From: Nitrospiria bacterium
GTDB taxonomy: Bacteria > Nitrospirota > Nitrospiria > SBBL01 > JAADHI01
Length of the DNA: 61,882 nucleotides
NCBI GenBank assembly: GCA_046756925.1
Contig: JBHHXH010000004.1
Span: 1-61,882 of the forward strand
Reading direction: 5' to 3'
In this document: positions 1 through 61,882 of the stretch, one piece after another
Numbering within the stretch: the stretch's first letter is position 1
Layout of the letters: each line of letters opens with the position of its first letter
The notes under the pieces: generated by a model
What the model was told of the DNA's origin: nothing
Seen by the model: the letters and a program-made list of their open reading frames with translations, nothing else
Databases searched by the model: none
Program-made: the position numbers and the translations under genes

Positions 1-298
1 CCTCGGAGGGGTCCCACCTATATCCCCTAGCAGGATGTTAATGCTATCAGGTCTGCTGTTGACTTTTAAGCAGTGATCTCCTATATGGAGGAGTCAAGTC
101 GCTTATCGCCCAAAGCAGGAGAGGCAACGGATTGAATAAAAGGACCGTCTCGGCATATCGACTTCAATATTCATGGCATCCCGCAACTTCAATGAAAAAC
201 ACCTTTCACGCTCTTCTTTTTTCCTAAAAAAATTTGCTTCTTTATCCCGAAAGCCTTATCTTCATGAATATTCGCAAGTCCCGACACGACGCCGTTTC

Positions 299-1246
299 AT
301 GTTTTTAAGGTCCTTGTCTGTGGTAAAATCGCAAAATCCAAATCCGTCTTTTATAAAACCTGGCGCCCTTAAACCGGGCGGCACCGTGGGTGTCGTGGCC
401 CCGGCCGGACGTGTGGATTCGACCCTGCTGCAAAAGGGGATCGTCCGTTTAGAGCAGCTGGGCCTCAGGGTGATCTTGGGCCGCCATGTCGAAAAGGCCT
501 ATCGCTATCTGGCGGGAGCCGATCGGGAACGTGCGGAAGATTTACAATCGATGTTCCTCAACAAGGAGGTCGATGCCGTCTTCTGTGCGCGCGGCGGGGT
601 CGGCGCGGCCAGGATCATCCCCTTTCTCGATCCGGATCGCTTGAAAGGCTCCCCAAAGATCTTTGTCGGCTCCAGCGATATCACAAGCCTGCTGCTTTTT
701 ATAAACCGATCGCTCGGATGGGTCAGCTTCCACGGTCCGATGGTGGCCACCCAATTCGGGAAAGACCCCGCTCCCTTGCTTGAAAAACATCTATTCGAGG
801 TGCTGGCAGGCGAACGGGCAGAGATGCGCTTCGACGGCCTCAAAACCCTCCGCACCGGGATCTCGGAAGGCGTTCTGACCGGCGGATGTCTGACCCTCAT
901 CTGCACCACCATCGGCACGCCCTACGAGATTGACATGCAGGATAAAATCGTTTTTATTGAAGACATCAACGAAGCCCCCTTTCGGATCGATCGGATGCTG
1001 TCCTACTTAAAAGCCATCGGCAAGTTCGATGGCGTCCGAGGCCTTATCTTCGGACAAATGCCGCGCTGCTCCCCCGAGGCGCTCCCGGAGATCATCCACG
1101 ATATTTTTGGGGCATACCGATTTCCGATCCTCTTCGGTTTTCCCTCCGGGCATGGAGACAGCATCGCGACCCTTCCCTTCGGTGTGGCGGCCCGATTGGA
1201 TGCCGAGTCCACCGAGCTGAAATTATTGGAACCGGCGGTGGGATGA
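299..1246 (+). CDS. ldcA: LD-carboxypeptidase (peptidase S66)
   Basis: Motifs CARGG, GSSDIT (Ser), EDINE (Glu) and GHG (His). Start probably ATG 299 or GTG 320 rather than 173. Confidence 0.88.
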   Translation: MFLRSLSVVKSQNPNPSFIKPGALKPGGTVGVVAPAGRVDSTLLQKGIVRLEQLGLRVILGRHVEKAYRYLAGADRERAEDLQSMFLNKEVDAVFCARGGVGAARIIPFLDPDRLKGSPKIFVGSSDITSLLLFINRSLGWVSFHGPMVATQFGKDPAPLLEKHLFEVLAGERAEMRFDGLKTLRTGISEGVLTGGCLTLICTTIGTPYEIDMQDKIVFIEDINEAPFRIDRMLSYLKAIGKFDGVRGLIFGQMPRCSPEALPEIIHDIFGAYRFPILFGFPSGHGDSIATLPFGVAARLDAESTELKLLEPAVG

Positions 1247-1256
1247 AAAACACCAA

Positions 1257-2573
1257 ATGGAATCCGGAATGCGGAAAGACACGAACGATCAGATTCAAGA
1301 CCATCCATCATCGCCGGCAAAACCGGCCAATAAGGAGGGGAATGGGTTGATTTCCGTCGAAGCGGCCAGAAAGATCATCCTCAGCGAAATACACATTCTC
1401 GGGAATGAAAAGGTCTTGTTGTCCGAATCCCTCGGGCGGACCCTTTTCGAAGAGATCCGATCTCCCTTAAACCATCCCCCCTGGGATACCTCGGCGATGG
1501 ACGGCTACGCCGTCCGGACCGCCGACACAACAAACGCCGCCCCTGAAAAAACAGCCCGGCTGAAGATCATCGAAGAAATTCCCGCAGGGACCCTTCCACA
1601 AAAAACCGTCGGGGCGGGTGAGGCCGCCAAGATCATGACCGGCGCCCCCATGCCGAAGGGGGCGGACGCCGTCGTCAAGGTCGAAGAGACAACCCGGCGG
1701 GAAGAAATCGTCGAAATCCATCAGGTCCCGGAGCCCGGTGCATTTATCCGCTTCAAGGGAGAAGCGGTTCGAAAAGGGGAGCAGGTCCTCAATAAGGGGA
1801 TGCGTATACGGTCCGCCGAGCTCGCCATGATGGCCTCCCTTGGAAAATCGGTTGTCCCGGTTTTTCAACGTCCACGCGTGGCCATCCTTTCCACGGGGGA
1901 CGAGCTGGCCGATCTGGACGAAGCCCGCGGGGAGAGTAAGATTCTGAACAGCAACGGCTATGGCTTGGCGGCCCAAGTCACCGAAGCCGGAGGTCTGCCG
2001 ATCAACCTGGGCATCGCCCGGGACGATAAAGACGACCTAAGAGAAAAGATCAGCAATGGCCTTTCTGCGGACTTTCTGTTGATTTCAGGTGGCGTTTCGA
2101 TGGGAGATTACGACTTTGTGACAGAGGTCTTGGAATCCCTAGGGGTGGCCTTACGTTTTTGGAAGGTTGCCATGAAACCGGGAAAGCCCATTGCCTTCGG
2201 CGTGAGGAACGGTCGCCCGATCTTCGGCCTGCCGGGAAACCCCGTCTCTTCAATGGTAACCTTCGAGCAATTTGTCCGGCCAGCCATGCTGGCGGCCTCC
2301 GGCCGTCTCGATATCTTACGGCCGACACTGATGGCAAGTCTGGAAGCACCCTTGAAAAAGCGGCCGGGTCGGCCCCAATTTGCTCGAGCCCGCGTTTCGG
2401 TCAGGGAAGGCGCGTATTGGGTTCGCTCCACCGGCGATCAAGACTCGGCGATCCTGATGTCATTGGTAAAAGCCAACGCCTTCATGATCCTTCCGCCGGA
2501 AGGAGAAATGTTCAAAACAGGGGAAAAAGTACCGGTACAGCTCTTGTCCGAAGTCGCCCTTCCATCGGATTGA
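1257..2573 (+). CDS. moeA: Molybdopterin molybdotransferase (gephyrin-like)
   Basis: Motifs SAMDGYA, IMTGAP, STGDEL, SGGVSMGDYD, KPGKP and GLPGNPVS. Confidence 0.95.
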   Translation: MESGMRKDTNDQIQDHPSSPAKPANKEGNGLISVEAARKIILSEIHILGNEKVLLSESLGRTLFEEIRSPLNHPPWDTSAMDGYAVRTADTTNAAPEKTARLKIIEEIPAGTLPQKTVGAGEAAKIMTGAPMPKGADAVVKVEETTRREEIVEIHQVPEPGAFIRFKGEAVRKGEQVLNKGMRIRSAELAMMASLGKSVVPVFQRPRVAILSTGDELADLDEARGESKILNSNGYGLAAQVTEAGGLPINLGIARDDKDDLREKISNGLSADFLLISGGVSMGDYDFVTEVLESLGVALRFWKVAMKPGKPIAFGVRNGRPIFGLPGNPVSSMVTFEQFVRPAMLAASGRLDILRPTLMASLEAPLKKRPGRPQFARARVSVREGAYWVRSTGDQDSAILMSLVKANAFMILPPEGEMFKTGEKVPVQLLSEVALPSD

Positions 2574-2620
2574 TGTCATTTGCGACGCCGCTTAAGACCC
2601 TGTCCACCGTGGCCAAAAAC

Positions 2621-3703
2621 TCATTGACGGATATTCAGCAACAGGTAGACGCCGATGGTCAGGAAGAGGACGTTCGCGCTCCACCCGGCCAAGGCGGGAG
2701 GGAGGATCGCCAGCCGTCCAAGCGATTGACCCATGGAAAATATCAACCAATATACAAGCGCAACGGCGAGACTGATGGCAACCCCCCAAGCAAGACCCCC
2801 GCTCCTGTTGTCCTTAAGCGCAAAAGGGATCCCGAGAAGGACCATGATAAAATTGGCATAGGACAGGGCCTCTTTCCCGCTAAGGGCCACACGATACCGC
2901 AATGCATTTAAGTGATCTTCGGAGAGCTGTTGTATATAGGTGCGAAGGTCCCGATGGGTCATCTCCTTGATCTTCAAGGTCACCTTTTTAAAATCGGCCG
3001 GTTTTTTATTGAGATGCACCTTTTTTTGTTTAAAGGGGGTCGATTTTTGACTGCCGTCCGGGAAAAAAGTCCGATGGACGCCGTCTTCGAGAAACCATTC
3101 GTCCCCTTCGTAAAACAGCGTTTCAGCTTCATCTTCCTCGATGAGTGTGAAATCGTCACTGAGGGTATAGAGATCGATGCCCCGCATCTCCTCCGAAACG
3201 GAGTCGATCGAGCGGATATAAATCAACTTTCCATTGCCAAGCCTCATCCAGGTTTTATTTTGAACAAATCCGCCGACCGGCGCTTTTTTCTCGATTTTCA
3301 CGTTCCGGATCCAATTGGATTTTTTGCTTGCGATGGGGATCAGGCCGCCGGTCAAGTGATGGGAAATAAGACTGACGCCGATCCCAAAGACAAACATGGG
3401 CAGCGCCAATTTAAAAACGGAGATGCCCGCGCTCTTAAAGGCCGTCACCTCGTTTCGCTTTGAAAGCCCGCCGAAGGTGATAAGCGTGGAAAGCAGCACG
3501 GCCAAGGGCATGATTTCGAAAAGCATCCTGGGAAGTCTCAGCAGGAAATAGCCGGCCAACAGCTGAAATGCCGGGTCGAAACGATATAAATGCCGGATCT
3601 TCTCCAGAAAATCGATCGAAAAAACAATGAGGGCCAGTGCCACAACCGTTGCAAAATAAACCTTGAAATACTCTTTTAATATATACCGAATGAGTAATGA
3701 CAC
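2621..3703 (-). CDS. lptG: LPS export ABC transporter permease LptG
   Basis: RYILKE start, LSKRNEVTAFKSAGIS motif, 3+3 TM layout with periplasmic domain; directly follows lptF. Confidence 0.87.
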   Translation of the reverse strand: MSLLIRYILKEYFKVYFATVVALALIVFSIDFLEKIRHLYRFDPAFQLLAGYFLLRLPRMLFEIMPLAVLLSTLITFGGLSKRNEVTAFKSAGISVFKLALPMFVFGIGVSLISHHLTGGLIPIASKKSNWIRNVKIEKKAPVGGFVQNKTWMRLGNGKLIYIRSIDSVSEEMRGIDLYTLSDDFTLIEEDEAETLFYEGDEWFLEDGVHRTFFPDGSQKSTPFKQKKVHLNKKPADFKKVTLKIKEMTHRDLRTYIQQLSEDHLNALRYRVALSGKEALSYANFIMVLLGIPFALKDNRSGGLAWGVAISLAVALVYWLIFSMGQSLGRLAILPPALAGWSANVLFLTIGVYLLLNIRQ

Positions 3704-3705
3704 GA

Positions 3706-4830
3706 CTAAGGCCTTCTGCTTCTAAACCCGAACATCCTTGGAGAGGCGTGCGCAACAACCTTCCTAAACAAATAAAAACACAAGGGCGCAAACACGAGGA
3801 TTGGAAGCGACGCAGCCAGGATCGGAGGAACCAGGCGAATGGAGATCAGGTAATCCCCAAACGTCAACAACATGTAATAAAGGACGATGATGCCGACCCC
3901 GGCGCTAAACCCGCCCAGCGGGGCGATTCGGCCGGAGAGGATACCGAGCGGCATGCCGAGGATACAAAACACAAAAGCCGCCGGGGAAAACAAAAACCGC
4001 TTATAGAAGTCCGAAAGAAGGCGTAAAGACGCAACATCCCGCCCCTGCGTATCCGCGATGCGCCGTTTGATTTCGCGATAGCCCGGAGGATCTGAAGCGT
4101 TTTGAAAACCCGAGAGCGGAGAAAGACGAACTTTTAAGTCGTAATTGGCAAAAACCATACGTTGGTATCCGCTGCCGTTTTTTTCCCGTTGCTGAAGAGA
4201 GCCGGTGATCAGGTGGAGCCCAATGGTCTCCGATGCGGCATCATGGGTTAATATCCCTTTTTTTGCGACGATCACCGTGGGCAAGTCCCGGTTTCTCTGA
4301 TCGTAGATAAATACGCCTTCCAATTCTGAAAAAGTCGGCATGGCATCCACATAAATCGTCATCCCCGAAAAGCTCCCGTTGAAGGTTCCCGCTTCAAGCC
4401 CGACACTCGCCCGGCTGACAAGCACTTTCATGCCGAGCTTTTTAAACGCTGCCTTTGACGATTCGGCGTGAAACCCCATGAAAAGGGTAATCAGGGAAAC
4501 GAGGATCGAAAAGATCAGTACCGGGCGCAGCAGGCGAAAAAAACCAATTCCGTTGGCATACATCGCAATAATCTCGTTGTCGGAAGACAGCCGGTTAAAC
4601 GTCGTCACCGTCGACAACAAGACCGCCATTGGAATGGTAATGAGAAAAAAAGAAGGAAGCAGCCCTAAAAAAAGTTCCCCCACACTTGCCAAGTCAACGC
4701 CCTTGTCCAACACCAGCTCCATAATATAGAGAATCTGCTGCATGACCAAAATAAAAGTAAGAATCAGTATCCCTAATAAAAAAGGTCCGATCAGTTCCTT
4801 GAGGATGTATCGATCGACACGTTGAAACAT
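3706..4830 (-). CDS. lptF: LPS export ABC transporter permease LptF
   Basis: DRYILKEL and RLSSDNEIIAMYANG motifs; start taken at ATG 4830. Confidence 0.85.
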   Translation of the reverse strand: MFQRVDRYILKELIGPFLLGILILTFILVMQQILYIMELVLDKGVDLASVGELFLGLLPSFFLITIPMAVLLSTVTTFNRLSSDNEIIAMYANGIGFFRLLRPVLIFSILVSLITLFMGFHAESSKAAFKKLGMKVLVSRASVGLEAGTFNGSFSGMTIYVDAMPTFSELEGVFIYDQRNRDLPTVIVAKKGILTHDAASETIGLHLITGSLQQREKNGSGYQRMVFANYDLKVRLSPLSGFQNASDPPGYREIKRRIADTQGRDVASLRLLSDFYKRFLFSPAAFVFCILGMPLGILSGRIAPLGGFSAGVGIIVLYYMLLTFGDYLISIRLVPPILAASLPILVFAPLCFYLFRKVVAHASPRMFGFRSRRP

Positions 4831-4998
4831 AACAAAACCACTATACAGAGGTACCGATCTATTTGTAAACACAAGCTTTCCCCTACGAGCGCGATTAAAA
4901 AGTTTCAACATGGCTTGACTTCGGCGGCCGACCTTCCTATGCTTCACCCGGTGAATTTCCAATAGGGTGCCTTTGGATAGAATCGACAGGAAAGTCGC

Positions 4999-5955
4999 AT
5001 GCGAATTGAAGCCGAAGCGAATCGTTCGGAATGCTTCAAGCGGATATCGGAAATCAACCGCAACCGCATTTTAAACCACCTCAATGCGCTGGTGGGAGAG
5101 AGACACCCCGATTCGGCCCCCGCCGCAATGAAAACCGCCGTCGACTATCTCTTCCGTCAGATGAACTCCTATGGGATGAAGATCACAAAACAGCCGATCG
5201 ACTCAGATGCATGGCGTCCCTTTCCAAACATTATTGCCACCGCGACGGGCATGCGGGCCTCGAAGGCCCCTGCGGAGGAAGAATTATTAGTGGTCGGCGC
5301 CCATTATGATACAGTAAGCGCATCACCCGGTGCGGACGACAACGCCAGCGGGCTGGCGGTGCTCTTGGAGGTCGCGCGGATCCTTTCAACCATGCAGGGA
5401 GCGTTGCAACCGCAATTTGTCGCCTTTACGATGGAAGAGGCCGGCTTCCTCGGTAGTGAATATTACCTTCGAGAAGCGGAAAGACGCGGCGCCAAGATTT
5501 GGGGCGCCATCGTGCTAGAATGCGTCGGTTATACCGATCACGGCGACGGTTCCCAAAAACGGCCGCCGGGACTTCCCATACCGATACCGGATCGGGGCGA
5601 CTTTATCGGCCTGGTCGGTAACCGCTCGGCGGGGCCGATCCAAAGGGCCTTTGAGTCCGCCGTCAAAACGCATGTGCCGAACCTCCCCCTTGTGAGTCTG
5701 CTGGTGCCGGAAAATGGCGAAGCCGTTCCGGATACGCGGCGTTCCGACCATGTTCCCTTCTGGGACAGAGGCCTCCGCGCCGCCATGTTGACCGATACCG
5801 CGAATTTTAGGAATCCGCACTACCATGAGAAAAGCGATCGTTTGGAAACACTGGATCTCTCATTCATCACCGATATTGCCCGGGCCCTCGCCGCCGCGAT
5901 CGTCCGACTCTGCGAACGACAACATCCCGAAGAAAATGAAACAGGAAATATATAA
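4999..5955 (+). CDS. M28 family zinc peptidase
   Basis: Motifs GAHYDT, PGADDNASG, FTMEE, SDHVPF and YH. Confidence 0.88.
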   Translation: MRIEAEANRSECFKRISEINRNRILNHLNALVGERHPDSAPAAMKTAVDYLFRQMNSYGMKITKQPIDSDAWRPFPNIIATATGMRASKAPAEEELLVVGAHYDTVSASPGADDNASGLAVLLEVARILSTMQGALQPQFVAFTMEEAGFLGSEYYLREAERRGAKIWGAIVLECVGYTDHGDGSQKRPPGLPIPIPDRGDFIGLVGNRSAGPIQRAFESAVKTHVPNLPLVSLLVPENGEAVPDTRRSDHVPFWDRGLRAAMLTDTANFRNPHYHEKSDRLETLDLSFITDIARALAAAIVRLCERQHPEENETGNI

Positions 5956-6469
5956 AGGGGATCCGGTTCATCTCTTTACCGAATCGGTGACGCTTCCAAA
6001 TGGAAAAAAAACAACCTTGGAAATCATACGCCATCCCGGCGCGGCGGCGGTCGTCCCCCTCCTAAGCGACGGCACCGTGGTGTTGATCCGCCAATACCGT
6101 TATGCCGCCGGTGGATTTATTTACGAAATCCCTGCGGGAAAGCGCTCCAAGGGAGAATCGCCGGAGTCCTGTGCCCTTCGGGAAGTCGAGGAAGAAACCG
6201 GATACCGTGTCGGCACCCTAAAAAAACTCACGGCGATCTTGACCGTACCCGGGTTTTGCGACGAAGTCATCCATCTCTATCTGGGAACGAACCTCGTCGC
6301 CTGTGTACAGCAACTCGATGAAGATGAAGTCATTCAAATTATAAAAATACCCATCCGCAAGGCAATGAAAATGATTGTGGATCAGCACATCCGCGATGCA
6401 AAAACGATTGTTGCGCTGCAACTGGCCTATGCGGAAGCGCAGCGATCCGGGCTGATTAAAACATCATAA
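5936..6469 (+). CDS. nudF: NUDIX hydrolase, ADP-ribose pyrophosphatase-like
   Basis: Nudix box GKRSKGESPESCALREVEEETGY; also HPGAAAV, QYRY and DAKT. Confidence 0.85.
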   Translation: MKQEIYKGDPVHLFTESVTLPNGKKTTLEIIRHPGAAAVVPLLSDGTVVLIRQYRYAAGGFIYEIPAGKRSKGESPESCALREVEEETGYRVGTLKKLTAILTVPGFCDEVIHLYLGTNLVACVQQLDEDEVIQIIKIPIRKAMKMIVDQHIRDAKTIVALQLAYAEAQRSGLIKTS

Positions 6470-6477
6470 GGAGGCGC

Positions 6478-7944
6478 ATGTCGGAAGACATTATTTTCGA
6501 AAAGAGCGTAAGTGGACGAAGAGGCATCACTTTTCCGACCGAAAGCATCGAGGGCATCTCGCCCGACACCTATATCCCGAAAAAATACTTGCGGGAGACG
6601 CCGGCGCCCTTGCCGGAAGTGAGCGAGAATGAATTAATCCGGCACTACACCCGGCTCTCCGAGGAAAACTACGGCGTCGACAACGGTTTTTATCCGCTCG
6701 GATCGTGCACGATGAAATACAATCCAAAAATCCATGAAGATCTCGCACGGGTTCCGGGCTTCTCCGACATCCACCCGCTCCAGCCGGAAGAAAGCGTCCA
6801 AGGCGCGCTCGCCCTGCTCTACGAACTCGCCGAGATGCTTGCGGAAATATCGGGAATGTCGTCGATTTCGCTACAACCTGTGGCCGGTGCGCAGGGAGAG
6901 ATGTGCGGGATGCTGATGACGCGGGCCTATCATCAATCATTGGGAAAACAACGGCGTTTCGTTGTGATCCCCGATTCGGCGCATGGGACCAATCCGGCTT
7001 CGGCCCACCTTGCCGGATATACGGTTCAGACGGTTCGTTCAAATCGGGAGGGGACCATCGACCTGGAAGATCTCGCCAAGGTGGTCAATCACGACACAGC
7101 TGCCTTGATGCTGACCAATCCGAACACGCTCGGTCTATTCGAGCGGCAAATCGGGGAGGTGGCGAGGGTCGTTCATGATGCGGGAGCGTTATTGTACTTC
7201 GATGGGGCGAACCTCAATGCCCTACTTGGCTTGACCCGGCCGGGGGACATGGGTTGCGACATTATTCATTTTAATCTTCATAAGACTTTTTCGACGCCCC
7301 ACGGCGGGGGCGGACCGGGAGCGGGCCCGGTGGGTGTCTCGGAGGCGCTGGTCCCTTTTCTACCGTCTCCGCAAATCGAAAAAAAGGAGGCGACTTATTA
7401 TCTTGACGGCCAACGGCCTCAATCCATCGGCCGGGTTCACGGGTTTTACGGAAACTTCGGCATCTTGGTTCGCGCCCATGCCTACATCCGTCGATTGGGC
7501 GCGGCAGGTCTTTCGGCCATCAGCCGAAACACCATCATCAATGCAAACTATTTAAAGAAGCGTCTCGGCGAAGACTATTTCATCCCGATGAACCGTCCCT
7601 GCATGCACGAATTTATCGTATCGGCCAAAAACTTTCGGGATGCGGGGATTAACGCCTGGGATATCGCCAAGCGCCTTATCGATTACGGCTTTTACCCCCC
7701 CACCGTGAATTTTCCTTTAAACATCGAACAAGCCTTGATGATCGAGACACCGGAGAGCGAGGCTCGGGAAACCCTCGATGCATTCGCGGAAGCCATGCAC
7801 CAGATCCGTCGAGAGATCGATACGGCGCCCGACAAGCTGAAGGCTGCGCCGCAATCCCGTTCCGTCGGACGCATGAACGAGGTACAAGCGGCGAGGCATC
7901 TCGATACAAGGTATGAACCAAAAAACAGAATCTCAAAACCGTAA
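6478..7944 (+). CDS. gcvPB: Glycine dehydrogenase (decarboxylating) subunit 2
   Basis: Motifs YPLGSCTMKYNP, SAHGTNPAS and HFNLHKTFSTPHGGGGPG (PLP lysine); AGGAGG RBS. Confidence 0.95.
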   Translation: MSEDIIFEKSVSGRRGITFPTESIEGISPDTYIPKKYLRETPAPLPEVSENELIRHYTRLSEENYGVDNGFYPLGSCTMKYNPKIHEDLARVPGFSDIHPLQPEESVQGALALLYELAEMLAEISGMSSISLQPVAGAQGEMCGMLMTRAYHQSLGKQRRFVVIPDSAHGTNPASAHLAGYTVQTVRSNREGTIDLEDLAKVVNHDTAALMLTNPNTLGLFERQIGEVARVVHDAGALLYFDGANLNALLGLTRPGDMGCDIIHFNLHKTFSTPHGGGGPGAGPVGVSEALVPFLPSPQIEKKEATYYLDGQRPQSIGRVHGFYGNFGILVRAHAYIRRLGAAGLSAISRNTIINANYLKKRLGEDYFIPMNRPCMHEFIVSAKNFRDAGINAWDIAKRLIDYGFYPPTVNFPLNIEQALMIETPESEARETLDAFAEAMHQIRREIDTAPDKLKAAPQSRSVGRMNEVQAARHLDTRYEPKNRISKP

Positions 7945-8037
7945 AGACGGTGTGAGCAAAGTCATTGGGGTCTATGGACACAGACGATACAACAAACCCC
8001 CGCCGGTTTTCGGGCATTCATCCAGACAGGAGCTTAA

Positions 8038-9705
8038 ATGCAATCACATGATGTTTTGATTGTCGGCGCCGGGTTGGCCGGAATGCGGGCCGCCGTTGCC
8101 GTGCCTCCACACCTCGACGTGGGGATCATCTCGAAGGTGCATCCGGTGCGGAGCCATTCCGTTGCGGCAGAGGGCGGCATCAATGCCGCCATACGAAACG
8201 AAGACTCTTGGGAATCGCATATGTACGATACTGTCAAGGGAAGCGACTGGCTGGGAGATCAAGATGCAATTGAGGTGCTCTGCAAATCCGCCCCGGAAGA
8301 CATTATGGCCTTGGAGCGCATGGGCGCTCTTTTTTCAAGAGATCCGGAAGGCCGTATCGCCCAACGGAATTTCGGCGGCCTCGGCTTTCCAAGAACCTGT
8401 TACGTGGCCGATCGCACCGGGCACGCCCTCGTTCACCTGCTCTACGAACAACTGATCAAACGGGCGGCAAAAGTCTACGAAGAATGGTACGTCACTTCAT
8501 TGATTATCGAAGACGGCGACTGTTGCGGCGTGGTGGTTCTCAACCTCTTTACCGGGGCATTGTCTCGTATCCGCGCCAAGGCCGTCATTTTAGCAACCGG
8601 GGGATATGGACGGGTCTATCTCGTTTCGACCAACGGCTTGATCAATACGGGGGACGGAATGGCCATGGCCTATCGCGCCGGAATCCCTCTCCAGGATATG
8701 GAGTTTGTGCAGTTTCATCCGACCACGCTCAAAACAACCGGTATCTTGATCACCGAAGGGGCACGCGGAGAAGGAGGCTATCTTTTTAACGTACGGGGCG
8801 AACGCTTTATGGAACGCTATGCCCCCAAGGCCTTGGAGCTGGCCAGTCGCGATGTCGTCTCTCGGGCCGAGTATCGTGAAATCCTCGATGGACGGGGAAT
8901 CGAAGGATGCGTCATGCTCGATCTCAGGCATCTCGGAAAGCAAAAAATCATGGAACGGCTGCCGCAGATTTGGGAACTTTCGATGACCTATGCCGGCGTC
9001 GACCCGATCGAAGCGCCGATCCCGGTGACACCGGGCGTCCATTATTCGATGGGCGGCATTCCAACCAATATCCATTGCGAAACACCCGTGCCCGGACTGT
9101 ATGCCGCAGGGGAATGCGCCTGCGTGTCCGTACACGGCGCCAATCGACTGGGAGGCAATGCCTTAATGGAAACCATCGTGTACGGCCGTCGTGCGGGACG
9201 TTGCGCCGCAGAATACGCGGAGAAGACCGACTTCAAGTCCATTTCGGAGGCCCGTCTCGCCGAAGACAAAGCCCGGGTTCGGGCGCTATTGGCGCGAAAA
9301 GAAGGAGAACCCATCGGCCCGATCCGCGAGACGATCGGAACCGTAATGGCGGAGCATTTCGGTATACTGAGAACGAAGGACCGCATGGAAAGGGGCCTGG
9401 AAAAATTACAGGAGATCCGTCCAAGATTATCGAATTTTAGGCTCCAAGACCACGGATCCGTTTTCAACCTTGAATTGATCGACGCCCTACAACTCCAATC
9501 CATATTCGACCTCGCTGAGGCAACGGCCGTCGGCGCCTTGGCGCGTCAAGAGTCCCGAGGCGCCCACTCCCGTACGGACTTCCCGGAACGGAATGACCTC
9601 GAGTGGATGAAACATACGCTCATCCGGTGGAATGAAACGGGTCCCCGTCTGGAATACAAGCCGGTCACTGTGACGAAAATTCCGCCCGAAGAACGGAAAT
9701 ATTGA
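8038..9705 (+). CDS. sdhA: Succinate dehydrogenase/fumarate reductase flavoprotein subunit
   Basis: GAGLAG, RSHSVAAEGG (covalent-FAD His), EFVQFHPT, HYSMGG, HGANRLGGN and ESRGAH. Confidence 0.88.
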   Translation: MQSHDVLIVGAGLAGMRAAVAVPPHLDVGIISKVHPVRSHSVAAEGGINAAIRNEDSWESHMYDTVKGSDWLGDQDAIEVLCKSAPEDIMALERMGALFSRDPEGRIAQRNFGGLGFPRTCYVADRTGHALVHLLYEQLIKRAAKVYEEWYVTSLIIEDGDCCGVVVLNLFTGALSRIRAKAVILATGGYGRVYLVSTNGLINTGDGMAMAYRAGIPLQDMEFVQFHPTTLKTTGILITEGARGEGGYLFNVRGERFMERYAPKALELASRDVVSRAEYREILDGRGIEGCVMLDLRHLGKQKIMERLPQIWELSMTYAGVDPIEAPIPVTPGVHYSMGGIPTNIHCETPVPGLYAAGECACVSVHGANRLGGNALMETIVYGRRAGRCAAEYAEKTDFKSISEARLAEDKARVRALLARKEGEPIGPIRETIGTVMAEHFGILRTKDRMERGLEKLQEIRPRLSNFRLQDHGSVFNLELIDALQLQSIFDLAEATAVGALARQESRGAHSRTDFPERNDLEWMKHTLIRWNETGPRLEYKPVTVTKIPPEERKY

Positions 9706-10063
9706 GAAAATCGACTCCCCCGGCGAATCGCGAAGACCTCGCCCGGAAACGGGACAATACAAAAGGTATAGGGACCGGTTCGATAAGGATCGGTTCCGTT
9801 TCAATATAACGATCGTCATATCCGGAAGATTTTCTCGATATCGATTTCTGGGCTTTTTTTTCCGATCGTGTTAGACTGCCGAAAAGAATAAAATGACCTG
9901 GAACGAAGCGTAAATTCAGAGTTAGAAAAATATTGAATCCCCTTGTAAGGAGAGACGCGCCTTTTAAGCCCAACGGTAACGCCCGCTGAATGGTTGGCAA
10001 ATAAAAACAGCGGGTGATTCGGCTTTTTCAATCCCTCCAAATACGCGGCAGAAAATACCCAAC

Positions 10064-12955
10064 ATGATCGTCGATACCCATGCTAAAAAACACAAGGACA
10101 CCACCGGCTGCGAAAAACGCAAAAAGTTTTTAAGTCTAAAGTGGAAAGTCCTCTTATGGGCCAGCCTGGTGCTTCTGATTGTCAATGTGTCCTTTCCTTT
10201 TCTCCACTATCGACATCTTATCGGTCAATTCGATGGACACCGCAATGCAGTCCACAAACAGTATGCAAGAGAATTCGAAAAACGATTGAAGCAAACTGCG
10301 GATCACTTGCAGCGCCTTGGAAGCCTCATCCCGTCTCTCGACGGGATGAGGGCGGCTTTGGCATCCCATGAAAACGATAAGATCGCTGCGGTCTTCGATC
10401 CACATTGGACACGGATACGATCGAACAATCGCATCGATACCCTTCGATTTTATTCGGACGCCGGAAAAACCCTGGCAAGTTGGGGTGCGAGTGGTGCGCT
10501 CGCTGAACAAGACCCCTTGATTAAGACATGGATCGACAAGGCAGCGGCGAGCGGACATCCCCTAATGGCCCTTTTATGCCGAAGGGAATGTACCCAATAT
10601 GTACTGACACCGATACGATTGGATGGAAAAACGGCCGGAACCCTTTTATTGGGAACCGCGCTTTCCAGGATGATCGCCGATTTTCAACAGATATCCGGCA
10701 TCGATATCGGACTGATCGTCAAGAGCGGAGGAAACCACACCCCCTCGGCACACCCTTCTGCCGGGATACCGTCATGGAACGCACATGTCGCATCCCTCAC
10801 CCACGAGGGTCATACCTTGCCGCTTCTAAAATGGATCGCAGGGCAAAACCCTTCGCTGGACCCTGCGAAAACAAGTCGAAAGACCACCTTCAATCAGATC
10901 GACTATGACATCGGGTTTATCCCCCTGCACGGACTGGCCGACGGCGGATCGGGACACCTTGTGATTATAGGCGATATCTCCGAAGCGCTCTCCAAGATAC
11001 GGATCGTCACGAAAAGAAGTTTGTTGGCCGGGTTCTTAAGCCTCCTGTTTTCGGAAGTATTCCTTTTTATGATCCTCTCGAACCCGACCACGCGCTTGGT
11101 GCGGATCGCCGAAACCCTGCCGCTGCTGGCGCAAAGCGCATTTGGATACGTTCGATCATCCGTCCGATGGAAAGAAAAGCACTGGAGGACCGACGAGATC
11201 GATATTCTGGGGAATACCGCCATTTCTCTTTCATATCAATTGGAAAAACTCGAAAACGAAGTACAAAAACGGACCAAGACCCTTGCGGACAGGATGGACG
11301 AACTTTCCACGGAAAAGGCCTTTGTGTCCAATCTTCTCGACACGGCGCGAGTCATCATCCTGACACAAAACGACACGGGCGAAATTGTGATGGTCAATCA
11401 ACACGGAAGCGATCTCACCGGCTACCCGCAAGGGGACTTGTCGGGAAGGAAGTTCACTTCGCTCCTGGCCCCCGATCAGACCAGCCCCGATTTGGCGGAG
11501 GCGCTGATCAAGCTGGTGGACGGGAAACAGGGGGATCTCTCGCACGAATCGGTCATCTCCTGCCGGGATCGCTCGACACGGCATGTCCTATGGTTTCATT
11601 CGCATCTGGCGAGGAAGGACGCGAAAGATCCCGCCATTCTATCCGTCGGGCTCGACTTTACCGCACGGAAACGCGCGGAGCTGCGTCTGTCTTGGTTGGC
11701 CGATCACGACTCCCTGACCGGTCTCTTCAACCGGAGACGCTTTCAAAGCGAAACCGACCGCATCCTCGCCGAGGCAAAGCGCTACAACCGATCGGGCGCC
11801 TTATTGGTATTCGATCTCGACCAATTCAAATATGTCAACGACACCCGAGGACATCATGCAGGAGACATGCTCCTGAAAGCGGTGGCGGACCACCTGTCTC
11901 GCATCGTCCGGTCCACCGATTTTGTCAGCCGCCTGGGAGGCGATGAATTTGCGCTGGTCATCTCCGAAGTCGGTCAAGAGGGGGCCGTACAGGTCGCCGA
12001 AAAAATCATCGAATTCTTAAACGAAGTCGAGATCCCCGTCTTTGAAGATTGCTACAAAGTGTCGGCCAGTATCGGGATCGCCCTTTTTCCGAAACACGGC
12101 ACGACAGTTCAAAAACTCCTTTCGAATGCCGACATCGCCATGGTGCAGGCAAAAGATCGAGAGCGCGGCAACTGGCACATCTTTTCGGGTCAGGAGCCGA
12201 TCAAGGCACGCATGCAGAAGCGCGCCTATTGGGAAGACAAGATCAAACAGGCCCTCGACAAGGACGATTTCGTACTCCACTTTCAACCGGTTCAAGATGT
12301 TTCGAATGGGTCGACCTATTTTTACGAAGCCTTGTTGCGCATGCATCATGACGAAAAGCTGATCCTACCAGGCGCCTTTATCCCGATTGCCGAAACATGC
12401 GGCCTGATTTTTCCGATCGACCACATGGTCCTCAACAAGGTGATTGCCGCACAGGCGCACTTGGCAAGCAAAGGCGTGCAGACCACCTTTGCGATCAATC
12501 TTTCGGGCCATGCATTCAACGACCGGGAACTTCTCCCCCACTTGGAAAAAACCTTAAGGCATTCCGGCGCCGATCCGAAATCCATCATACTGGAAATCAC
12601 GGAAACCGCAGCGGTATCCGACCTCGTCGCCGCCTGTACCCTCATGGAAGAGATAAAAGCCTTGGGCTGCCGTTTTGCGTTGGACGATTTCGGGATGGGA
12701 TTCTCTTCATTCAACTATATGAAACAATTGCCGGTCGACTTCGTGAAAATCGGAGACACCTTTATTCGAGATCTGTCCACGCACGCCGACGACCAGATCT
12801 TCGTGAAATCCTTAAGCGAAGTCACAAGGGGCCTCGGGAAAAAAACCGTCGCGGAAGGCGTCGAAGATGAAAAAACCCTCGCCTTGCTCCGCGAATATGC
12901 CGTGGATTTCGCCCAAGGCTACCATGTAGGAAAACCGGCGCCGACAATCGTTTAA
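10064..12955 (+). CDS. Membrane sensor (Cache-like periplasmic region)-PAS-GGDEF-EAL c-di-GMP enzyme, copy 1
   Basis: Two TM segments around a ~270 aa periplasmic region, PAS, HDSLTGL, RSTD I-site, GGDEF, EALLR, EITE, DDFGMG, AEGVE and QGY. Confidence 0.92.
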   Translation: MIVDTHAKKHKDTTGCEKRKKFLSLKWKVLLWASLVLLIVNVSFPFLHYRHLIGQFDGHRNAVHKQYAREFEKRLKQTADHLQRLGSLIPSLDGMRAALASHENDKIAAVFDPHWTRIRSNNRIDTLRFYSDAGKTLASWGASGALAEQDPLIKTWIDKAAASGHPLMALLCRRECTQYVLTPIRLDGKTAGTLLLGTALSRMIADFQQISGIDIGLIVKSGGNHTPSAHPSAGIPSWNAHVASLTHEGHTLPLLKWIAGQNPSLDPAKTSRKTTFNQIDYDIGFIPLHGLADGGSGHLVIIGDISEALSKIRIVTKRSLLAGFLSLLFSEVFLFMILSNPTTRLVRIAETLPLLAQSAFGYVRSSVRWKEKHWRTDEIDILGNTAISLSYQLEKLENEVQKRTKTLADRMDELSTEKAFVSNLLDTARVIILTQNDTGEIVMVNQHGSDLTGYPQGDLSGRKFTSLLAPDQTSPDLAEALIKLVDGKQGDLSHESVISCRDRSTRHVLWFHSHLARKDAKDPAILSVGLDFTARKRAELRLSWLADHDSLTGLFNRRRFQSETDRILAEAKRYNRSGALLVFDLDQFKYVNDTRGHHAGDMLLKAVADHLSRIVRSTDFVSRLGGDEFALVISEVGQEGAVQVAEKIIEFLNEVEIPVFEDCYKVSASIGIALFPKHGTTVQKLLSNADIAMVQAKDRERGNWHIFSGQEPIKARMQKRAYWEDKIKQALDKDDFVLHFQPVQDVSNGSTYFYEALLRMHHDEKLILPGAFIPIAETCGLIFPIDHMVLNKVIAAQAHLASKGVQTTFAINLSGHAFNDRELLPHLEKTLRHSGADPKSIILEITETAAVSDLVAACTLMEEIKALGCRFALDDFGMGFSSFNYMKQLPVDFVKIGDTFIRDLSTHADDQIFVKSLSEVTRGLGKKTVAEGVEDEKTLALLREYAVDFAQGYHVGKPAPTIV

Positions 12956-13002
12956 AAGCCTACGCCACCATTTTATTCTGCCGGAATGGATCAGGAGGAC
13001 CT

Positions 13003-13275
13003 ATGCGCTTTGTAATGATCGGTCGAGACGGCCCGGAGGGCCAGGAAAAGAGAAAACGTTGCAGAGAAGGGCACATACAGCGTTTAAAGACACTCGATAA
13101 AGAACACAAATTAATCCTCGCCGGTCCCTTTGCGGACAAAAGCGGCAGCCTCATCGTCTTTGAAGCCGAATCATTTGAAGCAGCCAAAGCTTTTGCGGCT
13201 GAAGACCCCTACGTAAGAGAATCCGTCTTCGAAAGCTACGAAGTAAGACCTTTCAAACAGGTCTTTCCTGAGTAA
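13003..13275 (+). CDS. yciI: YciI family protein
   Basis: R..H..RL, AGPF, GSLIV and AEDPY motifs; AGGAGG RBS. Confidence 0.88.
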   Translation: MRFVMIGRDGPEGQEKRKRCREGHIQRLKTLDKEHKLILAGPFADKSGSLIVFEAESFEAAKAFAAEDPYVRESVFESYEVRPFKQVFPE

Positions 13276-13488
13276 CCCTCAGGTCCCACCCTACTTTTGC
13301 GGCCTTAAATTCGATATCTCGGTTTTCGAGCTGCATATATATACCCATATCAGAAAGGGCACCCACCCAGATCGGCACTAAACGACCCTCGACTATAAGT
13401 CGAGAGATTCACGAAGGGTCGATTGAAATCGACGTCATCCACCTTGCATAAAATCGTTTTTACTCAAGTGCAGAATCACGATATCTTT

Positions 13489-13514
13489 TCCTATATAGAA
13501 ATCCTATATAGAAA
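13489..13514. repeat. 13-bp tandem duplication TCCTATATAGAAA x2
   Basis: Exact adjacent copies at 13489-13501 and 13502-13514, each containing the palindrome CTATATAG. Confidence 0.9.
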
Positions 13515-13840
13515 CGCTTCCCCTGGATGAAGAGAAACCAAGAAAGAAATCGACTCCACAAGTATATATGGATCATTACAATCCATATTTAAGGCTCCGG
13601 ACCAATACACAATGTCCCAGTTACCAAAACCGGCCCATAACCATAAAATTTCATTATTAATAAAAAATAAGTACGATATTAGAATGAACTAACGATTATA
13701 GCATGTATATTGCTTTTTTATTGCCCGGATCTATTGTCCTTCGGTACACGCAACACCGGCCTATGATCTTATAGATTACCGGCCTTAGGAATACCTTAGC
13801 CTATATTTTATAGCAATTATATTGTATTTAAGGAGATCAA

Positions 13841-14608
13841 ATGAATTTGACCGAAAGTTTCAACCATCACTTTCAAATCGTAACACCCAATTCAGACAAA
13901 TTAATGCAAGAGGCGATGCATCTGCGGTATATGGTATATTGCGTCGAAAATACGTTGGCTGAACCGAAAGACCACCCGTCCCACATTGAAACAGACCGTT
14001 ACGATCGCCATTCAGTGCATCGACTCATTCAACATAAGCGCACCGGTGTACTTGTCGGCTACGTCAGGTTGATCCTGTCGTCTTCAATCGGCAGATGGAA
14101 CCGGCTCCCGATTGAAGAAAATTTTAACCGGGTCTTTTATAAGGACGCCCTCAAATCCGTTCAACTCAAGAGAAAATCACTTTCTGAAATCTCCAGGTTT
14201 ATCGTTTCTAAACGGCGATTACAAAGAATTACAAATAGGCACCTGCGGGATTCGGACAAAAAAGATACCGGCCCCCTTTTCCTACCGCCGGTGGCACTCG
14301 GATTGTTCAAGGCCATATTTAACATGGCCATGGAAAAAAATGTCGTGCATAGCTATGCGTGCCTCGAACCTCCGTTGTTGAGATTATTAAAAAGGTTCGG
14401 CATCGTTTTTAAACCGATCGGGCCAATAGTCGACTATCACGGCAAAAGGTTGCCCTGTTTTCGGAGTATTGTGTCCTTATTGTCCGGAATATATCTAAGC
14501 CGCCCTGATATCTGGAGATTTATCATTCAAGACAGCCACGGGCAAGACAGTCACGGGGTGTATTTAAACGATGACGGGAAACCGTATTGGTTCCGTGAGG
14601 TGTCTTGA
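13841..14608 (+). CDS. PEP-CTERM/exosortase-associated-type acyltransferase (ExoAT / N-acyl amino acid synthase-like, GNAT/LuxI-like fold)
   Basis: LRYxVYCVE, ETDRYDRHSVH, VGYVRLI, LPIE, EISRF, EPxLxRLL.RFG and IGP.VDYHGKRxP motifs; AAGGAG RBS. Confidence 0.8.
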   Translation: MNLTESFNHHFQIVTPNSDKLMQEAMHLRYMVYCVENTLAEPKDHPSHIETDRYDRHSVHRLIQHKRTGVLVGYVRLILSSSIGRWNRLPIEENFNRVFYKDALKSVQLKRKSLSEISRFIVSKRRLQRITNRHLRDSDKKDTGPLFLPPVALGLFKAIFNMAMEKNVVHSYACLEPPLLRLLKRFGIVFKPIGPIVDYHGKRLPCFRSIVSLLSGIYLSRPDIWRFIIQDSHGQDSHGVYLNDDGKPYWFREVS

Positions 14609-14634
14609 TCTTAAAGGGTGACTTAAAGGGTGAA

Positions 14635-15054
14635 ATGAGATCTTTCTTATTTCTCTTTATATTGATATACCTTGCCGCAACGAGCTCTACGACGAATGCC
14701 CAAGCCGTGGTTGTCAATAAAAGTGTCGGTCAGAAAGAGATTTCAAAGAACGCCCTTCGGGCTATTTTCGGTATGCGCCTGAATAAGTGGCCCAACGGCA
14801 CAGGGGTGAAAGTTTTTGTTCTGAGAGACAACGCCCCGCTCCATATCAAATTTTGCAAAAAAGTCTTAAATGTTTTCCCCCACCAGTTACGGCGGGCCTG
14901 GGACAGGCTAATTTATTCGGGAACGGGTCAAGCGCCGTTTGAAGTCGCTTCAGAGAAAGAGATGCGTCAAAAGATCGCGAATACACCTGGGGCAATCGGC
15001 TACTTAGTGATGGAGAAGAACGATACCGATGTCAAAATACTACAAGTACGCTAA
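14635..15054 (+). CDS. Small secreted type-2 periplasmic-binding-like protein (single lobe, ~140 aa)
   Basis: Signal peptide; VVVN, LRAIF...WPNG, W.RLIYSGTGQAP and PGAIGYL motifs. Confidence 0.75.
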   Translation: MRSFLFLFILIYLAATSSTTNAQAVVVNKSVGQKEISKNALRAIFGMRLNKWPNGTGVKVFVLRDNAPLHIKFCKKVLNVFPHQLRRAWDRLIYSGTGQAPFEVASEKEMRQKIANTPGAIGYLVMEKNDTDVKILQVR

Positions 15055-16249
15055 GTTTCTTAATATTGGGAAATTCGTAGCGGTGTTCACTCTCTTCTGG
15101 ATGCAAGCGTTTTTCGTTCCGCCTGCCCATGGCCAAGGATGGTCCGATAGCCTCCAGTTTCACGGGTTTGCCAGCCAGGGCTTTATCGATACCACCGATA
15201 ATAACTTCTTCGGAAAGAGTGAGAACGGAAGTTTCGACTTCACCGAGCTGGGAATCAATGCTTCGATTCGACCGGTTCCCGACTTGCTCTTCTCGGCACA
15301 AATCCTATCACGCCGTGCCGGCAAAGGAGATCGCGGCAATATAAGGTTAGACTACGGCCTCGTCGATTTCAGTATCCTCTCTAACGGGATGGGCAGTCTA
15401 GGTATCCGCATCGGCAAAATAAAGAACCCTTTCGGATTTTACAACGAGACGCGGGATGTGGCCTTTACCCGCCCAAGCATATTCCTTCCCCAATCGATTT
15501 ACTTTGTCCGCACGCGGAACCCGGCCTTATCGTCAGACAGTCTTATCGCTTATGGGGAACGACAGATGGCGTCAGGAAATCTATTTTTTCAAGTCGGATT
15601 GGGCTACCCGAATGTCGATGGCATCGAGACGGAACGCGCCGTCCTCTTATCGGACCGCCTTGGAAGACTCGACGATCAACTTTCATACATCGGAAGTATC
15701 CTTTTCGAACAAAATGAAGGAGAAGTTCGACTGGGACTCAGCAGCGCCGTCGTCAATATTAATTACAAGCCCGGAACAGGCGATCCGCTTCGAGCAGGAT
15801 CCATCCGTTTTAGGCCCTTGATTTTTTCCGCCCAATACCATGCCGAATCGTGGAGTATCACCTCGGAATACGCACTCCGTTTCTTTAAAAAAAAGGACCT
15901 TGTCGCCATCCCGGATAGCGAACAAACGGGGAAGAGTTTTTACCTACAGGGCACATATAGAATCCTCAAGCGCTTAGAAGGGGTCATCCGTTATGATCTC
16001 CTTTATCAGGACCGTGACGACAAAAACGGAAACAAGTTTACTTCCCAAACGGGCCTTCCCAACCATCTTGTATTCGCCAAAGACTGGACATTCGGTTTGC
16101 GCTGGGATATAACGAATTCACTGATGTCACGTATCGAATACCATCATGTGGACGGTACCGCCTGGCTTCCACTCTTGGATAACCCCGACCCGTCCTCCAT
16201 AAAACAGGATTGGAATATGTTTGCATTTCTGCTTTCTTACCGTTTTTAA
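15029..16249 (+). CDS. Outer-membrane beta-barrel (porin-like)
   Basis: Signal peptide; HGFASQG, G.IK.PFGFYNETRDV.FTRP motif; alternating aromatic strands; C-terminal BAM signal FLLSYRF. Confidence 0.8.
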   Translation: MSKYYKYAKFLNIGKFVAVFTLFWMQAFFVPPAHGQGWSDSLQFHGFASQGFIDTTDNNFFGKSENGSFDFTELGINASIRPVPDLLFSAQILSRRAGKGDRGNIRLDYGLVDFSILSNGMGSLGIRIGKIKNPFGFYNETRDVAFTRPSIFLPQSIYFVRTRNPALSSDSLIAYGERQMASGNLFFQVGLGYPNVDGIETERAVLLSDRLGRLDDQLSYIGSILFEQNEGEVRLGLSSAVVNINYKPGTGDPLRAGSIRFRPLIFSAQYHAESWSITSEYALRFFKKKDLVAIPDSEQTGKSFYLQGTYRILKRLEGVIRYDLLYQDRDDKNGNKFTSQTGLPNHLVFAKDWTFGLRWDITNSLMSRIEYHHVDGTAWLPLLDNPDPSSIKQDWNMFAFLLSYRF

Positions 16250-16263
16250 ACAGGCATCACAGT

Positions 16264-19146
16264 ATGACCGAAAAACCAAAGAATAATCATCTCCGTTCCG
16301 GCAGGCTTCGACGCTTTTTAAGCCTCAAGTGGAAGGCCTTGTTATTCTTCAGTTTGGTTTTGATCGCGATAAACGCCTCTTTCCCTCTCCTGAGCTACAT
16401 CAACCTGACGAGACAGTTTGATGCGCGTCGTGTCATGGCTCACCAACAACACGCCCTGGCCTTTGAAGGGATATTGGAGCAGACCTCACAACGCTTGGTG
16501 CAACTGGGCGGCATCATTCCCTCCCTAAAGGGGATGGAAAAGGCTCTTTCCACCGGTGGGGAAAAAGAGATCGTTGCGGCATTTGGAAATCATTGGCCCC
16601 TGTGGCAACTGGATACAGGGATCAGTACAGCTCGTTTTTATTCGGAAAGAGGCCAGGAATTGGCAGCTTGGGAAAGTCTTGAAGCAACAGAGACCCAAGA
16701 TCCGGCTTTCGTCAGCATGAACGAAGCCGTCCGCAAAAAAGAAGCCCCCGTGACCGCTCTGTCGTGCAACAAGGTCTGTTCCGAGTATGTCATGATTCCA
16801 GTTCTCTCCAGTGGCAGGAATACCGGCGCGATATTATTGGGAACATCATTGGCCGACGTGATTTTAAGTTTTCGAAAAATTTCCGGCGTCGATACCGGTA
16901 TCATGATCGACAAGAGGAAGGACGAACAGCCCGCAGCCAATGCTTCTAAATCCATTTCATCATGGAATTCCGAACTGATCGCCCTGACAAACATGGATCG
17001 GACAATTCCGCTTCTAAAGAAGACCGCGCAAGAAGCCCCGTCAATCGATACAGTTAAAAGAGGCCGAAAAATCGATTTCGACAACAGGATTTATGAACTA
17101 CGCCTGATCCCGCTACAAGGGATGGTTCATGCTGGCTCGGGGCATATCGTCATCATAGACGATATTTCCGAACCCCTGTCGGAAATACGTGCAGCGACTC
17201 AACAAAGTATGTGGGCGGGGTTGATCGGCCTCTTTATTTCAGAAGGGCTTCTATTGGTCTTTTTATCAGCACCGATGAAACGACTCAGCCGTATTGCAAC
17301 AACCCTTCCGCTCCTTGCCCAAAATGCATATCGAGATTTTCGCCAAGCTGCAGTAAAACGAAAGCAGGTCTGGGTCACGGATGAAATCGATACACTGGGG
17401 GAGACCGCCATTACACTTTCTTTCCAATTGGAAAACCTTGACGAGGAAGTCAAGAAACGGACCCAAAGTCTTGCGGACAGGATGGAGGAGCTGACAAGCG
17501 AAAAGGCCTTTATTTCCAATCTGCTCGATACCGCACGGGTCATCATCTTAACGCAAAATAAAAACGGCAAGGTCATCACCTTTAACCGGTACGGGAGCAA
17601 TTTAACCGGTTACTCGCTCTCCGAGCTCATCTCCAAGCCCTTTCTAGACCTTTTGTCCGGAGCGGATCTCTCACCCGAGCTTTCGGAAGGGCTCTTGCAG
17701 ATCGGCCTGGGACAACGGAATCATTTCTCCCACGAATCGGTCTTGACCTGTAAAAACGGGTCGAAACGCTATATCGTCTGGTTCCACTCCCGCATCGAGA
17801 GAAAAGGGGAGGGCAAGGCCGCTGTTTTATCCGTCGGTCTCGATTTTACAGAGCGCAAACAGGCGGAGACGCGCCTTGCTTGGTTGGCGGATCACGACCC
17901 GCTGACGGGTTTGTACAATCGCCGCCGTTTTCAGAAAGAGCTCAACCGGGTTCTCGACGAGTCGAATCGATTCAACCAAAAAGGCGCCCTCCTTTTCTTC
18001 GACCTCGATCAGTTCAAATACGTTAACGACACCCGAGGCCATCACTCGGGAGACGCCCTCCTTCAGGTCGTCGCCAAACGGCTTTCGCAACTGGTCAGAC
18101 CGACCGATTTTATCAGCCGTTTGGGTGGAGACGAATTTGCTTTCGTGATATCCAAAACGGATCGGAAAGGCGCGATTAAAATGGCGGAGAAGATTTCAAA
18201 AAACTTAAACGACATCGAAATTCCCTATCTTGAGCACAGATACAAGGTCTCCGCCAGCATCGGAATTGCGCTCTTTCCAAATCACGGCAATTCGCTGCAA
18301 GCACTCCTCTCCAACGCAGATCTGGCAATGTACCAGGCCAAGGATCGCGCGCCCGGCCGTTGTCATGTCTACTCCAGTCGGGAACCCATTCGAGAAAAAA
18401 TGCAGAAACACGCCTATTGGGAGGACAGGATCAAACAGGCACTGGATAAAGACGGTTTTGTCATCCATTATCAACCGGTCATGCGTGTATCGAAAGGTTC
18501 GATTTCCTTTCATGAAGCGCTGATCAGGATGCGAAACAAAGATGATTCACTGATATCCCCCGGCGTGTTTATTCCGATCGCGGAGGCCTGTGGTTTGATC
18601 CATTCCATCGATCATTTGGTATTAAAAAAGGTCATTTCAACCCAGGCGTCATTGGCCCAAAAAGGCGTACACGCCACGTTCACCATCAATCTTTCCGGCC
18701 ATGCAATGAATGACAGGGCGCTTCTTCCCCTTTTGCGGAAAACCTTAAAACAAACCGGGGCGGATGCAAGAGCAATTATTTTCGAAATCACCGAAACTGC
18801 CGCGGTATCCGATCTGAGGGCGGCGTGCAAGCTGATGCTCGAAATCAAGAGCCTCGGCTGCCGTTTCGCACTGGACGATTACGGCATGGGCTTTTCGTCT
18901 TTTAACTATATGAAACAACTGCCCGTCGATTTTGTAAAAATAGGCGACACCTTTATCAAAGGATTAACCACCCAAACCGACGATCAAATCTTTGTCAAAT
19001 CGTTGAGTGAAGTCACAAGGCATCTTGAAAAAAAAACAATCGCCGAAGGAGTGGAAAGCCACGAGACACTGGCCTTGCTCCAAGAATACGCCGTCGATTT
19101 CGCCCAGGGCTACTATGTGGGAAAGCCGGCGCCGATGATCGTTTAG
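16264..19146 (+). CDS. Membrane sensor-PAS-GGDEF-EAL c-di-GMP enzyme, copy 2 (paralog of 10064..12955)
   Basis: Colinear with copy 1 from FLSLKWK to GKPAPxIV; RPTD I-site, GGDEF, EALIR and DDYGMG. Confidence 0.92.
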   Translation: MTEKPKNNHLRSGRLRRFLSLKWKALLFFSLVLIAINASFPLLSYINLTRQFDARRVMAHQQHALAFEGILEQTSQRLVQLGGIIPSLKGMEKALSTGGEKEIVAAFGNHWPLWQLDTGISTARFYSERGQELAAWESLEATETQDPAFVSMNEAVRKKEAPVTALSCNKVCSEYVMIPVLSSGRNTGAILLGTSLADVILSFRKISGVDTGIMIDKRKDEQPAANASKSISSWNSELIALTNMDRTIPLLKKTAQEAPSIDTVKRGRKIDFDNRIYELRLIPLQGMVHAGSGHIVIIDDISEPLSEIRAATQQSMWAGLIGLFISEGLLLVFLSAPMKRLSRIATTLPLLAQNAYRDFRQAAVKRKQVWVTDEIDTLGETAITLSFQLENLDEEVKKRTQSLADRMEELTSEKAFISNLLDTARVIILTQNKNGKVITFNRYGSNLTGYSLSELISKPFLDLLSGADLSPELSEGLLQIGLGQRNHFSHESVLTCKNGSKRYIVWFHSRIERKGEGKAAVLSVGLDFTERKQAETRLAWLADHDPLTGLYNRRRFQKELNRVLDESNRFNQKGALLFFDLDQFKYVNDTRGHHSGDALLQVVAKRLSQLVRPTDFISRLGGDEFAFVISKTDRKGAIKMAEKISKNLNDIEIPYLEHRYKVSASIGIALFPNHGNSLQALLSNADLAMYQAKDRAPGRCHVYSSREPIREKMQKHAYWEDRIKQALDKDGFVIHYQPVMRVSKGSISFHEALIRMRNKDDSLISPGVFIPIAEACGLIHSIDHLVLKKVISTQASLAQKGVHATFTINLSGHAMNDRALLPLLRKTLKQTGADARAIIFEITETAAVSDLRAACKLMLEIKSLGCRFALDDYGMGFSSFNYMKQLPVDFVKIGDTFIKGLTTQTDDQIFVKSLSEVTRHLEKKTIAEGVESHETLALLQEYAVDFAQGYYVGKPAPMIV

Positions 19147-19185
19147 AAACCCCTCTCTTCTCCGGCGGAATAAGGAGATGCCGAT

Positions 19186-19302
19186 CGATTTGTATTCATC
19201 GCTCGAATAGCCAGGACCTTTGCCGCCGAAGACGCCGACGTGAAAGACGCCATTTTCGAAAGTCGTGAAGTGAGGCCTTTCAAACAGGTTTTTCCTCCAT
19301 GA
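19186..19302 (+). pseudogene. yciI: Internally deleted yciI copy with lost start codon
   Basis: Reads RFVFIAR-IARTFAAEDADVKDAIFESREVRPFKQVFPP* versus the intact MRFVMIGR...AKAFAAEDPYVRESVFESYEVRPFKQVFPE*. TAAGGAG RBS is retained. Confidence 0.85.
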
Positions 19303-19517
19303 ATATCATGAGAGGGTTGGGTAATGTAACATGCATGTTGCAAGACCTGACTCTAAAAAGCTTGTCAATAATCTTTCTGAAATTTGAGTCTCACAAAAGG
19401 AATTTCTATTGGGATACTGAGCAGTGATTTTAACCTTTCAAGGGCATCCTTGAGACGATTCTTGATGACATTTTAAGTATCACTGAAACGGACGAGGACA
19501 GATTTTAAAAGGACCCA

Positions 19518-20840
19518 TCAGTCCTGCGGGATCTTTTCCATCATTTCACTGATTTCTGTCTTCGTTTCATCGATCAGTTCATTTGAAAACTTGAGGATTT
19601 TTGCCGACTCGACGTTTCGTAAATCAATTTGCGGTGGCTCAGACTGCCCATATCCCATGTCCTTTACAATCCAATTTGCAAGGTGAATCACCAGGAGTTC
19701 TTTGAAAATGAGATCTGCTTCGCCAAGGTTATCATGCCATAAGGCAACCTGGGCATATTCCGGGGAGTACCGCCACTTCTTCAGAAGAGAGGCGCCAAAC
19801 TGTCCGTGATTTGCGTTTAGAATCTCAATGACTTCTCTCCGGTCCGCTTTCTTTGAGAAAGCTCCTCTATTTTCTAAATCAATGATAATCTTCAACAGCA
19901 TGAGCTTGCCGATATCATGAAGCATCCCCATTGAGAAAATTTCCTCTGGGTTCTTGAGCTGAAGGCGTTTTGCAATCGCTTCCGCTCCATAGGCGCAAGA
20001 AAGGGAGTGTTTCCAAAGCGCTTTCAGATAGTCTTGGTACTCATTGTTTTCAATGGTATAAAGTGAGCGATTCGCGGTTAACTCTACATAGTTTCTTGTG
20101 GCACCCAATCCTAAGCGGTTAACCGCCTGAACCAAGGATTTGTTTTTCGTCAGACCTTGGTAATAGGGGGAATTTGAAACGCTGATGAGTCTAGATGAAA
20201 TGGCAACGTCTTTCTTGAGGAGTTCGGTAATCTCAGAGATACTTCCCTGTTTTGCAATTATTTTTTTGAACTGAATCGCAATCTCCGGAAGCGCAGGGAG
20301 ATTGACCTCGTCTTTCTTGAGCGAGGAAATAATCTCATCCAAAATCCCGCGTTTTTTATCCTCAGCCAATAGATCCTTTCGATCCCTTCCTTGGAGGGTT
20401 TCCGGAGAATTCTTTTCTAAGCGCTCTTCTAATTTGGTGACACGTTGCCTTAGAGTGACGATCGTTTGCTTCATCTCTTCATGTTCTCTGGAACGGCGTA
20501 TCGCCTCTTCGACTGAAAATCCTAATAATTCCCAATAATTTCCCGTCTTGACAATATAGTTGTACGCACCCGCGCTCAATGCTTCAGAAGCACAATTTGG
20601 ATCCTCTGGCGAAGTCACCATTAGTATGGGTATATAGATCTTACTCACGACGATTTTAAGAAAGTCCAGCCCCTTTTTTTCTGTAAAGTTCTGGTCTAAA
20701 AGAATGAGTTGGCATTTTTCCAGACCTCCATCGAATTGCTCAACAGAGGTGATCGTCATGATCCGATAGTTGTTTCTCAGATCTTTTTGAATCCGATCTA
20801 TTTCCTGTGGGTCACTGTTCGCGATGAGAATCGATTGCAC
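19518..20840 (-). CDS. Response regulator with REC + coiled coil + HDOD domain
   Basis: LILLD phospho-Asp, LMVT, GAYNYIVK; HDOD motifs LPALP, NSPYY, LWKHS and LHDIGK. Confidence 0.88.
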   Translation of the reverse strand: MQSILIANSDPQEIDRIQKDLRNNYRIMTITSVEQFDGGLEKCQLILLDQNFTEKKGLDFLKIVVSKIYIPILMVTSPEDPNCASEALSAGAYNYIVKTGNYWELLGFSVEEAIRRSREHEEMKQTIVTLRQRVTKLEERLEKNSPETLQGRDRKDLLAEDKKRGILDEIISSLKKDEVNLPALPEIAIQFKKIIAKQGSISEITELLKKDVAISSRLISVSNSPYYQGLTKNKSLVQAVNRLGLGATRNYVELTANRSLYTIENNEYQDYLKALWKHSLSCAYGAEAIAKRLQLKNPEEIFSMGMLHDIGKLMLLKIIIDLENRGAFSKKADRREVIEILNANHGQFGASLLKKWRYSPEYAQVALWHDNLGEADLIFKELLVIHLANWIVKDMGYGQSEPPQIDLRNVESAKILKFSNELIDETKTEISEMMEKIPQD

Positions 20841-21525
20841 GTTTATTGCCTTTCCAGAGAAGTTTAGTCAATTATCGCCATCGATTAAAATATCGAGTCC
20901 ACTCGTCTTTATCCAATAAAATGGAACGTCATGAAACGAAATATCCTGAAGATTTATAAAAAATTCGCATTTACGAATCCAGGCCAGTTATTAAAGGTGG
21001 ACCTTGCCAATGATCTATTGGCATAAGCAATAGTACCACCGGTCCGGTATTCTGACAATACCCAAAAAGAGTTATGAACGGAATAATATATAAAGTGAAT
21101 ATGCGCATTCTAATTAAACAATCAACAAGTGGGATCGATCTTGTATTCACACAATCACGATTATGGAAATTAAGTTAAGTTGCCCATATGATTTCTATCC
21201 ATTATCGTCGTTTTTCATGTTTATTGGTCTTGATTGTTTTGATATATGAATCACAACCAAAACACCATTATTTAATTGATGGATTATAAACATACGCCGA
21301 TCGCACGCCATATACGAGGAGGGGAGATATTGTAAGAACAAGAAACCAGCGAAGACCTATATGCGAGACGATTATAAGGGCTGTTCCCGAATTTCTCAGA
21401 ACTTACTTGTCGGCAGCGAGCTCTTCCTCAGGCGGCTCCTGGGAGTACACATATGCAATGATAAAATAACAGGCCTTTGCCAATTTATTTGCAAGCGGGC
21501 GATAGACAGCAGGCGCATCGGCTTT

Positions 21526-21581
21526 TTCTAATTTCTCAATTGAGAAATTAGAACGAAATACAATATAACGAAATACAATAT
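21526..21581. repeat. Perfect 28-bp palindrome overlapping a 15-bp tandem duplication
   Basis: TTCTAATTTCTCAA|TTGAGAAATTAGAA at 21526-21553; AACGAAATACAATAT x2 at 21552-21581. Confidence 0.9.
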
Positions 21582-21582
21582 A

Positions 21583-21612
21583 TTGACTTTCCTTTGGCGG
21601 TTTTGGTATTGT
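21583..21612 (+). promoter_or_regulatory. Putative sigma70 promoter for the CHAP gene
   Basis: TTGACT-N18-TATTGT with a TGn extension; ATG 21620 lies 7 nt downstream. Confidence 0.5.
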
Positions 21613-21619
21613 GCAAAAG

Positions 21620-22207
21620 ATGTTTGCCAAAAAAATCACAGTCACGAAACAATCCCTCTTCGTGGTTGCATTCCTCGCCGCACTTCCTCTCACAGGCTTT
21701 GTTGCAAAAGTCGAAAGCTTTATGGGAGCACCCTGTGCAACGACGCTTGCGTCCTACAAGGGCGTGCCGGCCCGATCCAATCAAGGATATCCCTACGGAA
21801 GTTGTGATGGAACATCGGTCTATGGCTTAAGATACCAGTGTGTCGAGTATGTCCGGCGTTTCTATCATGTGGTTAAGGGAATTGAAACACGCGAGAATGC
21901 TTGGAGGAGGAGCCATGCCGACACCTTTTTTCGAACCGCCGATGAGAAGGGTTTAAAAGCCTTTGAGAATGGAGGACCCGCCCCCCCCCTTCCTGACGAC
22001 ATCCTTACTTTTCAAGGGGGGATGTACGGTCATGTCGCCGTCATCACCGCCGTCACCGACGAATACATCGAGTTTATCGAACAAAACCTCTCCCGGTCCG
22101 GAACCGGCCGTCTCGCCTATAATGCAGTGACGCATCGCGTGGCGGACCGCGATGTGCCGGGAGGGAAACTCATCTCCGAGGGCTGGCTTCGGCCCCATTC
22201 CGAATAA
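21620..22207 (+). CDS. Secreted CHAP-domain amidase/peptidase
   Basis: N-terminal hydrophobic segment; YQCVEYVRR (Cys), YGHVAVI (His) and IEQN. Confidence 0.88.
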   Translation: MFAKKITVTKQSLFVVAFLAALPLTGFVAKVESFMGAPCATTLASYKGVPARSNQGYPYGSCDGTSVYGLRYQCVEYVRRFYHVVKGIETRENAWRRSHADTFFRTADEKGLKAFENGGPAPPLPDDILTFQGGMYGHVAVITAVTDEYIEFIEQNLSRSGTGRLAYNAVTHRVADRDVPGGKLISEGWLRPHSE

Positions 22208-22348
22208 TAAATCCGGCAAAAAAACCCCATCGCCGTTCCCCGACATTGTCCATTGAGCAGTTGTACTTTGTTGGAATGTGTCCATGCGGACAAAAATCGG
22301 CCCGTAAAACCAATTGGTTTTACGGGCCGATTGGCTTTCGCTCAGCAT

Positions 22349-22870
22349 TTATTCGAATCGAAAAGCATCCATGACCCGGCCTTGCCCATCAATGGCAAGG
22401 GAGACCGTCCTTCCCTTCTGAATCCACCTCAATTTTGTGCTTGCCGCGTCTTTCATCTCAAAGACCAGCATATCCCCCAATGCCGTTTCAATTGCAATCT
22501 GTTTCATCGGGCCATCGACATGTTGCACCACTCCACGGACTTCATTGCCAAAAAGACCCCCTTTGCCGCCCGGTTCGGTGATGTCGACGATCGTGTTGCC
22601 CCTATCCAAAATAAGGGTGGCTTCATCACCCTCTTCCGGCGGGGGAAATCCTTCCTGTTCCCATTCTTTCAACCCAAAACTCCGCATGGTTCTCTCCTCC
22701 GTCTCCAAGAAAACCATACCACCCATGACCGTCCAAACGGAGCTGGCGATGCTTCTGTGTGAATCGATATCGTGTTGGGTTAAGTAGGGGTAATTACCCG
22801 CATCAGCCAACGAAAAAGAAGATGCGAAAACAAAAACCAAAATCATGAGAAATAATTTACGTGTATCCAT
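22349..22870 (-). CDS. Hypothetical exported protein with two OB-fold-like repeats
   Basis: Signal peptide, strong AAGGAGG RBS, two beta-rich repeats ending G(D/R)x(A/V)(T/S)Lx(L/I)DxxxxxxD. Confidence 0.65.
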   Translation of the reverse strand: MDTRKLFLMILVFVFASSFSLADAGNYPYLTQHDIDSHRSIASSVWTVMGGMVFLETEERTMRSFGLKEWEQEGFPPPEEGDEATLILDRGNTIVDITEPGGKGGLFGNEVRGVVQHVDGPMKQIAIETALGDMLVFEMKDAASTKLRWIQKGRTVSLAIDGQGRVMDAFRFE

Positions 22871-22888
22871 CTTATTCCTCCTTAATGA

Positions 22889-22963
22889 CTATGGAACTCC
22901 CACATGTCCCCTGGAGTTCATTTGCCAAATTTCCACAACGTCAAAAAAGTAAATTTCCTTCAT
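22889..22963 (-). CDS. Putative 24-aa small protein MKEIYFFDVVEIWQMNSRGHVGVP
   Basis: Near-perfect SD GGAGGTG 6 nt before the ATG; stop lies just before the RBS of the next gene. Confidence 0.4.
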   Translation of the reverse strand: MKEIYFFDVVEIWQMNSRGHVGVP

Positions 22964-23342
22964 AGGCATCACCTCCCTAGATGTATCCAATTGACCTATC
23001 GTTTCACCTTTAAAGACCGAAGGCACCAATATTCCATTCAAAAATTGAGTATAATACCTTGATTGCCTCATTTATATTTATGATACAAATCATATTTTAT
23101 TTAGATCCATATCATAGAATAGGAGCATCGCTATAGAAGAGTCAAGACGTTCTATCGATGATGCACTTTAACGGAACGACACCCGTTTCCAAAGGGTCTT
23201 AAGCCGACCTAAAATCGCGTCTTTGCTCGAACCCGGAATGGGGCATACAGTACCGTTTTATCCATCCCCGCAATTCATTGACACCGCTTCATAGGGCTTG
23301 TAGACTGAATATATCAGGATCGTATGCCTTGGAGTGCAGTCC

Positions 23343-24722
23343 ATGGGAAGATCCACACCGACCCTCGCAGAACGATTTGCCCGCTACAGCCAAAAGCTTG
23401 CATACCATAATTTCCCGGAGGAAGTGGTGCATGAAGCCAAGCGGCGGCTGATTGATACCCTGGGTTGCGCTCTGGGCGGCTGGGGAAGCCGCCCTTGCAA
23501 AATCGCACGGCGAATGGCCGACCGCGTAAGGTTGAAAAACGGGGCGACCCTTCTCGGAACGAATCAAAAAACGACTCCCGATCTGGCCGCCTTCGCCAAC
23601 GGCACGGCCATACGCTACCTCGACTACAACGACACCTATCTCTCCAAGGAACCGGCCCATCCCAGTGACAACATCTCGGCGGTGTTGGCCGCGGCGGAAA
23701 CCGGCGGCGACGACGGCAAGCGTGTCATCGAAGCCGTTGTTTTGGCTTACGAAATCCAGTGCCTTCTTTGCGATGCCGTGGCCTTGCGGCCGCGCGGCTG
23801 GGACCATGTGTGCTACGGCCCCTTTTCCACCGCTCTTGCGGTTTCGAAATTATGGCGTTTGCCGGAAGAAAAAACCGTCCACGCCTTGGGTCTTGCCGGA
23901 AATCCGAATAACGCGCTTCGCCAAACACGGGTGGGCGATCTTTCGATGTGGAAGGGCGTGGCTTTCGCCAACGCGGCCCGCAACGGGGTTTTCGCGGCGG
24001 AGCTGGCGCGCTTGGGCATGAGCGGTCCCGCCCCTATCTTCGAAGGCGAGAAGGGTTTTATGAAGATCGTCTCCGGATCTTTCGAGCCACCGGTTTTGCG
24101 GCCCAAGGGCCCTTTTAAAATCATGGAAACCTATATCAAGTATTATCCCGTGGAATACCATGCGCAGAGCGCCGTGCAAGCCGCGTTAAATCTTCGTCAA
24201 AAATTACCGAAGCATTTTTTGAAAAAGATCGAAGCTGTCCGTGTGCACACCTCCGATATTTCTTATGAGATTATCGGGAACGATCCCGACAAATGGCATC
24301 CGCTTACAAGGGAGACGGCCGATCATTCCCTGCCCTACATCGTCTCCGTTGCGCTCATGGACGGCAAGGTCGGCCGGGCGCAATTTAACGGCCGCCATCT
24401 GAAAGATCCAAAACTGCATCGCCTGATTCAAAAGGTCCGTGTGTTTTCCGACAAAAACCATTCCGCCGCATACGGCCAAACCATGGGCAATACCCTCAGC
24501 CTAAAGATCGATGGCCAGACCTACCGCGAGCGCGTGGATCTGCCGAAGGGCTTTCCGAAAAACGAGATGACGGACGAAGAAGTGGAAGCGAAATTCAGGG
24601 GCATGGCGGGACCGCTTTTGTCCAAGGCGGCAATACAAAAGATTCTCGATGCGCTTTGGAAATTTGAAACGGCAAAAGGGGTCGAACCGCTCCTAAAACT
24701 TTTTCTAGTAAAGAAAACTTGA
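23343..24722 (+). CDS. prpD: 2-methylcitrate dehydratase (MmgE/PrpD)
   Basis: RYLDYNDTY, HPSDN, GWDH, WKG and ETADHSLPY motifs; operon with prpB and prpC. Confidence 0.92.
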   Translation: MGRSTPTLAERFARYSQKLAYHNFPEEVVHEAKRRLIDTLGCALGGWGSRPCKIARRMADRVRLKNGATLLGTNQKTTPDLAAFANGTAIRYLDYNDTYLSKEPAHPSDNISAVLAAAETGGDDGKRVIEAVVLAYEIQCLLCDAVALRPRGWDHVCYGPFSTALAVSKLWRLPEEKTVHALGLAGNPNNALRQTRVGDLSMWKGVAFANAARNGVFAAELARLGMSGPAPIFEGEKGFMKIVSGSFEPPVLRPKGPFKIMETYIKYYPVEYHAQSAVQAALNLRQKLPKHFLKKIEAVRVHTSDISYEIIGNDPDKWHPLTRETADHSLPYIVSVALMDGKVGRAQFNGRHLKDPKLHRLIQKVRVFSDKNHSAAYGQTMGNTLSLKIDGQTYRERVDLPKGFPKNEMTDEEVEAKFRGMAGPLLSKAAIQKILDALWKFETAKGVEPLLKLFLVKKT

Positions 24723-25621
24723 TGATTACACCATCACCAGGACGTCGGCTACGATCTCTACTCCAAGAAAAACCGCTTCTCTTGCCGGGCGCCTTTAATG
24801 CCCTCTCTGCACAATTGATCGCACAAGCCGGTTTCGAGGCCGTCTATATCTCCGGAGCAGGCCTGGCCAACGGGGTGGCGGGTTTGCCGGACATCGGCCT
24901 TTTGAGTGTAACGGAGGTAACAACACAGGTGCGGTATATCACGAACGCCGTCGGCATTCCGGCCATTGCAGACGCCGATACGGGATTCGGCGAGGGCATC
25001 CATTTCTTAAGAGCAATGGCGGCCTTCGAATCGGCGGGCGTCGCGGGGATTCAAATCGAAGATCAGCGGTTTCCCAAGCGCTGTGGTCATCTTGACGGAA
25101 AACAGTTGATCGACGCCGGTGCAATGGCGCAAAAGATCCGCGCCTTGGCGGAACATCGCGAAGATCCCGACACAATGATCATCGCCCGAACCGATGCCCG
25201 GGGCGTCACAAGTCTGGAAGATGCCATCGCGCGCGCCAATCGTTATATTGATGCCGGGGCCGATATGATCTTTCCCGAGGCCTTGGAGTCGGCCGAGGAG
25301 TTTAACGAATTCGCACAAAAAGTGGGAGGGCCGCTCTTGGCGAACATGACCGAGTTCGGTTTAAGCCCGGCGCTTTCCGCAAGCGCACTCTTCGCGATGG
25401 GTTATCGCATCGTCCTGTTTCCCATGACGCTTTTGAGGATTGCGGCCGGGGCGATGGAACAAGGTCTGGAACAACTAAAAAAACAAGGCACTTCCGATCA
25501 GATGCTCGATCGGATGCAGACGCGTGAAGCGCTGTATCGACTCATCCGATACGAGGACTACGAAGCCCTCGATTCGAAGATCGCCGGTAGACGCCCGCGG
25601 CGAGAAGGAAAGCAAAAATGA
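24719..25621 (+). CDS. prpB: Methylisocitrate lyase
   Basis: DADTGFG, EDQ.FPKRCGH, ARTDA, IFPEAL and LANMTEFG motifs. Confidence 0.93.
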   Translation: MMITPSPGRRLRSLLQEKPLLLPGAFNALSAQLIAQAGFEAVYISGAGLANGVAGLPDIGLLSVTEVTTQVRYITNAVGIPAIADADTGFGEGIHFLRAMAAFESAGVAGIQIEDQRFPKRCGHLDGKQLIDAGAMAQKIRALAEHREDPDTMIIARTDARGVTSLEDAIARANRYIDAGADMIFPEALESAEEFNEFAQKVGGPLLANMTEFGLSPALSASALFAMGYRIVLFPMTLLRIAAGAMEQGLEQLKKQGTSDQMLDRMQTREALYRLIRYEDYEALDSKIAGRRPRREGKQK

Positions 25622-26739
25622 CAGACAAGGTATATCATGGATTGGAGGGCGTGCTGGCCGGAGAATCGGCCATCTGTGAAGTCGATCACGCCTCGGGCGG
25701 GTTGCGTTATCGAGGGTACCGAATCGAAGATTTGGCGGAGCGGGCCTCCTTCGAAGAGGTGTCCCATCTCCTCTTGATGGGCTCGCTTCCGGACCGGGAG
25801 GCGCTGGCCGCCTTTCGCCGGCACTGGGTGGAGGCCCGGCCGGTTTCAGCCACAGTGCTCAATTTTTTGCGCGGCATCCTCGCCACCGTGAATCGAATGG
25901 ACGCCCTCAGGACCGCCGTCTCGATCCTGGGGCTGGAAGACCCGGATCACGGCGTCAATGACCGCGCCGCCGACCTCGGGAAGGCGATCCGGCTGTGTGC
26001 GCAAATGCCCCTCCTCTTGGCGGCGCTGCTCAATCGCTCCGTAGACACGGCATTGATATCGGAGGCTTCACTTTCCCATGCCGAATACCTCTTGAGCCTT
26101 CTCACCGGGGCCAAACCGGATCCTTTTTCCGTCAAAGTGATCAATGTTTCACTCATCCTCTATGCCGAACATGAGTTCAATGCCTCCACCTTTGCCGCGC
26201 GCGTCACGGCATCGACCTTGTCCGATCTACATGCCGCGGTATGCACGGCGATCGGAACCCTCAAGGGCCCCTTGCACGGCGGCGCAAACGAGGCCGTCAT
26301 GGAAATGCTCATCGCATTGGATCGACGTGGAAAAATCAAGAAAGACATTTTAGAACGGCTAGCAAAAAAGGAACGCATCATGGGCTTCGGCCATCGCGTC
26401 TTAAAAAAGGGGGATCCCCGATCCGATATCATCAAGGCATATACAAAAGCCTTGGGGGAACGGAAAGGCCATCGAAAATGGGCTGAGCTTTCCGCGGAGA
26501 TTGAAGCCATCATGCGGAGCGAGAAAGGGCTTTATCCGAACCTCGATTTCTATTCGGCTTCGGCCTATTACCTGCTAGGCCTGCCCATTCCGATCTATAC
26601 CCCGCTTTTTGTCTGCAGCCGCGTCACGGGATGGGCCGCCCATGTGATCGAGCAGCATGAACACAACCGCCTCATCCGGCCCAGAGCCAAATATACGGGG
26701 GAAAAACCGCGGCCCTTTGTCTCCATCGACGATCGGTGA
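25618..26739 (+). CDS. prpC: 2-methylcitrate synthase / citrate synthase
   Basis: YAEHEFNAST, GPLHGGANE, IMGFGHRV, PNLDFY and RLIRP motifs. Confidence 0.9.
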   Translation: MTDKVYHGLEGVLAGESAICEVDHASGGLRYRGYRIEDLAERASFEEVSHLLLMGSLPDREALAAFRRHWVEARPVSATVLNFLRGILATVNRMDALRTAVSILGLEDPDHGVNDRAADLGKAIRLCAQMPLLLAALLNRSVDTALISEASLSHAEYLLSLLTGAKPDPFSVKVINVSLILYAEHEFNASTFAARVTASTLSDLHAAVCTAIGTLKGPLHGGANEAVMEMLIALDRRGKIKKDILERLAKKERIMGFGHRVLKKGDPRSDIIKAYTKALGERKGHRKWAELSAEIEAIMRSEKGLYPNLDFYSASAYYLLGLPIPIYTPLFVCSRVTGWAAHVIEQHEHNRLIRPRAKYTGEKPRPFVSIDDR

Positions 26740-26750
26740 GACAATGGGTT

Positions 26751-27014
26751 TCAAAGGGCATGGATCTCTGCGCGTAAGCCTTTCACCAGCACCTCTTGAT
26801 CGTCTCCTTTTTTAATCTCTTCTTCGATCATTTCCCGAAGGTATCGATTCAAGCCCACCTTCTCGATCAGCTTGACGAGATAAAGAGAGGCTTCTGCTTC
26901 CTGAATGCCTTTGAGTGATTCAATCATTTCAGGCTCTAGGGCGATCGAATAATCACCGACCTTTAAATAGGCTGGGTAGATGGGGCTCGTCAGTTTTTCA
27001 AAAGCGATGGTCAT
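26751..27014 (-). CDS. Hypothetical protein (87 aa)
   Basis: ORF with AGGAG RBS; no recognised family. Confidence 0.6.
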   Translation of the reverse strand: MTIAFEKLTSPIYPAYLKVGDYSIALEPEMIESLKGIQEAEASLYLVKLIEKVGLNRYLREMIEEEIKKGDDQEVLVKGLRAEIHAL

Positions 27015-27123
27015 TCAAAAGGTCTCCTAGAATACAGCTGGGGACGACAGTGATGGCGCAATATCGGTATCATCCTTCATGCCCGCCGGAAATGTCAAGC
27101 GGAAGGTCTTGTATTTTATCGTC

Positions 27124-28416
27124 TTATCCGTACAAATAAGTGCAGGCAATGACGGCGCCGACGATCCCCGCGGCATCGGCTGTCAGCCCCGCAGCCAGGG
27201 CGTGCCGGGTTCGGCGAATCTGTATGGCTCCGAAGTACACAGCCAAAACGTAAAAAGTCGTCTCGGTTGAACCCTGCAGGGTGCTGACCAGATAACCCGT
27301 ATAACTGTCCGGGCCGATTGCAGGGTTGTTGATCGCTTCCGCCAACAAACCGAAGGCCCCGGATCCGGATAGAGGCCGCATCAGCGCCATGGTCAAAGCC
27401 TCGGCCGGGAGACCGACATGAGACGTCAGCGGATCGATAAGGTCTACCAAGCCGTCCATCGCGCCGCTTTGTCGAAACATCCCCACGGCAACCAGAATCG
27501 CGACCAGGAAGGGGATGATTTTAATGGCAACTTGAAACCCCTCTTTCGCGCCTTCCACAAACACCTCGTATACGGCTACCCGGCGCACTACACCGAAGCC
27601 GAGCAGAAGCAAACTTAAACTGGGAATGACCCAAGGTCCGATCACCCTCCCGTAGACGATGGCCAAGGGGATCAAGACGATGAAACACGCGAGGGCCAGA
27701 TAAGAAAGCGATGCCGGATAACCGGGGCCGGCTTCCAAAGGTGTATCCGCCGACGGCATATGCGGCGTCTTATCTTGCGGATCACATGGATCCGCCTCGA
27801 CGGGAAAGGTGGATAAACGCTGATAGCCCTTCGCGGCGAGGATGGCGACCATTGTAGAGCAAAGGGTTGCAAAGAGCGTCGTGGCCAATATTCCGGCCGG
27901 ATCGTTCGAACCCGCCGCGGCCCGTAAGGCAATCACCCCGGTCGGCAGCAGTGTGATGCTGGAGGTGTTGATCGCCAGAAACAAGACCATGGCGTCGGTG
28001 GCAGTCCCTTTGTGTGGGTTGAGGCTGTCCAATTCCTGCATGGCGCGGATGCCGAAGGGGGTTGCGGCATTCCCAAGGCCCAGGGCGTTGGCGGAGATAT
28101 TCAAGATCATCGCCCCCATGGCCGGATGTTCGGGGGGAATGTCCGGAAAGAGGCGAATCATAAGAGGCCGGACCAGCCGGCCGATCATGTTGAGGAGCCC
28201 GCCGCGTTCGGCAACCTTCATCAAACCGAGAAAAAAAGCCATGACCCCGATGAGGCCGAGGGCCAGTTCAACCGAGCCCTTGGCGGATTGGATCATCCCA
28301 TCGGTCAAGACCTGCATTGGAGAGAGGGATTCAGGGCTTGCAGGAACCCATGTCCATTGATGGAGGGCAGTGTTTACAAAAGCGATGAAGATCAGAACGG
28401 CAAAAATCACATTCAT
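27124..28416 (-). CDS. SpmA/SpmB fusion (nucleoside-recognition Gate domain) membrane protein
   Basis: ANALGLGNAATPFG, LAINTSS, FVEGAKEG, MRPLSGSG and GSTETTFYV motifs. Confidence 0.9.
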   Translation of the reverse strand: MNVIFAVLIFIAFVNTALHQWTWVPASPESLSPMQVLTDGMIQSAKGSVELALGLIGVMAFFLGLMKVAERGGLLNMIGRLVRPLMIRLFPDIPPEHPAMGAMILNISANALGLGNAATPFGIRAMQELDSLNPHKGTATDAMVLFLAINTSSITLLPTGVIALRAAAGSNDPAGILATTLFATLCSTMVAILAAKGYQRLSTFPVEADPCDPQDKTPHMPSADTPLEAGPGYPASLSYLALACFIVLIPLAIVYGRVIGPWVIPSLSLLLLGFGVVRRVAVYEVFVEGAKEGFQVAIKIIPFLVAILVAVGMFRQSGAMDGLVDLIDPLTSHVGLPAEALTMALMRPLSGSGAFGLLAEAINNPAIGPDSYTGYLVSTLQGSTETTFYVLAVYFGAIQIRRTRHALAAGLTADAAGIVGAVIACTYLYG

Positions 28417-28592
28417 AAAAGAGAGACCCCGTATGCGCCGGACCCATCATACAGATTTTATCCTTTGAGTCAACGCGCGGCATCCAGGCTAAATCGGCGA
28501 TTCGAGGGGGCTTCTAACTGGGTCCTCCAAAAATTGCGAATCCGAAACCCCAAACCGGCGGCGGCTCCAAATATATATCCAAATCAAGGATC

Positions 28593-29837
28593 TTAAGACA
28601 CAACAACCCCCTTTTTCAGCACCCTTCGAACATGATTCACACCGAAAAAATAGGGGAGTTGCCCATGGTGGTCGAGATCGAGAATCAGGAGATCGGCCTG
28701 TTTCCCGACTTCGATGCTGCCGCATTGACGACCGCGCCCGACGGCATGCGCGGCGTTGATCGTTGCGGCGGCGGTGGCCTCGGCGGGGCGCATCTTCAAG
28801 TTCAAGACGGCGAGATGGATGATTTCCTGCATCGAAAGACAGGGACAGGAGCCGGGGTTGTAATCGGTGGCCAGGGCAATGGGAATACCCGCGTCGATCA
28901 ATCGCCGCGCCGGCGCGTGTTTTTGATGCCCCAAAAAATGCGAGACACCCGGCAGCAAGACGCCGACAGTCCCCGCGCGCGCCAAGGGGCTGAGGTCCCT
29001 TTTCTTGACGATATCGAGATGGTCGACCGAGGCGGCCTTGAAAGCCGCCGCCAGCCGAAGACCGCCTTGTTCGGAGAACTCTCCGGCGTGCAGTTTGATC
29101 CCAAAACCCAGGTCCTGCGCCGCCGCCAAGATACGCTCCGATTGCTCGAACGAAAAAGCGCCGGCTTCACAAAAAACATCGCAAAAGTCGGCCAGGGCCT
29201 TCATCTTTGGGAGGCTGGCCATCACTTGGGCGACATAGGCCTCCGGATCGCCACGATATGCTTTTGGAACGACGTGCGCCCCCAGATAGGTCGCAACGAC
29301 GTCGAGCGGCGTTTCCCGGCCCAGTCTTTGGATCACCTTTAGAATTCTCGTTTCCGTTTTCGGATCGAGCCCATAACCGCTCTTAATCTCGACGGTGGTC
29401 GTGCCGTGGGCCAGCATTTGATGGAGCGTCGTTTCGGCCTGTTTGAAGAGGACCGTAGGTGAGGCGGCGCGTGTCGCCGCGACGGTGCGCAGTATACCGC
29501 CCCCTTTTTCGAGAATCTCCAGATAGGGTGTTCCCTGAAGACGGGCCGCCCATTCTTCGTCGCGGCGCCCTGCAAAAACCGCATGGGTGTGCGGATCGAC
29601 AAAACCCGGCATCACAACCTTGCCATCGGCATCGATCTCCCGCTTGGCTCTGAAGTGTCTGCGATAGTCGCGCTGCCGCCCGACCCATGCGATCTGCTCC
29701 TTAACGATGCCGACGGCGGCTTGATGGACGAGGCCGAGATCCGAAAGCGCGTCCCCTGTTTTGGGTCCATCGCTTTCATTCCGAAGGGTCAAAAGTTCCC
29801 CACAGTTGAGAATGGCGAGATCGAAGGACCGCTTCAT
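28593..29837 (-). CDS. hutI: Imidazolonepropionase
   Basis: PGFVDPHTH, GGGI..TV, EIKSGYGL, DVFCE, KLHA, SVDHL and ATDYNPGS motifs. Confidence 0.93.
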   Translation of the reverse strand: MKRSFDLAILNCGELLTLRNESDGPKTGDALSDLGLVHQAAVGIVKEQIAWVGRQRDYRRHFRAKREIDADGKVVMPGFVDPHTHAVFAGRRDEEWAARLQGTPYLEILEKGGGILRTVAATRAASPTVLFKQAETTLHQMLAHGTTTVEIKSGYGLDPKTETRILKVIQRLGRETPLDVVATYLGAHVVPKAYRGDPEAYVAQVMASLPKMKALADFCDVFCEAGAFSFEQSERILAAAQDLGFGIKLHAGEFSEQGGLRLAAAFKAASVDHLDIVKKRDLSPLARAGTVGVLLPGVSHFLGHQKHAPARRLIDAGIPIALATDYNPGSCPCLSMQEIIHLAVLNLKMRPAEATAAATINAAHAVGRGRQCGSIEVGKQADLLILDLDHHGQLPYFFGVNHVRRVLKKGVVVS

Positions 29838-29846
29838 CAGAGCATC

Positions 29847-30125
29847 CTATACATCGATGATGTCAAACACTTTGTTGCAATGCTTGCAACGTTTCGCATG
29901 GGGTGGAATCATCTCCCGGCAATTCGGGCATTGGATGAGGGCTTTTTTCTGTTTTTGCCTTTGAATGGCGGCATCGTCCCGTTTTAAAAAGAGGGCGTAG
30001 AGGAGGGCGAAAGGCGGAAAGAGCGCCCCGTAGATCCACCAGCCCCAAAAGGAGCGGCCCTTGCTCTGTGCCACGATGGCGGTGACCAGCCCGACCAGTA
30101 TTTGAATCAGCAGTGCACGCGACAT
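29847..30125 (-). CDS. Small membrane protein with a C-terminal zinc ribbon
   Basis: A.SKGRSF.GW membrane motif followed by CPNC...CKHC. Confidence 0.75.
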   Translation of the reverse strand: MSRALLIQILVGLVTAIVAQSKGRSFWGWWIYGALFPPFALLYALFLKRDDAAIQRQKQKKALIQCPNCREMIPPHAKRCKHCNKVFDIIDV

Positions 30126-30135
30126 GGGGCGTATC

Positions 30136-30855
30136 CTAGTCGGCCCTCAGACTGAAGCGGATCGGCAACAGGGTGATCTGTTGAACGGGCACGCCGTTTC
30201 GCATCGCCGGATCGAAACGCCATTGCTTGACCGCTTCGATGGCCGCGGCATCGAGATCGGCAGACTGAGAAGATCGCAGCACCTCCAAATTTCCAATGCC
30301 TCCGCTTTCCAAGATCTCCACCTTCAAAAGGACCTCGCCTTCCCGCTTCTCCCGCCGCGCGGCCATCGGATAAACCGGCATGACCTGATAGCCCCCTTTG
30401 AGTGCGCGAAAGGGGCGCAAGACCGGCCCCGGCGGGGGGGCTTCCTCGACCTCTGCCGAAACGGGCTTGGGGGTCTCGATTGTTTCGGCTGGGCGGTTTC
30501 TGGCTGCAGGCGGGGACGCGGCTTGAGGAGAAAGCTGTTTCGGTCGGCCGGTTTTCATCTGCGAACGGGGACGCAGCTTGGGCGTACTCAGTGTTTTTTG
30601 AAGGGGAGGCGAGGGCGCAGCGGGTGTGGCCGATGGGGGCTTCGGCGGTTTTAAATTCGTTTTGGAAAGCGGCCGGGGGATGACCGGTTTCGTTAGGGTG
30701 TGCTTCGAGGACGGCCTCGGCCGAAGCAAACGGATGGGAATGGACCGGGACGCGACGATCCGTTCGATCGGTCTGGGTTCGAAAAGATCCGGGATATAAA
30801 AAAGGGTGCCATGAATCAAAGACGAAAAGAGAATGGCGAAAAACCCCTTTTTCAT
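30136..30855 (-). CDS. tonB: TonB energy transducer
   Basis: TM with SLIH, Pro/Lys-rich linker, YPxAARR..EG.V and LD.AA.EAV..WRF.PA. Confidence 0.88.
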   Translation of the reverse strand: MKKGFFAILFSSLIHGTLFYIPDLFEPRPIERIVASRSIPIRLLRPRPSSKHTLTKPVIPRPLSKTNLKPPKPPSATPAAPSPPLQKTLSTPKLRPRSQMKTGRPKQLSPQAASPPAARNRPAETIETPKPVSAEVEEAPPPGPVLRPFRALKGGYQVMPVYPMAARREKREGEVLLKVEILESGGIGNLEVLRSSQSADLDAAAIEAVKQWRFDPAMRNGVPVQQITLLPIRFSLRAD

Positions 30856-31271
30856 GGAACGGCCTCTTGGGTCACGATCGCCAAGTGCTTGTGATTTAAA
30901 CCTTGCAAGGTATCAATGACACGAACGAACACGCCGAAGGGGGCCTTTTCGGCAGCGGAGAGAAGGACCCTGGTCTCGGGCCGGGCCGCCAGTTTTGTTT
31001 CGAGGGTGCGTTCCAGGTGGACAAGGCCGACCGTTTCACGATCGATTTCGACCTGCCCCCCTTTCCGTATCACGATTTGAAGACCCGCTCTCTCGGCATC
31101 GTTTTCGGCGTGGGCCGCTTTGGGAAGATGGAGGTCCAGGACCGGTGAGGAAATGGCCATCGAGGTGAGGAGAAAAAAAATCAAGAGCAGAAAGACCACG
31201 TCAACCATGGGGGTCATGTTGATTGAGGGCGCCGATCCACTTTTCCTTGTAGTTGTTTTCAATCGGAGCAT
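30852..31271 (-). CDS. exbD: ExbD/TolR biopolymer transport protein
   Basis: INMTPMVDVVFLLLIFF motif. Confidence 0.9.
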   Translation of the reverse strand: MLRLKTTTRKSGSAPSINMTPMVDVVFLLLIFFLLTSMAISSPVLDLHLPKAAHAENDAERAGLQIVIRKGGQVEIDRETVGLVHLERTLETKLAARPETRVLLSAAEKAPFGVFVRVIDTLQGLNHKHLAIVTQEAVP

Positions 31272-31966
31272 CAGCGCTTTCCTTCCTCAATGGCGTAGCG
31301 AAAGGGATCCGGTTCGGGATTGAAATCGGGTTTTTCGCTGGATGCGTCCTGAGGCGCGTGGGTTTTCCTCAGTTGGACCAGCAGGCGGCTGCCGTAATGC
31401 TCGATCTCGTAAACCAAACGGTCTTTCCGGCCTTGAAGATAGTAATGTGCAATCAAGGCCGGAATGGCGACGGCCATGCCGGAGACGGTTGTAATGAGCG
31501 CGACCCAAATACCCGAGGCCAAAAGCGCCGGAGACAGGGCACCTTGGATCAGGGACAGACGTTGAAAAGAGAGGACCATGCCCACCACCGTCCCCAACAG
31601 CCCCAGCATGGTGGAAACGGGTGGGATGAGGCCGAGCAAGGCCAGTCCTTTCGCGGCCTCCCGGTCGATTTCTTCTCCACGGATCGCCATGCGCTCCGCA
31701 ACGATCTCCGGATCTTCTGCCGGTTCATTCAGTCCGAGTTGTAAAATGCTGCCGATGGGACCGGTGAGGGTTGCGGCAATCGCGGCCGCTTCTTTTTCCT
31801 TCCCGATCGACAACAAATTTTCCACCCGCTCAAAACGCGCTTTAAGCGCTTTTGAGCGGGTGAACCAAAAATACCAGAGCCGTTCCAAGGTAACGGCCAG
31901 GGCGATGACGGAAGCGACGAGGATGGGGTGCATCAAAAAACCGCCTTTTAGGTAGAGCTCAAGCAT
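31271..31966 (-). CDS. exbB: MotA/TolQ/ExbB proton channel protein
   Basis: KGGFLM.PI, LGLLGTV.GM and GI.VALITT motifs; start at ATG 31966. Confidence 0.88.
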   Translation of the reverse strand: MLELYLKGGFLMHPILVASVIALAVTLERLWYFWFTRSKALKARFERVENLLSIGKEKEAAAIAATLTGPIGSILQLGLNEPAEDPEIVAERMAIRGEEIDREAAKGLALLGLIPPVSTMLGLLGTVVGMVLSFQRLSLIQGALSPALLASGIWVALITTVSGMAVAIPALIAHYYLQGRKDRLVYEIEHYGSRLLVQLRKTHAPQDASSEKPDFNPEPDPFRYAIEEGKR

Positions 31967-32783
31967 GGCCGGGCAAGGCCTCCTCGTGTCCGCGATCCCT
32001 TGAGCGCCCGATCGGGACGATACACAGCCCGCCGGTGGTGGGATGCCGGGAAAGCGCGGCGTCGATGCCGTAGACCCTGCGAAGGCTTTCGGCGGTGAGG
32101 ACGGCTTCGGCCTTGCCGATGGCGACGATTTGCCCTTCATGGAGCAGAGCCAGGCGCCGGCAGTAGCGTGCGGCCAGGTTCAAATCGTGAATCGCCATGA
32201 CCACGCCGACATCTTTTTTAACTAAAGCGGCGACGAGGTCGAGCAGGCCGAGCTGGTAATGCGGATCGAGATTGGCCGTCGGCTCATCCAAAAAAAGCAG
32301 CCCCGCCTCTTGCGCCAGGGCCCGCGCCAGCAAGACGCGTTGCAGTTCGCCGCCGGAGAGTTCCGTAATCAAACGCGCCGCGAGGCTATCTGTTTCCGTC
32401 ATCCGCATGGCCTCGCGGGCGATGGCGGTGTCTTCCTCCGAAATCGGATCGAAGCGCCCGCAGTGGGCATAGCGTCCCATCAGCACCACTTCTTCGCAAG
32501 TGAAGGGACTGTCCAGGGCCGGACCCTGCGGCAGGTAGGCAAGCCGCCGGGCAAGGGCCTTTTGCGACCACAGGCCAATAGGTTTACCCTCCAGCAAAAT
32601 CGTCCCGCCGTCCGGCCTGAAGGCCCGAATCATCAGTTTCATCAAGGTGGTTTTACCCGCCCCGTTGGGACCGATAAGGCCGAGGATTTCGCCCTTTTCG
32701 ATTTGAAGATCGATGCCGCTTAAGATCATCTTGCCCTTTCTGGAAAAAGACACTGCGTCAAGTTCCATGCCGTCATTCATCAT
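31959..32783 (-). CDS. Iron-chelate/cobalamin/haem-type ABC transporter ATPase
   Basis: GPNGAGKTT, LSGGE.QR, LDEPTANLD and HDLNLAARYC motifs. Confidence 0.88.
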   Translation of the reverse strand: MMNDGMELDAVSFSRKGKMILSGIDLQIEKGEILGLIGPNGAGKTTLMKLMIRAFRPDGGTILLEGKPIGLWSQKALARRLAYLPQGPALDSPFTCEEVVLMGRYAHCGRFDPISEEDTAIAREAMRMTETDSLAARLITELSGGELQRVLLARALAQEAGLLFLDEPTANLDPHYQLGLLDLVAALVKKDVGVVMAIHDLNLAARYCRRLALLHEGQIVAIGKAEAVLTAESLRRVYGIDAALSRHPTTGGLCIVPIGRSRDRGHEEALPGHA

Positions 32784-32831
32784 TTTAGACTTCACTCGTG
32801 TGTAGAAAGGTTTCCTGAAAAATAGAGTGAT

Positions 32832-32847
32832 TTGATCTTAAAATCAA
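32832..32847. promoter_or_regulatory. Candidate operator TTGAT-N6-ATCAA inside a longer imperfect inverted repeat (32822-32855)
   Basis: Inverted repeat ~50 bp upstream of the ABC-ATPase/exbBD/tonB operon; regulator not identifiable. Confidence 0.35.
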
Positions 32848-32978
32848 GTCTCTATCGAGAACAGATCGAAGGGCTGATCTTCCTTTGCCTTTCATTCGGC
32901 GTTTCAGTTATATTTCCCGAGAGGATTTTGAGATCGTTCGAATTTCAGGCGGGCCATCACATGATGGTGGAAGACACA

Positions 32979-33449
32979 ATGGACGTCCAAGACAAGCCGT
33001 CTCATTCGATGGACGAAGAACAATATATTCAAGACCGGCTTGAGGACCAACTCAACTGGTACGATAGGAAAAGCGGCGCGTGCCAGCGCCGTTACAAATG
33101 GCTCCGGGCGATTGAAATCGTCTGCGCGGCCTTGATTCCCTTCACGGTCGGGCCAGTGCTCAACAAGTCGGAACTTTCCGCCATTGTCGCGGGGGCTTTG
33201 GGGGTGACGGTATCCATCGTCGCGGGTTTGATGACCTTGTATAAGTATCAAGAGAATTGGATCAAGTACCGCACCACGGCGGAATCCCTCAAACACGAAA
33301 AATTTCTTTATCAAACCAAGACCGAGCCTTATGACGACACGGAACCTTTTCCGTTGTTGGTGAAGCGAGTGGAGTCGCTTATTTCTAAAGAAAATACGGA
33401 ATGGGCCGGGAATATGGCGACGCAGAAAAAGGAGCGGGAGGAGGCATAA
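32979..33449 (+). CDS. DUF4231 / SLATT-type two-TM protein
   Basis: Y..DRL.DQ..WY.RKS, two TM helices and QENWI.YRTT.E.LK.EK motif. Start uncertain (32961-33009). Confidence 0.82.
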   Translation: MDVQDKPSHSMDEEQYIQDRLEDQLNWYDRKSGACQRRYKWLRAIEIVCAALIPFTVGPVLNKSELSAIVAGALGVTVSIVAGLMTLYKYQENWIKYRTTAESLKHEKFLYQTKTEPYDDTEPFPLLVKRVESLISKENTEWAGNMATQKKEREEA

Positions 33450-33471
33450 TTTAAATGAGTTCTGCAGGGCG

Positions 33472-33500
33472 ATGACAAACGGCACACATTCTGTTATCCT
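33472..33500 (+). promoter_or_regulatory. Putative promoter of the brnT-antitoxin operon (leaderless)
   Basis: ATGACA-N17-TATCCT with TGn extension; ATG is 6 nt downstream and has no SD. Confidence 0.55.
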
Positions 33501-33506
33501 GCATAA

Positions 33507-33788
33507 ATGAAGGCCTATTCTTGGGATCCGAAAAAGAACGAACGACTCAAGCAGAAGAGAGGCCTTTCTTTCGAAGAAGTGGTTTTGAACATCCACCTTG
33601 GTAATGAAGTCGATCTCTTCGATCATCCCAATCAAAAACGTTATCCAGGTCAGAAGATTTCGGTCGTTTTGATTGAGGGCTATGCCTATCTCGTTCCATT
33701 TGTTGAAACGGAGGAAGAGATTTTCTTGAAGACTATCATTCCGAGTCGCAAGGCAACGAAGCAATATACAGGGGGTTCTGATGAGTAA
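33507..33788 (+). CDS. brnT: BrnT-family ribonuclease toxin
   Basis: WD..KN..L...RG.SFE motif and FLKTIIPSRKATK C-terminus. Confidence 0.85.
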   Translation: MKAYSWDPKKNERLKQKRGLSFEEVVLNIHLGNEVDLFDHPNQKRYPGQKISVVLIEGYAYLVPFVETEEEIFLKTIIPSRKATKQYTGGSDE

Positions 33789-34068
33789 GCTAAATGCCGA
33801 AGAGAAAAAAATTCTCGAGGCTTTTGAAAAGGGGAAACTAAAAAGACCTAAACGTGTCGCAAGTGAGATTGCACGGCACAAGGCCATTGCCGAGGCCACG
33901 TTTAAGAAGGATGCACGCATCAACATTCGGTTATCGTCGAAAGATTTGCGGGCGCTGCAAGTCCGGGCGCTAAAAGAGGGGATTCCCTATCAAACCTTGG
34001 TGTCCAGCGTTTTGCACAAATATGTTGATGGGAAACTGGTGGAGAAGTCGGTGAATAAGGCAAGTTAA
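33781..34068 (+). CDS. Cognate RHH (CopG/BrnA-like) antitoxin
   Basis: KDARINIRL...A..EGIPYQTL..S.LH; overlaps the toxin stop codon. Confidence 0.85.
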   Translation: MSKLNAEEKKILEAFEKGKLKRPKRVASEIARHKAIAEATFKKDARINIRLSSKDLRALQVRALKEGIPYQTLVSSVLHKYVDGKLVEKSVNKAS

Positions 34069-34100
34069 ATCGTGTCGTCATCAACATTCACAATGCTAAA

Positions 34101-34241
34101 ATGAAGTGTGCTGTTTTCGGAAGTGAACTCAAACCAGTGAAAACAGACTTGCCACTTAAGACTATGGAACGTGTTGAGAAAATGTTGGTTCAAGTCAAAT
34201 GTAGAATAACTTGTTTAGTTTTGGATCTTGTTGTCGCATAG
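34101..34241 (+). pseudogene. YgiT/MqsA-type zinc-finger antitoxin remnant
   Basis: MKCAVFGSELKPVKTDLPLK joined directly to TMERVEKML: second Cys replaced by Phe and the central CxxC segment absent. Confidence 0.55.
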
Positions 34242-34344
34242 ATGGCTCAGCTTTTTGGATGGCAGTTAATACTAAAGTGATGCCCTGGCCTAGCACTTGA
34301 AAAACATGTGCAGGTGTACACTGCTCGTTGGATTCTCTACTTCC

Positions 34345-34806
34345 ATGAGTAAATTCAGAACCAAGATCAATAACATTCTAAATTCTACTTCGGATTTGAG
34401 CGAAGTTGATAATTATGCCAAACGTTACAAGTGCAAATATCAAACTATCTATGAGTGTTTAGCAGATGGACTGACTTTAGATGAAACGGTCTTTGTCCTA
34501 GACGTCCATAGGTCCCTACCCCTCACTCCATTTATGGCTACTTTGCGGCAACTATTTGTTACCTTGCTGGACAAAGATCAAGAACAAATGAATGAAGCCA
34601 TCTCTCTGACTGAAGAGAATTTGGAATATTTACGTAGTCAGGTTCCAGAGGACATAGAAATGTGGGCAAAAGATGACTCCGCTCTAAAGGAATTTTGTGC
34701 ATTACTTTCGGAACAAAATGGTTCTTTAGGGGAGCTTAGAGATTATCTGGATCAACTTGAGTGGCAAGAGGAACTACGTTTGGAGTGGCCAGAAAATTTC
34801 GAATAA
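34345..34806 (+). CDS. Hypothetical AT-rich acidic protein
   Basis: 153-aa ORF from ATG 34345, visibly AT-richer than its neighbours; no motif recognised. Confidence 0.6.
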   Translation: MSKFRTKINNILNSTSDLSEVDNYAKRYKCKYQTIYECLADGLTLDETVFVLDVHRSLPLTPFMATLRQLFVTLLDKDQEQMNEAISLTEENLEYLRSQVPEDIEMWAKDDSALKEFCALLSEQNGSLGELRDYLDQLEWQEELRLEWPENFE

Positions 34807-34849
34807 AATTCCCGCAATCATCCATACTTCATAATATAAAGAGGTTGAG

Positions 34850-36418
34850 ATGAATCGCCCTAAAATCGCCGATACCGAACCATCCTTCGTCCCACTCGAA
34901 GCCGGAAAAGACTATTACTGGTGCGCCTGCGGCTTGAGTCAAAACCAGCCTTTTTGCGACGGTTCGCACAGCGGCACCTCGTTTTCTCCCGTCGCTTTTC
35001 AGGTGGACAAGGCCCAAGAGGCCGCGCTGTGCCTCTGCAAGCGGACGGACAATCCGCCCTATTGCGACGGCACGCATGCGACCTTGACGGACGAGGAAAT
35101 CAAGGCCGATGCGGCGGCCTTCACTAAGGATTCGTCGGAGGACGCTGAATCTCAAGAATACGACGCGCCTAAGACCGTGAAACCGACAAAGGAAGAGCCA
35201 ACGCTCAAACAGATTCACGACTTGGCGCGCGATGGGCTTTCCAATGTCGGGTCTCACGGCGAGATGGGAGCAATGGGGGTACCGCGTACGACGCTGCCCG
35301 AATGGGATGAGATTCAAATCCTCACAGCCCAGTTTGCGAGGAAGCCCTTGATGGATGATGTTCCGGTTGGAACGGAATTGATCATCGGTCCCAATGCAAA
35401 AAAACCCCTCAAGCTGGACATTCCCCTTTTCGTTTCCGACATGAGTTTCGGCGCCTTGTCGGAAGAGGCCAAGACGGCGATGGCCAAGGGCGCGGAGTTG
35501 GCCGGGACGGGGATCTGCTCCGGCGAAGGCGGGATGTTGCCGGAGGAACAGGCGGCGAACGGCCGCTATTTCTACGAGCTGGCCTCGGCCCAGTTCGGCT
35601 TTGACGAGGCCCTCTTAAAAAAGGTGCAGGCCTTTCACTTCAAGGGCGGCCAGGCGGCGAAGACGGGCACGGGTGGCCACCTGCCCGGAAACAAGGTGGT
35701 GGGCAAGATCGCCCAGGTGCGGAGGCTGCCAGAGGGCCGCCCCGCCGTGTCGCCCGCGGCCTTTGCGGACTTCGATACACCGGAAGACTTTAAGCATTAT
35801 GCCGACCATGTGCGCAAACTGACCGGCGGTATTCCCATCGGGATGAAGCTCTCGGCAAATCATATCGAAGCCGATATCGATTTTGCGATTGAAGGCGGGG
35901 TGGATTACATCATCCTGGACGGCCGCGGCGGCGGCACGGGTGCGGCCCCCCTGCTTTTTCGCGATCACATTTCCGTGCCGACCATTCCCGCCTTGGCGCG
36001 GGCGCGTCATTATCTTGATAAACGCTGTGTCTCGAACATCACCTTAATCATCACGGGGGGCTTGCGGGTGCCTTCCGATTTTATCAAGGCCCTGTGCTTG
36101 GGGGCGGATGGGATTGCCATTGCCAATAGCGCCATGCAGTCCATCGGATGCATCGCCGCGCGGATTTGTCATACAAACCAGTGCCCTTCTGGCGTGGCCA
36201 CGCAAGATCCCAAATTACGCGCGCAGATCGACGTGAATCAATCCGCCGAGCGCTTGGCGCGCTTTTTAAAGGCTTCCGCCGAATTGATGCAGGTCATGGC
36301 GCGCGCCTGCGGCCATGATCATCTCAATCAATTTAATCCAAAAGACATTACGACTTGGAAAAAAGAAATGGCGGAGATCAGCGGGATTCAATTTGCCGGT
36401 TACGATGGCTCGCGCTAA
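34850..36418 (+). CDS. FMN-binding glutamate-synthase-like protein with two N-terminal CDGSH [2Fe-2S] domains
   Basis: WCACG.S.NQPFCDGSH, LCLCK.T..PPYCDGTH, MSFGALS, SGEGG, DGRGGGTGAAP and CxxxxxCxxxxCP. Confidence 0.9.
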   Translation: MNRPKIADTEPSFVPLEAGKDYYWCACGLSQNQPFCDGSHSGTSFSPVAFQVDKAQEAALCLCKRTDNPPYCDGTHATLTDEEIKADAAAFTKDSSEDAESQEYDAPKTVKPTKEEPTLKQIHDLARDGLSNVGSHGEMGAMGVPRTTLPEWDEIQILTAQFARKPLMDDVPVGTELIIGPNAKKPLKLDIPLFVSDMSFGALSEEAKTAMAKGAELAGTGICSGEGGMLPEEQAANGRYFYELASAQFGFDEALLKKVQAFHFKGGQAAKTGTGGHLPGNKVVGKIAQVRRLPEGRPAVSPAAFADFDTPEDFKHYADHVRKLTGGIPIGMKLSANHIEADIDFAIEGGVDYIILDGRGGGTGAAPLLFRDHISVPTIPALARARHYLDKRCVSNITLIITGGLRVPSDFIKALCLGADGIAIANSAMQSIGCIAARICHTNQCPSGVATQDPKLRAQIDVNQSAERLARFLKASAELMQVMARACGHDHLNQFNPKDITTWKKEMAEISGIQFAGYDGSR

Positions 36419-36447
36419 GTCTTGTGGGCTGATTTCAGGAGCGAAGA

Positions 36448-36846
36448 ATGGCTGAGGATCAAAAACCGGGTGGCTTTAAGGAGGCCGAAAAGACAGCGGC
36501 GGATTTTGTCAAAGACAAGGCCAAGACAGAACATCTGCTGATCGAAGCGGTTCAAAAAGCGGACCGGGAGAAAAGTTTTCTTGGAAAAATTTGGGACGAT
36601 CTGCAGGCGCTATTTCGCTTGGTGCGCGCCTGGCATAAAGGGGAATACACGGAAGTACCGATGAAGACGATCATGCTGGCCATCTCGGCGGTCGTCTACT
36701 TCGTCAATCCCTTCGACCTCGTTCCCGATTTTTTACCCGGTGTGGGCTTCATAGATGATGCAGCAGTGATTGGTTTTGTGCTGCGATCGATCAAGGAAGA
36801 CATCGATCGATTCCTGGCCTGGGAAGGCACAAGGGGAAGGGCTTGA
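36448..36846 (+). CDS. YkvA/DUF1232 family membrane protein
   Basis: YFVNPFDLVPDFLPGVGFIDD motif. Confidence 0.88.
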   Translation: MAEDQKPGGFKEAEKTAADFVKDKAKTEHLLIEAVQKADREKSFLGKIWDDLQALFRLVRAWHKGEYTEVPMKTIMLAISAVVYFVNPFDLVPDFLPGVGFIDDAAVIGFVLRSIKEDIDRFLAWEGTRGRA

Positions 36847-36849
36847 GAA

Positions 36850-38607
36850 TTAAAACGGCAACTTCAAACCGCCCGTGGCTTTTTTCATCGCCTCTTGTAA
36901 AATTTTATCCCCGAGCCGTTCCCGGCCGCCGAGGGTATCGAGCAGTCCGTCCAAGCCTTTGAACTCCGACTGGAGTTTCGCCACTTCCTTGTTGACCTTT
37001 TCCGTTATTTCCGATTTCAGCTTGGCTTCAAATTGGGTGGCCTGGACCTTCACCTGATTGCCGATGGCTTTTTTGAGGACTTGATCCAAGTCGGATGCGA
37101 TCTTGAGATCGTAGTCGCTCAAGGTCCCGGCCGCTTCGGCCTTCAAGCCGAAGGCCTTCACCTCGCCGAGGGTATCGGCCATGGCGCGCGCCAGGGTCCC
37201 GGCCCCTTCCTTCAGCCCGACCGCAAAGGCCACCGATTTCATTTGGGCCGAGAGGGTTGCGTCGAGTCAGCCGTTTTGCATCCGGGCCTCGGTGTCGAAA
37301 TCGGCACGCGCATTTTTCATCTCCACGGGAAAATCGGTGTCCTTCGAGAGGCGCAGGCTGCCGATCCGATGGCCTTGGGCCTTGAGCTGGACCGCATCCA
37401 TGGCCTGCGCCGGATCGATGCGATTGACCGTACCGTCCACCGTGATCGACTCAAAGTCTTTCAGGGCTTGTCCTGAAAAACGGAAGCGGAGTGGCTTGCC
37501 CGTGAGGGGCTGTTGGGTGGTGATCTGTCGCATCACTCCGGAAAAATTTCCAGCCTCAAGTTGAAACGAGACATTTGCGGTTTCGACGAGAAAATTCGGT
37601 AGCGTCCGCTGCACCCTAAAATGAATGTCAACTCCCTTCCCGCGCGGCGGTTTTTGGGCCGCCGCATCCGCCCGGTCCATCGACAGATTGGCCAGGTGCG
37701 GCTGGAGGGTTTCGTAAGCCTGAAAAGCGGTTTCCGTCCAATCGCCGATTTGCTCCCTCAGGAGCATGCGGCTGATGTTGCTGAGGCCCTTAGGAGAGAG
37801 GGCGTATTTTTCCTTTAAGCGGTTGATGTCGTCCATCGGGACCTTTGACACGCTTTGAACGCGGTCTTTGAGCGTGCTTAGATCGGTCTTCAACGTTTTT
37901 TTAGCGAAACGAATCTGCTCAATATCGGCCTTGATTTCCTTTTGCAAAGACACCACTTCCTGCATCCCACCCAGGAACCCTCCAATGCCCCCCTTTTTCG
38001 CATCTTTTAATTTTTTAACACGCTGCTCGTAGTCCTTGAATGTTTCCTTGTCGGGCAAGGCCGCAATTTGCGCCTTCCATTTCGCCTCTTCCTGTTTCGC
38101 TTCTTGGCGGAGGTCTTCGACCAGCTGGAGTGAGGCGAGGGATTCTTTTGCGAGAATGGCTTTCACGTCTGGCAGGTCCAGCGCGGGAAGTTGAAGACCT
38201 TCGGTCCCCTTCTTTTTGGCTGCGCGCGGCGGTTTTTCCGGCGCCAGCGCGCCCGAACGGGTTCGCGGGGTGTTCAGGCGGAGGCCCTCGACGGTCATTT
38301 CCTCAATATGGATTTTTCGGTCGAGGGCAGCACCGGGATCGATTAAGAAGGCGATCTCGCCAATTTCCACGGCATTGGTCATGGGATTTTTGCGATCGGT
38401 CACCTGAAGCCTTTGGAGCCGTAGCCCCAAGGGGACAAAGGATAGATCAGCCGCATCCAGCTCGACTTTTGCCTTGGCCCAGTCGCTACCGATGGCTTCG
38501 ATACGCGCTTTGACGAAGTCATCGATAAAAAGAACCAAGAGAAAATAGCTCAGTCCCACAAGGGCGAGAAAGACCAAGAGACCCGGCCAGCGAATCCTTT
38601 TTTTCAT
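36850..38607 (-). pseudogene. TIGR03545-family (AsmA-like) protein interrupted by one in-frame TGA at 37269-37267
   Basis: IRW.GL start and PPRGKG..I.F motif. ORFs 37267..38607 and 36850..37242 are in the same frame: EARMQNG*LDATLSAQMKS. Confidence 0.75.
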
Positions 38608-39128
38608 CCGCCATCTCCCTTCAGCTGCGAAAGGGTTTCATAGGCCTCGTAGAGCTTGGTGGCGCGAAGGGCCTGCATGAGCTTGCTTTTTTGCACCCAT
38701 TTGAGAAAGCGCGCGCGGTATTGCCGGATGAGCCGATTGGAAAGCAAAAAGAGGGGGGGGAACAAAACCAAGGCCGAGGCCAAGCTACCCATCACCAGGG
38801 TGTTGTTAAAGCGGGCAATGCGCCAAAACGTGATGTCGTACAGCCCGGTCCAAAGTCCTTTGAGCGCTTCAGCGGTCAACAGCCCAAGGCCGATTTGGTG
38901 AAAAACGGGGTCGAGCAGGGTGGCAATGCCGGAGAAGCCGACGAAGGCCAGCAAAAAGGCGGAAAGATTAACCCGCAGGACCAGAACCAGAAGCAAGACG
39001 AATACATTGTGCAGGCTGAGCAAGGGGCTGAGCCCGGCCACCATCGCAAAGCAAAAGGCCAGGCTGATCTGGGCGGGTTCGGTTTCGGAATTGAGAATCT
39101 TGAGGAATTTTGCAATCGTTTTTAACAT
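38604..39128 (-). CDS. TIGR03546-family membrane protein
   Basis: LNSET.P.Q, LRVN, LDP.FH..G and RFNNT.VMG motifs; canonical pairing with TIGR03545. Confidence 0.85.
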   Translation of the reverse strand: MLKTIAKFLKILNSETEPAQISLAFCFAMVAGLSPLLSLHNVFVLLLVLVLRVNLSAFLLAFVGFSGIATLLDPVFHQIGLGLLTAEALKGLWTGLYDITFWRIARFNNTLVMGSLASALVLFPPLFLLSNRLIRQYRARFLKWVQKSKLMQALRATKLYEAYETLSQLKGDGG

Positions 39129-39352
39129 GGATCTTTGCCCGGTAGGGAGCGGACAATATCGACGCGGGATGACTCAGTATAGACCCTGTCCGAAGCGGCG
39201 GTCAAATGCCTGAAGTCGGCGTATGGGCATCACAGTGCGTCGGCTCCGTGGAAGCCGATTCCAATTGTCGAATTGAATATATTCGTAAATAACGCGGCCC
39301 GTCATCTTGCTTTAGCAAGAAATCCTCTCGAAGAGGCGTCTGGATTTCTTGA

Positions 39353-40876
<1,524 letters not shown>

Positions 40877-40919
40877 GCCGGCCTGTGTCCGTTTCACCCC
40901 ATTATTGTTCTCCTGAGAG

Positions 40920-42467
40920 ATGACGGACCGCTCGCTCGATAAAATCCTCATCCTCGACTTCGGGTCCCAATATACCCAGCTGATTGCCCGCCGTGTCCGC
41001 GAAAGCCGGGTTTATTCCGAAATCCTTCCCTATCATGTCGCGATCGACGAGATCCGATCCCATCGACCGAAAGGGCTCATTCTCTCTGGCGGCCCCGCTT
41101 CCGTGAGGAAAAAAGGGGCCCCTATTTCCGATCCGGCCATCTTTTCTTTGGGCATCCCCGTCTTGGGTATCTGCTATGGGATGCAGTTGATGACGAATCT
41201 CTTGGGCGGCGACGTGGCACGGTCTCAAAAACGGGAATACGGGCGGGCCGAGTTGTCTGTGGATCGTGGGTCTCCCTTGTTGAAGGGACTGCCCCGCCGC
41301 GTACCCGTTTGGATGAGCCACGGAGATCGCATCGAGAAATTGCCGGAGGGTTTCCGCGCCGTCGGAAAAACGGAAAACGCGCCAACCGCGGCGATTCAAG
41401 ATGCAAATCGCCGGTTTTTCGCCCTGCAATTTCACCCCGAAGTGGTTCACACGCCGAATGGGGTCCAAATCCTTCAGAATTTTCTCTATGCGATCTGCGG
41501 CTGTCGGCCGACCTGGGACATGGGCTCCTTCATCCATCTGGCCGAGGAGGAGATCGCGCAGGCCATCGGCAGGGGAAAGGCCCTTTGCGCCCTGAGCGGC
41601 GGAGTCGATTCCTCGGTTGCCGCCGTGCTGGTCCAGCGGGTCATCGGCAAAAGGCTGCATTGTCTTTTTGTTGACAACGGCCTGCTGCGCAAAAACGAAG
41701 CGACGCAAGTGATGCAGACCTTCAAGCAGTCGCTAAAACTCAACCTCAAAAAGGTCGATGCGGCCGGTCAATTCTTAAGCCGATTGGCGAAAACGACCCA
41801 GCCGGAGCAGAAGCGAAAGTTCATCGGACGCACCTTCATTTCCGTTTTCGATACAGCGGCCAAAAAAGTAGGCCGAGTCGATTTTCTCGTCCAAGGAACC
41901 CTTTACCCGGATGTCATCGAATCGGTTTCCGTCAAAGGCCCTTCCGCGACGATCAAGACCCACCACAATGTCGGCGGCCTGCCGAAGCGCATGCGAATGA
42001 AGGTGGTCGAGCCGCTGAAGACCCTCTTTAAGGACGAAGTCCGCAAGCTGGGGCTGGAGCTCGGCATCCCCAGGAATCTCCTCTACCGGCATCCCTTTCC
42101 GGGACCGGGCCTGGCGGTTCGGATTGTCGGTCGTGTCACGCCGGAACGGCTCGCGCGGCTGCGTGAGGCCGATGCCATTTTCATCGAGGAAATCCGAAAA
42201 GCAGGCTTGTACGATGCTATCTGGCAGGCCTTTGCCGTGTACTTGCCTATCCAATCCGTTGGCGTCATGGGCGACGAGCGGACCTATGAAAACGCCGTCG
42301 CCCTGCGCGCCGTCACCAGCCAGGACGGCATGACGGCCGACTGGTTCGAATTTCCCCACGATGTCTTGAAAGGAATCGCCAACCGCATTATCAACGAGGT
42401 CCAAGGCATCAACCGCGTTGTCTATGACATCTCCTCCAAGCCTCCCAGCACCATCGAATGGGAATAA
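40920..42467 (+). CDS. guaA: GMP synthase (glutamine-hydrolysing)
   Basis: DFGSQY, GICYGMQ, QFHPEV, SGGVDS, HPFPGPG and KPPSTIEWE. Confidence 0.97.
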
Positions 42468-42632
42468 AGCCCGCCCGGGCCGAATCGGTTTGTGGCAGAC
42501 GTGTTGTCTGGTTTCAGAACCCTGAGAGATCGGCAGGACTTCGCCACCCGCAAACACCCAGTCCATAGGCAAGCCGAGCATCCAAGATGGCTTTGGCGCG
42601 GTCTTCGACCTCCTGGCAAATGACCCGGGTCC

Positions 42633-43346
42633 CTAAGCGGACCGTTTATACCAATATCCGCAAAGACTTTTGAAATAAATCGAAAAAGGAAAGAAAACGC
42701 AGAGCACCGTCGCCAAAACAACCTTGAACGGGTGGGACAGCTTTCGCGCAGAGGTGATCACCGGGTAATCGGTGATCAGGCGGAAGGGTTTTCCGCGTTT
42801 TTTACCCCAACGCTTCAAGGCTTGTGAAAAGAAGATCTCTTCACCCGCATAGACGGCCTCACTAAAACCGCCGATATCACCGAATGCATCCCGAAGACAG
42901 TAAATAAAGCTTCCCGCCGCGAGACGGCCCTGTTTTGAAACAGCCGTCCAAAACCATAATATCAACCTTGCAAAAGGACCGCATGTCCGATCGAATCGAA
43001 TCAGGGCGCCCCCCCCGCAACAAGCCGCACTTTCAAGATCGTCGAGAACCTTCTTGAGCAGTTCTGATGAAATAAGAGTATCGGCATCGAGAAAGATAAA
43101 ATACAGGCCACGCGCCACACCGGCGCCCGCATTACGCGCCCTGGAAATTTGATTCTTGGCCTCGAACACCACCCGTGCGCCATATCGCCTTGCAACGTCA
43201 GCGGTCTGATCGGTTGAATTATTGTCAACAACGATCATTTCCCCGGGTATGGACAGCGTATCCATCGCATGCTTGAGCGCGGCAATGGATTTTGGAAGCC
43301 ATTCGGCCTCGTTATAGGCCGGGATAATGACGGAATATCGGCACAT
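42633..43346 (-). CDS. Glycosyltransferase family 2
   Basis: SVIIPAYNE, VVDNNSTD, ARNAGA, FLDAD and GGF.E....GEE. Confidence 0.9.
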   Translation of the reverse strand: MCRYSVIIPAYNEAEWLPKSIAALKHAMDTLSIPGEMIVVDNNSTDQTADVARRYGARVVFEAKNQISRARNAGAGVARGLYFIFLDADTLISSELLKKVLDDLESAACCGGGALIRFDRTCGPFARLILWFWTAVSKQGRLAAGSFIYCLRDAFGDIGGFSEAVYAGEEIFFSQALKRWGKKRGKPFRLITDYPVITSARKLSHPFKVVLATVLCVFFPFSIYFKSLCGYWYKRSA

Positions 43347-43471
43347 CGTAAAAGGGCTGGGTTTTTATCTGGGGGAGATATCTGCCTGCGAAAGGGGAAA
43401 GGTCTAAAGGCCTCCTGGCATGCCTTCCCGATTTTCCCCAAGGTACCGAGCCATTGAAACCGTCTCGGCCT

Positions 43472-43744
43472 TTATTCCAAAACAACGGAAACACCCCCAC
43501 CTTCTTGATCGACCACGGGCATCGATTTATTACAATGCGGACACTTGACATAAACAAGATTGTCGAAAAGGCCGATGCTGTAATGATTGACAAGAAGATC
43601 GAATTCTTTTTTACAGGCGGGGCAGGCGGCGAGATATCGTTTTAGAAACAGCTTCACATCCGACTGAAGGGTCTCGATCTGATGCTGCAGCCGAAGCACT
43701 TCCGATTCGAGGCGATCGATCCGTTTTTCGATTTCGTCAGCCAT
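43472..43744 (-). CDS. Coiled-coil + CxxC/CxxC zinc-finger hypothetical protein
   Basis: Heptad-repeat N-terminus, then CPAC...CPHC; start at ATG 43744. Confidence 0.7.
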   Translation of the reverse strand: MADEIEKRIDRLESEVLRLQHQIETLQSDVKLFLKRYLAACPACKKEFDLLVNHYSIGLFDNLVYVKCPHCNKSMPVVDQEGGGVSVVLE

Positions 43745-43940
43745 ATGCTCTATAATAAGCGAAATGCGTCGAACCCGCAAGTTGGCCAATCATTTTTATC
43801 GGTGACAAAGGCTTGCCAAGGATCCAGCGCAAGGGGTAGTCTTTAAGATAAGGGATAGAACGGGTATTCGTTATGGCTTGTTTTTTCACAATCAGGTCGT
43901 TATCATAGCACCCCGCCAAACGAATTGAAAGGAATTCATA

Positions 43941-44366
43941 TTGAAAGATCAGGTACAGATAAAAATGGGAGAAGCCCCTCATCGCGAACCATCGAAGGAA
44001 ATCATCGACCAAAAGGACCTGGCCGTACTCTGGGCGATCGGAATCCTCGTCTCTCTCATCCTCTCTCTGGCGGGAACCGCATGGAACCCCGCTCAGTACG
44101 ATGCGATTCAGAGCGCCAGTCTCGACGCAACGGAGGCCCGTGTGGAAAACAGCCAGAACCAAATGGTGGCCAACGCATTGAATGAAGGCCAAATCGAGTA
44201 CGATCCCTCGATGGATAAACTCGTAAAACTCAAGCCGGCCTATGTGCTTTTTTTGGTCGACCTGGCCAGGCTCATCCTTTTTCCCTGCGGTCCGATTGTG
44301 ATCATCGGTCTCCTCATTAAAAAGTCCGTCGCACATTCGAAACAAAAAACGATTCAGTCCAAATAG
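43941..44366 (+). CDS. Hypothetical two-TM membrane protein
   Basis: Two hydrophobic segments; apparently co-transcribed with the downstream ABC exporter. Confidence 0.6.
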   Translation: MKDQVQIKMGEAPHREPSKEIIDQKDLAVLWAIGILVSLILSLAGTAWNPAQYDAIQSASLDATEARVENSQNQMVANALNEGQIEYDPSMDKLVKLKPAYVLFLVDLARLILFPCGPIVIIGLLIKKSVAHSKQKTIQSK

Positions 44367-44392
44367 TATTTCCAAGGCCGGGGTCGGATCGC

Positions 44393-46141
44393 ATGAAAAA
44401 AGATTCATACACGTGGCGTATACTGTCCTACGCCCACCCCTATGTTCGTCCCTTGGCCTTTGCAACAGCATTACTCTTATGCTCTTCCGGTATTAGTCTG
44501 AGTATTCCCTGGATCGTCCGGGGGCCGATCGACGCCATCCTGAGCCGACGGGAGATTCCTTCGATATGGACCTTAATCGGTCTGATCGGCCTCTTTTTGG
44601 TACAGGGATTGTTTTCTTTTGCACATAATTATCTCTCCGGATCGGTCGGTCAACGGGTGTTGACCGACCTTCGCATTGAACTTTTTTCCCATCTCCAAAC
44701 GCTCTCTCTTCCATTTTTTTCGTCTCGCCGCACGGGAGAACTGCTGTCCCGGCTGACCAACGATTTGGGAGTGGTTCAAGGACTGGCGACGGAGATGCCG
44801 GTCAACCTGCTCCGACAGGGCCTGATCTTAATGGGCGGCATTGTCATCATTTTGTATATGAACTGGCGCCTCACGCTCCTTGCCTTTTTCCTGATTCCCA
44901 TCGTCATCTTGGCCGCCAGAATGATGGGAAAACGGTTAAGAGGCCTCTCAACGGAGGTTCAAGACCAGCTGGCAAGCACGACAACCCTGATGGAAGAGAT
45001 GATCTCCGGAATTCGAACAATGAAGTCTTTCTGTCGCGAGGGCTATGAACGTGAGCGATTTACGATACAAACACATAAAACCCTCTCCGTCATGCTGAAG
45101 CGTCTGCGAATTTCTACGGCCTTTGGGCCCTTGATGGTTTTTCTTGGCTTCAGCACGGCCTGTGCGCTGATGTGGTATGGGGCAAGAGAGGTGCTATTGG
45201 GCAAGATCACCCCGGGGGAGGTGATCGCCTTTGTAATGTATGCCGTCATCGTTACCGGACCGGTTGGGAGCTTCGCCCGGCTTTATTCTCAGCTTCAAGA
45301 GGGCCTGGGGGCAAGCCGCCGGGTGTTCGAACTGCTCGACACCCCGGCTGTCATCTCCGATCGGCCGGGCGTCCGGCCCCTGCCGCCGATCGATGGCGCG
45401 GTTCGGTTCGACCATGTTTCATTCCATTATACAAAAGGGCAGCCGGTGCTCCACGAGGTCGATTTTGAAGTGCGGCCGGGGGAGCGGGTTGCATTGGTCG
45501 GACCCAGCGGGGCCGGTAAAAGCACGCTCATCCACCTACTCCACCGCTTTTACGATCCCATCGACGGGACGATTTCCATCGACGGCCATGCCCTTAAGCA
45601 CGTCCAAATTAAAAGCTATTATGAACAAATCGCCTATGTCCCCCAAGAGGTGGTCCTTTTTGGAGGCACCCTCCGGGAGAACATCCTTTACGGAAGAATG
45701 GAGGCAAGCGAAGCGGAAATGATTGCTGCATCACAATCCGCCCATGCCCACGACTTCATTTTAAACTTCCTCGACGGATACGAAACCCTTGTGGGGGAAA
45801 AAGGCCTGACGCTCTCGGGAGGTCAACGCCAGCGGATCGCCATTGCTCGGGCCTTTCTAAAAAACCCCAGGCTCTTGATCCTCGATGAGGCCACGGCCTA
45901 TTTGGATAACGAATCGGAAGTCTTTATTCAAGAGGCCTTAGACCGCCTCATGTCGAATAAAACGACCTTTATGATCGCCCATCGTCTCTCCACCATCAAA
46001 AAAGCCGACCGCATCCTCGTGTTCAACAAGGGGAGGCTGGTGGAGGAGGGAAGCCATGAGGAATTGATGGCCCAGCGCGCACTGTATCACCACCTATATA
46101 CCCTCAAAGCGGCCGGCGTGGATTTGCCGGTTTCGGATTAA
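44393..46141 (+). CDS. MsbA-like ABC exporter (fused TMD-NBD)
   Basis: Six TMs, GPSGAGKS, LSGGQRQR, LDEAT and IAHRLST. Confidence 0.92.
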   Translation: MKKDSYTWRILSYAHPYVRPLAFATALLLCSSGISLSIPWIVRGPIDAILSRREIPSIWTLIGLIGLFLVQGLFSFAHNYLSGSVGQRVLTDLRIELFSHLQTLSLPFFSSRRTGELLSRLTNDLGVVQGLATEMPVNLLRQGLILMGGIVIILYMNWRLTLLAFFLIPIVILAARMMGKRLRGLSTEVQDQLASTTTLMEEMISGIRTMKSFCREGYERERFTIQTHKTLSVMLKRLRISTAFGPLMVFLGFSTACALMWYGAREVLLGKITPGEVIAFVMYAVIVTGPVGSFARLYSQLQEGLGASRRVFELLDTPAVISDRPGVRPLPPIDGAVRFDHVSFHYTKGQPVLHEVDFEVRPGERVALVGPSGAGKSTLIHLLHRFYDPIDGTISIDGHALKHVQIKSYYEQIAYVPQEVVLFGGTLRENILYGRMEASEAEMIAASQSAHAHDFILNFLDGYETLVGEKGLTLSGGQRQRIAIARAFLKNPRLLILDEATAYLDNESEVFIQEALDRLMSNKTTFMIAHRLSTIKKADRILVFNKGRLVEEGSHEELMAQRALYHHLYTLKAAGVDLPVSD

Positions 46142-46209
46142 AGACCCAAACGGCGCCTTCGGATCACAGGCGAAATTCCTTCTCGGTTGTCATTGGATCT
46201 CAATCAGAT

Positions 46210-46698
46210 CTATTTTTTATGCAGGGGAGGCGACTGGAGGGCAAGCGGTGTTCGGGAGGAGAGTTTAAAGGGCATCCTGACGTGCTTGCTTTCCGTCGAT
46301 TCTTGCCAAGAAAGGTCGACTGTAAAATCAACGTCCTGCGTATTCGAAATCGAACGAATGCTGAGATCTTCTTTCGGGAGCGCTGAAACGGCATCTTTCC
46401 AATCGGAAAAATCTTGCAGGCAGCTAGGATGCGGCGTTTGTTCCGGGCAATTCTCCCTCGTGTCCGTCGCCGTTCTCATCCCATCGTAGGCCTGCGAGTT
46501 TTCGCCGTTTTCGAGAATGCGTTCTCCCACACGCGTGACGATTTGGGTCGCCGTTTCGGTGAATCCGCTTTGATTCGATTTTCGCAAGGCAGAAGCCTGC
46601 ATCGAAACAAGGGCCAAAAGACCGAAGGTCACGACAATCATCAGAGCCATGACTTCAATGAGTGTAAACCCGGCTTTATTTCCAAGCAATTTCGTCAC
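46210..46698 (-). CDS. pilV: PilV-like minor type IV pilin
   Basis: Prepilin cleavage site G|FTLIEV, GLLAL..MQ, a Cys pair and D..DW motif. Confidence 0.7.
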   Translation of the reverse strand: MTKLLGNKAGFTLIEVMALMIVVTFGLLALVSMQASALRKSNQSGFTETATQIVTRVGERILENGENSQAYDGMRTATDTRENCPEQTPHPSCLQDFSDWKDAVSALPKEDLSIRSISNTQDVDFTVDLSWQESTESKHVRMPFKLSSRTPLALQSPPLHKK

Positions 46699-46784
46699 TG
46701 AAACCGCCTCCGATGGTAAACTTTTATGAAAAGATGTTTTCAGCGATAGAAAACCAAAGCCAGATAAATGGCATGTGTGATGAA

Positions 46785-46800
46785 AGCAAAGGGCATGCCC
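46785..46800 (-). promoter_or_regulatory. Putative sigma54 (-24/-12) promoter of the pilV-like gene
   Basis: Minus strand reads GGGCATGCCCTTTGCT (GG-N10-GC). An IHF-like TTTCAATGAGTTG with an A/T tract lies at 46840-46852. Confidence 0.6.
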
Positions 46801-47015
46801 GTAAACAGACGGCGAATAAAACCTAAATTTTTTATATTATTTCAATGAGTTGTAATGTTTATGTAAAGCGCGGATAAATTGGGTTTATTGGAAGGGGGGA
46901 CTTTCGGTTCTCAATTCTATGTAGGGACTTACATAGTGTTGGATAAAAGGCCTTGGACGGGTCTTTGTCGAGGTGTGGATAAAAGCGGGCATTCTTTACG
47001 ATGCTATCGGACCTT

Positions 47016-47888
47016 TTATTTGACATGTACGGCGCCGTTTCGAATATGCAGATCGCGTTGTGGAAAGGGAATTTCGATACCGTGCTCCTTAAGCGTATGG
47101 AAGATCAGGTAATTGAGTTCGCTTTTCAGTACACGGGGTCGCGCCGTGAAATCGATCGTCCAAACCCTCAAAAGAAAATTGAGGGAACTGTCTCCAAATT
47201 CGTCAAGCAAGACTTCCGGTTTCGGATTTTTTAATACGCTCGGGTGTGTGAGGGCCACATCCTTGATCATTTGACGAACACGCTCCGGCTCAGCGTGGTA
47301 TGAAACCCCAAAGGGAATGCTAAAACGGACACGCTGGTCGGTGTAACTCCAATTGGTCACGGTGGAGGTAATAAAATCCGAATTGGGAACGATAATGGCG
47401 ATATTGTCGTTCGTGACGATCGTTGTCGCCCGCGGCGAGATGTTGACGACGTCTCCATGGATATCCTTGACTTCGATACGGTCTCCGACTTTAATCGGCC
47501 GCTCGAATAGGATAATGATGCCGCTGACGAAGTTGCTGGTAATGTTCTGGAGGCCGAAGGCGAAACCGATACCCAAGGCCCCCGCAAACACCGTGAAGGT
47601 GCTCAAATCGATCCCGGCCGATTGAAGAATCATGACCAGCCCGATGGAAATAAAGACATAGCGCAAGATCGAGCCGGTCGCCTCGCTGATACCGATACCG
47701 ACATTTATCTTTTTTTGAAGGGTCAGGACAATCCACGTTTTCATCTTTTTGGTCAGATAAAAAAGCATGGAAACCAATACGGCGATATAAATCAGCGTCA
47801 ATAAGGTAAATTCGGATTTTCCCAAGGTAAAAAGCGTGGTGTTTAACAAAGTGTTCACTTGCCCAAGAAAGGCTTGAAAGATGCTCAT
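47016..47888 (-). CDS. mscS: MscS-family mechanosensitive channel
   Basis: GALGIG..FGLQ.I.SNF.SG, ERP.KVGD, IVPNS and GIEIPFPQRD. Confidence 0.9.
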   Translation of the reverse strand: MSIFQAFLGQVNTLLNTTLFTLGKSEFTLLTLIYIAVLVSMLFYLTKKMKTWIVLTLQKKINVGIGISEATGSILRYVFISIGLVMILQSAGIDLSTFTVFAGALGIGFAFGLQNITSNFVSGIIILFERPIKVGDRIEVKDIHGDVVNISPRATTIVTNDNIAIIVPNSDFITSTVTNWSYTDQRVRFSIPFGVSYHAEPERVRQMIKDVALTHPSVLKNPKPEVLLDEFGDSSLNFLLRVWTIDFTARPRVLKSELNYLIFHTLKEHGIEIPFPQRDLHIRNGAVHVK

Positions 47889-47891
47889 CGT

Positions 47892-48197
47892 CTATTTCTC
47901 CTTGAGAACCGACCAAAAAGATCGGCCGTCGATGTCCCCCTGTGCATCGACCGCTTCGGTAGTAATATCGGTAAGATAAAAGTCGTACACCGTCGTTCGT
48001 TCATGATGTAGCGGTGTTCTGCAATAACATATTTCATACCATTCGATGGTGCCGGGCTGGGTGATTTTGGCCCCTTTCATCGATGCAACAATCTCGGCGC
48101 CGTCTGGCTTCTGATTCAAAATCGTGCCGTCGCTCAATTTCTCGAAAAACGCCGCCATCTTGTCCTCTCTATAATTGGCGCGTACCTTGTAGATCAT
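47892..48197 (-). CDS. Conserved-looking hypothetical protein (101 aa)
   Basis: ORF with AGGA RBS; motifs Q.PDG.EI and CYC.TPL.HER..VYD; function unknown. Confidence 0.7.
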   Translation of the reverse strand: MIYKVRANYREDKMAAFFEKLSDGTILNQKPDGAEIVASMKGAKITQPGTIEWYEICYCRTPLHHERTTVYDFYLTDITTEAVDAQGDIDGRSFWSVLKEK

Positions 48198-48242
48198 TTT
48201 TGGGGTCCTCCGACATAGATACCGGTGGATAATATACGGTCC

Positions 48243-49238
48243 TTATTCAGCGCTCGCAAACTCCGAAACAAAGGCCGCATGGTCCGATTCGGGATACTTG
48301 CTGTCATAGGTATAGGGAAGGCTTTCGTCGTGCAAGTTTTCGTTGTAAATCTCCGAACGACGAAAATATGGCAGCAACGATTGAGAAATCAACATATGGT
48401 CCAGCAAATTCCCCTGCCCGTGATGGTAGTGACTAAAACGAATGGACGAGGGGATGCTGCTGTTGCATGGAACCAAAACGCGAGACCGCAGTTCGGGGTT
48501 GCTCGTGTTTTCCACTCGGCCGCAAATCGCCTCGACCGGCACCTCTCCCGGTTCGGCATTGAAATCGCCGCAGACCAGGATCTGGGCCGACACATCTGCG
48601 TCAAAAAGCTTGTCCACCAAGATCCGGGTTTCCAAGGCTTGGCCGACGCGTTTAATAGACGAAAGGAAATAGCCCTCCGCCCAACCTGCGGCACTTTTCC
48701 ATGAAAACCGGGTTTTTTGCCCTGGAATATGGGAGGCCAAGCGCGATTTCAAATGCAGGTTGAGCACGTGGACGGTCCCCAACTGCGGATGTTCGATCTG
48801 CGCGTAAAGGATGGGCCGCTCCCAGCCCAGGTCCTTGGCGTCGATGTCCGGCGGGTCAGTGGCGGTGACCTTACGATACCGCAATGCATCGATATGATCG
48901 TTTCGATATTGCGCGAATTTCGTGATCGGGTGCGCCGAAAGGATTACGAGATTTCTCAGGTTATAGGGCACGTGATCCGTCGTGAGCGTCGTAGCCTGAT
49001 GATAGCCGAAGTATGGCGTCCCTGTCAGCAAAAAATCCAATGCCGATAGTTCCCGGCTTGGATTTGCGGAAGTATGATCGGCGCGTTCTTGCCCGTGGAC
49101 CTCTTGCAGGCAAAGAATATCCGCCTGGAGTCGATTCAAGGTGGACCTGAGGACCGGGGCCCGAACCGAAAGGGCTGGATTTTTGTCGTTGTCTTTGTCA
49201 TCTAAATTTTCAACATTGAAAGTGGCGACTCTGAACAT
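48243..49238 (-). CDS. Endonuclease/exonuclease/phosphatase family protein
   Basis: ATFNVENL, LQEV, HLKS, GDFN, LDH and SDH motifs. Confidence 0.88.
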   Translation of the reverse strand: MFRVATFNVENLDDKDNDKNPALSVRAPVLRSTLNRLQADILCLQEVHGQERADHTSANPSRELSALDFLLTGTPYFGYHQATTLTTDHVPYNLRNLVILSAHPITKFAQYRNDHIDALRYRKVTATDPPDIDAKDLGWERPILYAQIEHPQLGTVHVLNLHLKSRLASHIPGQKTRFSWKSAAGWAEGYFLSSIKRVGQALETRILVDKLFDADVSAQILVCGDFNAEPGEVPVEAICGRVENTSNPELRSRVLVPCNSSIPSSIRFSHYHHGQGNLLDHMLISQSLLPYFRRSEIYNENLHDESLPYTYDSKYPESDHAAFVSEFASAE

Positions 49239-49313
49239 GCCGTTTCCCTCCCAGAGACAGATGTCTTGGCTTGATCACAACAAGCCGCTTCGCATTCCGG
49301 ATCTAAAAATCGC

Positions 49314-50078
49314 TTATGACCTCAAATCCAGGCCCACGGGACAATGGTCGGAGCCCATGACCTCGTTCAGGATGCCGGTGGCTTTGATGGTCTCTTTTAA
49401 ACCCGGCGATGTTAAAAAGTAGTCGATCCTCCAGCCCACGTTCCGCTCGCGCGCGGCGGCGCGGAAGCTCCACCAGCTGTACTTGACCTGATCCGGATGC
49501 TGATACCGAAAGGTATCGACAAAGCCGGCGGCGTGAATATTGTTCATGCCGTCGATCTCCTCCTGCATGTAGCCCGCGGTTTTGTTGTAGTTGGCCTTGG
49601 GGCGGGCCAGGTCGATGGGCTGGTGTGCCACGTTGAAATCGCCACAGGCGATGAGCGGTTTTTCCTGTTGCAGGGCAAGCAGGTAAGCCAAAAAATCCGC
49701 ATCCCATTGTTGCCGGTAACCCAAACGCTTCAACTCCGCACCCGAATTGGGCGTGTAGACATTCACCAAGAAATAGTGCGCGAATTCAAGCGCAATGACG
49801 CGGCCTTCCCGGTCGTGTTCCTCAATACCGATGTCGCAGCGCACGGCAAGCGGCTTCCTCTTGGTCAGAATGGCCGTGCCAGAATACCCTTTTTTCACCG
49901 CCGAATTCGAATAGATATGATACCCGTCCAAATCCTCCAAGGCCTCACGGACTTGATTGTCCTGCGCCTTGGTTTCTTGAAGGCACAGGACGTCCGCTTG
50001 CATGGCCTTGAGTGAGGCCGGGAAATCCTTTTTCATCACAGCGCGGATGCCGTTGACGTTCCATGAGACAAGACGCAT
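49314..50078 (-). CDS. xth: Exodeoxyribonuclease III
   Basis: SWNVNGIRA, CLQETK, KGYSG, EGR, YTPN, GDFNVAH, WWS.R, GWRIDY and SDHCP. Confidence 0.95.
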   Translation of the reverse strand: MRLVSWNVNGIRAVMKKDFPASLKAMQADVLCLQETKAQDNQVREALEDLDGYHIYSNSAVKKGYSGTAILTKRKPLAVRCDIGIEEHDREGRVIALEFAHYFLVNVYTPNSGAELKRLGYRQQWDADFLAYLLALQQEKPLIACGDFNVAHQPIDLARPKANYNKTAGYMQEEIDGMNNIHAAGFVDTFRYQHPDQVKYSWWSFRAAARERNVGWRIDYFLTSPGLKETIKATGILNEVMGSDHCPVGLDLRS

Positions 50079-50162
50079 GGGCTAGCTCCTGTGTGATGGT
50101 TTTTGATTCACAATAATTGATTCCTCGAAATAATGCTGCACACTCTGTGGGATTGTGGCTGG

Positions 50163-50186
50163 TTCCATCTGTCTGTTGTAAGGCAC
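50163..50186 (-). mobile_element. Partial attC-like site downstream of the HEPN gene
   Basis: 20/24 nt identical to 52121-52144 (TTCCATC-N4-TGTTGTAAGGCAC); the second arm is not recognisable. Confidence 0.5.
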
Positions 50187-50303
50187 GCAGTGCCGATCAA
50201 CAAATGGATCTCATCATCCGCATTGTTGATGAGGACATTTTGCGCCCCCGACAATCGTGGCGCGGTTTTTCGCATCACCGGGGTATGCATTGCGAATCAC
50301 CCA

Positions 50304-50987
50304 CTAAAGCTTTGCGGCTATCTGCTTCATCCGCTCTACTACGAATACTGCCCGGGTGGTAGCGGTACCCCCATGTGCTTTCAAGTAACCCTCAATTGTT
50401 CTTAACTGCGCCTTGAGAGGTGCATTAGTGGGTTCACAAAGCGCACCGATCTTTTTCTTTAATTCACTTTTTGCATCGGAGCTGTAATGACTAAGATAGT
50501 TCCTCAAGCTAATCGCATAGTCATAGAATTCTGAATCGTCGCGATCTAAGGAGAACTTCTTTGCAAACCGACTTGCCAGTAAGGTGTTTGCATTCGTGGA
50601 GAGCCTTTCTGCATCCTTCACCGATATATTCCATCCTTTTTGATCAAGGAGGCTTGCTAACACAGTCCGAGTTAAATTCCCAGGACGGGAGAAAGTAATT
50701 GCTCGACGGCAGCTCTTACCGAACTTGTCTTCTACAGACTGTTTTATTCGCTCTTCGAGGGATGTCAGCGCCTTTGAAGGGCTCTTCTCTATGTAGGCCA
50801 GGATGATATCATTCTGGAATGATTCCCAAAGAACCGCAGCTTGAAGGACAAACTGTACTACAAGTTCGTTTTCAAGGACAGCTTCATTTCTTTTGTTATG
50901 TATGGCGAGTTTGAGTTCGCCATGATTCGAAATCAGCCCTTCAATGCGCTTAGTGAATTTTCGAACCGTTGTATCGCGGAGCGTCAT
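50304..50987 (-). CDS. HEPN-like protein (putative RNase)
   Basis: Helical protein with the N-terminal ..WE motif and RNYLSH (RxxxxH); 8 nt after the DUF262 stop. Confidence 0.7.
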   Translation of the reverse strand: MTLRDTTVRKFTKRIEGLISNHGELKLAIHNKRNEAVLENELVVQFVLQAAVLWESFQNDIILAYIEKSPSKALTSLEERIKQSVEDKFGKSCRRAITFSRPGNLTRTVLASLLDQKGWNISVKDAERLSTNANTLLASRFAKKFSLDRDDSEFYDYAISLRNYLSHYSSDAKSELKKKIGALCEPTNAPLKAQLRTIEGYLKAHGGTATTRAVFVVERMKQIAAKL

Positions 50988-50995
50988 AAGCCAAG

Positions 50996-52036
50996 TTACA
51001 CAAAGATGTCATGGAGAATTTTGACACGGAGCTTCCGTTTTGCCAACTTGTTCGGCCCTTCAATTACCGTGGAATAGTATTTCGCCGGCATGCCGGTGAG
51101 TTCGTCAGGACTCTTCCGCAATTCTTTATCCAGTTTGCGCAAGTGGCGCTTGCCAGCGGAAAGATCTGATGGTGTTCTGACTGCAGTGTTTATCTGCACC
51201 GCTGCCCCAAATAAAGCGTAGAAGTCGGCTTTCTTGGAAAAGCGTGTGTCTCGAATTACATCGACAATCGTTTGAAGGGAGCGAAGTACCGTGCGAAACC
51301 GTCGCATGAACTGCTTTTTTTTCGGGAAGTCAACATCATAATTGGCGTAAAACCGATCCAATGTCTTTTGCTGATCCTGCGGACCATCAATTAAAAGAAC
51401 GAAGAGCTCGCTAACAAATTCTATGTCTCGCATCCGTTGGGAATCACGGCGCGAGAAAAACTGAAGAGTATCCCAAAACGGCTCATTTGCCAATGCCTCT
51501 ACCGCTTCGACAAATTCACCGAAATACTGCGAATGACGCATCTCCTGCTTGCTGAGTCGTTCGACTACGTAGTTCAACCGTCGAAACAGGGCTCGAATTT
51601 CTGTGTCGTCCCAGCCTCTTAATTCTTGAACCGGTAAAGCGTAGTCCCATATCGCGTCTTGCAGGTGGGGCGGTAGTTGGGAGTATTTTTTCCCAATGTG
51701 TGGTTTGTATCCATCCGACACAGGATAGGACTTAGCAGTCGTGGCAACCAAGGCGTACTCATCCTGCATGTACTCCAAGATCGCGTTCAAGCGCTGCTGC
51801 CCATCAACAACATCATAGAATGTTTTTCTTTGAACACCGGCTCCTTCAGTGACGATATTCAAGAAAACTTGCGGGATAGGACATCCCGCAATAAGACTAT
51901 CGATGAGGAAGCATTTTTGGCCAATTGACCAGATAGGATTTCGTTGGTATCGCGGCTTGAGACGGAGTGTCCGTATCTTGTACTCGCCAAAGAACCAACT
52001 GAGTGCTTGTGTATTGGGTTTGGGTGGCGAACTCAT
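50996..52036 (-). CDS. DUF262 (ParB/GmrS-like) domain protein
   Basis: P.YQR..IW, LIDS...G.PIP, VVDGQQRL and F.RLN motifs. Confidence 0.88.
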   Translation of the reverse strand: MSSPPKPNTQALSWFFGEYKIRTLRLKPRYQRNPIWSIGQKCFLIDSLIAGCPIPQVFLNIVTEGAGVQRKTFYDVVDGQQRLNAILEYMQDEYALVATTAKSYPVSDGYKPHIGKKYSQLPPHLQDAIWDYALPVQELRGWDDTEIRALFRRLNYVVERLSKQEMRHSQYFGEFVEAVEALANEPFWDTLQFFSRRDSQRMRDIEFVSELFVLLIDGPQDQQKTLDRFYANYDVDFPKKKQFMRRFRTVLRSLQTIVDVIRDTRFSKKADFYALFGAAVQINTAVRTPSDLSAGKRHLRKLDKELRKSPDELTGMPAKYYSTVIEGPNKLAKRKLRVKILHDIFV

Positions 52037-52072
52037 TTCATATCGTGCCTTTTTCTCGTCTGGTTAATATTA

Positions 52073-52144
52073 GCCTCAAACGCTGCGGATAAGGAGCACA
52101 CCTTGATAGAGTATAACTGTTTCCATCCACTTGTTGTAAGGCAC
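52073..52144 (-). mobile_element. attC-like integron recombination site upstream of the DUF262 gene
   Basis: Minus strand gccttacAAC-aagt-GGATGGA...TCCTTATCC-gcagc-GTTtgaggc: ~70 bp imperfect palindrome with AAC/GTT ends and inner boxes. Confidence 0.6.
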
Positions 52145-52307
52145 CAAGGTCTGGGGGAACAAGTTATCGTTTGCCTTCTGGATAACATTGCAAGCTGCAT
52201 GATCGCGCCAACTTCTTAAAGAGACGCCAGTTTATGGCGATCACCTTAGAAAAAGCAATCTTAAGCTTGGGGCTTTGCTTTCCTCGTTAATCTGTTCTCA
52301 CTTCTAT

Positions 52308-52388
52308 TTATAGATGCCGACCCCAAAACTTTTTCATTACCAAATAGGTAAAAGAGGCAGATCAGACGATACACAGAAGACCATTGAG
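52308..52388 (-). pseudogene. 3' remnant of a 2-TM potassium-channel-family gene, copy A
   Basis: Reads LNGLLCIV*SASFTYLVMKKFWGRHL*; TGA at 52364-52362. Confidence 0.6.
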
Positions 52389-52470
52389 GGATGGATGCCA
52401 GTAGTGTGGAGGGGTGAGTGGGCAGGGATGGGCTGCGCGACCTATATGTGCGTCTCAGACTGCTCCCTTC

Positions 52471-52785
52471 TTATGCGGCATCTAATGGCGAAATTTGGTC
52501 AATCTTTTTCTTAATGTACTTTTCCGCATCCCAGAGATCGACGGCAAGTTGGGCGTTCAGCCAAAACTCGGGGCTGTTGCCGAACAAGCGGGAGAGACGC
52601 AGCGCCATCTCGGGGCTTACTGCACGTCTTTCCCGAAGCAGCTCATTCACCGTCTGCCGCGACACCCCCAAGGCCTTGGCAAAACGCGACACCGTGAGGT
52701 CGTAGTCCGGCAGGAAATCTTCCCTTAAGATCTCACCGGGGTGGGTGGGACGAATCTTCCTTTTCCTTTTGTTGGCAATGCTCAT
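52471..52785 (-). CDS. higA: HigA/VapI antitoxin
   Basis: PTHPGEIL.EDF, HTH and MALRL...FG.SPEFWLNAQ...DL. Confidence 0.92.
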   Translation of the reverse strand: MSIANKRKRKIRPTHPGEILREDFLPDYDLTVSRFAKALGVSRQTVNELLRERRAVSPEMALRLSRLFGNSPEFWLNAQLAVDLWDAEKYIKKKIDQISPLDAA

Positions 52786-52798
52786 ATCACACCTCGAT

Positions 52799-53080
52799 TT
52801 AGTGATAGTCGGTTATTTCGACCTCGTAGGCGTCTCCTTTGGAAAACCGAAAACAAATCCGCCATTGTTCGTTTACGGCAATAGCATGCTGGCCTTTTCG
52901 ATCCTTGCGGAGTTTATGAAGCCGGTTACTCGGTGGAACCTTCAGGTCTTCCACGCGCGTTGCCAAATCGATAAACTCCAATCTTCTTAGGGCCCTTTTC
53001 CAAATTTCCGAAGGAAGTCGCTTCGACCTCCCTGTTTCGTACAAGATTTGCGTATGCTGATCCGCAAAGGTCTTGATCAT
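52799..53080 (-). CDS. higB: HigB (RelE-like) toxin
   Basis: MIKTFAD, DL.VPPSNRLH.L, I.VN.QWRICF and EITDYH. Confidence 0.92.
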   Translation of the reverse strand: MIKTFADQHTQILYETGRSKRLPSEIWKRALRRLEFIDLATRVEDLKVPPSNRLHKLRKDRKGQHAIAVNEQWRICFRFSKGDAYEVEITDYH

Positions 53081-53086
53081 CGATCG

Positions 53087-53115
53087 AGTGTAATCCGTCA
53101 CGTGACAAATGTCAA
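53087..53115 (-). promoter_or_regulatory. higBA promoter with palindromic operator (leaderless)
   Basis: TTGACA-N17-TACACT with GTCACGTGAC (53097-53106) in the spacer; ATG is 6 nt downstream of the -10. Confidence 0.75.
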
Positions 53116-53198
53116 CATGAAAAGGAATCTATGTTTTCTATTGAAGGAACAGATAAACATCCTCTCAGTAACAAACATCATTGTGCTTGGGTGATGTT

Positions 53199-53324
53199 TT
53201 ACCGATCCAAACCCCAAAACTTTTGCATTACAAGGTAAGTAAAGGAGGTAGACTAGGCAATGAGCAGTAGGCCGTTTAAGGCCTCGATTTCGGGGATGAT
53301 GCGGAAACGGGCCGCTTCGATGGC
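53199..53324 (-). pseudogene. 3' remnant of a 2-TM potassium-channel-family gene, copy B
   Basis: Reads FRIIPEIEALNGLLLIA*STSFTYLVMQKFWGLDR*; TAG at 53255-53253. Confidence 0.65.
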
Positions 53325-54038
53325 TTATTTGTTGCCCTGCAAATAGGCCTGTCGATCGGCCTCTGGAAATTTTTCAATCGCGTAGCGCAGCATGGTGCGC
53401 GGCATGGCCTTGTAGTGTTTTAACAAAAATCCCTCTTCCACATCCCGGTTTCGCTTGCCCACTTCGCGCAGCATCCATCCCGCGGCCTTGTGGATCAAAG
53501 CTTCTTTGTCGTGCAACAAACATTCGGCGATGGCCAAGGTGTCCGAAAAGTCTGCTCTCTTGACGAAGTGAAACGTGGCCATCACGCCAATCCGGCGCTC
53601 CCATAAGTTGCTGGAACGGATCAGGCGATAGATCGGTTTCCGATCTTTATCGAATAAATAAGCACCCACAATGTGCGCGGCGGAGGCATCCACCAAATCC
53701 CAATTGTTGATGAAGGGGGTATGCCTTAGATAAGATCGATAAATCGTCTCTTTTTCGGCGCGCGTCCTTTCAGAAGCATATTTTGTGACGAGCATCAACA
53801 GGGCAAATAGCCGGACTTCGTGATAAGGAGACTTCAGCAGTTCCAAGGTCTCCTCCAAAGACACCGTACGATATCTTCCGACACATTTCCTGAGGGTGGG
53901 CACCCGAATCCCCAGGAAGCGGTCCCCCTCGCCATATTCCCCCGGTCCCGTCTTAAAGAATCGCTGCGAATGTGCTGCGATATGGGGATCGCTCAACTCC
54001 TGCAGCGTGTCCATGATTTGTTTTGTTCGAACGCTCAT
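53325..54038 (-). CDS. DNA alkylation repair protein (AlkD-like)
   Basis: FFKTGPGEYGEGD.FLG..VP, HE.R, NNWDLVD, LWERR, KA.GWMLRE and PRTMLRYAIE. Confidence 0.9.
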   Translation of the reverse strand: MSVRTKQIMDTLQELSDPHIAAHSQRFFKTGPGEYGEGDRFLGIRVPTLRKCVGRYRTVSLEETLELLKSPYHEVRLFALLMLVTKYASERTRAEKETIYRSYLRHTPFINNWDLVDASAAHIVGAYLFDKDRKPIYRLIRSSNLWERRIGVMATFHFVKRADFSDTLAIAECLLHDKEALIHKAAGWMLREVGKRNRDVEEGFLLKHYKAMPRTMLRYAIEKFPEADRQAYLQGNK

Positions 54039-54196
54039 AAATTGAGATAGATACTATTTATGCGTCGTTGTCTTGGGTCTTCCTTTGTGCAGGGCGGCCA
54101 AACTGCGTCCAAGTTTTCTGGTGACCCTGACTCCGTCGCCATCGATTTTTCTTTTCCGGTCCTTATCGTCTTTGAAAATCGTTCGGCGGCAATCGC

Positions 54197-54314
54197 CCCT
54201 CTATCAATAAGACAATGCCGGTTTGGAACGACGACTCGTGCAGTCCGTGGCATAGATTCTAAAATTATAGAAGTTGAAGGAACGCGTCAAGAAACGAGTG
54301 TCTGTCCCTATTTT
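54197..54314 (-). pseudogene. N-terminal relic of a REP-associated (Y1) tyrosine transposase with an upstream GGGACAGACAC motif
   Basis: MPRTARVVVPN...RG from ATG 54253 resembles RAYT N-termini, then similarity is lost. Confidence 0.5.
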
Positions 54315-54384
54315 CGAAAAGCGCCGTCTCCTGTTCGCCAGCAAAGGGGGGAGCAAGCGATTTTTCCACGATTTACATATGGTA

Positions 54385-54413
54385 TTGAACTTTAAGCATC
54401 CTTGTGGTATAAA
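54385..54413 (+). promoter_or_regulatory. Putative sigma70 promoter of the csp gene
   Basis: TTGAAC-N17-TATAAA with TGn extension; implies a ~140-nt 5' UTR. Confidence 0.55.
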
Positions 54414-54558
54414 ATAATAGGTCCATCGTAGAAAGTGCACAAAAAATGTTTTATTGGCTGTAGCGCTTTTTTATGTGCTGCAGTTTTTTTTTGCGGATTT
54501 AGGAAACTTTGGACATTTCGTCAGCAGATCGCTGATGACACACGAGGAGAAAACAACA

Positions 54559-54762
54559 GTGAGCACAGGAACAGTAAAATGGTTTAACGGCAGTAAAGGC
54601 TATGGTTTTATTACTCCTGAAAACGGGGACGATCTTTTCGTTCACTTTTCAGGCATCGTTGGAGACGGCTACAAATCCCTCGAAGAGGGCGATGAAGTCG
54701 AATTCGAGGTGACCCAAGGCCAGAAAGGCCCGCAAGCCATCAATGTCAGTAAAGTTTCCTAA
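54559..54762 (+). CDS. cspA: Cold-shock protein
   Basis: GTVKWFN..KGYGFI, DLFVHFS and G.KGPQA.NV; GTG start after GAGGAG. Confidence 0.95.
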
Positions 54763-54777
54763 CCAGGGATCTTATTG

Positions 54778-54827
54778 AAGCAAAAAACCCCCACCGGAAC
54801 GATATTCCGGTGGGGGTTTTTTTGCTT
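54778..54827 (+). terminator. Strong intrinsic (probably bidirectional) terminator
   Basis: AAGCAAAAAACCCCCACCGGAA-cgata-TTCCGGTGGGGGTTTTTTTGCTT. Confidence 0.92.
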
Positions 54828-55025
54828 GCCCTTCATTCAATCCACAGGCACTGGGTGTGCCGCACTGATATCCCGGTCATACAAATCATCACCAGTCAAT
54901 AACTAGGAATTTCACTTATTCTTTAAACACCCGATTCTCCCAGTACATCACAGAACTGTCTTGTTTGACGGATTGATATAATGCTATGTTTGCGGCGCTT
55001 GATCGTCATCCTTTGAGGATAAGCG

Positions 55026-56270
55026 ATGAAACAGTTCGATGCCGTCATCATCGGGGCCGGGCCGGCGGGAGGCGCGTGTGGGCGGACCTTGTCGAAGGCG
55101 GGTTATCGTGTGCTACTCGTCGAAAAGGAGAAGGACTTCGCGGCCAAGGATTTCTCCAGCGGCGGCTCGACACTTGAGGTGCTGCGCGACTTCAACCTGC
55201 CGGAGGCCGTCGTCGGCGCCTATTGCCATCGGATTAAAATCGCCTCTTCCCATGATGCGCATGGTTGGGAGGCCACCGATCCCGTCGCACTGGTTCTCGA
55301 TTTCCAAAAGCTGCGTCGTTTTTTGTCCGAAGAGATGACCCGGCACCAAGGCGAAGTTCGGCTGGGCTGGACCTACGAAGGCCACGAACAAGAAAACGGA
55401 AAGACCCTCGTTTCGCTCAAACAAGCGGCGAGCGGCAAGACGCAAAGCATCGTCGGCCGCGTCCTCGTCGATGCCACGGGCACAGACCGGGAGGTCCTGG
55501 GGCGTGGCGAAAAAGACAGACATCCGGCCATTGTCGGCAGGGGCGTGGAATTTCTGCTTGAAGTCCCGGCAGAGGTCTATCGAATGCATGCCGGCACCCT
55601 CTCCTTTTTCATCGGCCAAAATTGGATGCCGCAGGGCTATGCCTGGATCTTTCCCATGGCGGCCCATCGATTGAAGGTCGGCGTCGGCCGGAATTTTCCC
55701 GACGAACAAGTGGTTCCCCACAAACAGTCCTTCGGCTTTTATTTAAACCGATTAATCGCGACCTGCCTTCAAACCCAGGATTACAACATCCTCGACCGGC
55801 ACGGCAAAACTCTCACTTACACCCTCCGTCAGCGCGACCGTCACTTCGATGAGAATGTCCTGGCCATTGGCGACGCCGTGTCCACCGTCAACCCACTCAC
55901 CTTCGAGGGAATCCGGCACGCGATGCATTCCGGGGCCGTCGCCGCCAAACATATCGCAGGATACTTGGAAGGACAGGACAGATCCTTTCGGAAATACCGT
56001 TCCGAGATACGCCGTCGTAGCGGTCTGCGTTGGTTGCTCTCCGAAGCCCTCACGAAGAAGATCTATCGCGAGCCAAAGGATGAAAAGGTGGATTTGATGC
56101 TCCAAGCCTTGAAAGCCTTCTCCCTTGCGGAATTAAAAGCCTTGGTCTTCGATTACCGCCTCGTCCCCGTGATGAAATTCGCACTCGACTACCGGGTCCT
56201 CGTCGCCAAAAGCGCCTTCCGCTTCTCCGGAAAGAAACGCCTCGAACCGATGGACTTGAACAAGCCATGA
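55026..56270 (+). CDS. FAD-dependent oxidoreductase, geranylgeranyl-reductase-like
   Basis: GAGPAG, VDATG, PQGYAWIFP and GDA.S.VNPL.FEGI..A..SG. Confidence 0.85.
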   Translation: MKQFDAVIIGAGPAGGACGRTLSKAGYRVLLVEKEKDFAAKDFSSGGSTLEVLRDFNLPEAVVGAYCHRIKIASSHDAHGWEATDPVALVLDFQKLRRFLSEEMTRHQGEVRLGWTYEGHEQENGKTLVSLKQAASGKTQSIVGRVLVDATGTDREVLGRGEKDRHPAIVGRGVEFLLEVPAEVYRMHAGTLSFFIGQNWMPQGYAWIFPMAAHRLKVGVGRNFPDEQVVPHKQSFGFYLNRLIATCLQTQDYNILDRHGKTLTYTLRQRDRHFDENVLAIGDAVSTVNPLTFEGIRHAMHSGAVAAKHIAGYLEGQDRSFRKYRSEIRRRSGLRWLLSEALTKKIYREPKDEKVDLMLQALKAFSLAELKALVFDYRLVPVMKFALDYRVLVAKSAFRFSGKKRLEPMDLNKP

Positions 56271-57778
56271 AGCCTTTGAGCCTTCACGGAAACGACATAC
56301 AACTTGCCGATTTTTTCGATGTCGTGCTTCGCCGCCGCCCGGTCCGCATGGCGCGGCAGGCGATCCAAAAAATGAAACGATCGCGCAAGGTCGTCGAAAG
56401 GCATCTTGCACAAGGCGATGTGGTCTACGGCGTGACGACCGGCTTTGGCAAGCTGTCCGATCGAGGGATTTCCGCCGCAGACATCAAGGCGCTTCAGGTA
56501 AACTTGCTCCGAAGCCATGCCTGCGGCTTCGGGCCGCCGCTTTCCGAAAGCGAAACACGGGGGATGATCCTGCTCCGCGCCCATGTCCTGGCGAAGGGTT
56601 ACTCCGGCGTGCGACCCGTTCTCGTGGAGCGACTGGTCGAGATGTTGAACCAGCCCCTCTATCCCCTCATCCCCAGCCGGGGTTCCGTGGGCGCCAGCGG
56701 CGACCTGATTCCCCTCGCCCATCTTGCACGCTTATTAATCGGAGAAGGTGAGGCGATGTACAAGGACAGGAAGCTCAGTGGCAAGACCGCCTTGAAACGC
56801 GCCGGAGTTACGCCGATTGCGCTCGAAGCCAAGGAAGGGCTCTCGCTCGTCAACGGCACGCAAGGCGCGTTGAGTTTGGGTTTGCTTTCGCTTCACGCGG
56901 CGGAGCGCTTGGCCGGCACTGCGGACCTGGCCGGGGCCATGTCGCTCGAGGCCCTCATGGGCACGCCAACGGTCTTTGATCAAAAGATTCAAGATTTGCG
57001 GCCGCATCCGGGTCAGGTGCGGGTGGCCGAAACGATGCGCCGGCTGCTCGAGGAAAGCGAGATCCGCGCCTCGCACATCCAGTGCAACCGCGTGCAGGAC
57101 CCCTATTCCATCCGCTGCATCCCGCAAGTGCATGGTGCGGTTCGGGACTCGATCGATGCCATCCGAAAGGTCTTGGCGACGGAGATGAACAGCGTGACCG
57201 ACAATCCGCTTGTCTTTCCCGAGACGGGCGAGATCCTCTCGGGCGGCAACTTTCACGGGCATCCCATCGCGCTGGCGCTGGACCAGCTTGCCATCGCCTT
57301 AACACAGCTCGGCGTGATTTCGGAGCGGCGCATCGCCCAATTGATCGATCCGGAGCTGATCGACCTGCCCCTTTTTTTAACCAAACGCCCCGGACTCCAT
57401 TCCGGGCTGATGATGCCGCAGGTCGCCGCCGCCGCCCTGGCCTCCGAGTGCAAGGGGCTGGCGCATCCGGCCTCGGCGGATTCCATTCCCACCTCGGTCA
57501 ATCAGGAAGACTATGTGAGCATGGCCATGGGCGCCGCCCTCAAGCTCCAGCAGATTGTCCGCAATGTCGAGCGTATCCTCGCCGTCGAACTCTTCTCGGC
57601 CGCCGAAGGCATCGCCTTCCATGCCCCCCTCAAACCCGGCCGGGGCGTCGCCCAAGGCGTGGCCATCCTCCGATCCAAAATTCTCCCGCTTGAAGAAGAC
57701 CGCTCGCTTCAAAAGGATTTGGAGAAAATCAGCCAGATGATTCATGACGGGGTGTTTAATTTGGAATCCTTTACCTGA
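56267..57778 (+). CDS. hutH: Histidine ammonia-lyase
   Basis: YGVTTGFG, LLRSHACG, MIO motif GASGDL, QDPYS.RC.PQ, SGGNFHG and NQED.VSM. Confidence 0.92.
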   Translation: MKPLSLHGNDIQLADFFDVVLRRRPVRMARQAIQKMKRSRKVVERHLAQGDVVYGVTTGFGKLSDRGISAADIKALQVNLLRSHACGFGPPLSESETRGMILLRAHVLAKGYSGVRPVLVERLVEMLNQPLYPLIPSRGSVGASGDLIPLAHLARLLIGEGEAMYKDRKLSGKTALKRAGVTPIALEAKEGLSLVNGTQGALSLGLLSLHAAERLAGTADLAGAMSLEALMGTPTVFDQKIQDLRPHPGQVRVAETMRRLLEESEIRASHIQCNRVQDPYSIRCIPQVHGAVRDSIDAIRKVLATEMNSVTDNPLVFPETGEILSGGNFHGHPIALALDQLAIALTQLGVISERRIAQLIDPELIDLPLFLTKRPGLHSGLMMPQVAAAALASECKGLAHPASADSIPTSVNQEDYVSMAMGAALKLQQIVRNVERILAVELFSAAEGIAFHAPLKPGRGVAQGVAILRSKILPLEEDRSLQKDLEKISQMIHDGVFNLESFT

Positions 57779-57865
57779 ACGCTTCGCGGTCTGCAAAAAA
57801 TTAAGAAGAAAACATGAGCTGAAAAATGAAGCGGGCCCTTGTCGATTTTTTCGGATAAAGAAATC

Positions 57866-57908
57866 AAAAAAGGGGCGTGTCCTCCATGGACTTGGAGATC
57901 ACGCCCCC
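57866..57908 (-). terminator. Possible intrinsic terminator
   Basis: GGGGCGTG..CTCCA/TGGAG..CACGCCCC stem followed by T6 on the minus strand. Confidence 0.45.
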
Positions 57909-58068
57909 TTAAATAAATGGAAAGTTACTTCAAAGATTCGAGTGCATTTTCATCGATACCGATGGGTTGGTGAACAACTCGCCCCTTTCGTTGAACGACC
58001 GCCCAAGCGCCAGGCCTTTTTCAAATGCCCCTGAATGAAGGTGTGTGGCAGAAAATATTTTTGAAAAC

Positions 58069-58272
58069 TTACCGAAGCCGCGCGGTCATCGGTTCGTCCA
58101 GCCGGGCCAGATCGGCGGGATCTTCCAGACCGAAGTAATTAAGAGCATCTTCCGGGAGCAGCTCCCCCGCAAGCCTTGTCTTACCGCACTGGCGCGGCCC
58201 CGTCATCACCACCACTTGGCTGCGGGAAAGGGCTGTTTTCAGTTTCACGCGTATGGATGTCCACTGAATCAC
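58069..58272 (-). pseudogene. Truncated AAA+ ATPase (AAA_14/DUF4143 type), N-terminus only
   Basis: Walker A GPRQCGKT and LEDP..LARL..P, ending after 67 aa. Confidence 0.7.
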
Positions 58273-58384
58273 GGCACGATGATGCCATGAAAACCCATCT
58301 TTATATGGCTTGTGTTCATGGTGTGTGGCACGGAAGGCTTGGCCGCTTCCAGCTTACCCCGCGCCCGGTTGAGCCCGGACCAGC

Positions 58385-58509
58385 TCCGCCTGTCAATTGT
58401 ATACTCGCGGTTAAAATTGCCTGGGCTTCCTTTCTGACATTTAGCCTCATCGACCAGCGATGGAACGATGATGGACTTAAGGCCCTTTTTTTGTGTCAGT
58501 CGCTTTCAT
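58385..58509 (-). pseudogene. hsdR: N-terminal relic of type I restriction subunit R
   Basis: MKATDT, a frameshift in an A-run, then KGLKSIIVPSLVDEAKCQKGSPGNFNREYTID; resembles the HsdR start TDTSEKGLE..I...L. Confidence 0.6.
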
Positions 58510-58551
58510 CCATGCCGATCTCGACCGCTTCGCGAATATAACGTGATACGG
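58493..58551. repeat. Composite duplicate of 59363-59380 and 59479-59519
   Basis: 58493-58510 is identical (18/18) to 59363-59380; 58511-58551 matches 59479-59519 at 35/41. Confidence 0.85.
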
Positions 58552-58572
58552 TTTTTGCAGGGCCCCCATGGT

Positions 58573-58600
58573 CGTCATTCCCGCGAAGGCGAGAATCCAG
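58573..58600 (+). repeat. CGTC-type REP, copy 1
   Basis: CGTCATTCCCGCGAAGGCGAGAATCCAG. Confidence 0.85.
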
Positions 58601-58604
58601 GTTT

Positions 58605-58892
58605 TTAAATCAGCGATGGATATAAGTCATCCCATTCAGAGTTCATTTCCTCAATCAGGCGGATCTTCCAGGCGCGGTGCCATTTTTTGATCTGCTTCTC
58701 ACGCGTGATGGCGGATGTCATCTCGTCATGGACTTCATAGTATACGAGCCGGTGCACTTTATATTTCTTGGTGAAGCTTTCCACAAGATCATGCTTGTGC
58801 TCCCAGATCCGTTTCACCAAGTCACTGGTGACGCCGGTGTAAAGGGTGCCGTTACGTTTGCTGGCAAGGATGTAGACGGGGGGGGGGTTCAT
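58605..58892 (-). CDS. Stand-alone GIY-YIG nuclease
   Basis: VYILAS..NGTLYTGVT.DL..R..EHK, LVYYE and AI.REKQIKKW.R.WK..LIE..N..W.DL. Confidence 0.92.
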   Translation of the reverse strand: MNPPPVYILASKRNGTLYTGVTSDLVKRIWEHKHDLVESFTKKYKVHRLVYYEVHDEMTSAITREKQIKKWHRAWKIRLIEEMNSEWDDLYPSLI

Positions 58893-58904
58893 TTGATGGC
58901 TTTG

Positions 58905-58931
58905 TGGATTCCCGCCTACGCGGGAATGACG
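58905..58931 (-). repeat. CGTC-type REP, copy 2 (inverted relative to copy 1)
   Basis: TGGATTCCCGCCTACGCGGGAATGACG. Confidence 0.88.
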
Positions 58932-59172
58932 GAAAAGAAACGGCAGACGATTTTACGTGATGTCCAGCCATGTGTGATGTGTTCTTTCTTTTGAAGTGTT
59001 ACAGCGTGCCATTACTCGGTCAAGGCATCGCGCCTATTCGGATTGTTGGCCCCACCTCTCTTTCATGGACTTACCCTTTGTCTGCCAAGGCTTTTACGTC
59101 GTGTTGCGGGCTATTCTGATGATCTTAGACCAAAGCGTTGCGAATTCTAGAATGATTCACTCGCCTTTTGGT

Positions 59173-59200
59173 CGTCATTCCCGCGAAGGCGGGAATCCAG
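59173..59200 (+). repeat. CGTC-type REP, copy 3
   Basis: CGTCATTCCCGCGAAGGCGGGAATCCAG; exactly 600 bp from copy 1, with similar flanks. Confidence 0.88.
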
Positions 59201-59415
59201 ATTTTAAAAACATTAACCCATCATGCTGTAATGCACTTTCAAAACCAAGTCTCAGTCGCCCATTTCTTCAGCCAGTCGGCGGAGCGCTTGGCCGCGTCGA
59301 AAAGCCCCGCGCCCGTCCGCAGATGGGTGATGGCAGCGGTCTTGCGGCGGGTGAGGGTGAAGGTGTCAGTCGCTTTCATCTATCTGCTATTTGTCAATTA
59401 CCCATCAATTAAAAC

Positions 59416-60096
59416 TCAGGCCCAATAAGGCACATATTTCATCATTTTCCGTGCAGCGGTATCATCAAAGGGCTTGATCATCCCCGCCTCGACTGCTTCG
59501 CGAATGTAACGTGATACGGCCGCCTTATTTTTCTCGTCGATGCCGAACCGCTCCCGCAAAGAAGCATTGGTCAAGTAGTTCCGCATCACCCATTTCAGAC
59601 AGGCATGAAGATAACAGGCCCGCACCCGATCCGACTTGTCCATTTCGGCGAGCGGCCGGTGCGCAAAAAGCACGACCTGTGTAAATCCTTCCGGTGCCTC
59701 GAAAAGAGGAGCAGGTAGCTGAAACAGCTCAATCTGAAAAATAACCTTGTCGATACCGCTGTCGCGCTCTTCACAAATCCTAAACCGGCGCATCAACGAA
59801 GCGAGTACCTCGTTTCGGGACTTAGGAGGCGTGTCCACAAACCTTTCGGTATCTACCAAGGGCTCACCCGGGTTAGTGATTTCGATACGGTCGTCGAAGA
59901 TTTCTACCATCGGCGCCGCGCCGGTCACGAATAAGTCTTGATGAATCAGCGCATTTGCCACCAGCTCCCGCACTGCAAGCTCCGGAAACATCGGTACGGT
60001 TTTGCGCAAGGCCTGTTCAATGACCTCATCGCTCGGAACCAATGTTATAATAAAACTAATCAGACCCTCGAAACCGTTTGCGTAGCCCTTTACACC
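59416..60096 (-). pseudogene. C-terminal part of an AlbA/RecG-like ATP-binding regulator (HATPase_c_4 + wHTH), 5' end deleted
   Basis: KGYANGFEGL, AVRELVANALIHQD, DRIEITNPG, SRN..LA, CEER.SG.DK and LTNASLRERFG; no N-terminal domain or proper start. Confidence 0.75.
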
Positions 60097-61122
60097 GAAA
60101 GAGCTCGTCTAAACCTCTTCTGTTCCGAGAAATTTGTTATCACAGTGGTGATCTGAGATGCATCGATTGGTTCCCAGGCAAAGAAGGGTTCCATGTAGTT
60201 AGGGCGGTAATTATGTTTGGTGTTATACAAACTACAGATCAGTGAATGTCCAAGTGCAATCCGGTTGTAGAAATTTATCTTCAGCATCTCCGGTGGCGAT
60301 GTCCCGACACTGCGTTCACGATCCGGGCTTCTTGGGTTGAGGCTGTAGCGGGTGCACTTGTCACGATGGGTCAGGTAGAGGCTTATTCCTGTTTGCGGGT
60401 CGGGATAAGTGTACTCACCAGATAGATCAAAAACGATCTGTCTCAGGTTTGTTTCCCTCCTGAGCATCGTATCAAGGATCACTTTAATCGTATTTGACTT
60501 GCCCATGCGCGTCTTTCCGAAAAGCGCAGTACGATTGCAAAGGAAATCGTCCGGCGACACAGAAACCGGCACGATTTCCCCGCTGTGGAGGGTTTCTGTC
60601 TCTGTATATCGAAGGCGACCAATCTGGACTGGATTTTTCTCTGCAACAAAGCAGTTGATGAGTACTTCGAGATGTTTACGCTTAGGTACGTAGATCTCGT
60701 AAAAGTGAGGGGGCACGAAACTGTCGATGTCGTTTCCGAAAGCAATCTTTTGTTCTGGGCTGTCATAGTATGTACCGAGAATGTCCGCTTTGAGAGCACC
60801 CCACTGTAATTCGGCATTCGTCAGCGGGTCAATGGCAGCTTGTACCTTGTGGATCTGAAAAAATCGTGCTTTGAATATCTGCTGCAACAGGCGTCATGGC
60901 CGTTTCCCGGATCCGCGCCAGGATAAGAAAAGATCGTGAATTTGAAGGCTTGAATGCGGCTGCTTTTTCATTGAGCCGGACGATGACAAACGAATTTCTC
61001 GGAACGCCGCCGCAATTTCGTTTCCAGGCATCACAAGTGACAAGAGTAAGTTCATCGTAATCCATTTTTAGGAGAAACCGGAGAAGAGATGACCGACTAT
61101 CAATACCATAGGCCGCCAACAT
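60090..61122 (-). pseudogene. HerA/DUF87-like ATPase, frameshifted and 3'-truncated
   Basis: HAS-barrel-like N-terminus (GGVP.NSF), frameshift at the A6 run 60858-60863, IG.LRYTET, Walker A FGKTRMGKS and FD..GEY; ends early. Confidence 0.75.
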
Positions 61123-61174
61123 CTCCGGGACTATACCATTTTCAGGTTCTGTACTTTTCTGGGCAGTCTCAACA

Positions 61175-61882
61175 TCAATAATGGATTCCCGCCTGCACCA
61201 GCGTGGCAGGAAAAAGCGGGTCGTCATTTCCCCAAAGTTTTTCTTCACGCAAATACCTTACCCAATTGGCAACGATTTCACGAATTTCATTTCCGACTGG
61301 GAAAAAGAAGGTCGTGAAGGTCTTGCTGAATTTTGTTTTCACCTCGCGAGCATCCTGCTCAACCTTCCCGTCTGGTAAATCTACGTGTTTCAGCTTCATC
61401 GAGGCAATAGCGCTATCCCGTGCTCCTGTAAGAAGCGTGAAAGCAATGAGAGCGCGATTGCGTCGTTCGATATCGGTATCGACCGGCATCTTCGAAATGG
61501 CGTGTTTAACTTGCTCCAGGGTAGGAGCCTTCTTTTCACGGCGGGCCGTCGCTACACGCATTTCCTTCTCAGAAATATTAAAATAGTCTGCATTGCCATA
61601 GTGAATTCGGGATTTATACCCTGGTTGGCCCGATAGCCACTGGAAAAATTTTTTCAGATTGCTCAGCGTTGAATTCAGAGTCGCCTTGCTCAATTTTTCT
61701 CCGGTTTTTTTGTTTTTCTGTTCGGCAAGGTAATGCTTGAATGCAATCGCCTGCTCAAAATGAAATCTCTTGAAGTCGCGGAACTTCGTATAAACCTCGA
61801 ATCGGTTAAGCGCCTTTGCCACCATGTCCACCGTTTGTTCGTTTTGGCGCTTCGCTTCCTTCAAAAAGAAAAAGTATTGCCG
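61175..61882 (-). pseudogene. Tyrosine recombinase/integrase, C-terminally truncated (5' end outside the window)
   Basis: RNRAL.AF.LLTGAR, V.TKFSK and DPLFP; stops before any HxxR or catalytic Tyr. Confidence 0.78.
61182..61196 (-). repeat. Half CGTC-type REP at the integrase truncation point
   Basis: TGGATTCCCGCCTGC, 14/15 identical to the start of REP copy 2. Confidence 0.7.

Follow-up and report, generated by a model that had tools for sequence, protein, structure and literature searches.

A recurrent four-gene cassette joins a LuxI/FeeM-like N-acyltransferase to a candidate envelope-spanning c-di-GMP sensing path

In DSF/BDSF signaling, a diffusible fatty-acyl-derived signal alters c-di-GMP turnover, with adjoining synthase and receptor genes that encode RpfF with RpfC/RpfG or RpfF with the PAS-GGDEF-EAL receptor RpfR. 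Other membrane sensors depend on a periplasmic binding protein, as in NspS-MbaA (GGDEF-EAL), LuxP-LuxQ, and TorT-TorS. Among outer-membrane channels, the FadL fold is known for long-chain fatty compounds, and the typical cargo of the general diffusion-porin fold is a small hydrophilic or anionic solute. Binding-protein-dependent sensors are touched upon in the excerpted part of a review (PMC8050422). In excerpts of other published work, N-acyltransferases of the type studied here produce N-acyl amino acids and are tied to PEP-CTERM/exosortase systems (PMC7293339), knockout of ExoAT in Methylomonas LW13 abolishes a polysaccharide band (PMC11072679), and N-acyl amino acids are biosurfactants (PMC4897644). 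The last of these excerpts also covers the NAS-PilZ fusion enzymes Nas343 and Nas354, in which the synthase carries a c-di-GMP-binding domain and c-di-GMP acts on the enzyme (PMC4897644).

We analyzed a 61,882-nucleotide stretch of a Nitrospiria genome (the window), in which four adjacent genes encode an N-acyltransferase, a half-size periplasmic binding protein (PBP), a porin, and a c-di-GMP sensor (Table 1). We propose, at a probability of roughly 0.45, that these genes form a conserved, horizontally spread module in which a signal-type N-acyltransferase and an envelope-spanning sensing path make up an autocrine loop from signal to c-di-GMP, perhaps a self-signaling circuit controlling biofilm. 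Given the DSF/BDSF precedent, such a LuxR-independent signal-to-c-di-GMP circuit is of a known kind, although the synthase is a crotonase there and GNAT/LuxI-like here, and sensing in the cassette would be periplasmic, via a dedicated porin and half-PBP. NspS-MbaA, LuxP-LuxQ, and TorT-TorS likewise place the gene for a periplasmic binding protein beside that for a membrane sensor with a periplasmic domain, and MbaA shares the GGDEF-EAL output. Their partners, however, are full two-lobe proteins, whereas the cassette has a 139-aa single lobe, its own porin, and a link to a synthase. As far as the excerpt of PMC4897644 describes them, Nas343 and Nas354 constitute an independent genetic tie between N-acyl amino acid synthesis and c-di-GMP, but the cassette enzyme is a separate protein whose gene lies beside a c-di-GMP-turnover sensor. 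We found no published description of the four-gene cassette; the 2011 family paper, represented here by passages citing it, could mention such neighbors.

Table 1. Features of the cassette and its surroundings in the window
Feature	Coordinates	Strand	Length	Remarks
Paralogous sensor	10064..12955	+		dCache_3-PAS-GGDEF-EAL (Pfam); lacks a binding protein and a porin of its own
Leader	13276..13840	.		presumed operon promoter region; low GC near the acyltransferase gene
N-acyltransferase	13841..14608	+	255 aa	cytoplasmic; LuxI/FeeM fold; TIGR03694 family
Half-size binding protein	14635..15054	+	139 aa	secreted, single-lobe, PstS-like; alternative TTG start 14605
Porin	15029..16249	+	406 aa	outer membrane; about 16 strands; L3-like loop invariant; ends in Phe
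c-di-GMP sensor	16264..19146	+	960 aa	inner membrane; TM-periplasmic dCache_3-TM-PAS-GGDEF-EAL; alternative TTG start 16210

Family searches and structure models bore out the identities that the original prediction had assigned to all four genes. The acyltransferase scores 210.2 bits against TIGR03694 ("PEP-CTERM/exosortase-associated"; cut-off 111.95) and passes the Pfam cut-offs for Acetyltransf_5, Autoind_synth (32.2, cut-off 24), and FeeM (PF13444, PF00765, PF21926). Invariant in 28 cassette homologues are R29, E50-x-D52-x-x-D55, H65, R76, E92, R111, and E116-x-S118-R119; we take the pattern E-x-D-x-x-D ... R ... E-x-S-R to be the LuxI signature. The enzyme belongs to the same fold class as the synthases of LuxI/LuxR AHL quorum sensing, and in both cases the synthase gene adjoins that of a receptor, here a presumed one. 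Unlike LuxR, this receptor would be periplasmic with c-di-GMP as its output, and no LuxR-type Autoind_bind domain was found in the 97%-complete host genome, which fits the LuxR-independence claimed earlier. Judging from the family, an N-acyl amino acid is a more likely product than an AHL. In the sensor, dCache_3, PAS, GGDEF, and EAL each exceed their Pfam cut-offs, and hydrophobic segments occupy residues 25-46 and 316-338. Across 25 homologues, catalytic columns, among them GGDEF, RxxD, EAL, and DDxGxG, show no or almost no variation, which shows both output domains to be intact, and the periplasmic pair C168-x3-C172 is invariant.

The binding protein has a signal-peptide-like N-terminus ending in AQA and 26 invariant columns across 20 homologues. 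It aligns only to positions 91-189 of the 267 in PBP_like_2 (25.2-25.5 bits, narrowly below the cut-off of 27) and scores 16 against TIGR02136 (cut-off 207). The best PDB matches of its AF2 model (pLDDT 90.8) are PstS proteins, over ~120-130 residues of one lobe; with TM values of 0.64 (query) versus 0.35-0.40 (target), the model fits half of the PstS structures, as expected of the single-lobe PBP that had been claimed. In a profile alignment to 1twy, the Ser-Gly-Thr stretch of that protein lies opposite D65...H70. A 50% representative library contains 336 binding-protein clusters at E<=1e-30, the best 150 of which span 94-295 aa. For the porin, Pfam and NCBIfam gave no match, not even at E<=10. 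In the AF2 model of this protein (pLDDT 85.9), there are 17 strand elements, and a long loop at 133-167 contains the invariant residues P134, G136, Y138, N139, T141, R142, D143, R148, P154, Q155, and Y158. The beta-barrel of the original prediction is a porin by its best PDB matches: DcaP, OmpT, PorB, chitoporin, Omp32, and OprP. A FadL fold was ruled out for the model, which resembles general porins and reaches a TM of only 0.32 with FadL. Porin_O_P occurs on 10-14% of members in the nearest Atlas clusters.

These folds recall PstS / OprP-OprO phosphate uptake, in that the binding protein corresponds to one PstS lobe and OprP is among the porin matches. The cassette differs in that the second lobe is missing, its porin scores no Porin_O_P match, and no ABC transporter adjoins it. 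The predicted general-porin fold, in place of a FadL fold, speaks against an acyl-signal loop, and its resemblance to the hydrophilic/anion channels DcaP, Omp32, and OprP, together with the descent of the binding protein from a phosphate-binding lobe, would suit another arrangement. The trio of PBP, porin, and sensor would respond to a hydrophilic or anionic solute from outside that has no connection with the enzyme, and the acyltransferase would be co-expressed for aggregation, its product serving as surfactant, as matrix, or as a lipid of the outer membrane, perhaps regulated by c-di-GMP. The biosurfactant role given for N-acyl amino acids in the excerpt of PMC4897644 agrees with this arrangement. 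The NAS-PilZ fusions of the same excerpt also favor it over the loop, for they place c-di-GMP upstream of the synthase (PMC4897644). The cassette enzyme, however, has no PilZ domain (Pfam gives the acyltransferase domain alone in its 255 aa), and the output of the sensor is a nucleotide rather than transcription, so sharing an operon does not let the sensor regulate the enzyme. We regard this arrangement as unlikely.

The order acyltransferase, PBP, porin, sensor is found in 11/11 host-family loci from two genera. Public loci were drawn from a binding-protein profile search, of which the best 80 of 343 were taken (10 of the 80 being the same contigs as host-family loci). Within this set, 58 loci have the complete same-strand cassette; 67 have an acyltransferase gene immediately upstream in the same orientation, and 72 have one anywhere in the locus. 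The cassettes come from Nitrospirota, Nitrosospira, Nitrosomonas, Gammaproteobacteria, and Desulfobacterales; adjacency is not confined to this genome, and the four-gene order extends across phyla. Such recurrence of the operon suggests that the cassette is probably a single working unit. The flanks vary by lineage over at least four different contexts, including ribosomal/RNase R genes in Nitrosospira, an exosortase-A-associated acyl-CoA ligase (TIGR03098) with a decarboxylase (TIGR03099) in Nitrosomonas, and a histidine kinase with a sigma-54 regulator in one Nitrospirota genus, and only the four cassette genes travel together. An enzyme unrelated to the trio would hardly be expected to keep the leading position in the operon as the cassette was transferred into these contexts and several phyla.

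In a set of 45 cassettes, the more two acyltransferases differ, the more their partner proteins do: pairwise distances of the enzyme give r 0.90 with the binding protein, 0.88 with the porin, and 0.92 with the sensor periplasmic domain. This indicates that the cassette evolves as a unit, although mere co-inheritance would also be expected to give such correlations. The fastest-evolving parts are the acyltransferase and the sensor periplasmic domain (median p-distance 0.53 and 0.58), compatible with joint diversification of signal and receptor; the binding protein (0.39), porin (0.44), and sensor catalytic part (0.34) change more slowly. Compared with the window proteins, the binding protein has a median identity of 56% and the acyltransferase one of 31%. 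That the binding protein and porin are conserved much beyond the enzyme agrees with a trio devoted to an unrelated solute, and that of the binding protein is not what one would obviously expect if, in a loop, it set ligand specificity for a rapidly changing synthase.

Enzyme and trio can also occur apart. This genome encodes a second trio (porin, half-PBP, and dCache_1-HAMP-PAS-GGDEF-EAL) without an acyltransferase, which confirms the claimed recurrence of small PBP, barrel, and sensor trios and counts in favor of the loop in that it shows such trios to serve generally in sensing solutes from outside. Against the loop, six of the best 80 of 343 loci have a trio without the enzyme, and no TIGR03694 gene was found anywhere in 2/5 genomes with such trios (completeness not given). 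Both the second trio and these loci favor a sensor unconnected to the acyl product. In the opposite direction, one genome repeats the acyltransferase-PBP-porin unit ahead of a single sensor, the copies being 48% (enzyme) and 64% (porin) identical, so that the enzyme was duplicated along with the PBP and porin. This joint duplication, and the adjacency of enzyme, carrier-like protein, and outer-membrane channel, would also suit an export route, in which the half-PBP is a periplasmic carrier and the porin an exit channel for an acyl product that has to cross the envelope, and the sensor reads periplasmic load or an unrelated cue. We consider export improbable: the cassette contains no inner-membrane exporter, the porin matches are diffusion porins rather than secretion channels, and the second trio has no enzyme to export for.

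Eleven other Nitrospirota genomes carry a TIGR03694 gene above cut-off and no binding-protein match (controls G000, G001, and G013 gave matches in that search), and the family therefore works without the trio, a further point against the loop. Its neighbors there are PrsT, the PEP-CTERM EPS exporter, a ThiF-like gene, or PepA. Together with the association that defines TIGR03694 and the score of the window enzyme well past its cut-off, this raises the prospect that the enzyme directly serves PEP-CTERM/exosortase, for example with a lipid for sorting or anchoring, and sits beside the trio merely through a shared aggregation regulon. Exosortase is present in 10/10 cassette-bearing relatives, and the host genome encodes three genuine PEP-CTERM proteins, so the term "self-contained" in the original prediction was too strong. 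Its narrower observations agree with our results: the three PEP-CTERM matches are on other contigs, no ThiF partner occurs among the domain-scanned ORFs of 173-29837, and no exosortase was found anywhere in the 97%-complete genome. Exosortase was also not found in 6/10 sampled cassette genomes of other phyla; in either case, the gene could be missing because the MAGs are incomplete. The cassette enzyme has a porin, half-PBP, and c-di-GMP sensor as its partners in place of EPS or sorting genes, and the Nitrosospira cassette sits among housekeeping genes remote from EPS loci. On the enzyme tree, cassette-linked enzymes form a group apart from those adjoining PrsT, PepA, or ThiF-like genes (2 label changes versus 10.6 when shuffled; 0/500 shuffles as low). 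Direct service to PEP-CTERM sorting is accordingly very improbable in our estimation.

For the autocrine loop, we infer the ligand, direction of flow, and phenotype as follows. The cytoplasmic LuxI/FeeM-like enzyme would, by its family membership, convert acyl-ACP to an N-acyl amino acid or related N-acyl amine, which would exit the cell and build up. The compound may then re-enter the periplasm via the dedicated porin with its invariant constriction loop, where the secreted single-lobe PstS-like protein would hold it, alone or with the dCache_3 domain of the sensor. The balance between GGDEF (synthesis) and EAL (breakdown) would shift, and the resulting change in c-di-GMP may act on exopolysaccharide or PEP-CTERM-dependent aggregation.

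If translation of the PBP and the sensor begins at the ATG codons 14635 and 16264, the spacing between successive genes equals that given originally (gap of 26 nt, overlap of 26 nt, gap of 14 nt). RBS-like AGGAG, GGGTGA, and GGAGAAG precede the first, second, and third genes, respectively, and the motif ahead of the sensor start is weak. The upstream neighbor, a YCII gene (13003-13275), stops 565 bp short of the acyltransferase, and the intervening leader is AT-rich as claimed (GC 0.34-0.36 over 13400-13850 versus about 0.45-0.52 within genes). Although 13555-13685 contains three sigma-70-like sites, the promoter/terminator scan behind them was at chance level (8 promoter-like sites versus 8.1 expected), so it is from spacing alone that we infer co-transcription of the four genes. 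The leader matches no Rfam family, and thus no c-di-GMP riboswitch, and shares no conserved motif with the leaders of five relatives. The paralogous sensor upstream shares 57% identity with the one in the cassette. In the loci of 11 relatives, its matches are the same genes as those of the cassette sensor, and one locus (L026) has an extra weak match (30%) to the GGDEF-EAL part.

The four genes proposed to form a self-contained operon for N-acyl signal synthesis, uptake and sensing, with a LuxR-independent c-di-GMP output, are a real and recurrent cassette that probably acts as one functional unit. They encode, in order, an acyltransferase, a single-lobe binding protein, a porin and a sensor, and lie in a genome of 2.68 Mb (148 contigs, 97% complete). 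The layout in the original prediction is exact to the base. With ATG codons as starts, the first and second genes are 26 nt apart, the second and third overlap by 26 nt, and the third and fourth are 14 nt apart; 565 bp separate the acyltransferase gene from the preceding YCII-domain ORF, and GC content is 0.34–0.36 immediately 5′ of the acyltransferase gene. Because a promoter and terminator scan of the operon region gave chance-level results, we infer co-transcription from gene spacing. No riboswitch or other RNA family was found in 12900–19600, where two sub-threshold lncRNA matches were attributable to chance, and no leader motif was found to be shared among the upstream regions of six relatives (mean column identity 41%). 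A sigma-54 promoter picked out by eye at approximately 13707–13722 was rejected, as its −24 element reads AG, not GG.

Coordinates of the cassette, its neighbors and related features of the same genome (C4 is the contig of the window; C7, C12, C30 and C42 are other contigs)
Feature	Contig	Position	Strand	Length
Sensor-like dCache_3-PAS-GGDEF-EAL protein	C4	10064-12955	+	
YCII-domain ORF	C4	13003-13275	+	
Acyltransferase ORF (gene 1)	C4	13841-14608	+	255 aa
Binding protein ORF (gene 2)	C4	14635-15054 (or TTG 14605)	+	139 aa
Porin ORF (gene 3)	C4	15029-16249	+	406 aa
Sensor ORF (gene 4)	C4	16264-19146 (or TTG 16210)	+	960 aa
Response-regulator receiver + HDOD protein	C4	19518-20840	-	
PrpD / PEP-mutase-family (PrpB-like) / citrate-synthase trio	C4	23334-26739	+	
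Second porin, half-PBP and sensor trio	C7	~31363-36336 (L119 4364-9337, -)		
ORF with PEP-CTERM tail	C12	18026-18721	+	
ORF with PEP-CTERM tail	C30	21834-22745	-	
ORF with PEP-CTERM tail	C42	8763-9476	-	

The four-gene order recurs far from this contig. TIGR03694 scored above cut-off in both cassette-bearing genera among 40 relatives searched (3/3 and 7/7 genomes), and all 11 loci fetched from the host family keep the order. A binding-protein profile run against one genome per species (185,579 species) returned 343 loci, of which we analyzed the best 80; their fractions may not hold for all 343, and 10 of the 80 are on the same contigs as the family loci. Among these best 80, 58 carry the complete cassette on a single strand. 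The acyltransferase is immediately upstream in 7 loci cut by a contig end and in 2 with a more distant sensor, upstream on the opposite strand in 3, elsewhere in the locus in 2 and absent from the locus in 6; the remaining 2 are cut upstream. Wherever the locus was long enough, the porin follows the binding protein (77/77). Public records of relatives bear the names Nitrospirota, Nitrospiria or Candidatus Manganitrophaceae, and the record titles of the other best-80 loci include Nitrosospira, Nitrosovibrio, Nitrosomonas, Sideroxydans, Rhodocyclaceae, Competibacteraceae, Chromatiales, Thiogranum, Thiodiazotropha, Gammaproteobacteria, Deltaproteobacteria and Desulfobacterales.

In these loci, only the four cassette genes move together, with flanks that vary by lineage. 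In Nitrosospira the flanks encode RNase R, RlmB, S6, S18, L9 and DnaB, and in one Nitrospirota genus a histidine kinase and a sigma-54 regulator. Directly upstream of the Nitrosomonas cassette (loci L060, L075, L077, L092, L097, L099, L103, L105-L107 and L111) are genes for a sigma-54 response regulator, an exosortase-A-associated acyl-CoA ligase (TIGR03098, 792 bits), a PLP decarboxylase (TIGR03099, 595 bits) and an AsnB-like amidotransferase, which together with the acyltransferase look like a small biosynthetic cluster.

We compared divergence across 45 cassettes, namely that of the window and those of the 44 among the 58 full loci that gave four consecutive ORFs with a sensor >900 aa; the remaining 14 were left out. 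Median p-distances between pairs were 0.58 for the sensor periplasmic domain, 0.53 for the acyltransferase, 0.44 for the porin, 0.39 for the binding protein and 0.34 for the PAS-GGDEF-EAL part. The acyltransferase diverges in step with three of these parts, its pairwise distances giving r 0.90 with the binding protein, 0.88 with the porin and 0.92 with the periplasmic domain. This pattern shows co-inheritance, so that the enzyme is no recent hitch-hiker, and is silent on binding. A partial-correlation "mirror tree" was set aside as a sign of binding partners, since all pairs correlate strongly through shared history. Parts of the cassette have also been amplified (loci L039 (=L031), L045 (=L029), L083 (=L033), L096 and L109). 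One genome repeats the acyltransferase, binding protein and porin ahead of a single sensor, with copies 48% (enzyme) and 64% (porin) identical; others have tandem arrays of two or three acyltransferases (46-83% identical) or a duplicated porin (59% identical).

Gene 1 encodes an ordinary member of TIGR03694, the PEP-CTERM/exosortase system-associated acyltransferases. It scores 210.2 bits (cut-off 111.95) over positions 2-236 of 241, and a six-frame genome search gave the same result. It also passes the Pfam cut-offs of Acetyltransf_5, FeeM (PF21926; 30.5 bits, cut-off 27, N-terminal 94 of 158 positions) and the LuxI-type Autoind_synth (PF00765; 32.2 bits, cut-off 24, profile positions 35-155 of 183), the last being a partial match and weaker than that to TIGR03694. 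The assignment to the TIGR03694/FeeM kind in the original prediction therefore stands. R29, E50, D52, D55, H65, R76, E92, R111, E116, S118 and R119 are invariant in 28 cassette homologues and contain an E-x-D-x-x-D ... E-x-S-R pattern that we take to be the LuxI signature. A sequence search of the PDB with the acyltransferase returned no chain at E<=1. Long-chain N-acyl amino acids are given as the product of this kind of enzyme in excerpts of PMC7293339. The LuxR-type receptor domain Autoind_bind (PF03472) had no match in the genome at E<=0.01, with a positive E. coli control. In loci L034/L035, on one contig of a relative, the acyltransferase contains a Gly/Arg/Asn-rich insertion of some 55 residues; the sensor there matches in two pieces with a gap, possibly a frameshift or an assembly error.

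The enzyme and the other three genes can also be found apart. TIGR03694 scored above cut-off in 11 of 250 further Nitrospirota genomes sampled, none of which yielded a binding-protein match in a search that was positive in our genome and in two others (G001 and G013); tblastn beside the enzyme in these 11 recovered none of the other three cassette proteins. Its neighbors there (flanks scanned at 8 of the 11 loci) include PrsT, an XrtA/PEP-CTERM EPS exporter, a ThiF-like protein, PepA, TolC/HlyD and dTDP-rhamnose genes. On a tree of 88 enzymes, cassette and non-cassette contexts are clustered, with 2 label changes against 10.6 in shuffles (0/500 shuffles as low), and a single clade of non-cassette enzymes is compatible with the tree (p-AU 0.36, not rejected). 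Among five genomes of unstated completeness with an enzyme-free cassette, a TIGR03694 gene lies elsewhere in 3 and is lacking in 2. Our own genome carries a second trio on contig C7, with the porin first, followed by a half-PBP (PBP_like_2, 31 bits) and a dCache_1-HAMP-PAS-PAS-GGDEF-EAL sensor; it adjoins a TolC-like gene and has no acyltransferase.

These contexts bear on a rival reading in which the enzyme acts directly in PEP-CTERM sorting. Three ORFs of our genome, on other contigs, end in clear PEP-CTERM tails, and each of the 10 further host-family genomes that carry the cassette encodes an exosortase. No exosortase was found by PF09721, TIGR04178 or TIGR02602 in our genome at its 97% completeness; given the 10/10 relatives, it may simply be unassembled. 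Only 4/10 cassette genomes sampled in other phyla, mainly MAGs of unstated completeness, have one. The link between cassette and exosortase is common and may not be obligatory. We regard a direct sorting role as very unlikely.

Searches of Pfam and NCBIfam with gene 3 gave no family at a threshold as loose as E<=10. Its AlphaFold 2 model (pLDDT 85.9) is a barrel with about 16 strands; of its 17 strand elements, two probably make up a single strand. It has a long loop, in keeping with the inward loop between strands 5 and 6 of classical 16-stranded diffusion porins, and like them the protein ends in Phe (...SYRF). This loop, residues 133-167, carries the greater part of the porin family's invariant residues, as would be expected of a constriction loop. 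The best PDB fold matches are the diffusion porins DcaP, OmpT, PorB, chitoporin, Omp32 and OprP (TM 0.5-0.58 by query), and its Atlas neighbors are porin clusters, with Porin_O_P on 10-14% of members. The model does not have the FadL fold (3pf1; TM 0.32 by query, rmsd 13.5). A barrel encoded behind an acyltransferase could alternatively serve as an export route for the acyl product. The trio on C7, however, has a porin and no acyltransferase to export for, and we consider export improbable.

The product of gene 2 has a signal-peptide-like N-terminus, and its PBP_like_2 match (25.2-25.5 bits, below the cut-off of 27) is confined to profile positions 91-189 of 267; its TIGR02136 score is 16.2, below the cut-off of 206.6. 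The AlphaFold 2 model (pLDDT 90.8) fits one lobe of PstS proteins, with TM 0.64 by query and 0.35-0.40 by target, and spans roughly a third of each PstS structure. At 139 aa and with a partial profile match, it does not have the two-lobe PstS architecture. In PstS, a Ser-Gly-Thr loop binds phosphate. A profile alignment places the corresponding 'REASSGT' stretch of 1twy on 'sDeaplh' of gene 2, including the invariant D65 and H70, so the loop is missing and conservation argues that the protein is not a phosphate binder. The same alignment led us to reject an RLxYSGTG motif as the PstS phosphate loop. The family is large: a 50% representative library contains 336 clusters matching at E<=1e-30, and 2111 when the threshold is relaxed to E<=1e-10. 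It is made of stand-alone small proteins (94-295 aa in its best 150 clusters). It carries no curated name, and this single-lobe, PstS-derived family merits study by itself.

In gene 4, two hydrophobic segments bracket a dCache_3 domain, followed by PAS, GGDEF and EAL domains. The motifs RPTD-FISRL-GGDEF, ...HEALIR..., DDYGMG, EGVE and QGY are intact, and across 25 homologues the columns for GGDEF, the RxxD I-site, EAL and the metal/substrate residues either do not vary or are conserved to at least 90%, as expected of a bifunctional GGDEF-EAL c-di-GMP enzyme. A periplasmic C-x3-C pair (C168, C172) within dCache_3, also invariant in the 25 homologues, may form a disulfide or a metal/redox site. 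A complex model of the sensor periplasmic domain (residues 47-316) and the mature binding protein scored 0.02 (mark 0.32) and is neutral on binding; the binding protein is linked to the sensor by gene adjacency. NspS-MbaA is a known binding-protein-dependent GGDEF-EAL sensor, which the cassette resembles in that adjacency.

The most economical reading, to which we assign a probability of roughly 45%, is an autocrine loop. The acyltransferase would make a signal, the porin and half-PBP would bring it to the dCache_3 domain, and the GGDEF/EAL part of the sensor would set c-di-GMP. We favor this loop because the linkage is tight, ancient and cross-phylum with the enzyme first in the operon, because the enzyme is of LuxI/FeeM type in a genome where no LuxR-type receptor was found, because acyltransferase, binding protein and porin are duplicated as a unit, and because the trio is a general sensor of outside solutes. 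Against it stand the hydrophilic-type porin fold, a binding protein far more conserved than the enzyme, and the existence of both trios without enzyme and enzymes without trio. Fusions of N-acyl amino acid synthases (NAS) to PilZ likewise speak against it, placing c-di-GMP upstream of the synthase in excerpts of PMC4897644. The cassette could instead be a sensor with a co-expressed lipid output; the duplication of the enzyme with binding protein and porin speaks against this reading, which we judge rather unlikely.

[quoted passage not shown] Their physiological role is still called unclear in PMC4897644, and PMC11072679 reports only a polysaccharide phenotype for such an enzyme. The cassette supplies a concrete candidate receptor and output for N-acyl amino acids, making the purpose of these lipids directly testable, and its hosts include cultured bacteria of environmental importance, among them Nitrosospira multiformis, Nitrosovibrio and Nitrosomonas. 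We tentatively propose, as a possibility short of an even chance, a widespread LuxR-independent autoinducer circuit in which a LuxI/FeeM-like synthase would make an N-acyl signal. A dedicated porin, a co-receptor derived from one PstS lobe and the dCache_3 GGDEF-EAL protein as receptor would perceive this signal from the outside, and c-di-GMP would direct PEP-CTERM/exopolysaccharide aggregation in ammonia oxidizers, sulfur and iron oxidizers, and Nitrospirota. If true, it would give orphan exosortase-associated N-acyl amino acid synthases a physiological role, add a new three-part receptor architecture (porin, half binding protein and Cache sensor feeding c-di-GMP), and be relevant to flocculation and biofilm formation in nitrifying systems. 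DSF/BDSF is a known circuit from fatty signal to c-di-GMP, and the proposed one would be of that kind. The constant grouping of these elements with a dedicated porin and a PstS-derived protein of one lobe appears to be new. Our search of full-text literature, which covered papers outside subscription, found no description of the four-gene cassette, and mention in Craig et al. (2011) or in supplements is possible.

Several neighbors of the cassette deserve mention. Just upstream, beyond the YCII gene, is another dCache_3-PAS-GGDEF-EAL protein, which shares 57% identity with the cassette sensor and is accompanied by neither a binding protein nor a porin; at the relatives' loci that were inspected, what it matches is the cassette sensor, save for one weak extra GGDEF-EAL match in locus L026. 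Convergent with the operon end is another signaling gene, encoding a response-regulator receiver and HDOD protein, a family often discussed in connection with c-di-GMP. Further downstream, the trio of PrpD, PEP-mutase-family (PrpB-like) and citrate-synthase genes looks like a methylcitrate-cycle operon.

Follow-up and report, generated by a model that had tools for sequence, protein, structure and literature searches.

Two adjacent genes in the window, the 61,882-nt stretch of Nitrospiria DNA analysed here, are a divergent new example of a known design, PD-T4-2. The first gene (gene A) encodes a DUF262/ParB-like protein and the second (gene B) a HEPN protein. We consider it likely that the pair is a horizontally acquired, self-contained anti-phage operon of the abortive-infection type, built on the PD-T4-2 plan. 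An earlier note on this DNA had proposed a candidate anti-phage system packaged like an integron cassette. The defence reading stands as a design, a DUF262 sensor/NTPase joined to a HEPN RNase as in abortive infection, although the system is not an unnamed one. The cassette packaging finds no support. Coordinates are given in Table 1.

Table 1. Features of the two-gene module and its flanks (positions in the window)
Feature	Position	Strand	Details
Gene A	50996-52036	-	346 aa, DUF262/ParB-like NTPase
DGQQR motif of gene A	51791-51805	-	Residues 78-82
Spacer, gene A to gene B	50988-50995	-	8 nt
Gene B	50304-50987	-	227 aa, all-helical, putative RiboL-PSP-type HEPN
Rx4H motif of gene B (RNYLSH)	50487-50504	-	R162-N-Y-L-S-H167
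Repeat copy A2, upstream	52096-52144	.	24-nt core 52121-52144
Repeat copy A1, downstream	50138-50186	.	24-nt core 50163-50186
Imperfect palindrome, 59 nt	52111-52169		z -1.6 (+), -3.17 (-); contains A2 core
Imperfect palindrome	50164-50210		z -2.26 (+), -3.68 (-); left arm is A1 core
Short hairpin	50196-50230		35 nt; 8-bp stem ATCAACAA/TTGTTGAT, 19-nt loop, AAC...GTT

A DUF262 protein and a HEPN protein in one operon

Gene A carries a single Pfam domain, GmrSD_N/DUF262 (3.7e-17, residues 26–172), with the intact DGQQR motif that the earlier note had read. Across 44 aligned sequences from many phyla, mean column identity is 66%, residues D78, G79, Q81 and R82 are invariant, and Q80 is nearly so. 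The AF2 model (pLDDT 81.6) has a helical C-terminal half. A Foldseek search with this model placed BrxU first (7p9m; E 3e-3, probability 0.99), followed by Noc, DndI, SspE and ParB. No DUF1524/HNH nuclease domain was found in the protein.

HEPN proteins are recognized by a conserved Rx4–6H motif in an all-helical domain, and gene B has both. Its predicted model is helical throughout (pLDDT 80.6). R162, N163 and H167 are invariant in a 19-sequence alignment; in the wider family of 88 sequences only R162 and H167 remain invariant. The protein noticed earlier for its RxxxxH motif is thus a HEPN protein. That the Rx4H pair is the most conserved feature of the family argues for an active RNase.

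Within the HEPN superfamily, gene B is a putative member of the RiboL-PSP branch, judged from family profiles and fold comparison. Among the 88 relatives, PF18735 matches 16 (best E 1.5e-6), HEPN_Apea eight and HEPN_Swt1 four. The gene B protein of the window itself has no match to PF18735 and reaches at best E 0.0066 with HEPN_Apea, short of the cut-off. In the ESM Atlas it falls into the 'RiboL-PSP-HEPN' cluster (score 0.96; TM 0.85 over 220 residues). In VIA, the only near-full-length matches are two HEPN toxins, each aligned over 124 residues: 5yep_B at Z 8.5 (rmsd 3.9) and 7ae2_A at Z 8.4 (rmsd 5.0). The tool itself warns that Z values in this range are common for helical proteins. Foldseek of the gene B model against the PDB gave nothing at E <= 0.001. 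A topoisomerase I stretch, returned when the A3 profile was searched against PDB sequences (E 0.016), was weak and was taken as spurious.

The two open reading frames were confirmed as the earlier note had placed them, on the minus strand and 8 nt apart. This spacing implies that genes A and B form one operon, and their translation is probably coupled across the spacer. The arrangement recurs widely. We examined 23 genome loci encoding a DUF262 protein at least 50% identical to gene A; they were found by an alignment-based scan of genome contigs, a single-protein query having returned none. In 21 of the 23 the DUF262 gene is followed immediately by a HEPN-family ORF. The two exceptions are a locus that stops at a contig edge (L018) and one without a HEPN ORF (L034). 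Among 20 related loci whose HEPN ORF is intact (a broken or fused one, L033, was set aside), the gap between the genes runs from -104 to +24 nt and is mostly 3–16 nt.

The hosts of these loci include Desulfobacterota, Alphaproteobacteria, Gammaproteobacteria, Verrucomicrobia, Acidobacteriota and Chloroflexota, together with Patescibacteria, Elusimicrobiota, Margulisiibacteriota, Zixiibacteriota and WOR-3. What these comparisons show are the domains, the conserved catalytic motifs and a strict gene pairing that crosses phyla. Mean identity to the window's pair is 63% for gene A and 39% for gene B, with B the lower in 16 of 16 loci; by these sequence comparisons the two genes co-diverge, B at the faster rate. 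DUF262 relatives also occur in seven loci on viral contigs. These are just 25–32% identical and so give no evidence that phages carry this clade.

Named relatives and a probable role in phage defence

PD-T4-2 pairs a DUF262 protein with a HEPN protein assigned to PF18735, according to a review (PMC10952713). Its deletion in E. coli ECOR65 led to more T4 plaquing (Vassallo et al. 2022, PMC9519451). An entry reading 'Ribo L-PSP-HEPN ... operon with ParB' stands in Table 1 of Anantharaman et al. 2013 (PMC3710099). This design already has a name, PD-T4-2, and has been validated in E. coli, where it protects against T4; operons joining ParB to RiboL-PSP-HEPN had been described in 2013. The module is therefore not an unnamed system.

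Both the module and PD-T4-2 consist of a DUF262 gene followed by a small HEPN gene in the same orientation, and gene B may also fall into the RiboL-PSP branch (PF18735) to which the HEPN protein of PD-T4-2 is assigned. In a check against PADLOC profiles, as the earlier note had suggested, the PD-T4-2_A profile (PDLC04027) matches gene A at 1.6e-22, aligning residues 19–286 with profile positions 47–311 of 363, yet NsnA scores higher (1.6e-34, residues 20–271). The PD-T4-2_B profile (PDLC04028) misses gene B: at E <= 10 it matches neither gene B nor anything else in the genome, and at E <= 0.01 it matches none of the 88 family members. Gene B is also longer, with 227 residues against the 168 positions of that model. 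The hosts differ as well, E. coli ECOR65 on the one side and an uncultured hydrothermal-vent bacterium on the other.

Other systems share parts of this architecture. The ParB/Ribo L-PSP-HEPN operons combine the same domains by the same operon logic, and PMC3710099 predicts for them, on computational grounds only, a role in defence or genomic conflict. The present clade departs from that description in its unusually conserved gene A and its spread over many phyla. NsnA of Menshen (NsnABC; PMC12065111), the best PADLOC match, likewise combines DUF262 with a helical C-terminal half. In Menshen, however, NsnA is followed by the ABC ATPase NsnB and by the effector NsnC, whereas the module continues with the HEPN gene and then xthA, and gene B has no ATPase match. 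GmrSD, BrxU and SspE resemble gene A in their N-terminal DUF262 NTPase domain with DGQQR and supply top structural matches. They differ in carrying a DUF1524/HNH nuclease, where the module has a separate RNase-type protein as its candidate effector. Distant DUF262 relatives have other effector-type partners at the same position, which fits the logic of a sensor with a swappable effector. In 5 of 28 distant relatives the partner is a DNA methylase.

From GmrSD, BrxU and SspE, from PD-T4-2 and from HEPN toxins, we infer sensing, RNase activity, contact between the two proteins and phage protection. Gene A would act as a sensor or switch, responding to invading and possibly modified phage DNA or to a nucleotide cue. 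It would then release or activate gene B, an effector RNase that is probably dimeric and would act through R162 and H167. Once activated, gene B might cut host or phage RNA and so stop phage production.

A plain toxin–antitoxin or addiction module, in which a HEPN toxin is curbed by the DUF262 protein and the locus is stabilized with no role in phage defence, is an unlikely alternative. In its favour, HEPN proteins are the toxins of HEPN/MNT systems, and such toxins are the only near-full-length fold matches of gene B. A second toxin–antitoxin pair, higBA, adjoins the module, which sits as a solitary islet amid housekeeping genes. Against it, the HEPN protein is paired with an NTPase of 346 residues that has a conserved DGQQR pocket, and not with a small antitoxin or MNT; the architecture also matches that of a system for which a phage phenotype has been shown (PMC9519451). 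Toxin–antitoxin and abortive-infection roles can also coexist.

The effector could instead be the DUF262/ParB protein, as the nuclease of a restriction-like system that targets DNA in a modification-dependent way, with the HEPN protein serving only as regulator or binding subunit. We regard this as distinctly improbable. The closest folds to gene A do include the type IV restriction enzymes BrxU and SspE, plus DndI; ParB-fold proteins are counted as DNases in PMC3710099; and a DNA methylase is the partner in the minority of distant relatives given above. Gene A nevertheless has no counterpart of the DUF1524/HNH nuclease half found in GmrSD, BrxU and SspE, and the prominence of Rx4H in the gene B family points to an RNase.

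Under the preferred reading as an anti-phage operon, the PD-T4-2 design reaches beyond E. coli and is not a curiosity of that host. The clade combines an unusually conserved putative sensor with a faster-evolving HEPN partner and, as an isolated pair of genes, has been carried by horizontal transfer into many bacterial phyla. Because the PD-T4-2_B model misses the HEPN partner, current defence annotators probably overlook the clade; a profile built from the 88-sequence gene B alignment would mend this. A clade this well conserved is good material for structural and biochemical work on the mechanism of PD-T4-2-type systems. As a discovery the module is ordinary, and the integron-cassette angle, which gave it its special look, is not borne out.

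An accessory islet between xthA and higBA

The module is accessory and foreign to its lineage. Its family profile for HEPN matches 1 of 41 related genomes, which is the source genome itself, and none of the 40 others, and module DNA has no match in the related genomes. As the earlier note had observed, the module is AT-richer than the backbone: its GC content is 46.9%, where the genome averages 52.0% (sd 3.3), a modest shift that lies at the 6.7th percentile of genome windows of the same size.

The unit of 1,958 bp occupies a variable slot between xthA and higBA. In a genome of the same genus (G002), xthA and higBA are kept and the slot holds a different two-gene insert. The higBA pair is itself flanked by two copies of the 3' end of a channel gene, a duplication of ~75–90 nt. 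The module lies outside any defence island: the 29 neighbouring ORFs (34.8–61.9 kb) gave no defence-specific PADLOC match, only generic ATPase and cold-shock cross-matches. In 18 other genomes its neighbours are mostly housekeeping genes. An Rfam scan of 49000–55200 gave nothing at the module locus.

Flanking repeats and the integron question

The direct repeat flanking the module is real. Its cores match at 20 of 24 positions, as the earlier note had reported, with a 13-nt exact core, and none of 100 shuffles reached 2 matches; the repeat extends to 49 nt at 71%. The short AAC...GTT hairpin is also present, with its 8-nt stem. Each of the two flanking hairpins pairs the shared repeat with a different partner, so they are not homologous. 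No related copy of the repeat core, with up to 1 mismatch, occurs elsewhere in the genome.

Several identities for these elements were rejected. For a REP or MITE, the genome holds no related copy elsewhere, and IS200/IS605-type ends were set aside because the two hairpins are not homologous. A duplicated promoter was dropped after a sigma-70 scan found no promoter in either repeat copy. The hairpins lack T-runs and so are not intrinsic terminators. Regions upstream of xthA in relatives showed no similarity to the repeat.

Could the module be a promoterless integron cassette or CALIN, with attC sites at its ends and mobilized by the integron integrases of its genome? The resemblance is one of size, absence of a recombinase, hairpin-capable repeats, a toxin–antitoxin neighbour and integrases in the genome. 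The earlier note had seen no intI. This is true of the module's contig (C4), which has no IntI match, but two other contigs, C57 and C33, each carry an integron integrase that passes the TIGR02249 cut-off. A third lies just under it (C111), and all three genes sit at contig ends. Of 37 genomes in the order, 16 have such integrases. Hairpin-capable imperfect palindromes of 46–59 nt lie in both flanks, with the better folding on the minus strand (z -3.2 and -3.7). On the plus strand the upstream palindrome begins with GTATAAC (6/7 of RYYYAAC) and ends with GTTATCG. Toxin–antitoxin pairs such as the adjacent higBA are common in cassette arrays.

The details tell against this reading, and we hold it to be very improbable. 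An attC site was taken as an imperfect palindrome of 57–141 nt with RYYYAAC at its 5' base and GTTRRRY at its 3' base, and this architecture is found at neither flank. The ~70-bp attC-like site described earlier (52073–52142) is not a palindrome and folds no better than shuffled sequence (z +0.84 and +0.08; 161/200 and 101/200 shuffles at least as good). In the upstream 59-nt palindrome, the best candidate under relaxed criteria, the R' box matches at only 4/7 positions and R''/R' complementarity is 5/7; canonical R''/R' boxes are absent. In the downstream palindrome GTT lies on the 5' side of AAC, opposite to the order in attC, and the 35-nt AAC...GTT hairpin is too short for attC. The different pairing of the shared repeat in the two hairpins counts against the cassette reading as well. 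With a crude attC scanner the window yields about one match every 3 kb, and a weak match therefore means little.

Comparison with other sites and genomes agrees. Attached to attC-like sites beside intI in relatives is a half-site signature, R''-N7–8-TCAAS, which is absent at the locus; it has one unrelated match in the whole window and 22 in the genome against ~31 expected by chance. The five attC-like sites from relatives align poorly with one another. De novo searching found no attC arrays in the genome, whose IntI genes lie at contig ends. The repeat core has no copy in a related context elsewhere in the genome; the repeat is specific to its own pair, unlike cassette sites. Nor are the flanks conserved with the module: DNA similarity to eight other copies ends at the ORFs, and in 18 other genomes no flanking direct repeat of at least 12 nt was found at the module, evidence made weak by a DNA identity of 66–70%. 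The 126 neighbour ORFs of 18 other loci gave no match to the tyrosine-integrase family PF00589.

The 24–49-nt direct repeat is most simply read as an insertion scar, att-like or a target duplication, rather than an integron attC. This reading is an analogy with higBA only, which is flanked in the same way by its duplicated channel-gene ends; that the slot is variable is seen from the other cargo in G002. We also looked for metagenome contigs over 49700–52600 in three hydrothermal-vent runs from one study, two of them perhaps from the source sample and all as contigs only. None joins across the module, and neither an empty site nor an excision joint was seen; this is not evidence of absence, as contigs drop rare variants.

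Taken together, the hairpin-bearing repeats and the higBA duplications could mark a recombinase-less, cassette-like movement of two-gene conflict modules, though we rate this a long shot. Each module would insert site-specifically, catalysed in trans, with duplication of local sequence. One possible catalyst would be the integron integrases of the genome, working at sites that are not canonical. Such a mode, if true, would be distinct from classical attC recombination.

Identity of the two proteins and their relation to known systems

The earlier note read two closely spaced ORFs, one with a DUF262 domain (gene A) and one with an RxxxxH motif (gene B), as a candidate anti-phage system carried like an integron cassette. 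Both ORFs, their strand and their spacing were confirmed (table). For gene A, the sole Pfam match is GmrSD_N/DUF262 (3.7e-17, residues 26-172), and the PADLOC profiles NsnA (1.6e-34) and PD-T4-2_A (1.6e-22) also match. It carries VVDGQQRL; a 44-sequence alignment shows no variation at D78, G79, Q81 or R82 and almost none at Q80. Its AlphaFold model (pLDDT 81.6) is nearest BrxU (E 3e-3, prob 0.99), then Noc, DndI, SspE and ParB. A search at E <= 1e-3 returned 616 relatives, the best 120 of which are 62-100% identical. A second DUF262 match in the genome (8.5e-24) covers profile positions 1-78 only.

Gene B alone gives only sub-threshold HEPN matches (HEPN_Apea, 0.0066 in Pfam; Cas13-ApeA, 7e-5 in PADLOC). 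Across 88 sequences of its family, R162 and H167 of the RNYLSH motif are the sole invariant columns, and 16 members match PF18735 HEPN_RiboL-PSP (best 1.5e-6), 8 HEPN_Apea and 4 HEPN_Swt1. The ESM Atlas places the protein in a 'RiboL-PSP-HEPN' cluster (feature score 0.96, TM 0.85 over 220 residues). The family is clearly HEPN. The gene B model is all-helical (pLDDT 80.6). Foldseek found no match to it in the PDB; with VIA-align, the only nearly whole-model matches were the HEPN toxins 5yep_B (Z 8.5, 124 aligned, rmsd 3.9) and 7ae2_A (Z 8.4, 124 aligned, rmsd 5.0), Z values in a range common for helical proteins. A word-based search gave 19 relatives, the window's own protein included, and an exhaustive one 248 cluster representatives at E <= 1e-3. 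Positions 65-138 of the family profile weakly resemble E. coli topoisomerase I residues 317-390 (E 0.016-0.09), a similarity that is probably spurious.

This architecture is already known and validated. According to a review, DUF262 occurs in Menshen, Dazbog and PD-T4-2, and the HEPN of PD-T4-2 is PF18735 (PMC10952713); the Menshen paper counts PD-T4-2 among ParB-DUF262 systems (PMC12065111). Vassallo et al. describe raised T4 plaquing upon PD-T4-2 deletion in the native strain ECOR65 (PMC9519451), and a list in Anantharaman et al. (2013) includes 'Ribo L-PSP-HEPN ... operon with ParB' (PMC3710099). The earlier observation is confirmed in part: the defence reading is supported, but the design is not new. 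Gene A matches the PD-T4-2 A profile; the one tested feature that separates the module from strict membership is the B profile, which matched neither gene B, nor its family, nor anything in the window's genome. The module is not Menshen, because NsnB and NsnC are absent here, and it is not GmrSD, because a Pfam search found no DUF1524/HNH nuclease half in gene A. We class it with the DUF262 + RiboL-PSP-HEPN kind, as a new but divergent member.

Features of the module, its slot and the compared loci. Positions are in the window unless prefixed by a contig of its genome (C) or a locus from another genome (L).
Feature	Position	Strand	Remark
Gene A	50996-52036	-	346 aa, DUF262
Gene B	50304-50987	-	227 aa, 8 nt after gene A
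Direct repeat, downstream and upstream copies	50163-50186; 52121-52144		20/24 identical
Imperfect palindrome, upstream	52111-52169		z -1.6 and -3.17; holds one repeat copy
Imperfect palindrome, downstream	50164-50210		z -2.26 and -3.68; holds one repeat copy
higBA pair	52471-53101		flanked by two channel-gene 3'-end copies
Channel-gene 3'-end copies	52290-52400; 53181-53300		Ion_trans_2, diverged
Counterparts in same-genus relative	L088:3640-3760; L088:4450-4600		around higBA
Intact Ion_trans_2 channel gene	L088:3316-3744		only in same-genus relative
Slot cargo of same-genus relative	L088:4733-7375		contig 34; 297 and 538 aa
cspA thermoregulator match	within 54403-54823		RF01766
Cold-shock gene	54454-54762
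Inverted repeat	54782-54822		perfect, 18 bp
Integron integrase	C57:204-1145		450 bits
Integron integrase	C33:526-1461		364 bits
Integron integrase	C111:1150-2073		just below TIGR02249 cut-off
Control attC-like sites	L096:8701-8763; L096:9031-9119		adjoining intI
Control attC-like sites	L100:12084-12205; L100:12638-12759		adjoining intI
Second DUF262 match	C36:7012-7353
IS200-like gene	L015:5965-6987		Y1 transposase domain
DUF262 ORF with HEPN match	within L033:3995-5600		465 aa
RelA_SpoT pair examples	L040:5017-6000; L075:5123-6130

Pairing, spread and neighbourhood

A genome scan with the gene A alignment gave 63 loci. Where A is at least 50% identical, the gene B family lies directly downstream in 21 of 23 loci, with an intact HEPN ORF in 20 of those 21 and an A-B gap of -104 to +24 nt; of the two exceptions, L018 ends 348 nt past A and L034 is without gene B. 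The hosts come from eleven or more phyla or classes. The A-B pair is one unit, and it is mobile. Gene B diverges faster than gene A, with mean identity to the window of 39% vs 63% and lower values in 16 of 16 loci. At the Acidobacteriaceae locus L033, the DUF262 ORF itself matches the HEPN profile and is followed by a 79-aa HEPN fragment, so that it is either an A-B fusion or a frameshifted pair. A search of viral contigs turned up only distant gene A relatives (25-32% identity, 7 loci).

Within the window's lineage the module is accessory. Of 41 related genomes, only the window's own matched the gene B profile, and the module DNA had no match in any relative. The module is indeed AT-richer than the genome, as had been claimed, but its GC of 46.9% against a genomic 52.0% (sd 3.3) is just the 6.7th percentile.

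Neighbours were surveyed in 18 other genomes (126 of 130 listed ORFs; the 4 omitted overlap gene A). They are mutually unrelated and mostly housekeeping (tRNA synthetases, gyrA, CTP synthase); restriction-modification, serine recombinase and TA genes turn up now and then, and an IS200-like gene once. None of the 126 gave a tyrosine integrase match. No defence-specific PADLOC match was found among 29 window ORFs (34.8-61.9 kb). The module thus behaves like an isolated islet next to higBA. In Desulfatibacillum sp., the closest genome locus (gene A protein 79% identical), 225 nt separate the module from the IS200-like gene downstream of it.

Repeats, integron packaging and the variable slot

The direct repeat flanking the module is real and non-random (0 of 100 shuffles reached 2 matches) and extends to 49 nt at 71%. 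The attC-like palindrome of about 70 bp proposed at 52073-52142 is not a palindrome (folding z +0.84 and +0.08). Each repeat copy instead sits in an imperfect palindrome, and since its pairing partners differ between the two, the hairpins are not homologous structures. Upstream boxes are weak (GTATAAC 6/7, GTTATCG 4/7, complementarity 5/7), and in the downstream palindrome GTT lies 5' of AAC, the opposite of the attC order. An AAC...GTT hairpin does exist at 50196-50230, but with only 35 nt it is too short for an attC. As a positive control, a crude attC scanner recovered sites adjoining intI in relatives (z -2.5 to -3.1 for the three folded) that share an R''-N7-8-TCAAS half-site; this half-site was absent from the DUF262-HEPN locus. 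The scanner is unspecific (about one match per 3 kb of window), so weight is given to the negative anatomy alone. Nor do the flanks travel with the module in the other loci compared. Palindrome, boxes, reversed GTT/AAC order, half-site and flanks all speak against an integron cassette, and this packaging is not supported.

The window lacks intI, as first noted, and so does its contig, though the genome does not: two integrases exceed the TIGR02249 cut-off of 265. All three integrases lie close to the end of a contig, and none has an assembled cassette array. Across the order IntI is common, with 16 of 37 genomes passing this cut-off.

The same-genus relative keeps xthA and higBA in order, with two unrelated hypothetical genes between them (no Pfam or PADLOC match) rather than DUF262-HEPN. 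This difference in cargo makes the slot variable, and it is a cargo hotspot. The relative also has a second channel-gene copy downstream of higA, and the higBA flanks look like an insertion that duplicated the end of its target gene. By analogy, the direct repeats around the module look like att-like duplications made at insertion. No contig joining across the module was found in three metagenome runs. Nearby, the cold-shock gene is covered by a sub-threshold cspA thermoregulator match (41 bits; gathering score 78), and the inverted repeat has A and T runs on its flanks and resembles a bidirectional terminator.

Proposed mechanism and swappable partners

Gene A would use its ParB-like NTP pocket and its helical C-terminal half to detect invading DNA or a nucleotide signal, and would then turn on gene B. 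The R162/H167 site of gene B would cut RNA, leading to growth arrest or abortive infection.

In distant relatives of gene A, the place of gene B is taken by other partners of effector type. We scanned 27 of 34 listed partner ORFs plus L061, 28 in all, leaving out near-duplicates (L041, L072) and short ORFs (L042, L053, L055, L060, L062). RelA_SpoT was matched by 18 of the 28, N6_N4 methylase by 5, SIR2 and Schlafen/S1 by 1 each, and none by 3. This diversity supports a sensor-plus-swappable-effector logic. In the RelA_SpoT pairs, DUF262 homologues 25-41% identical (L038-L077) precede a 312-347-aa RelA_SpoT protein (PF04607), often with a 4-nt overlap. Among the papers searched, none contains both 'DUF262' and 'alarmone'. 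Such a DUF262 + toxSAS-like pair may represent a defence design not yet described.
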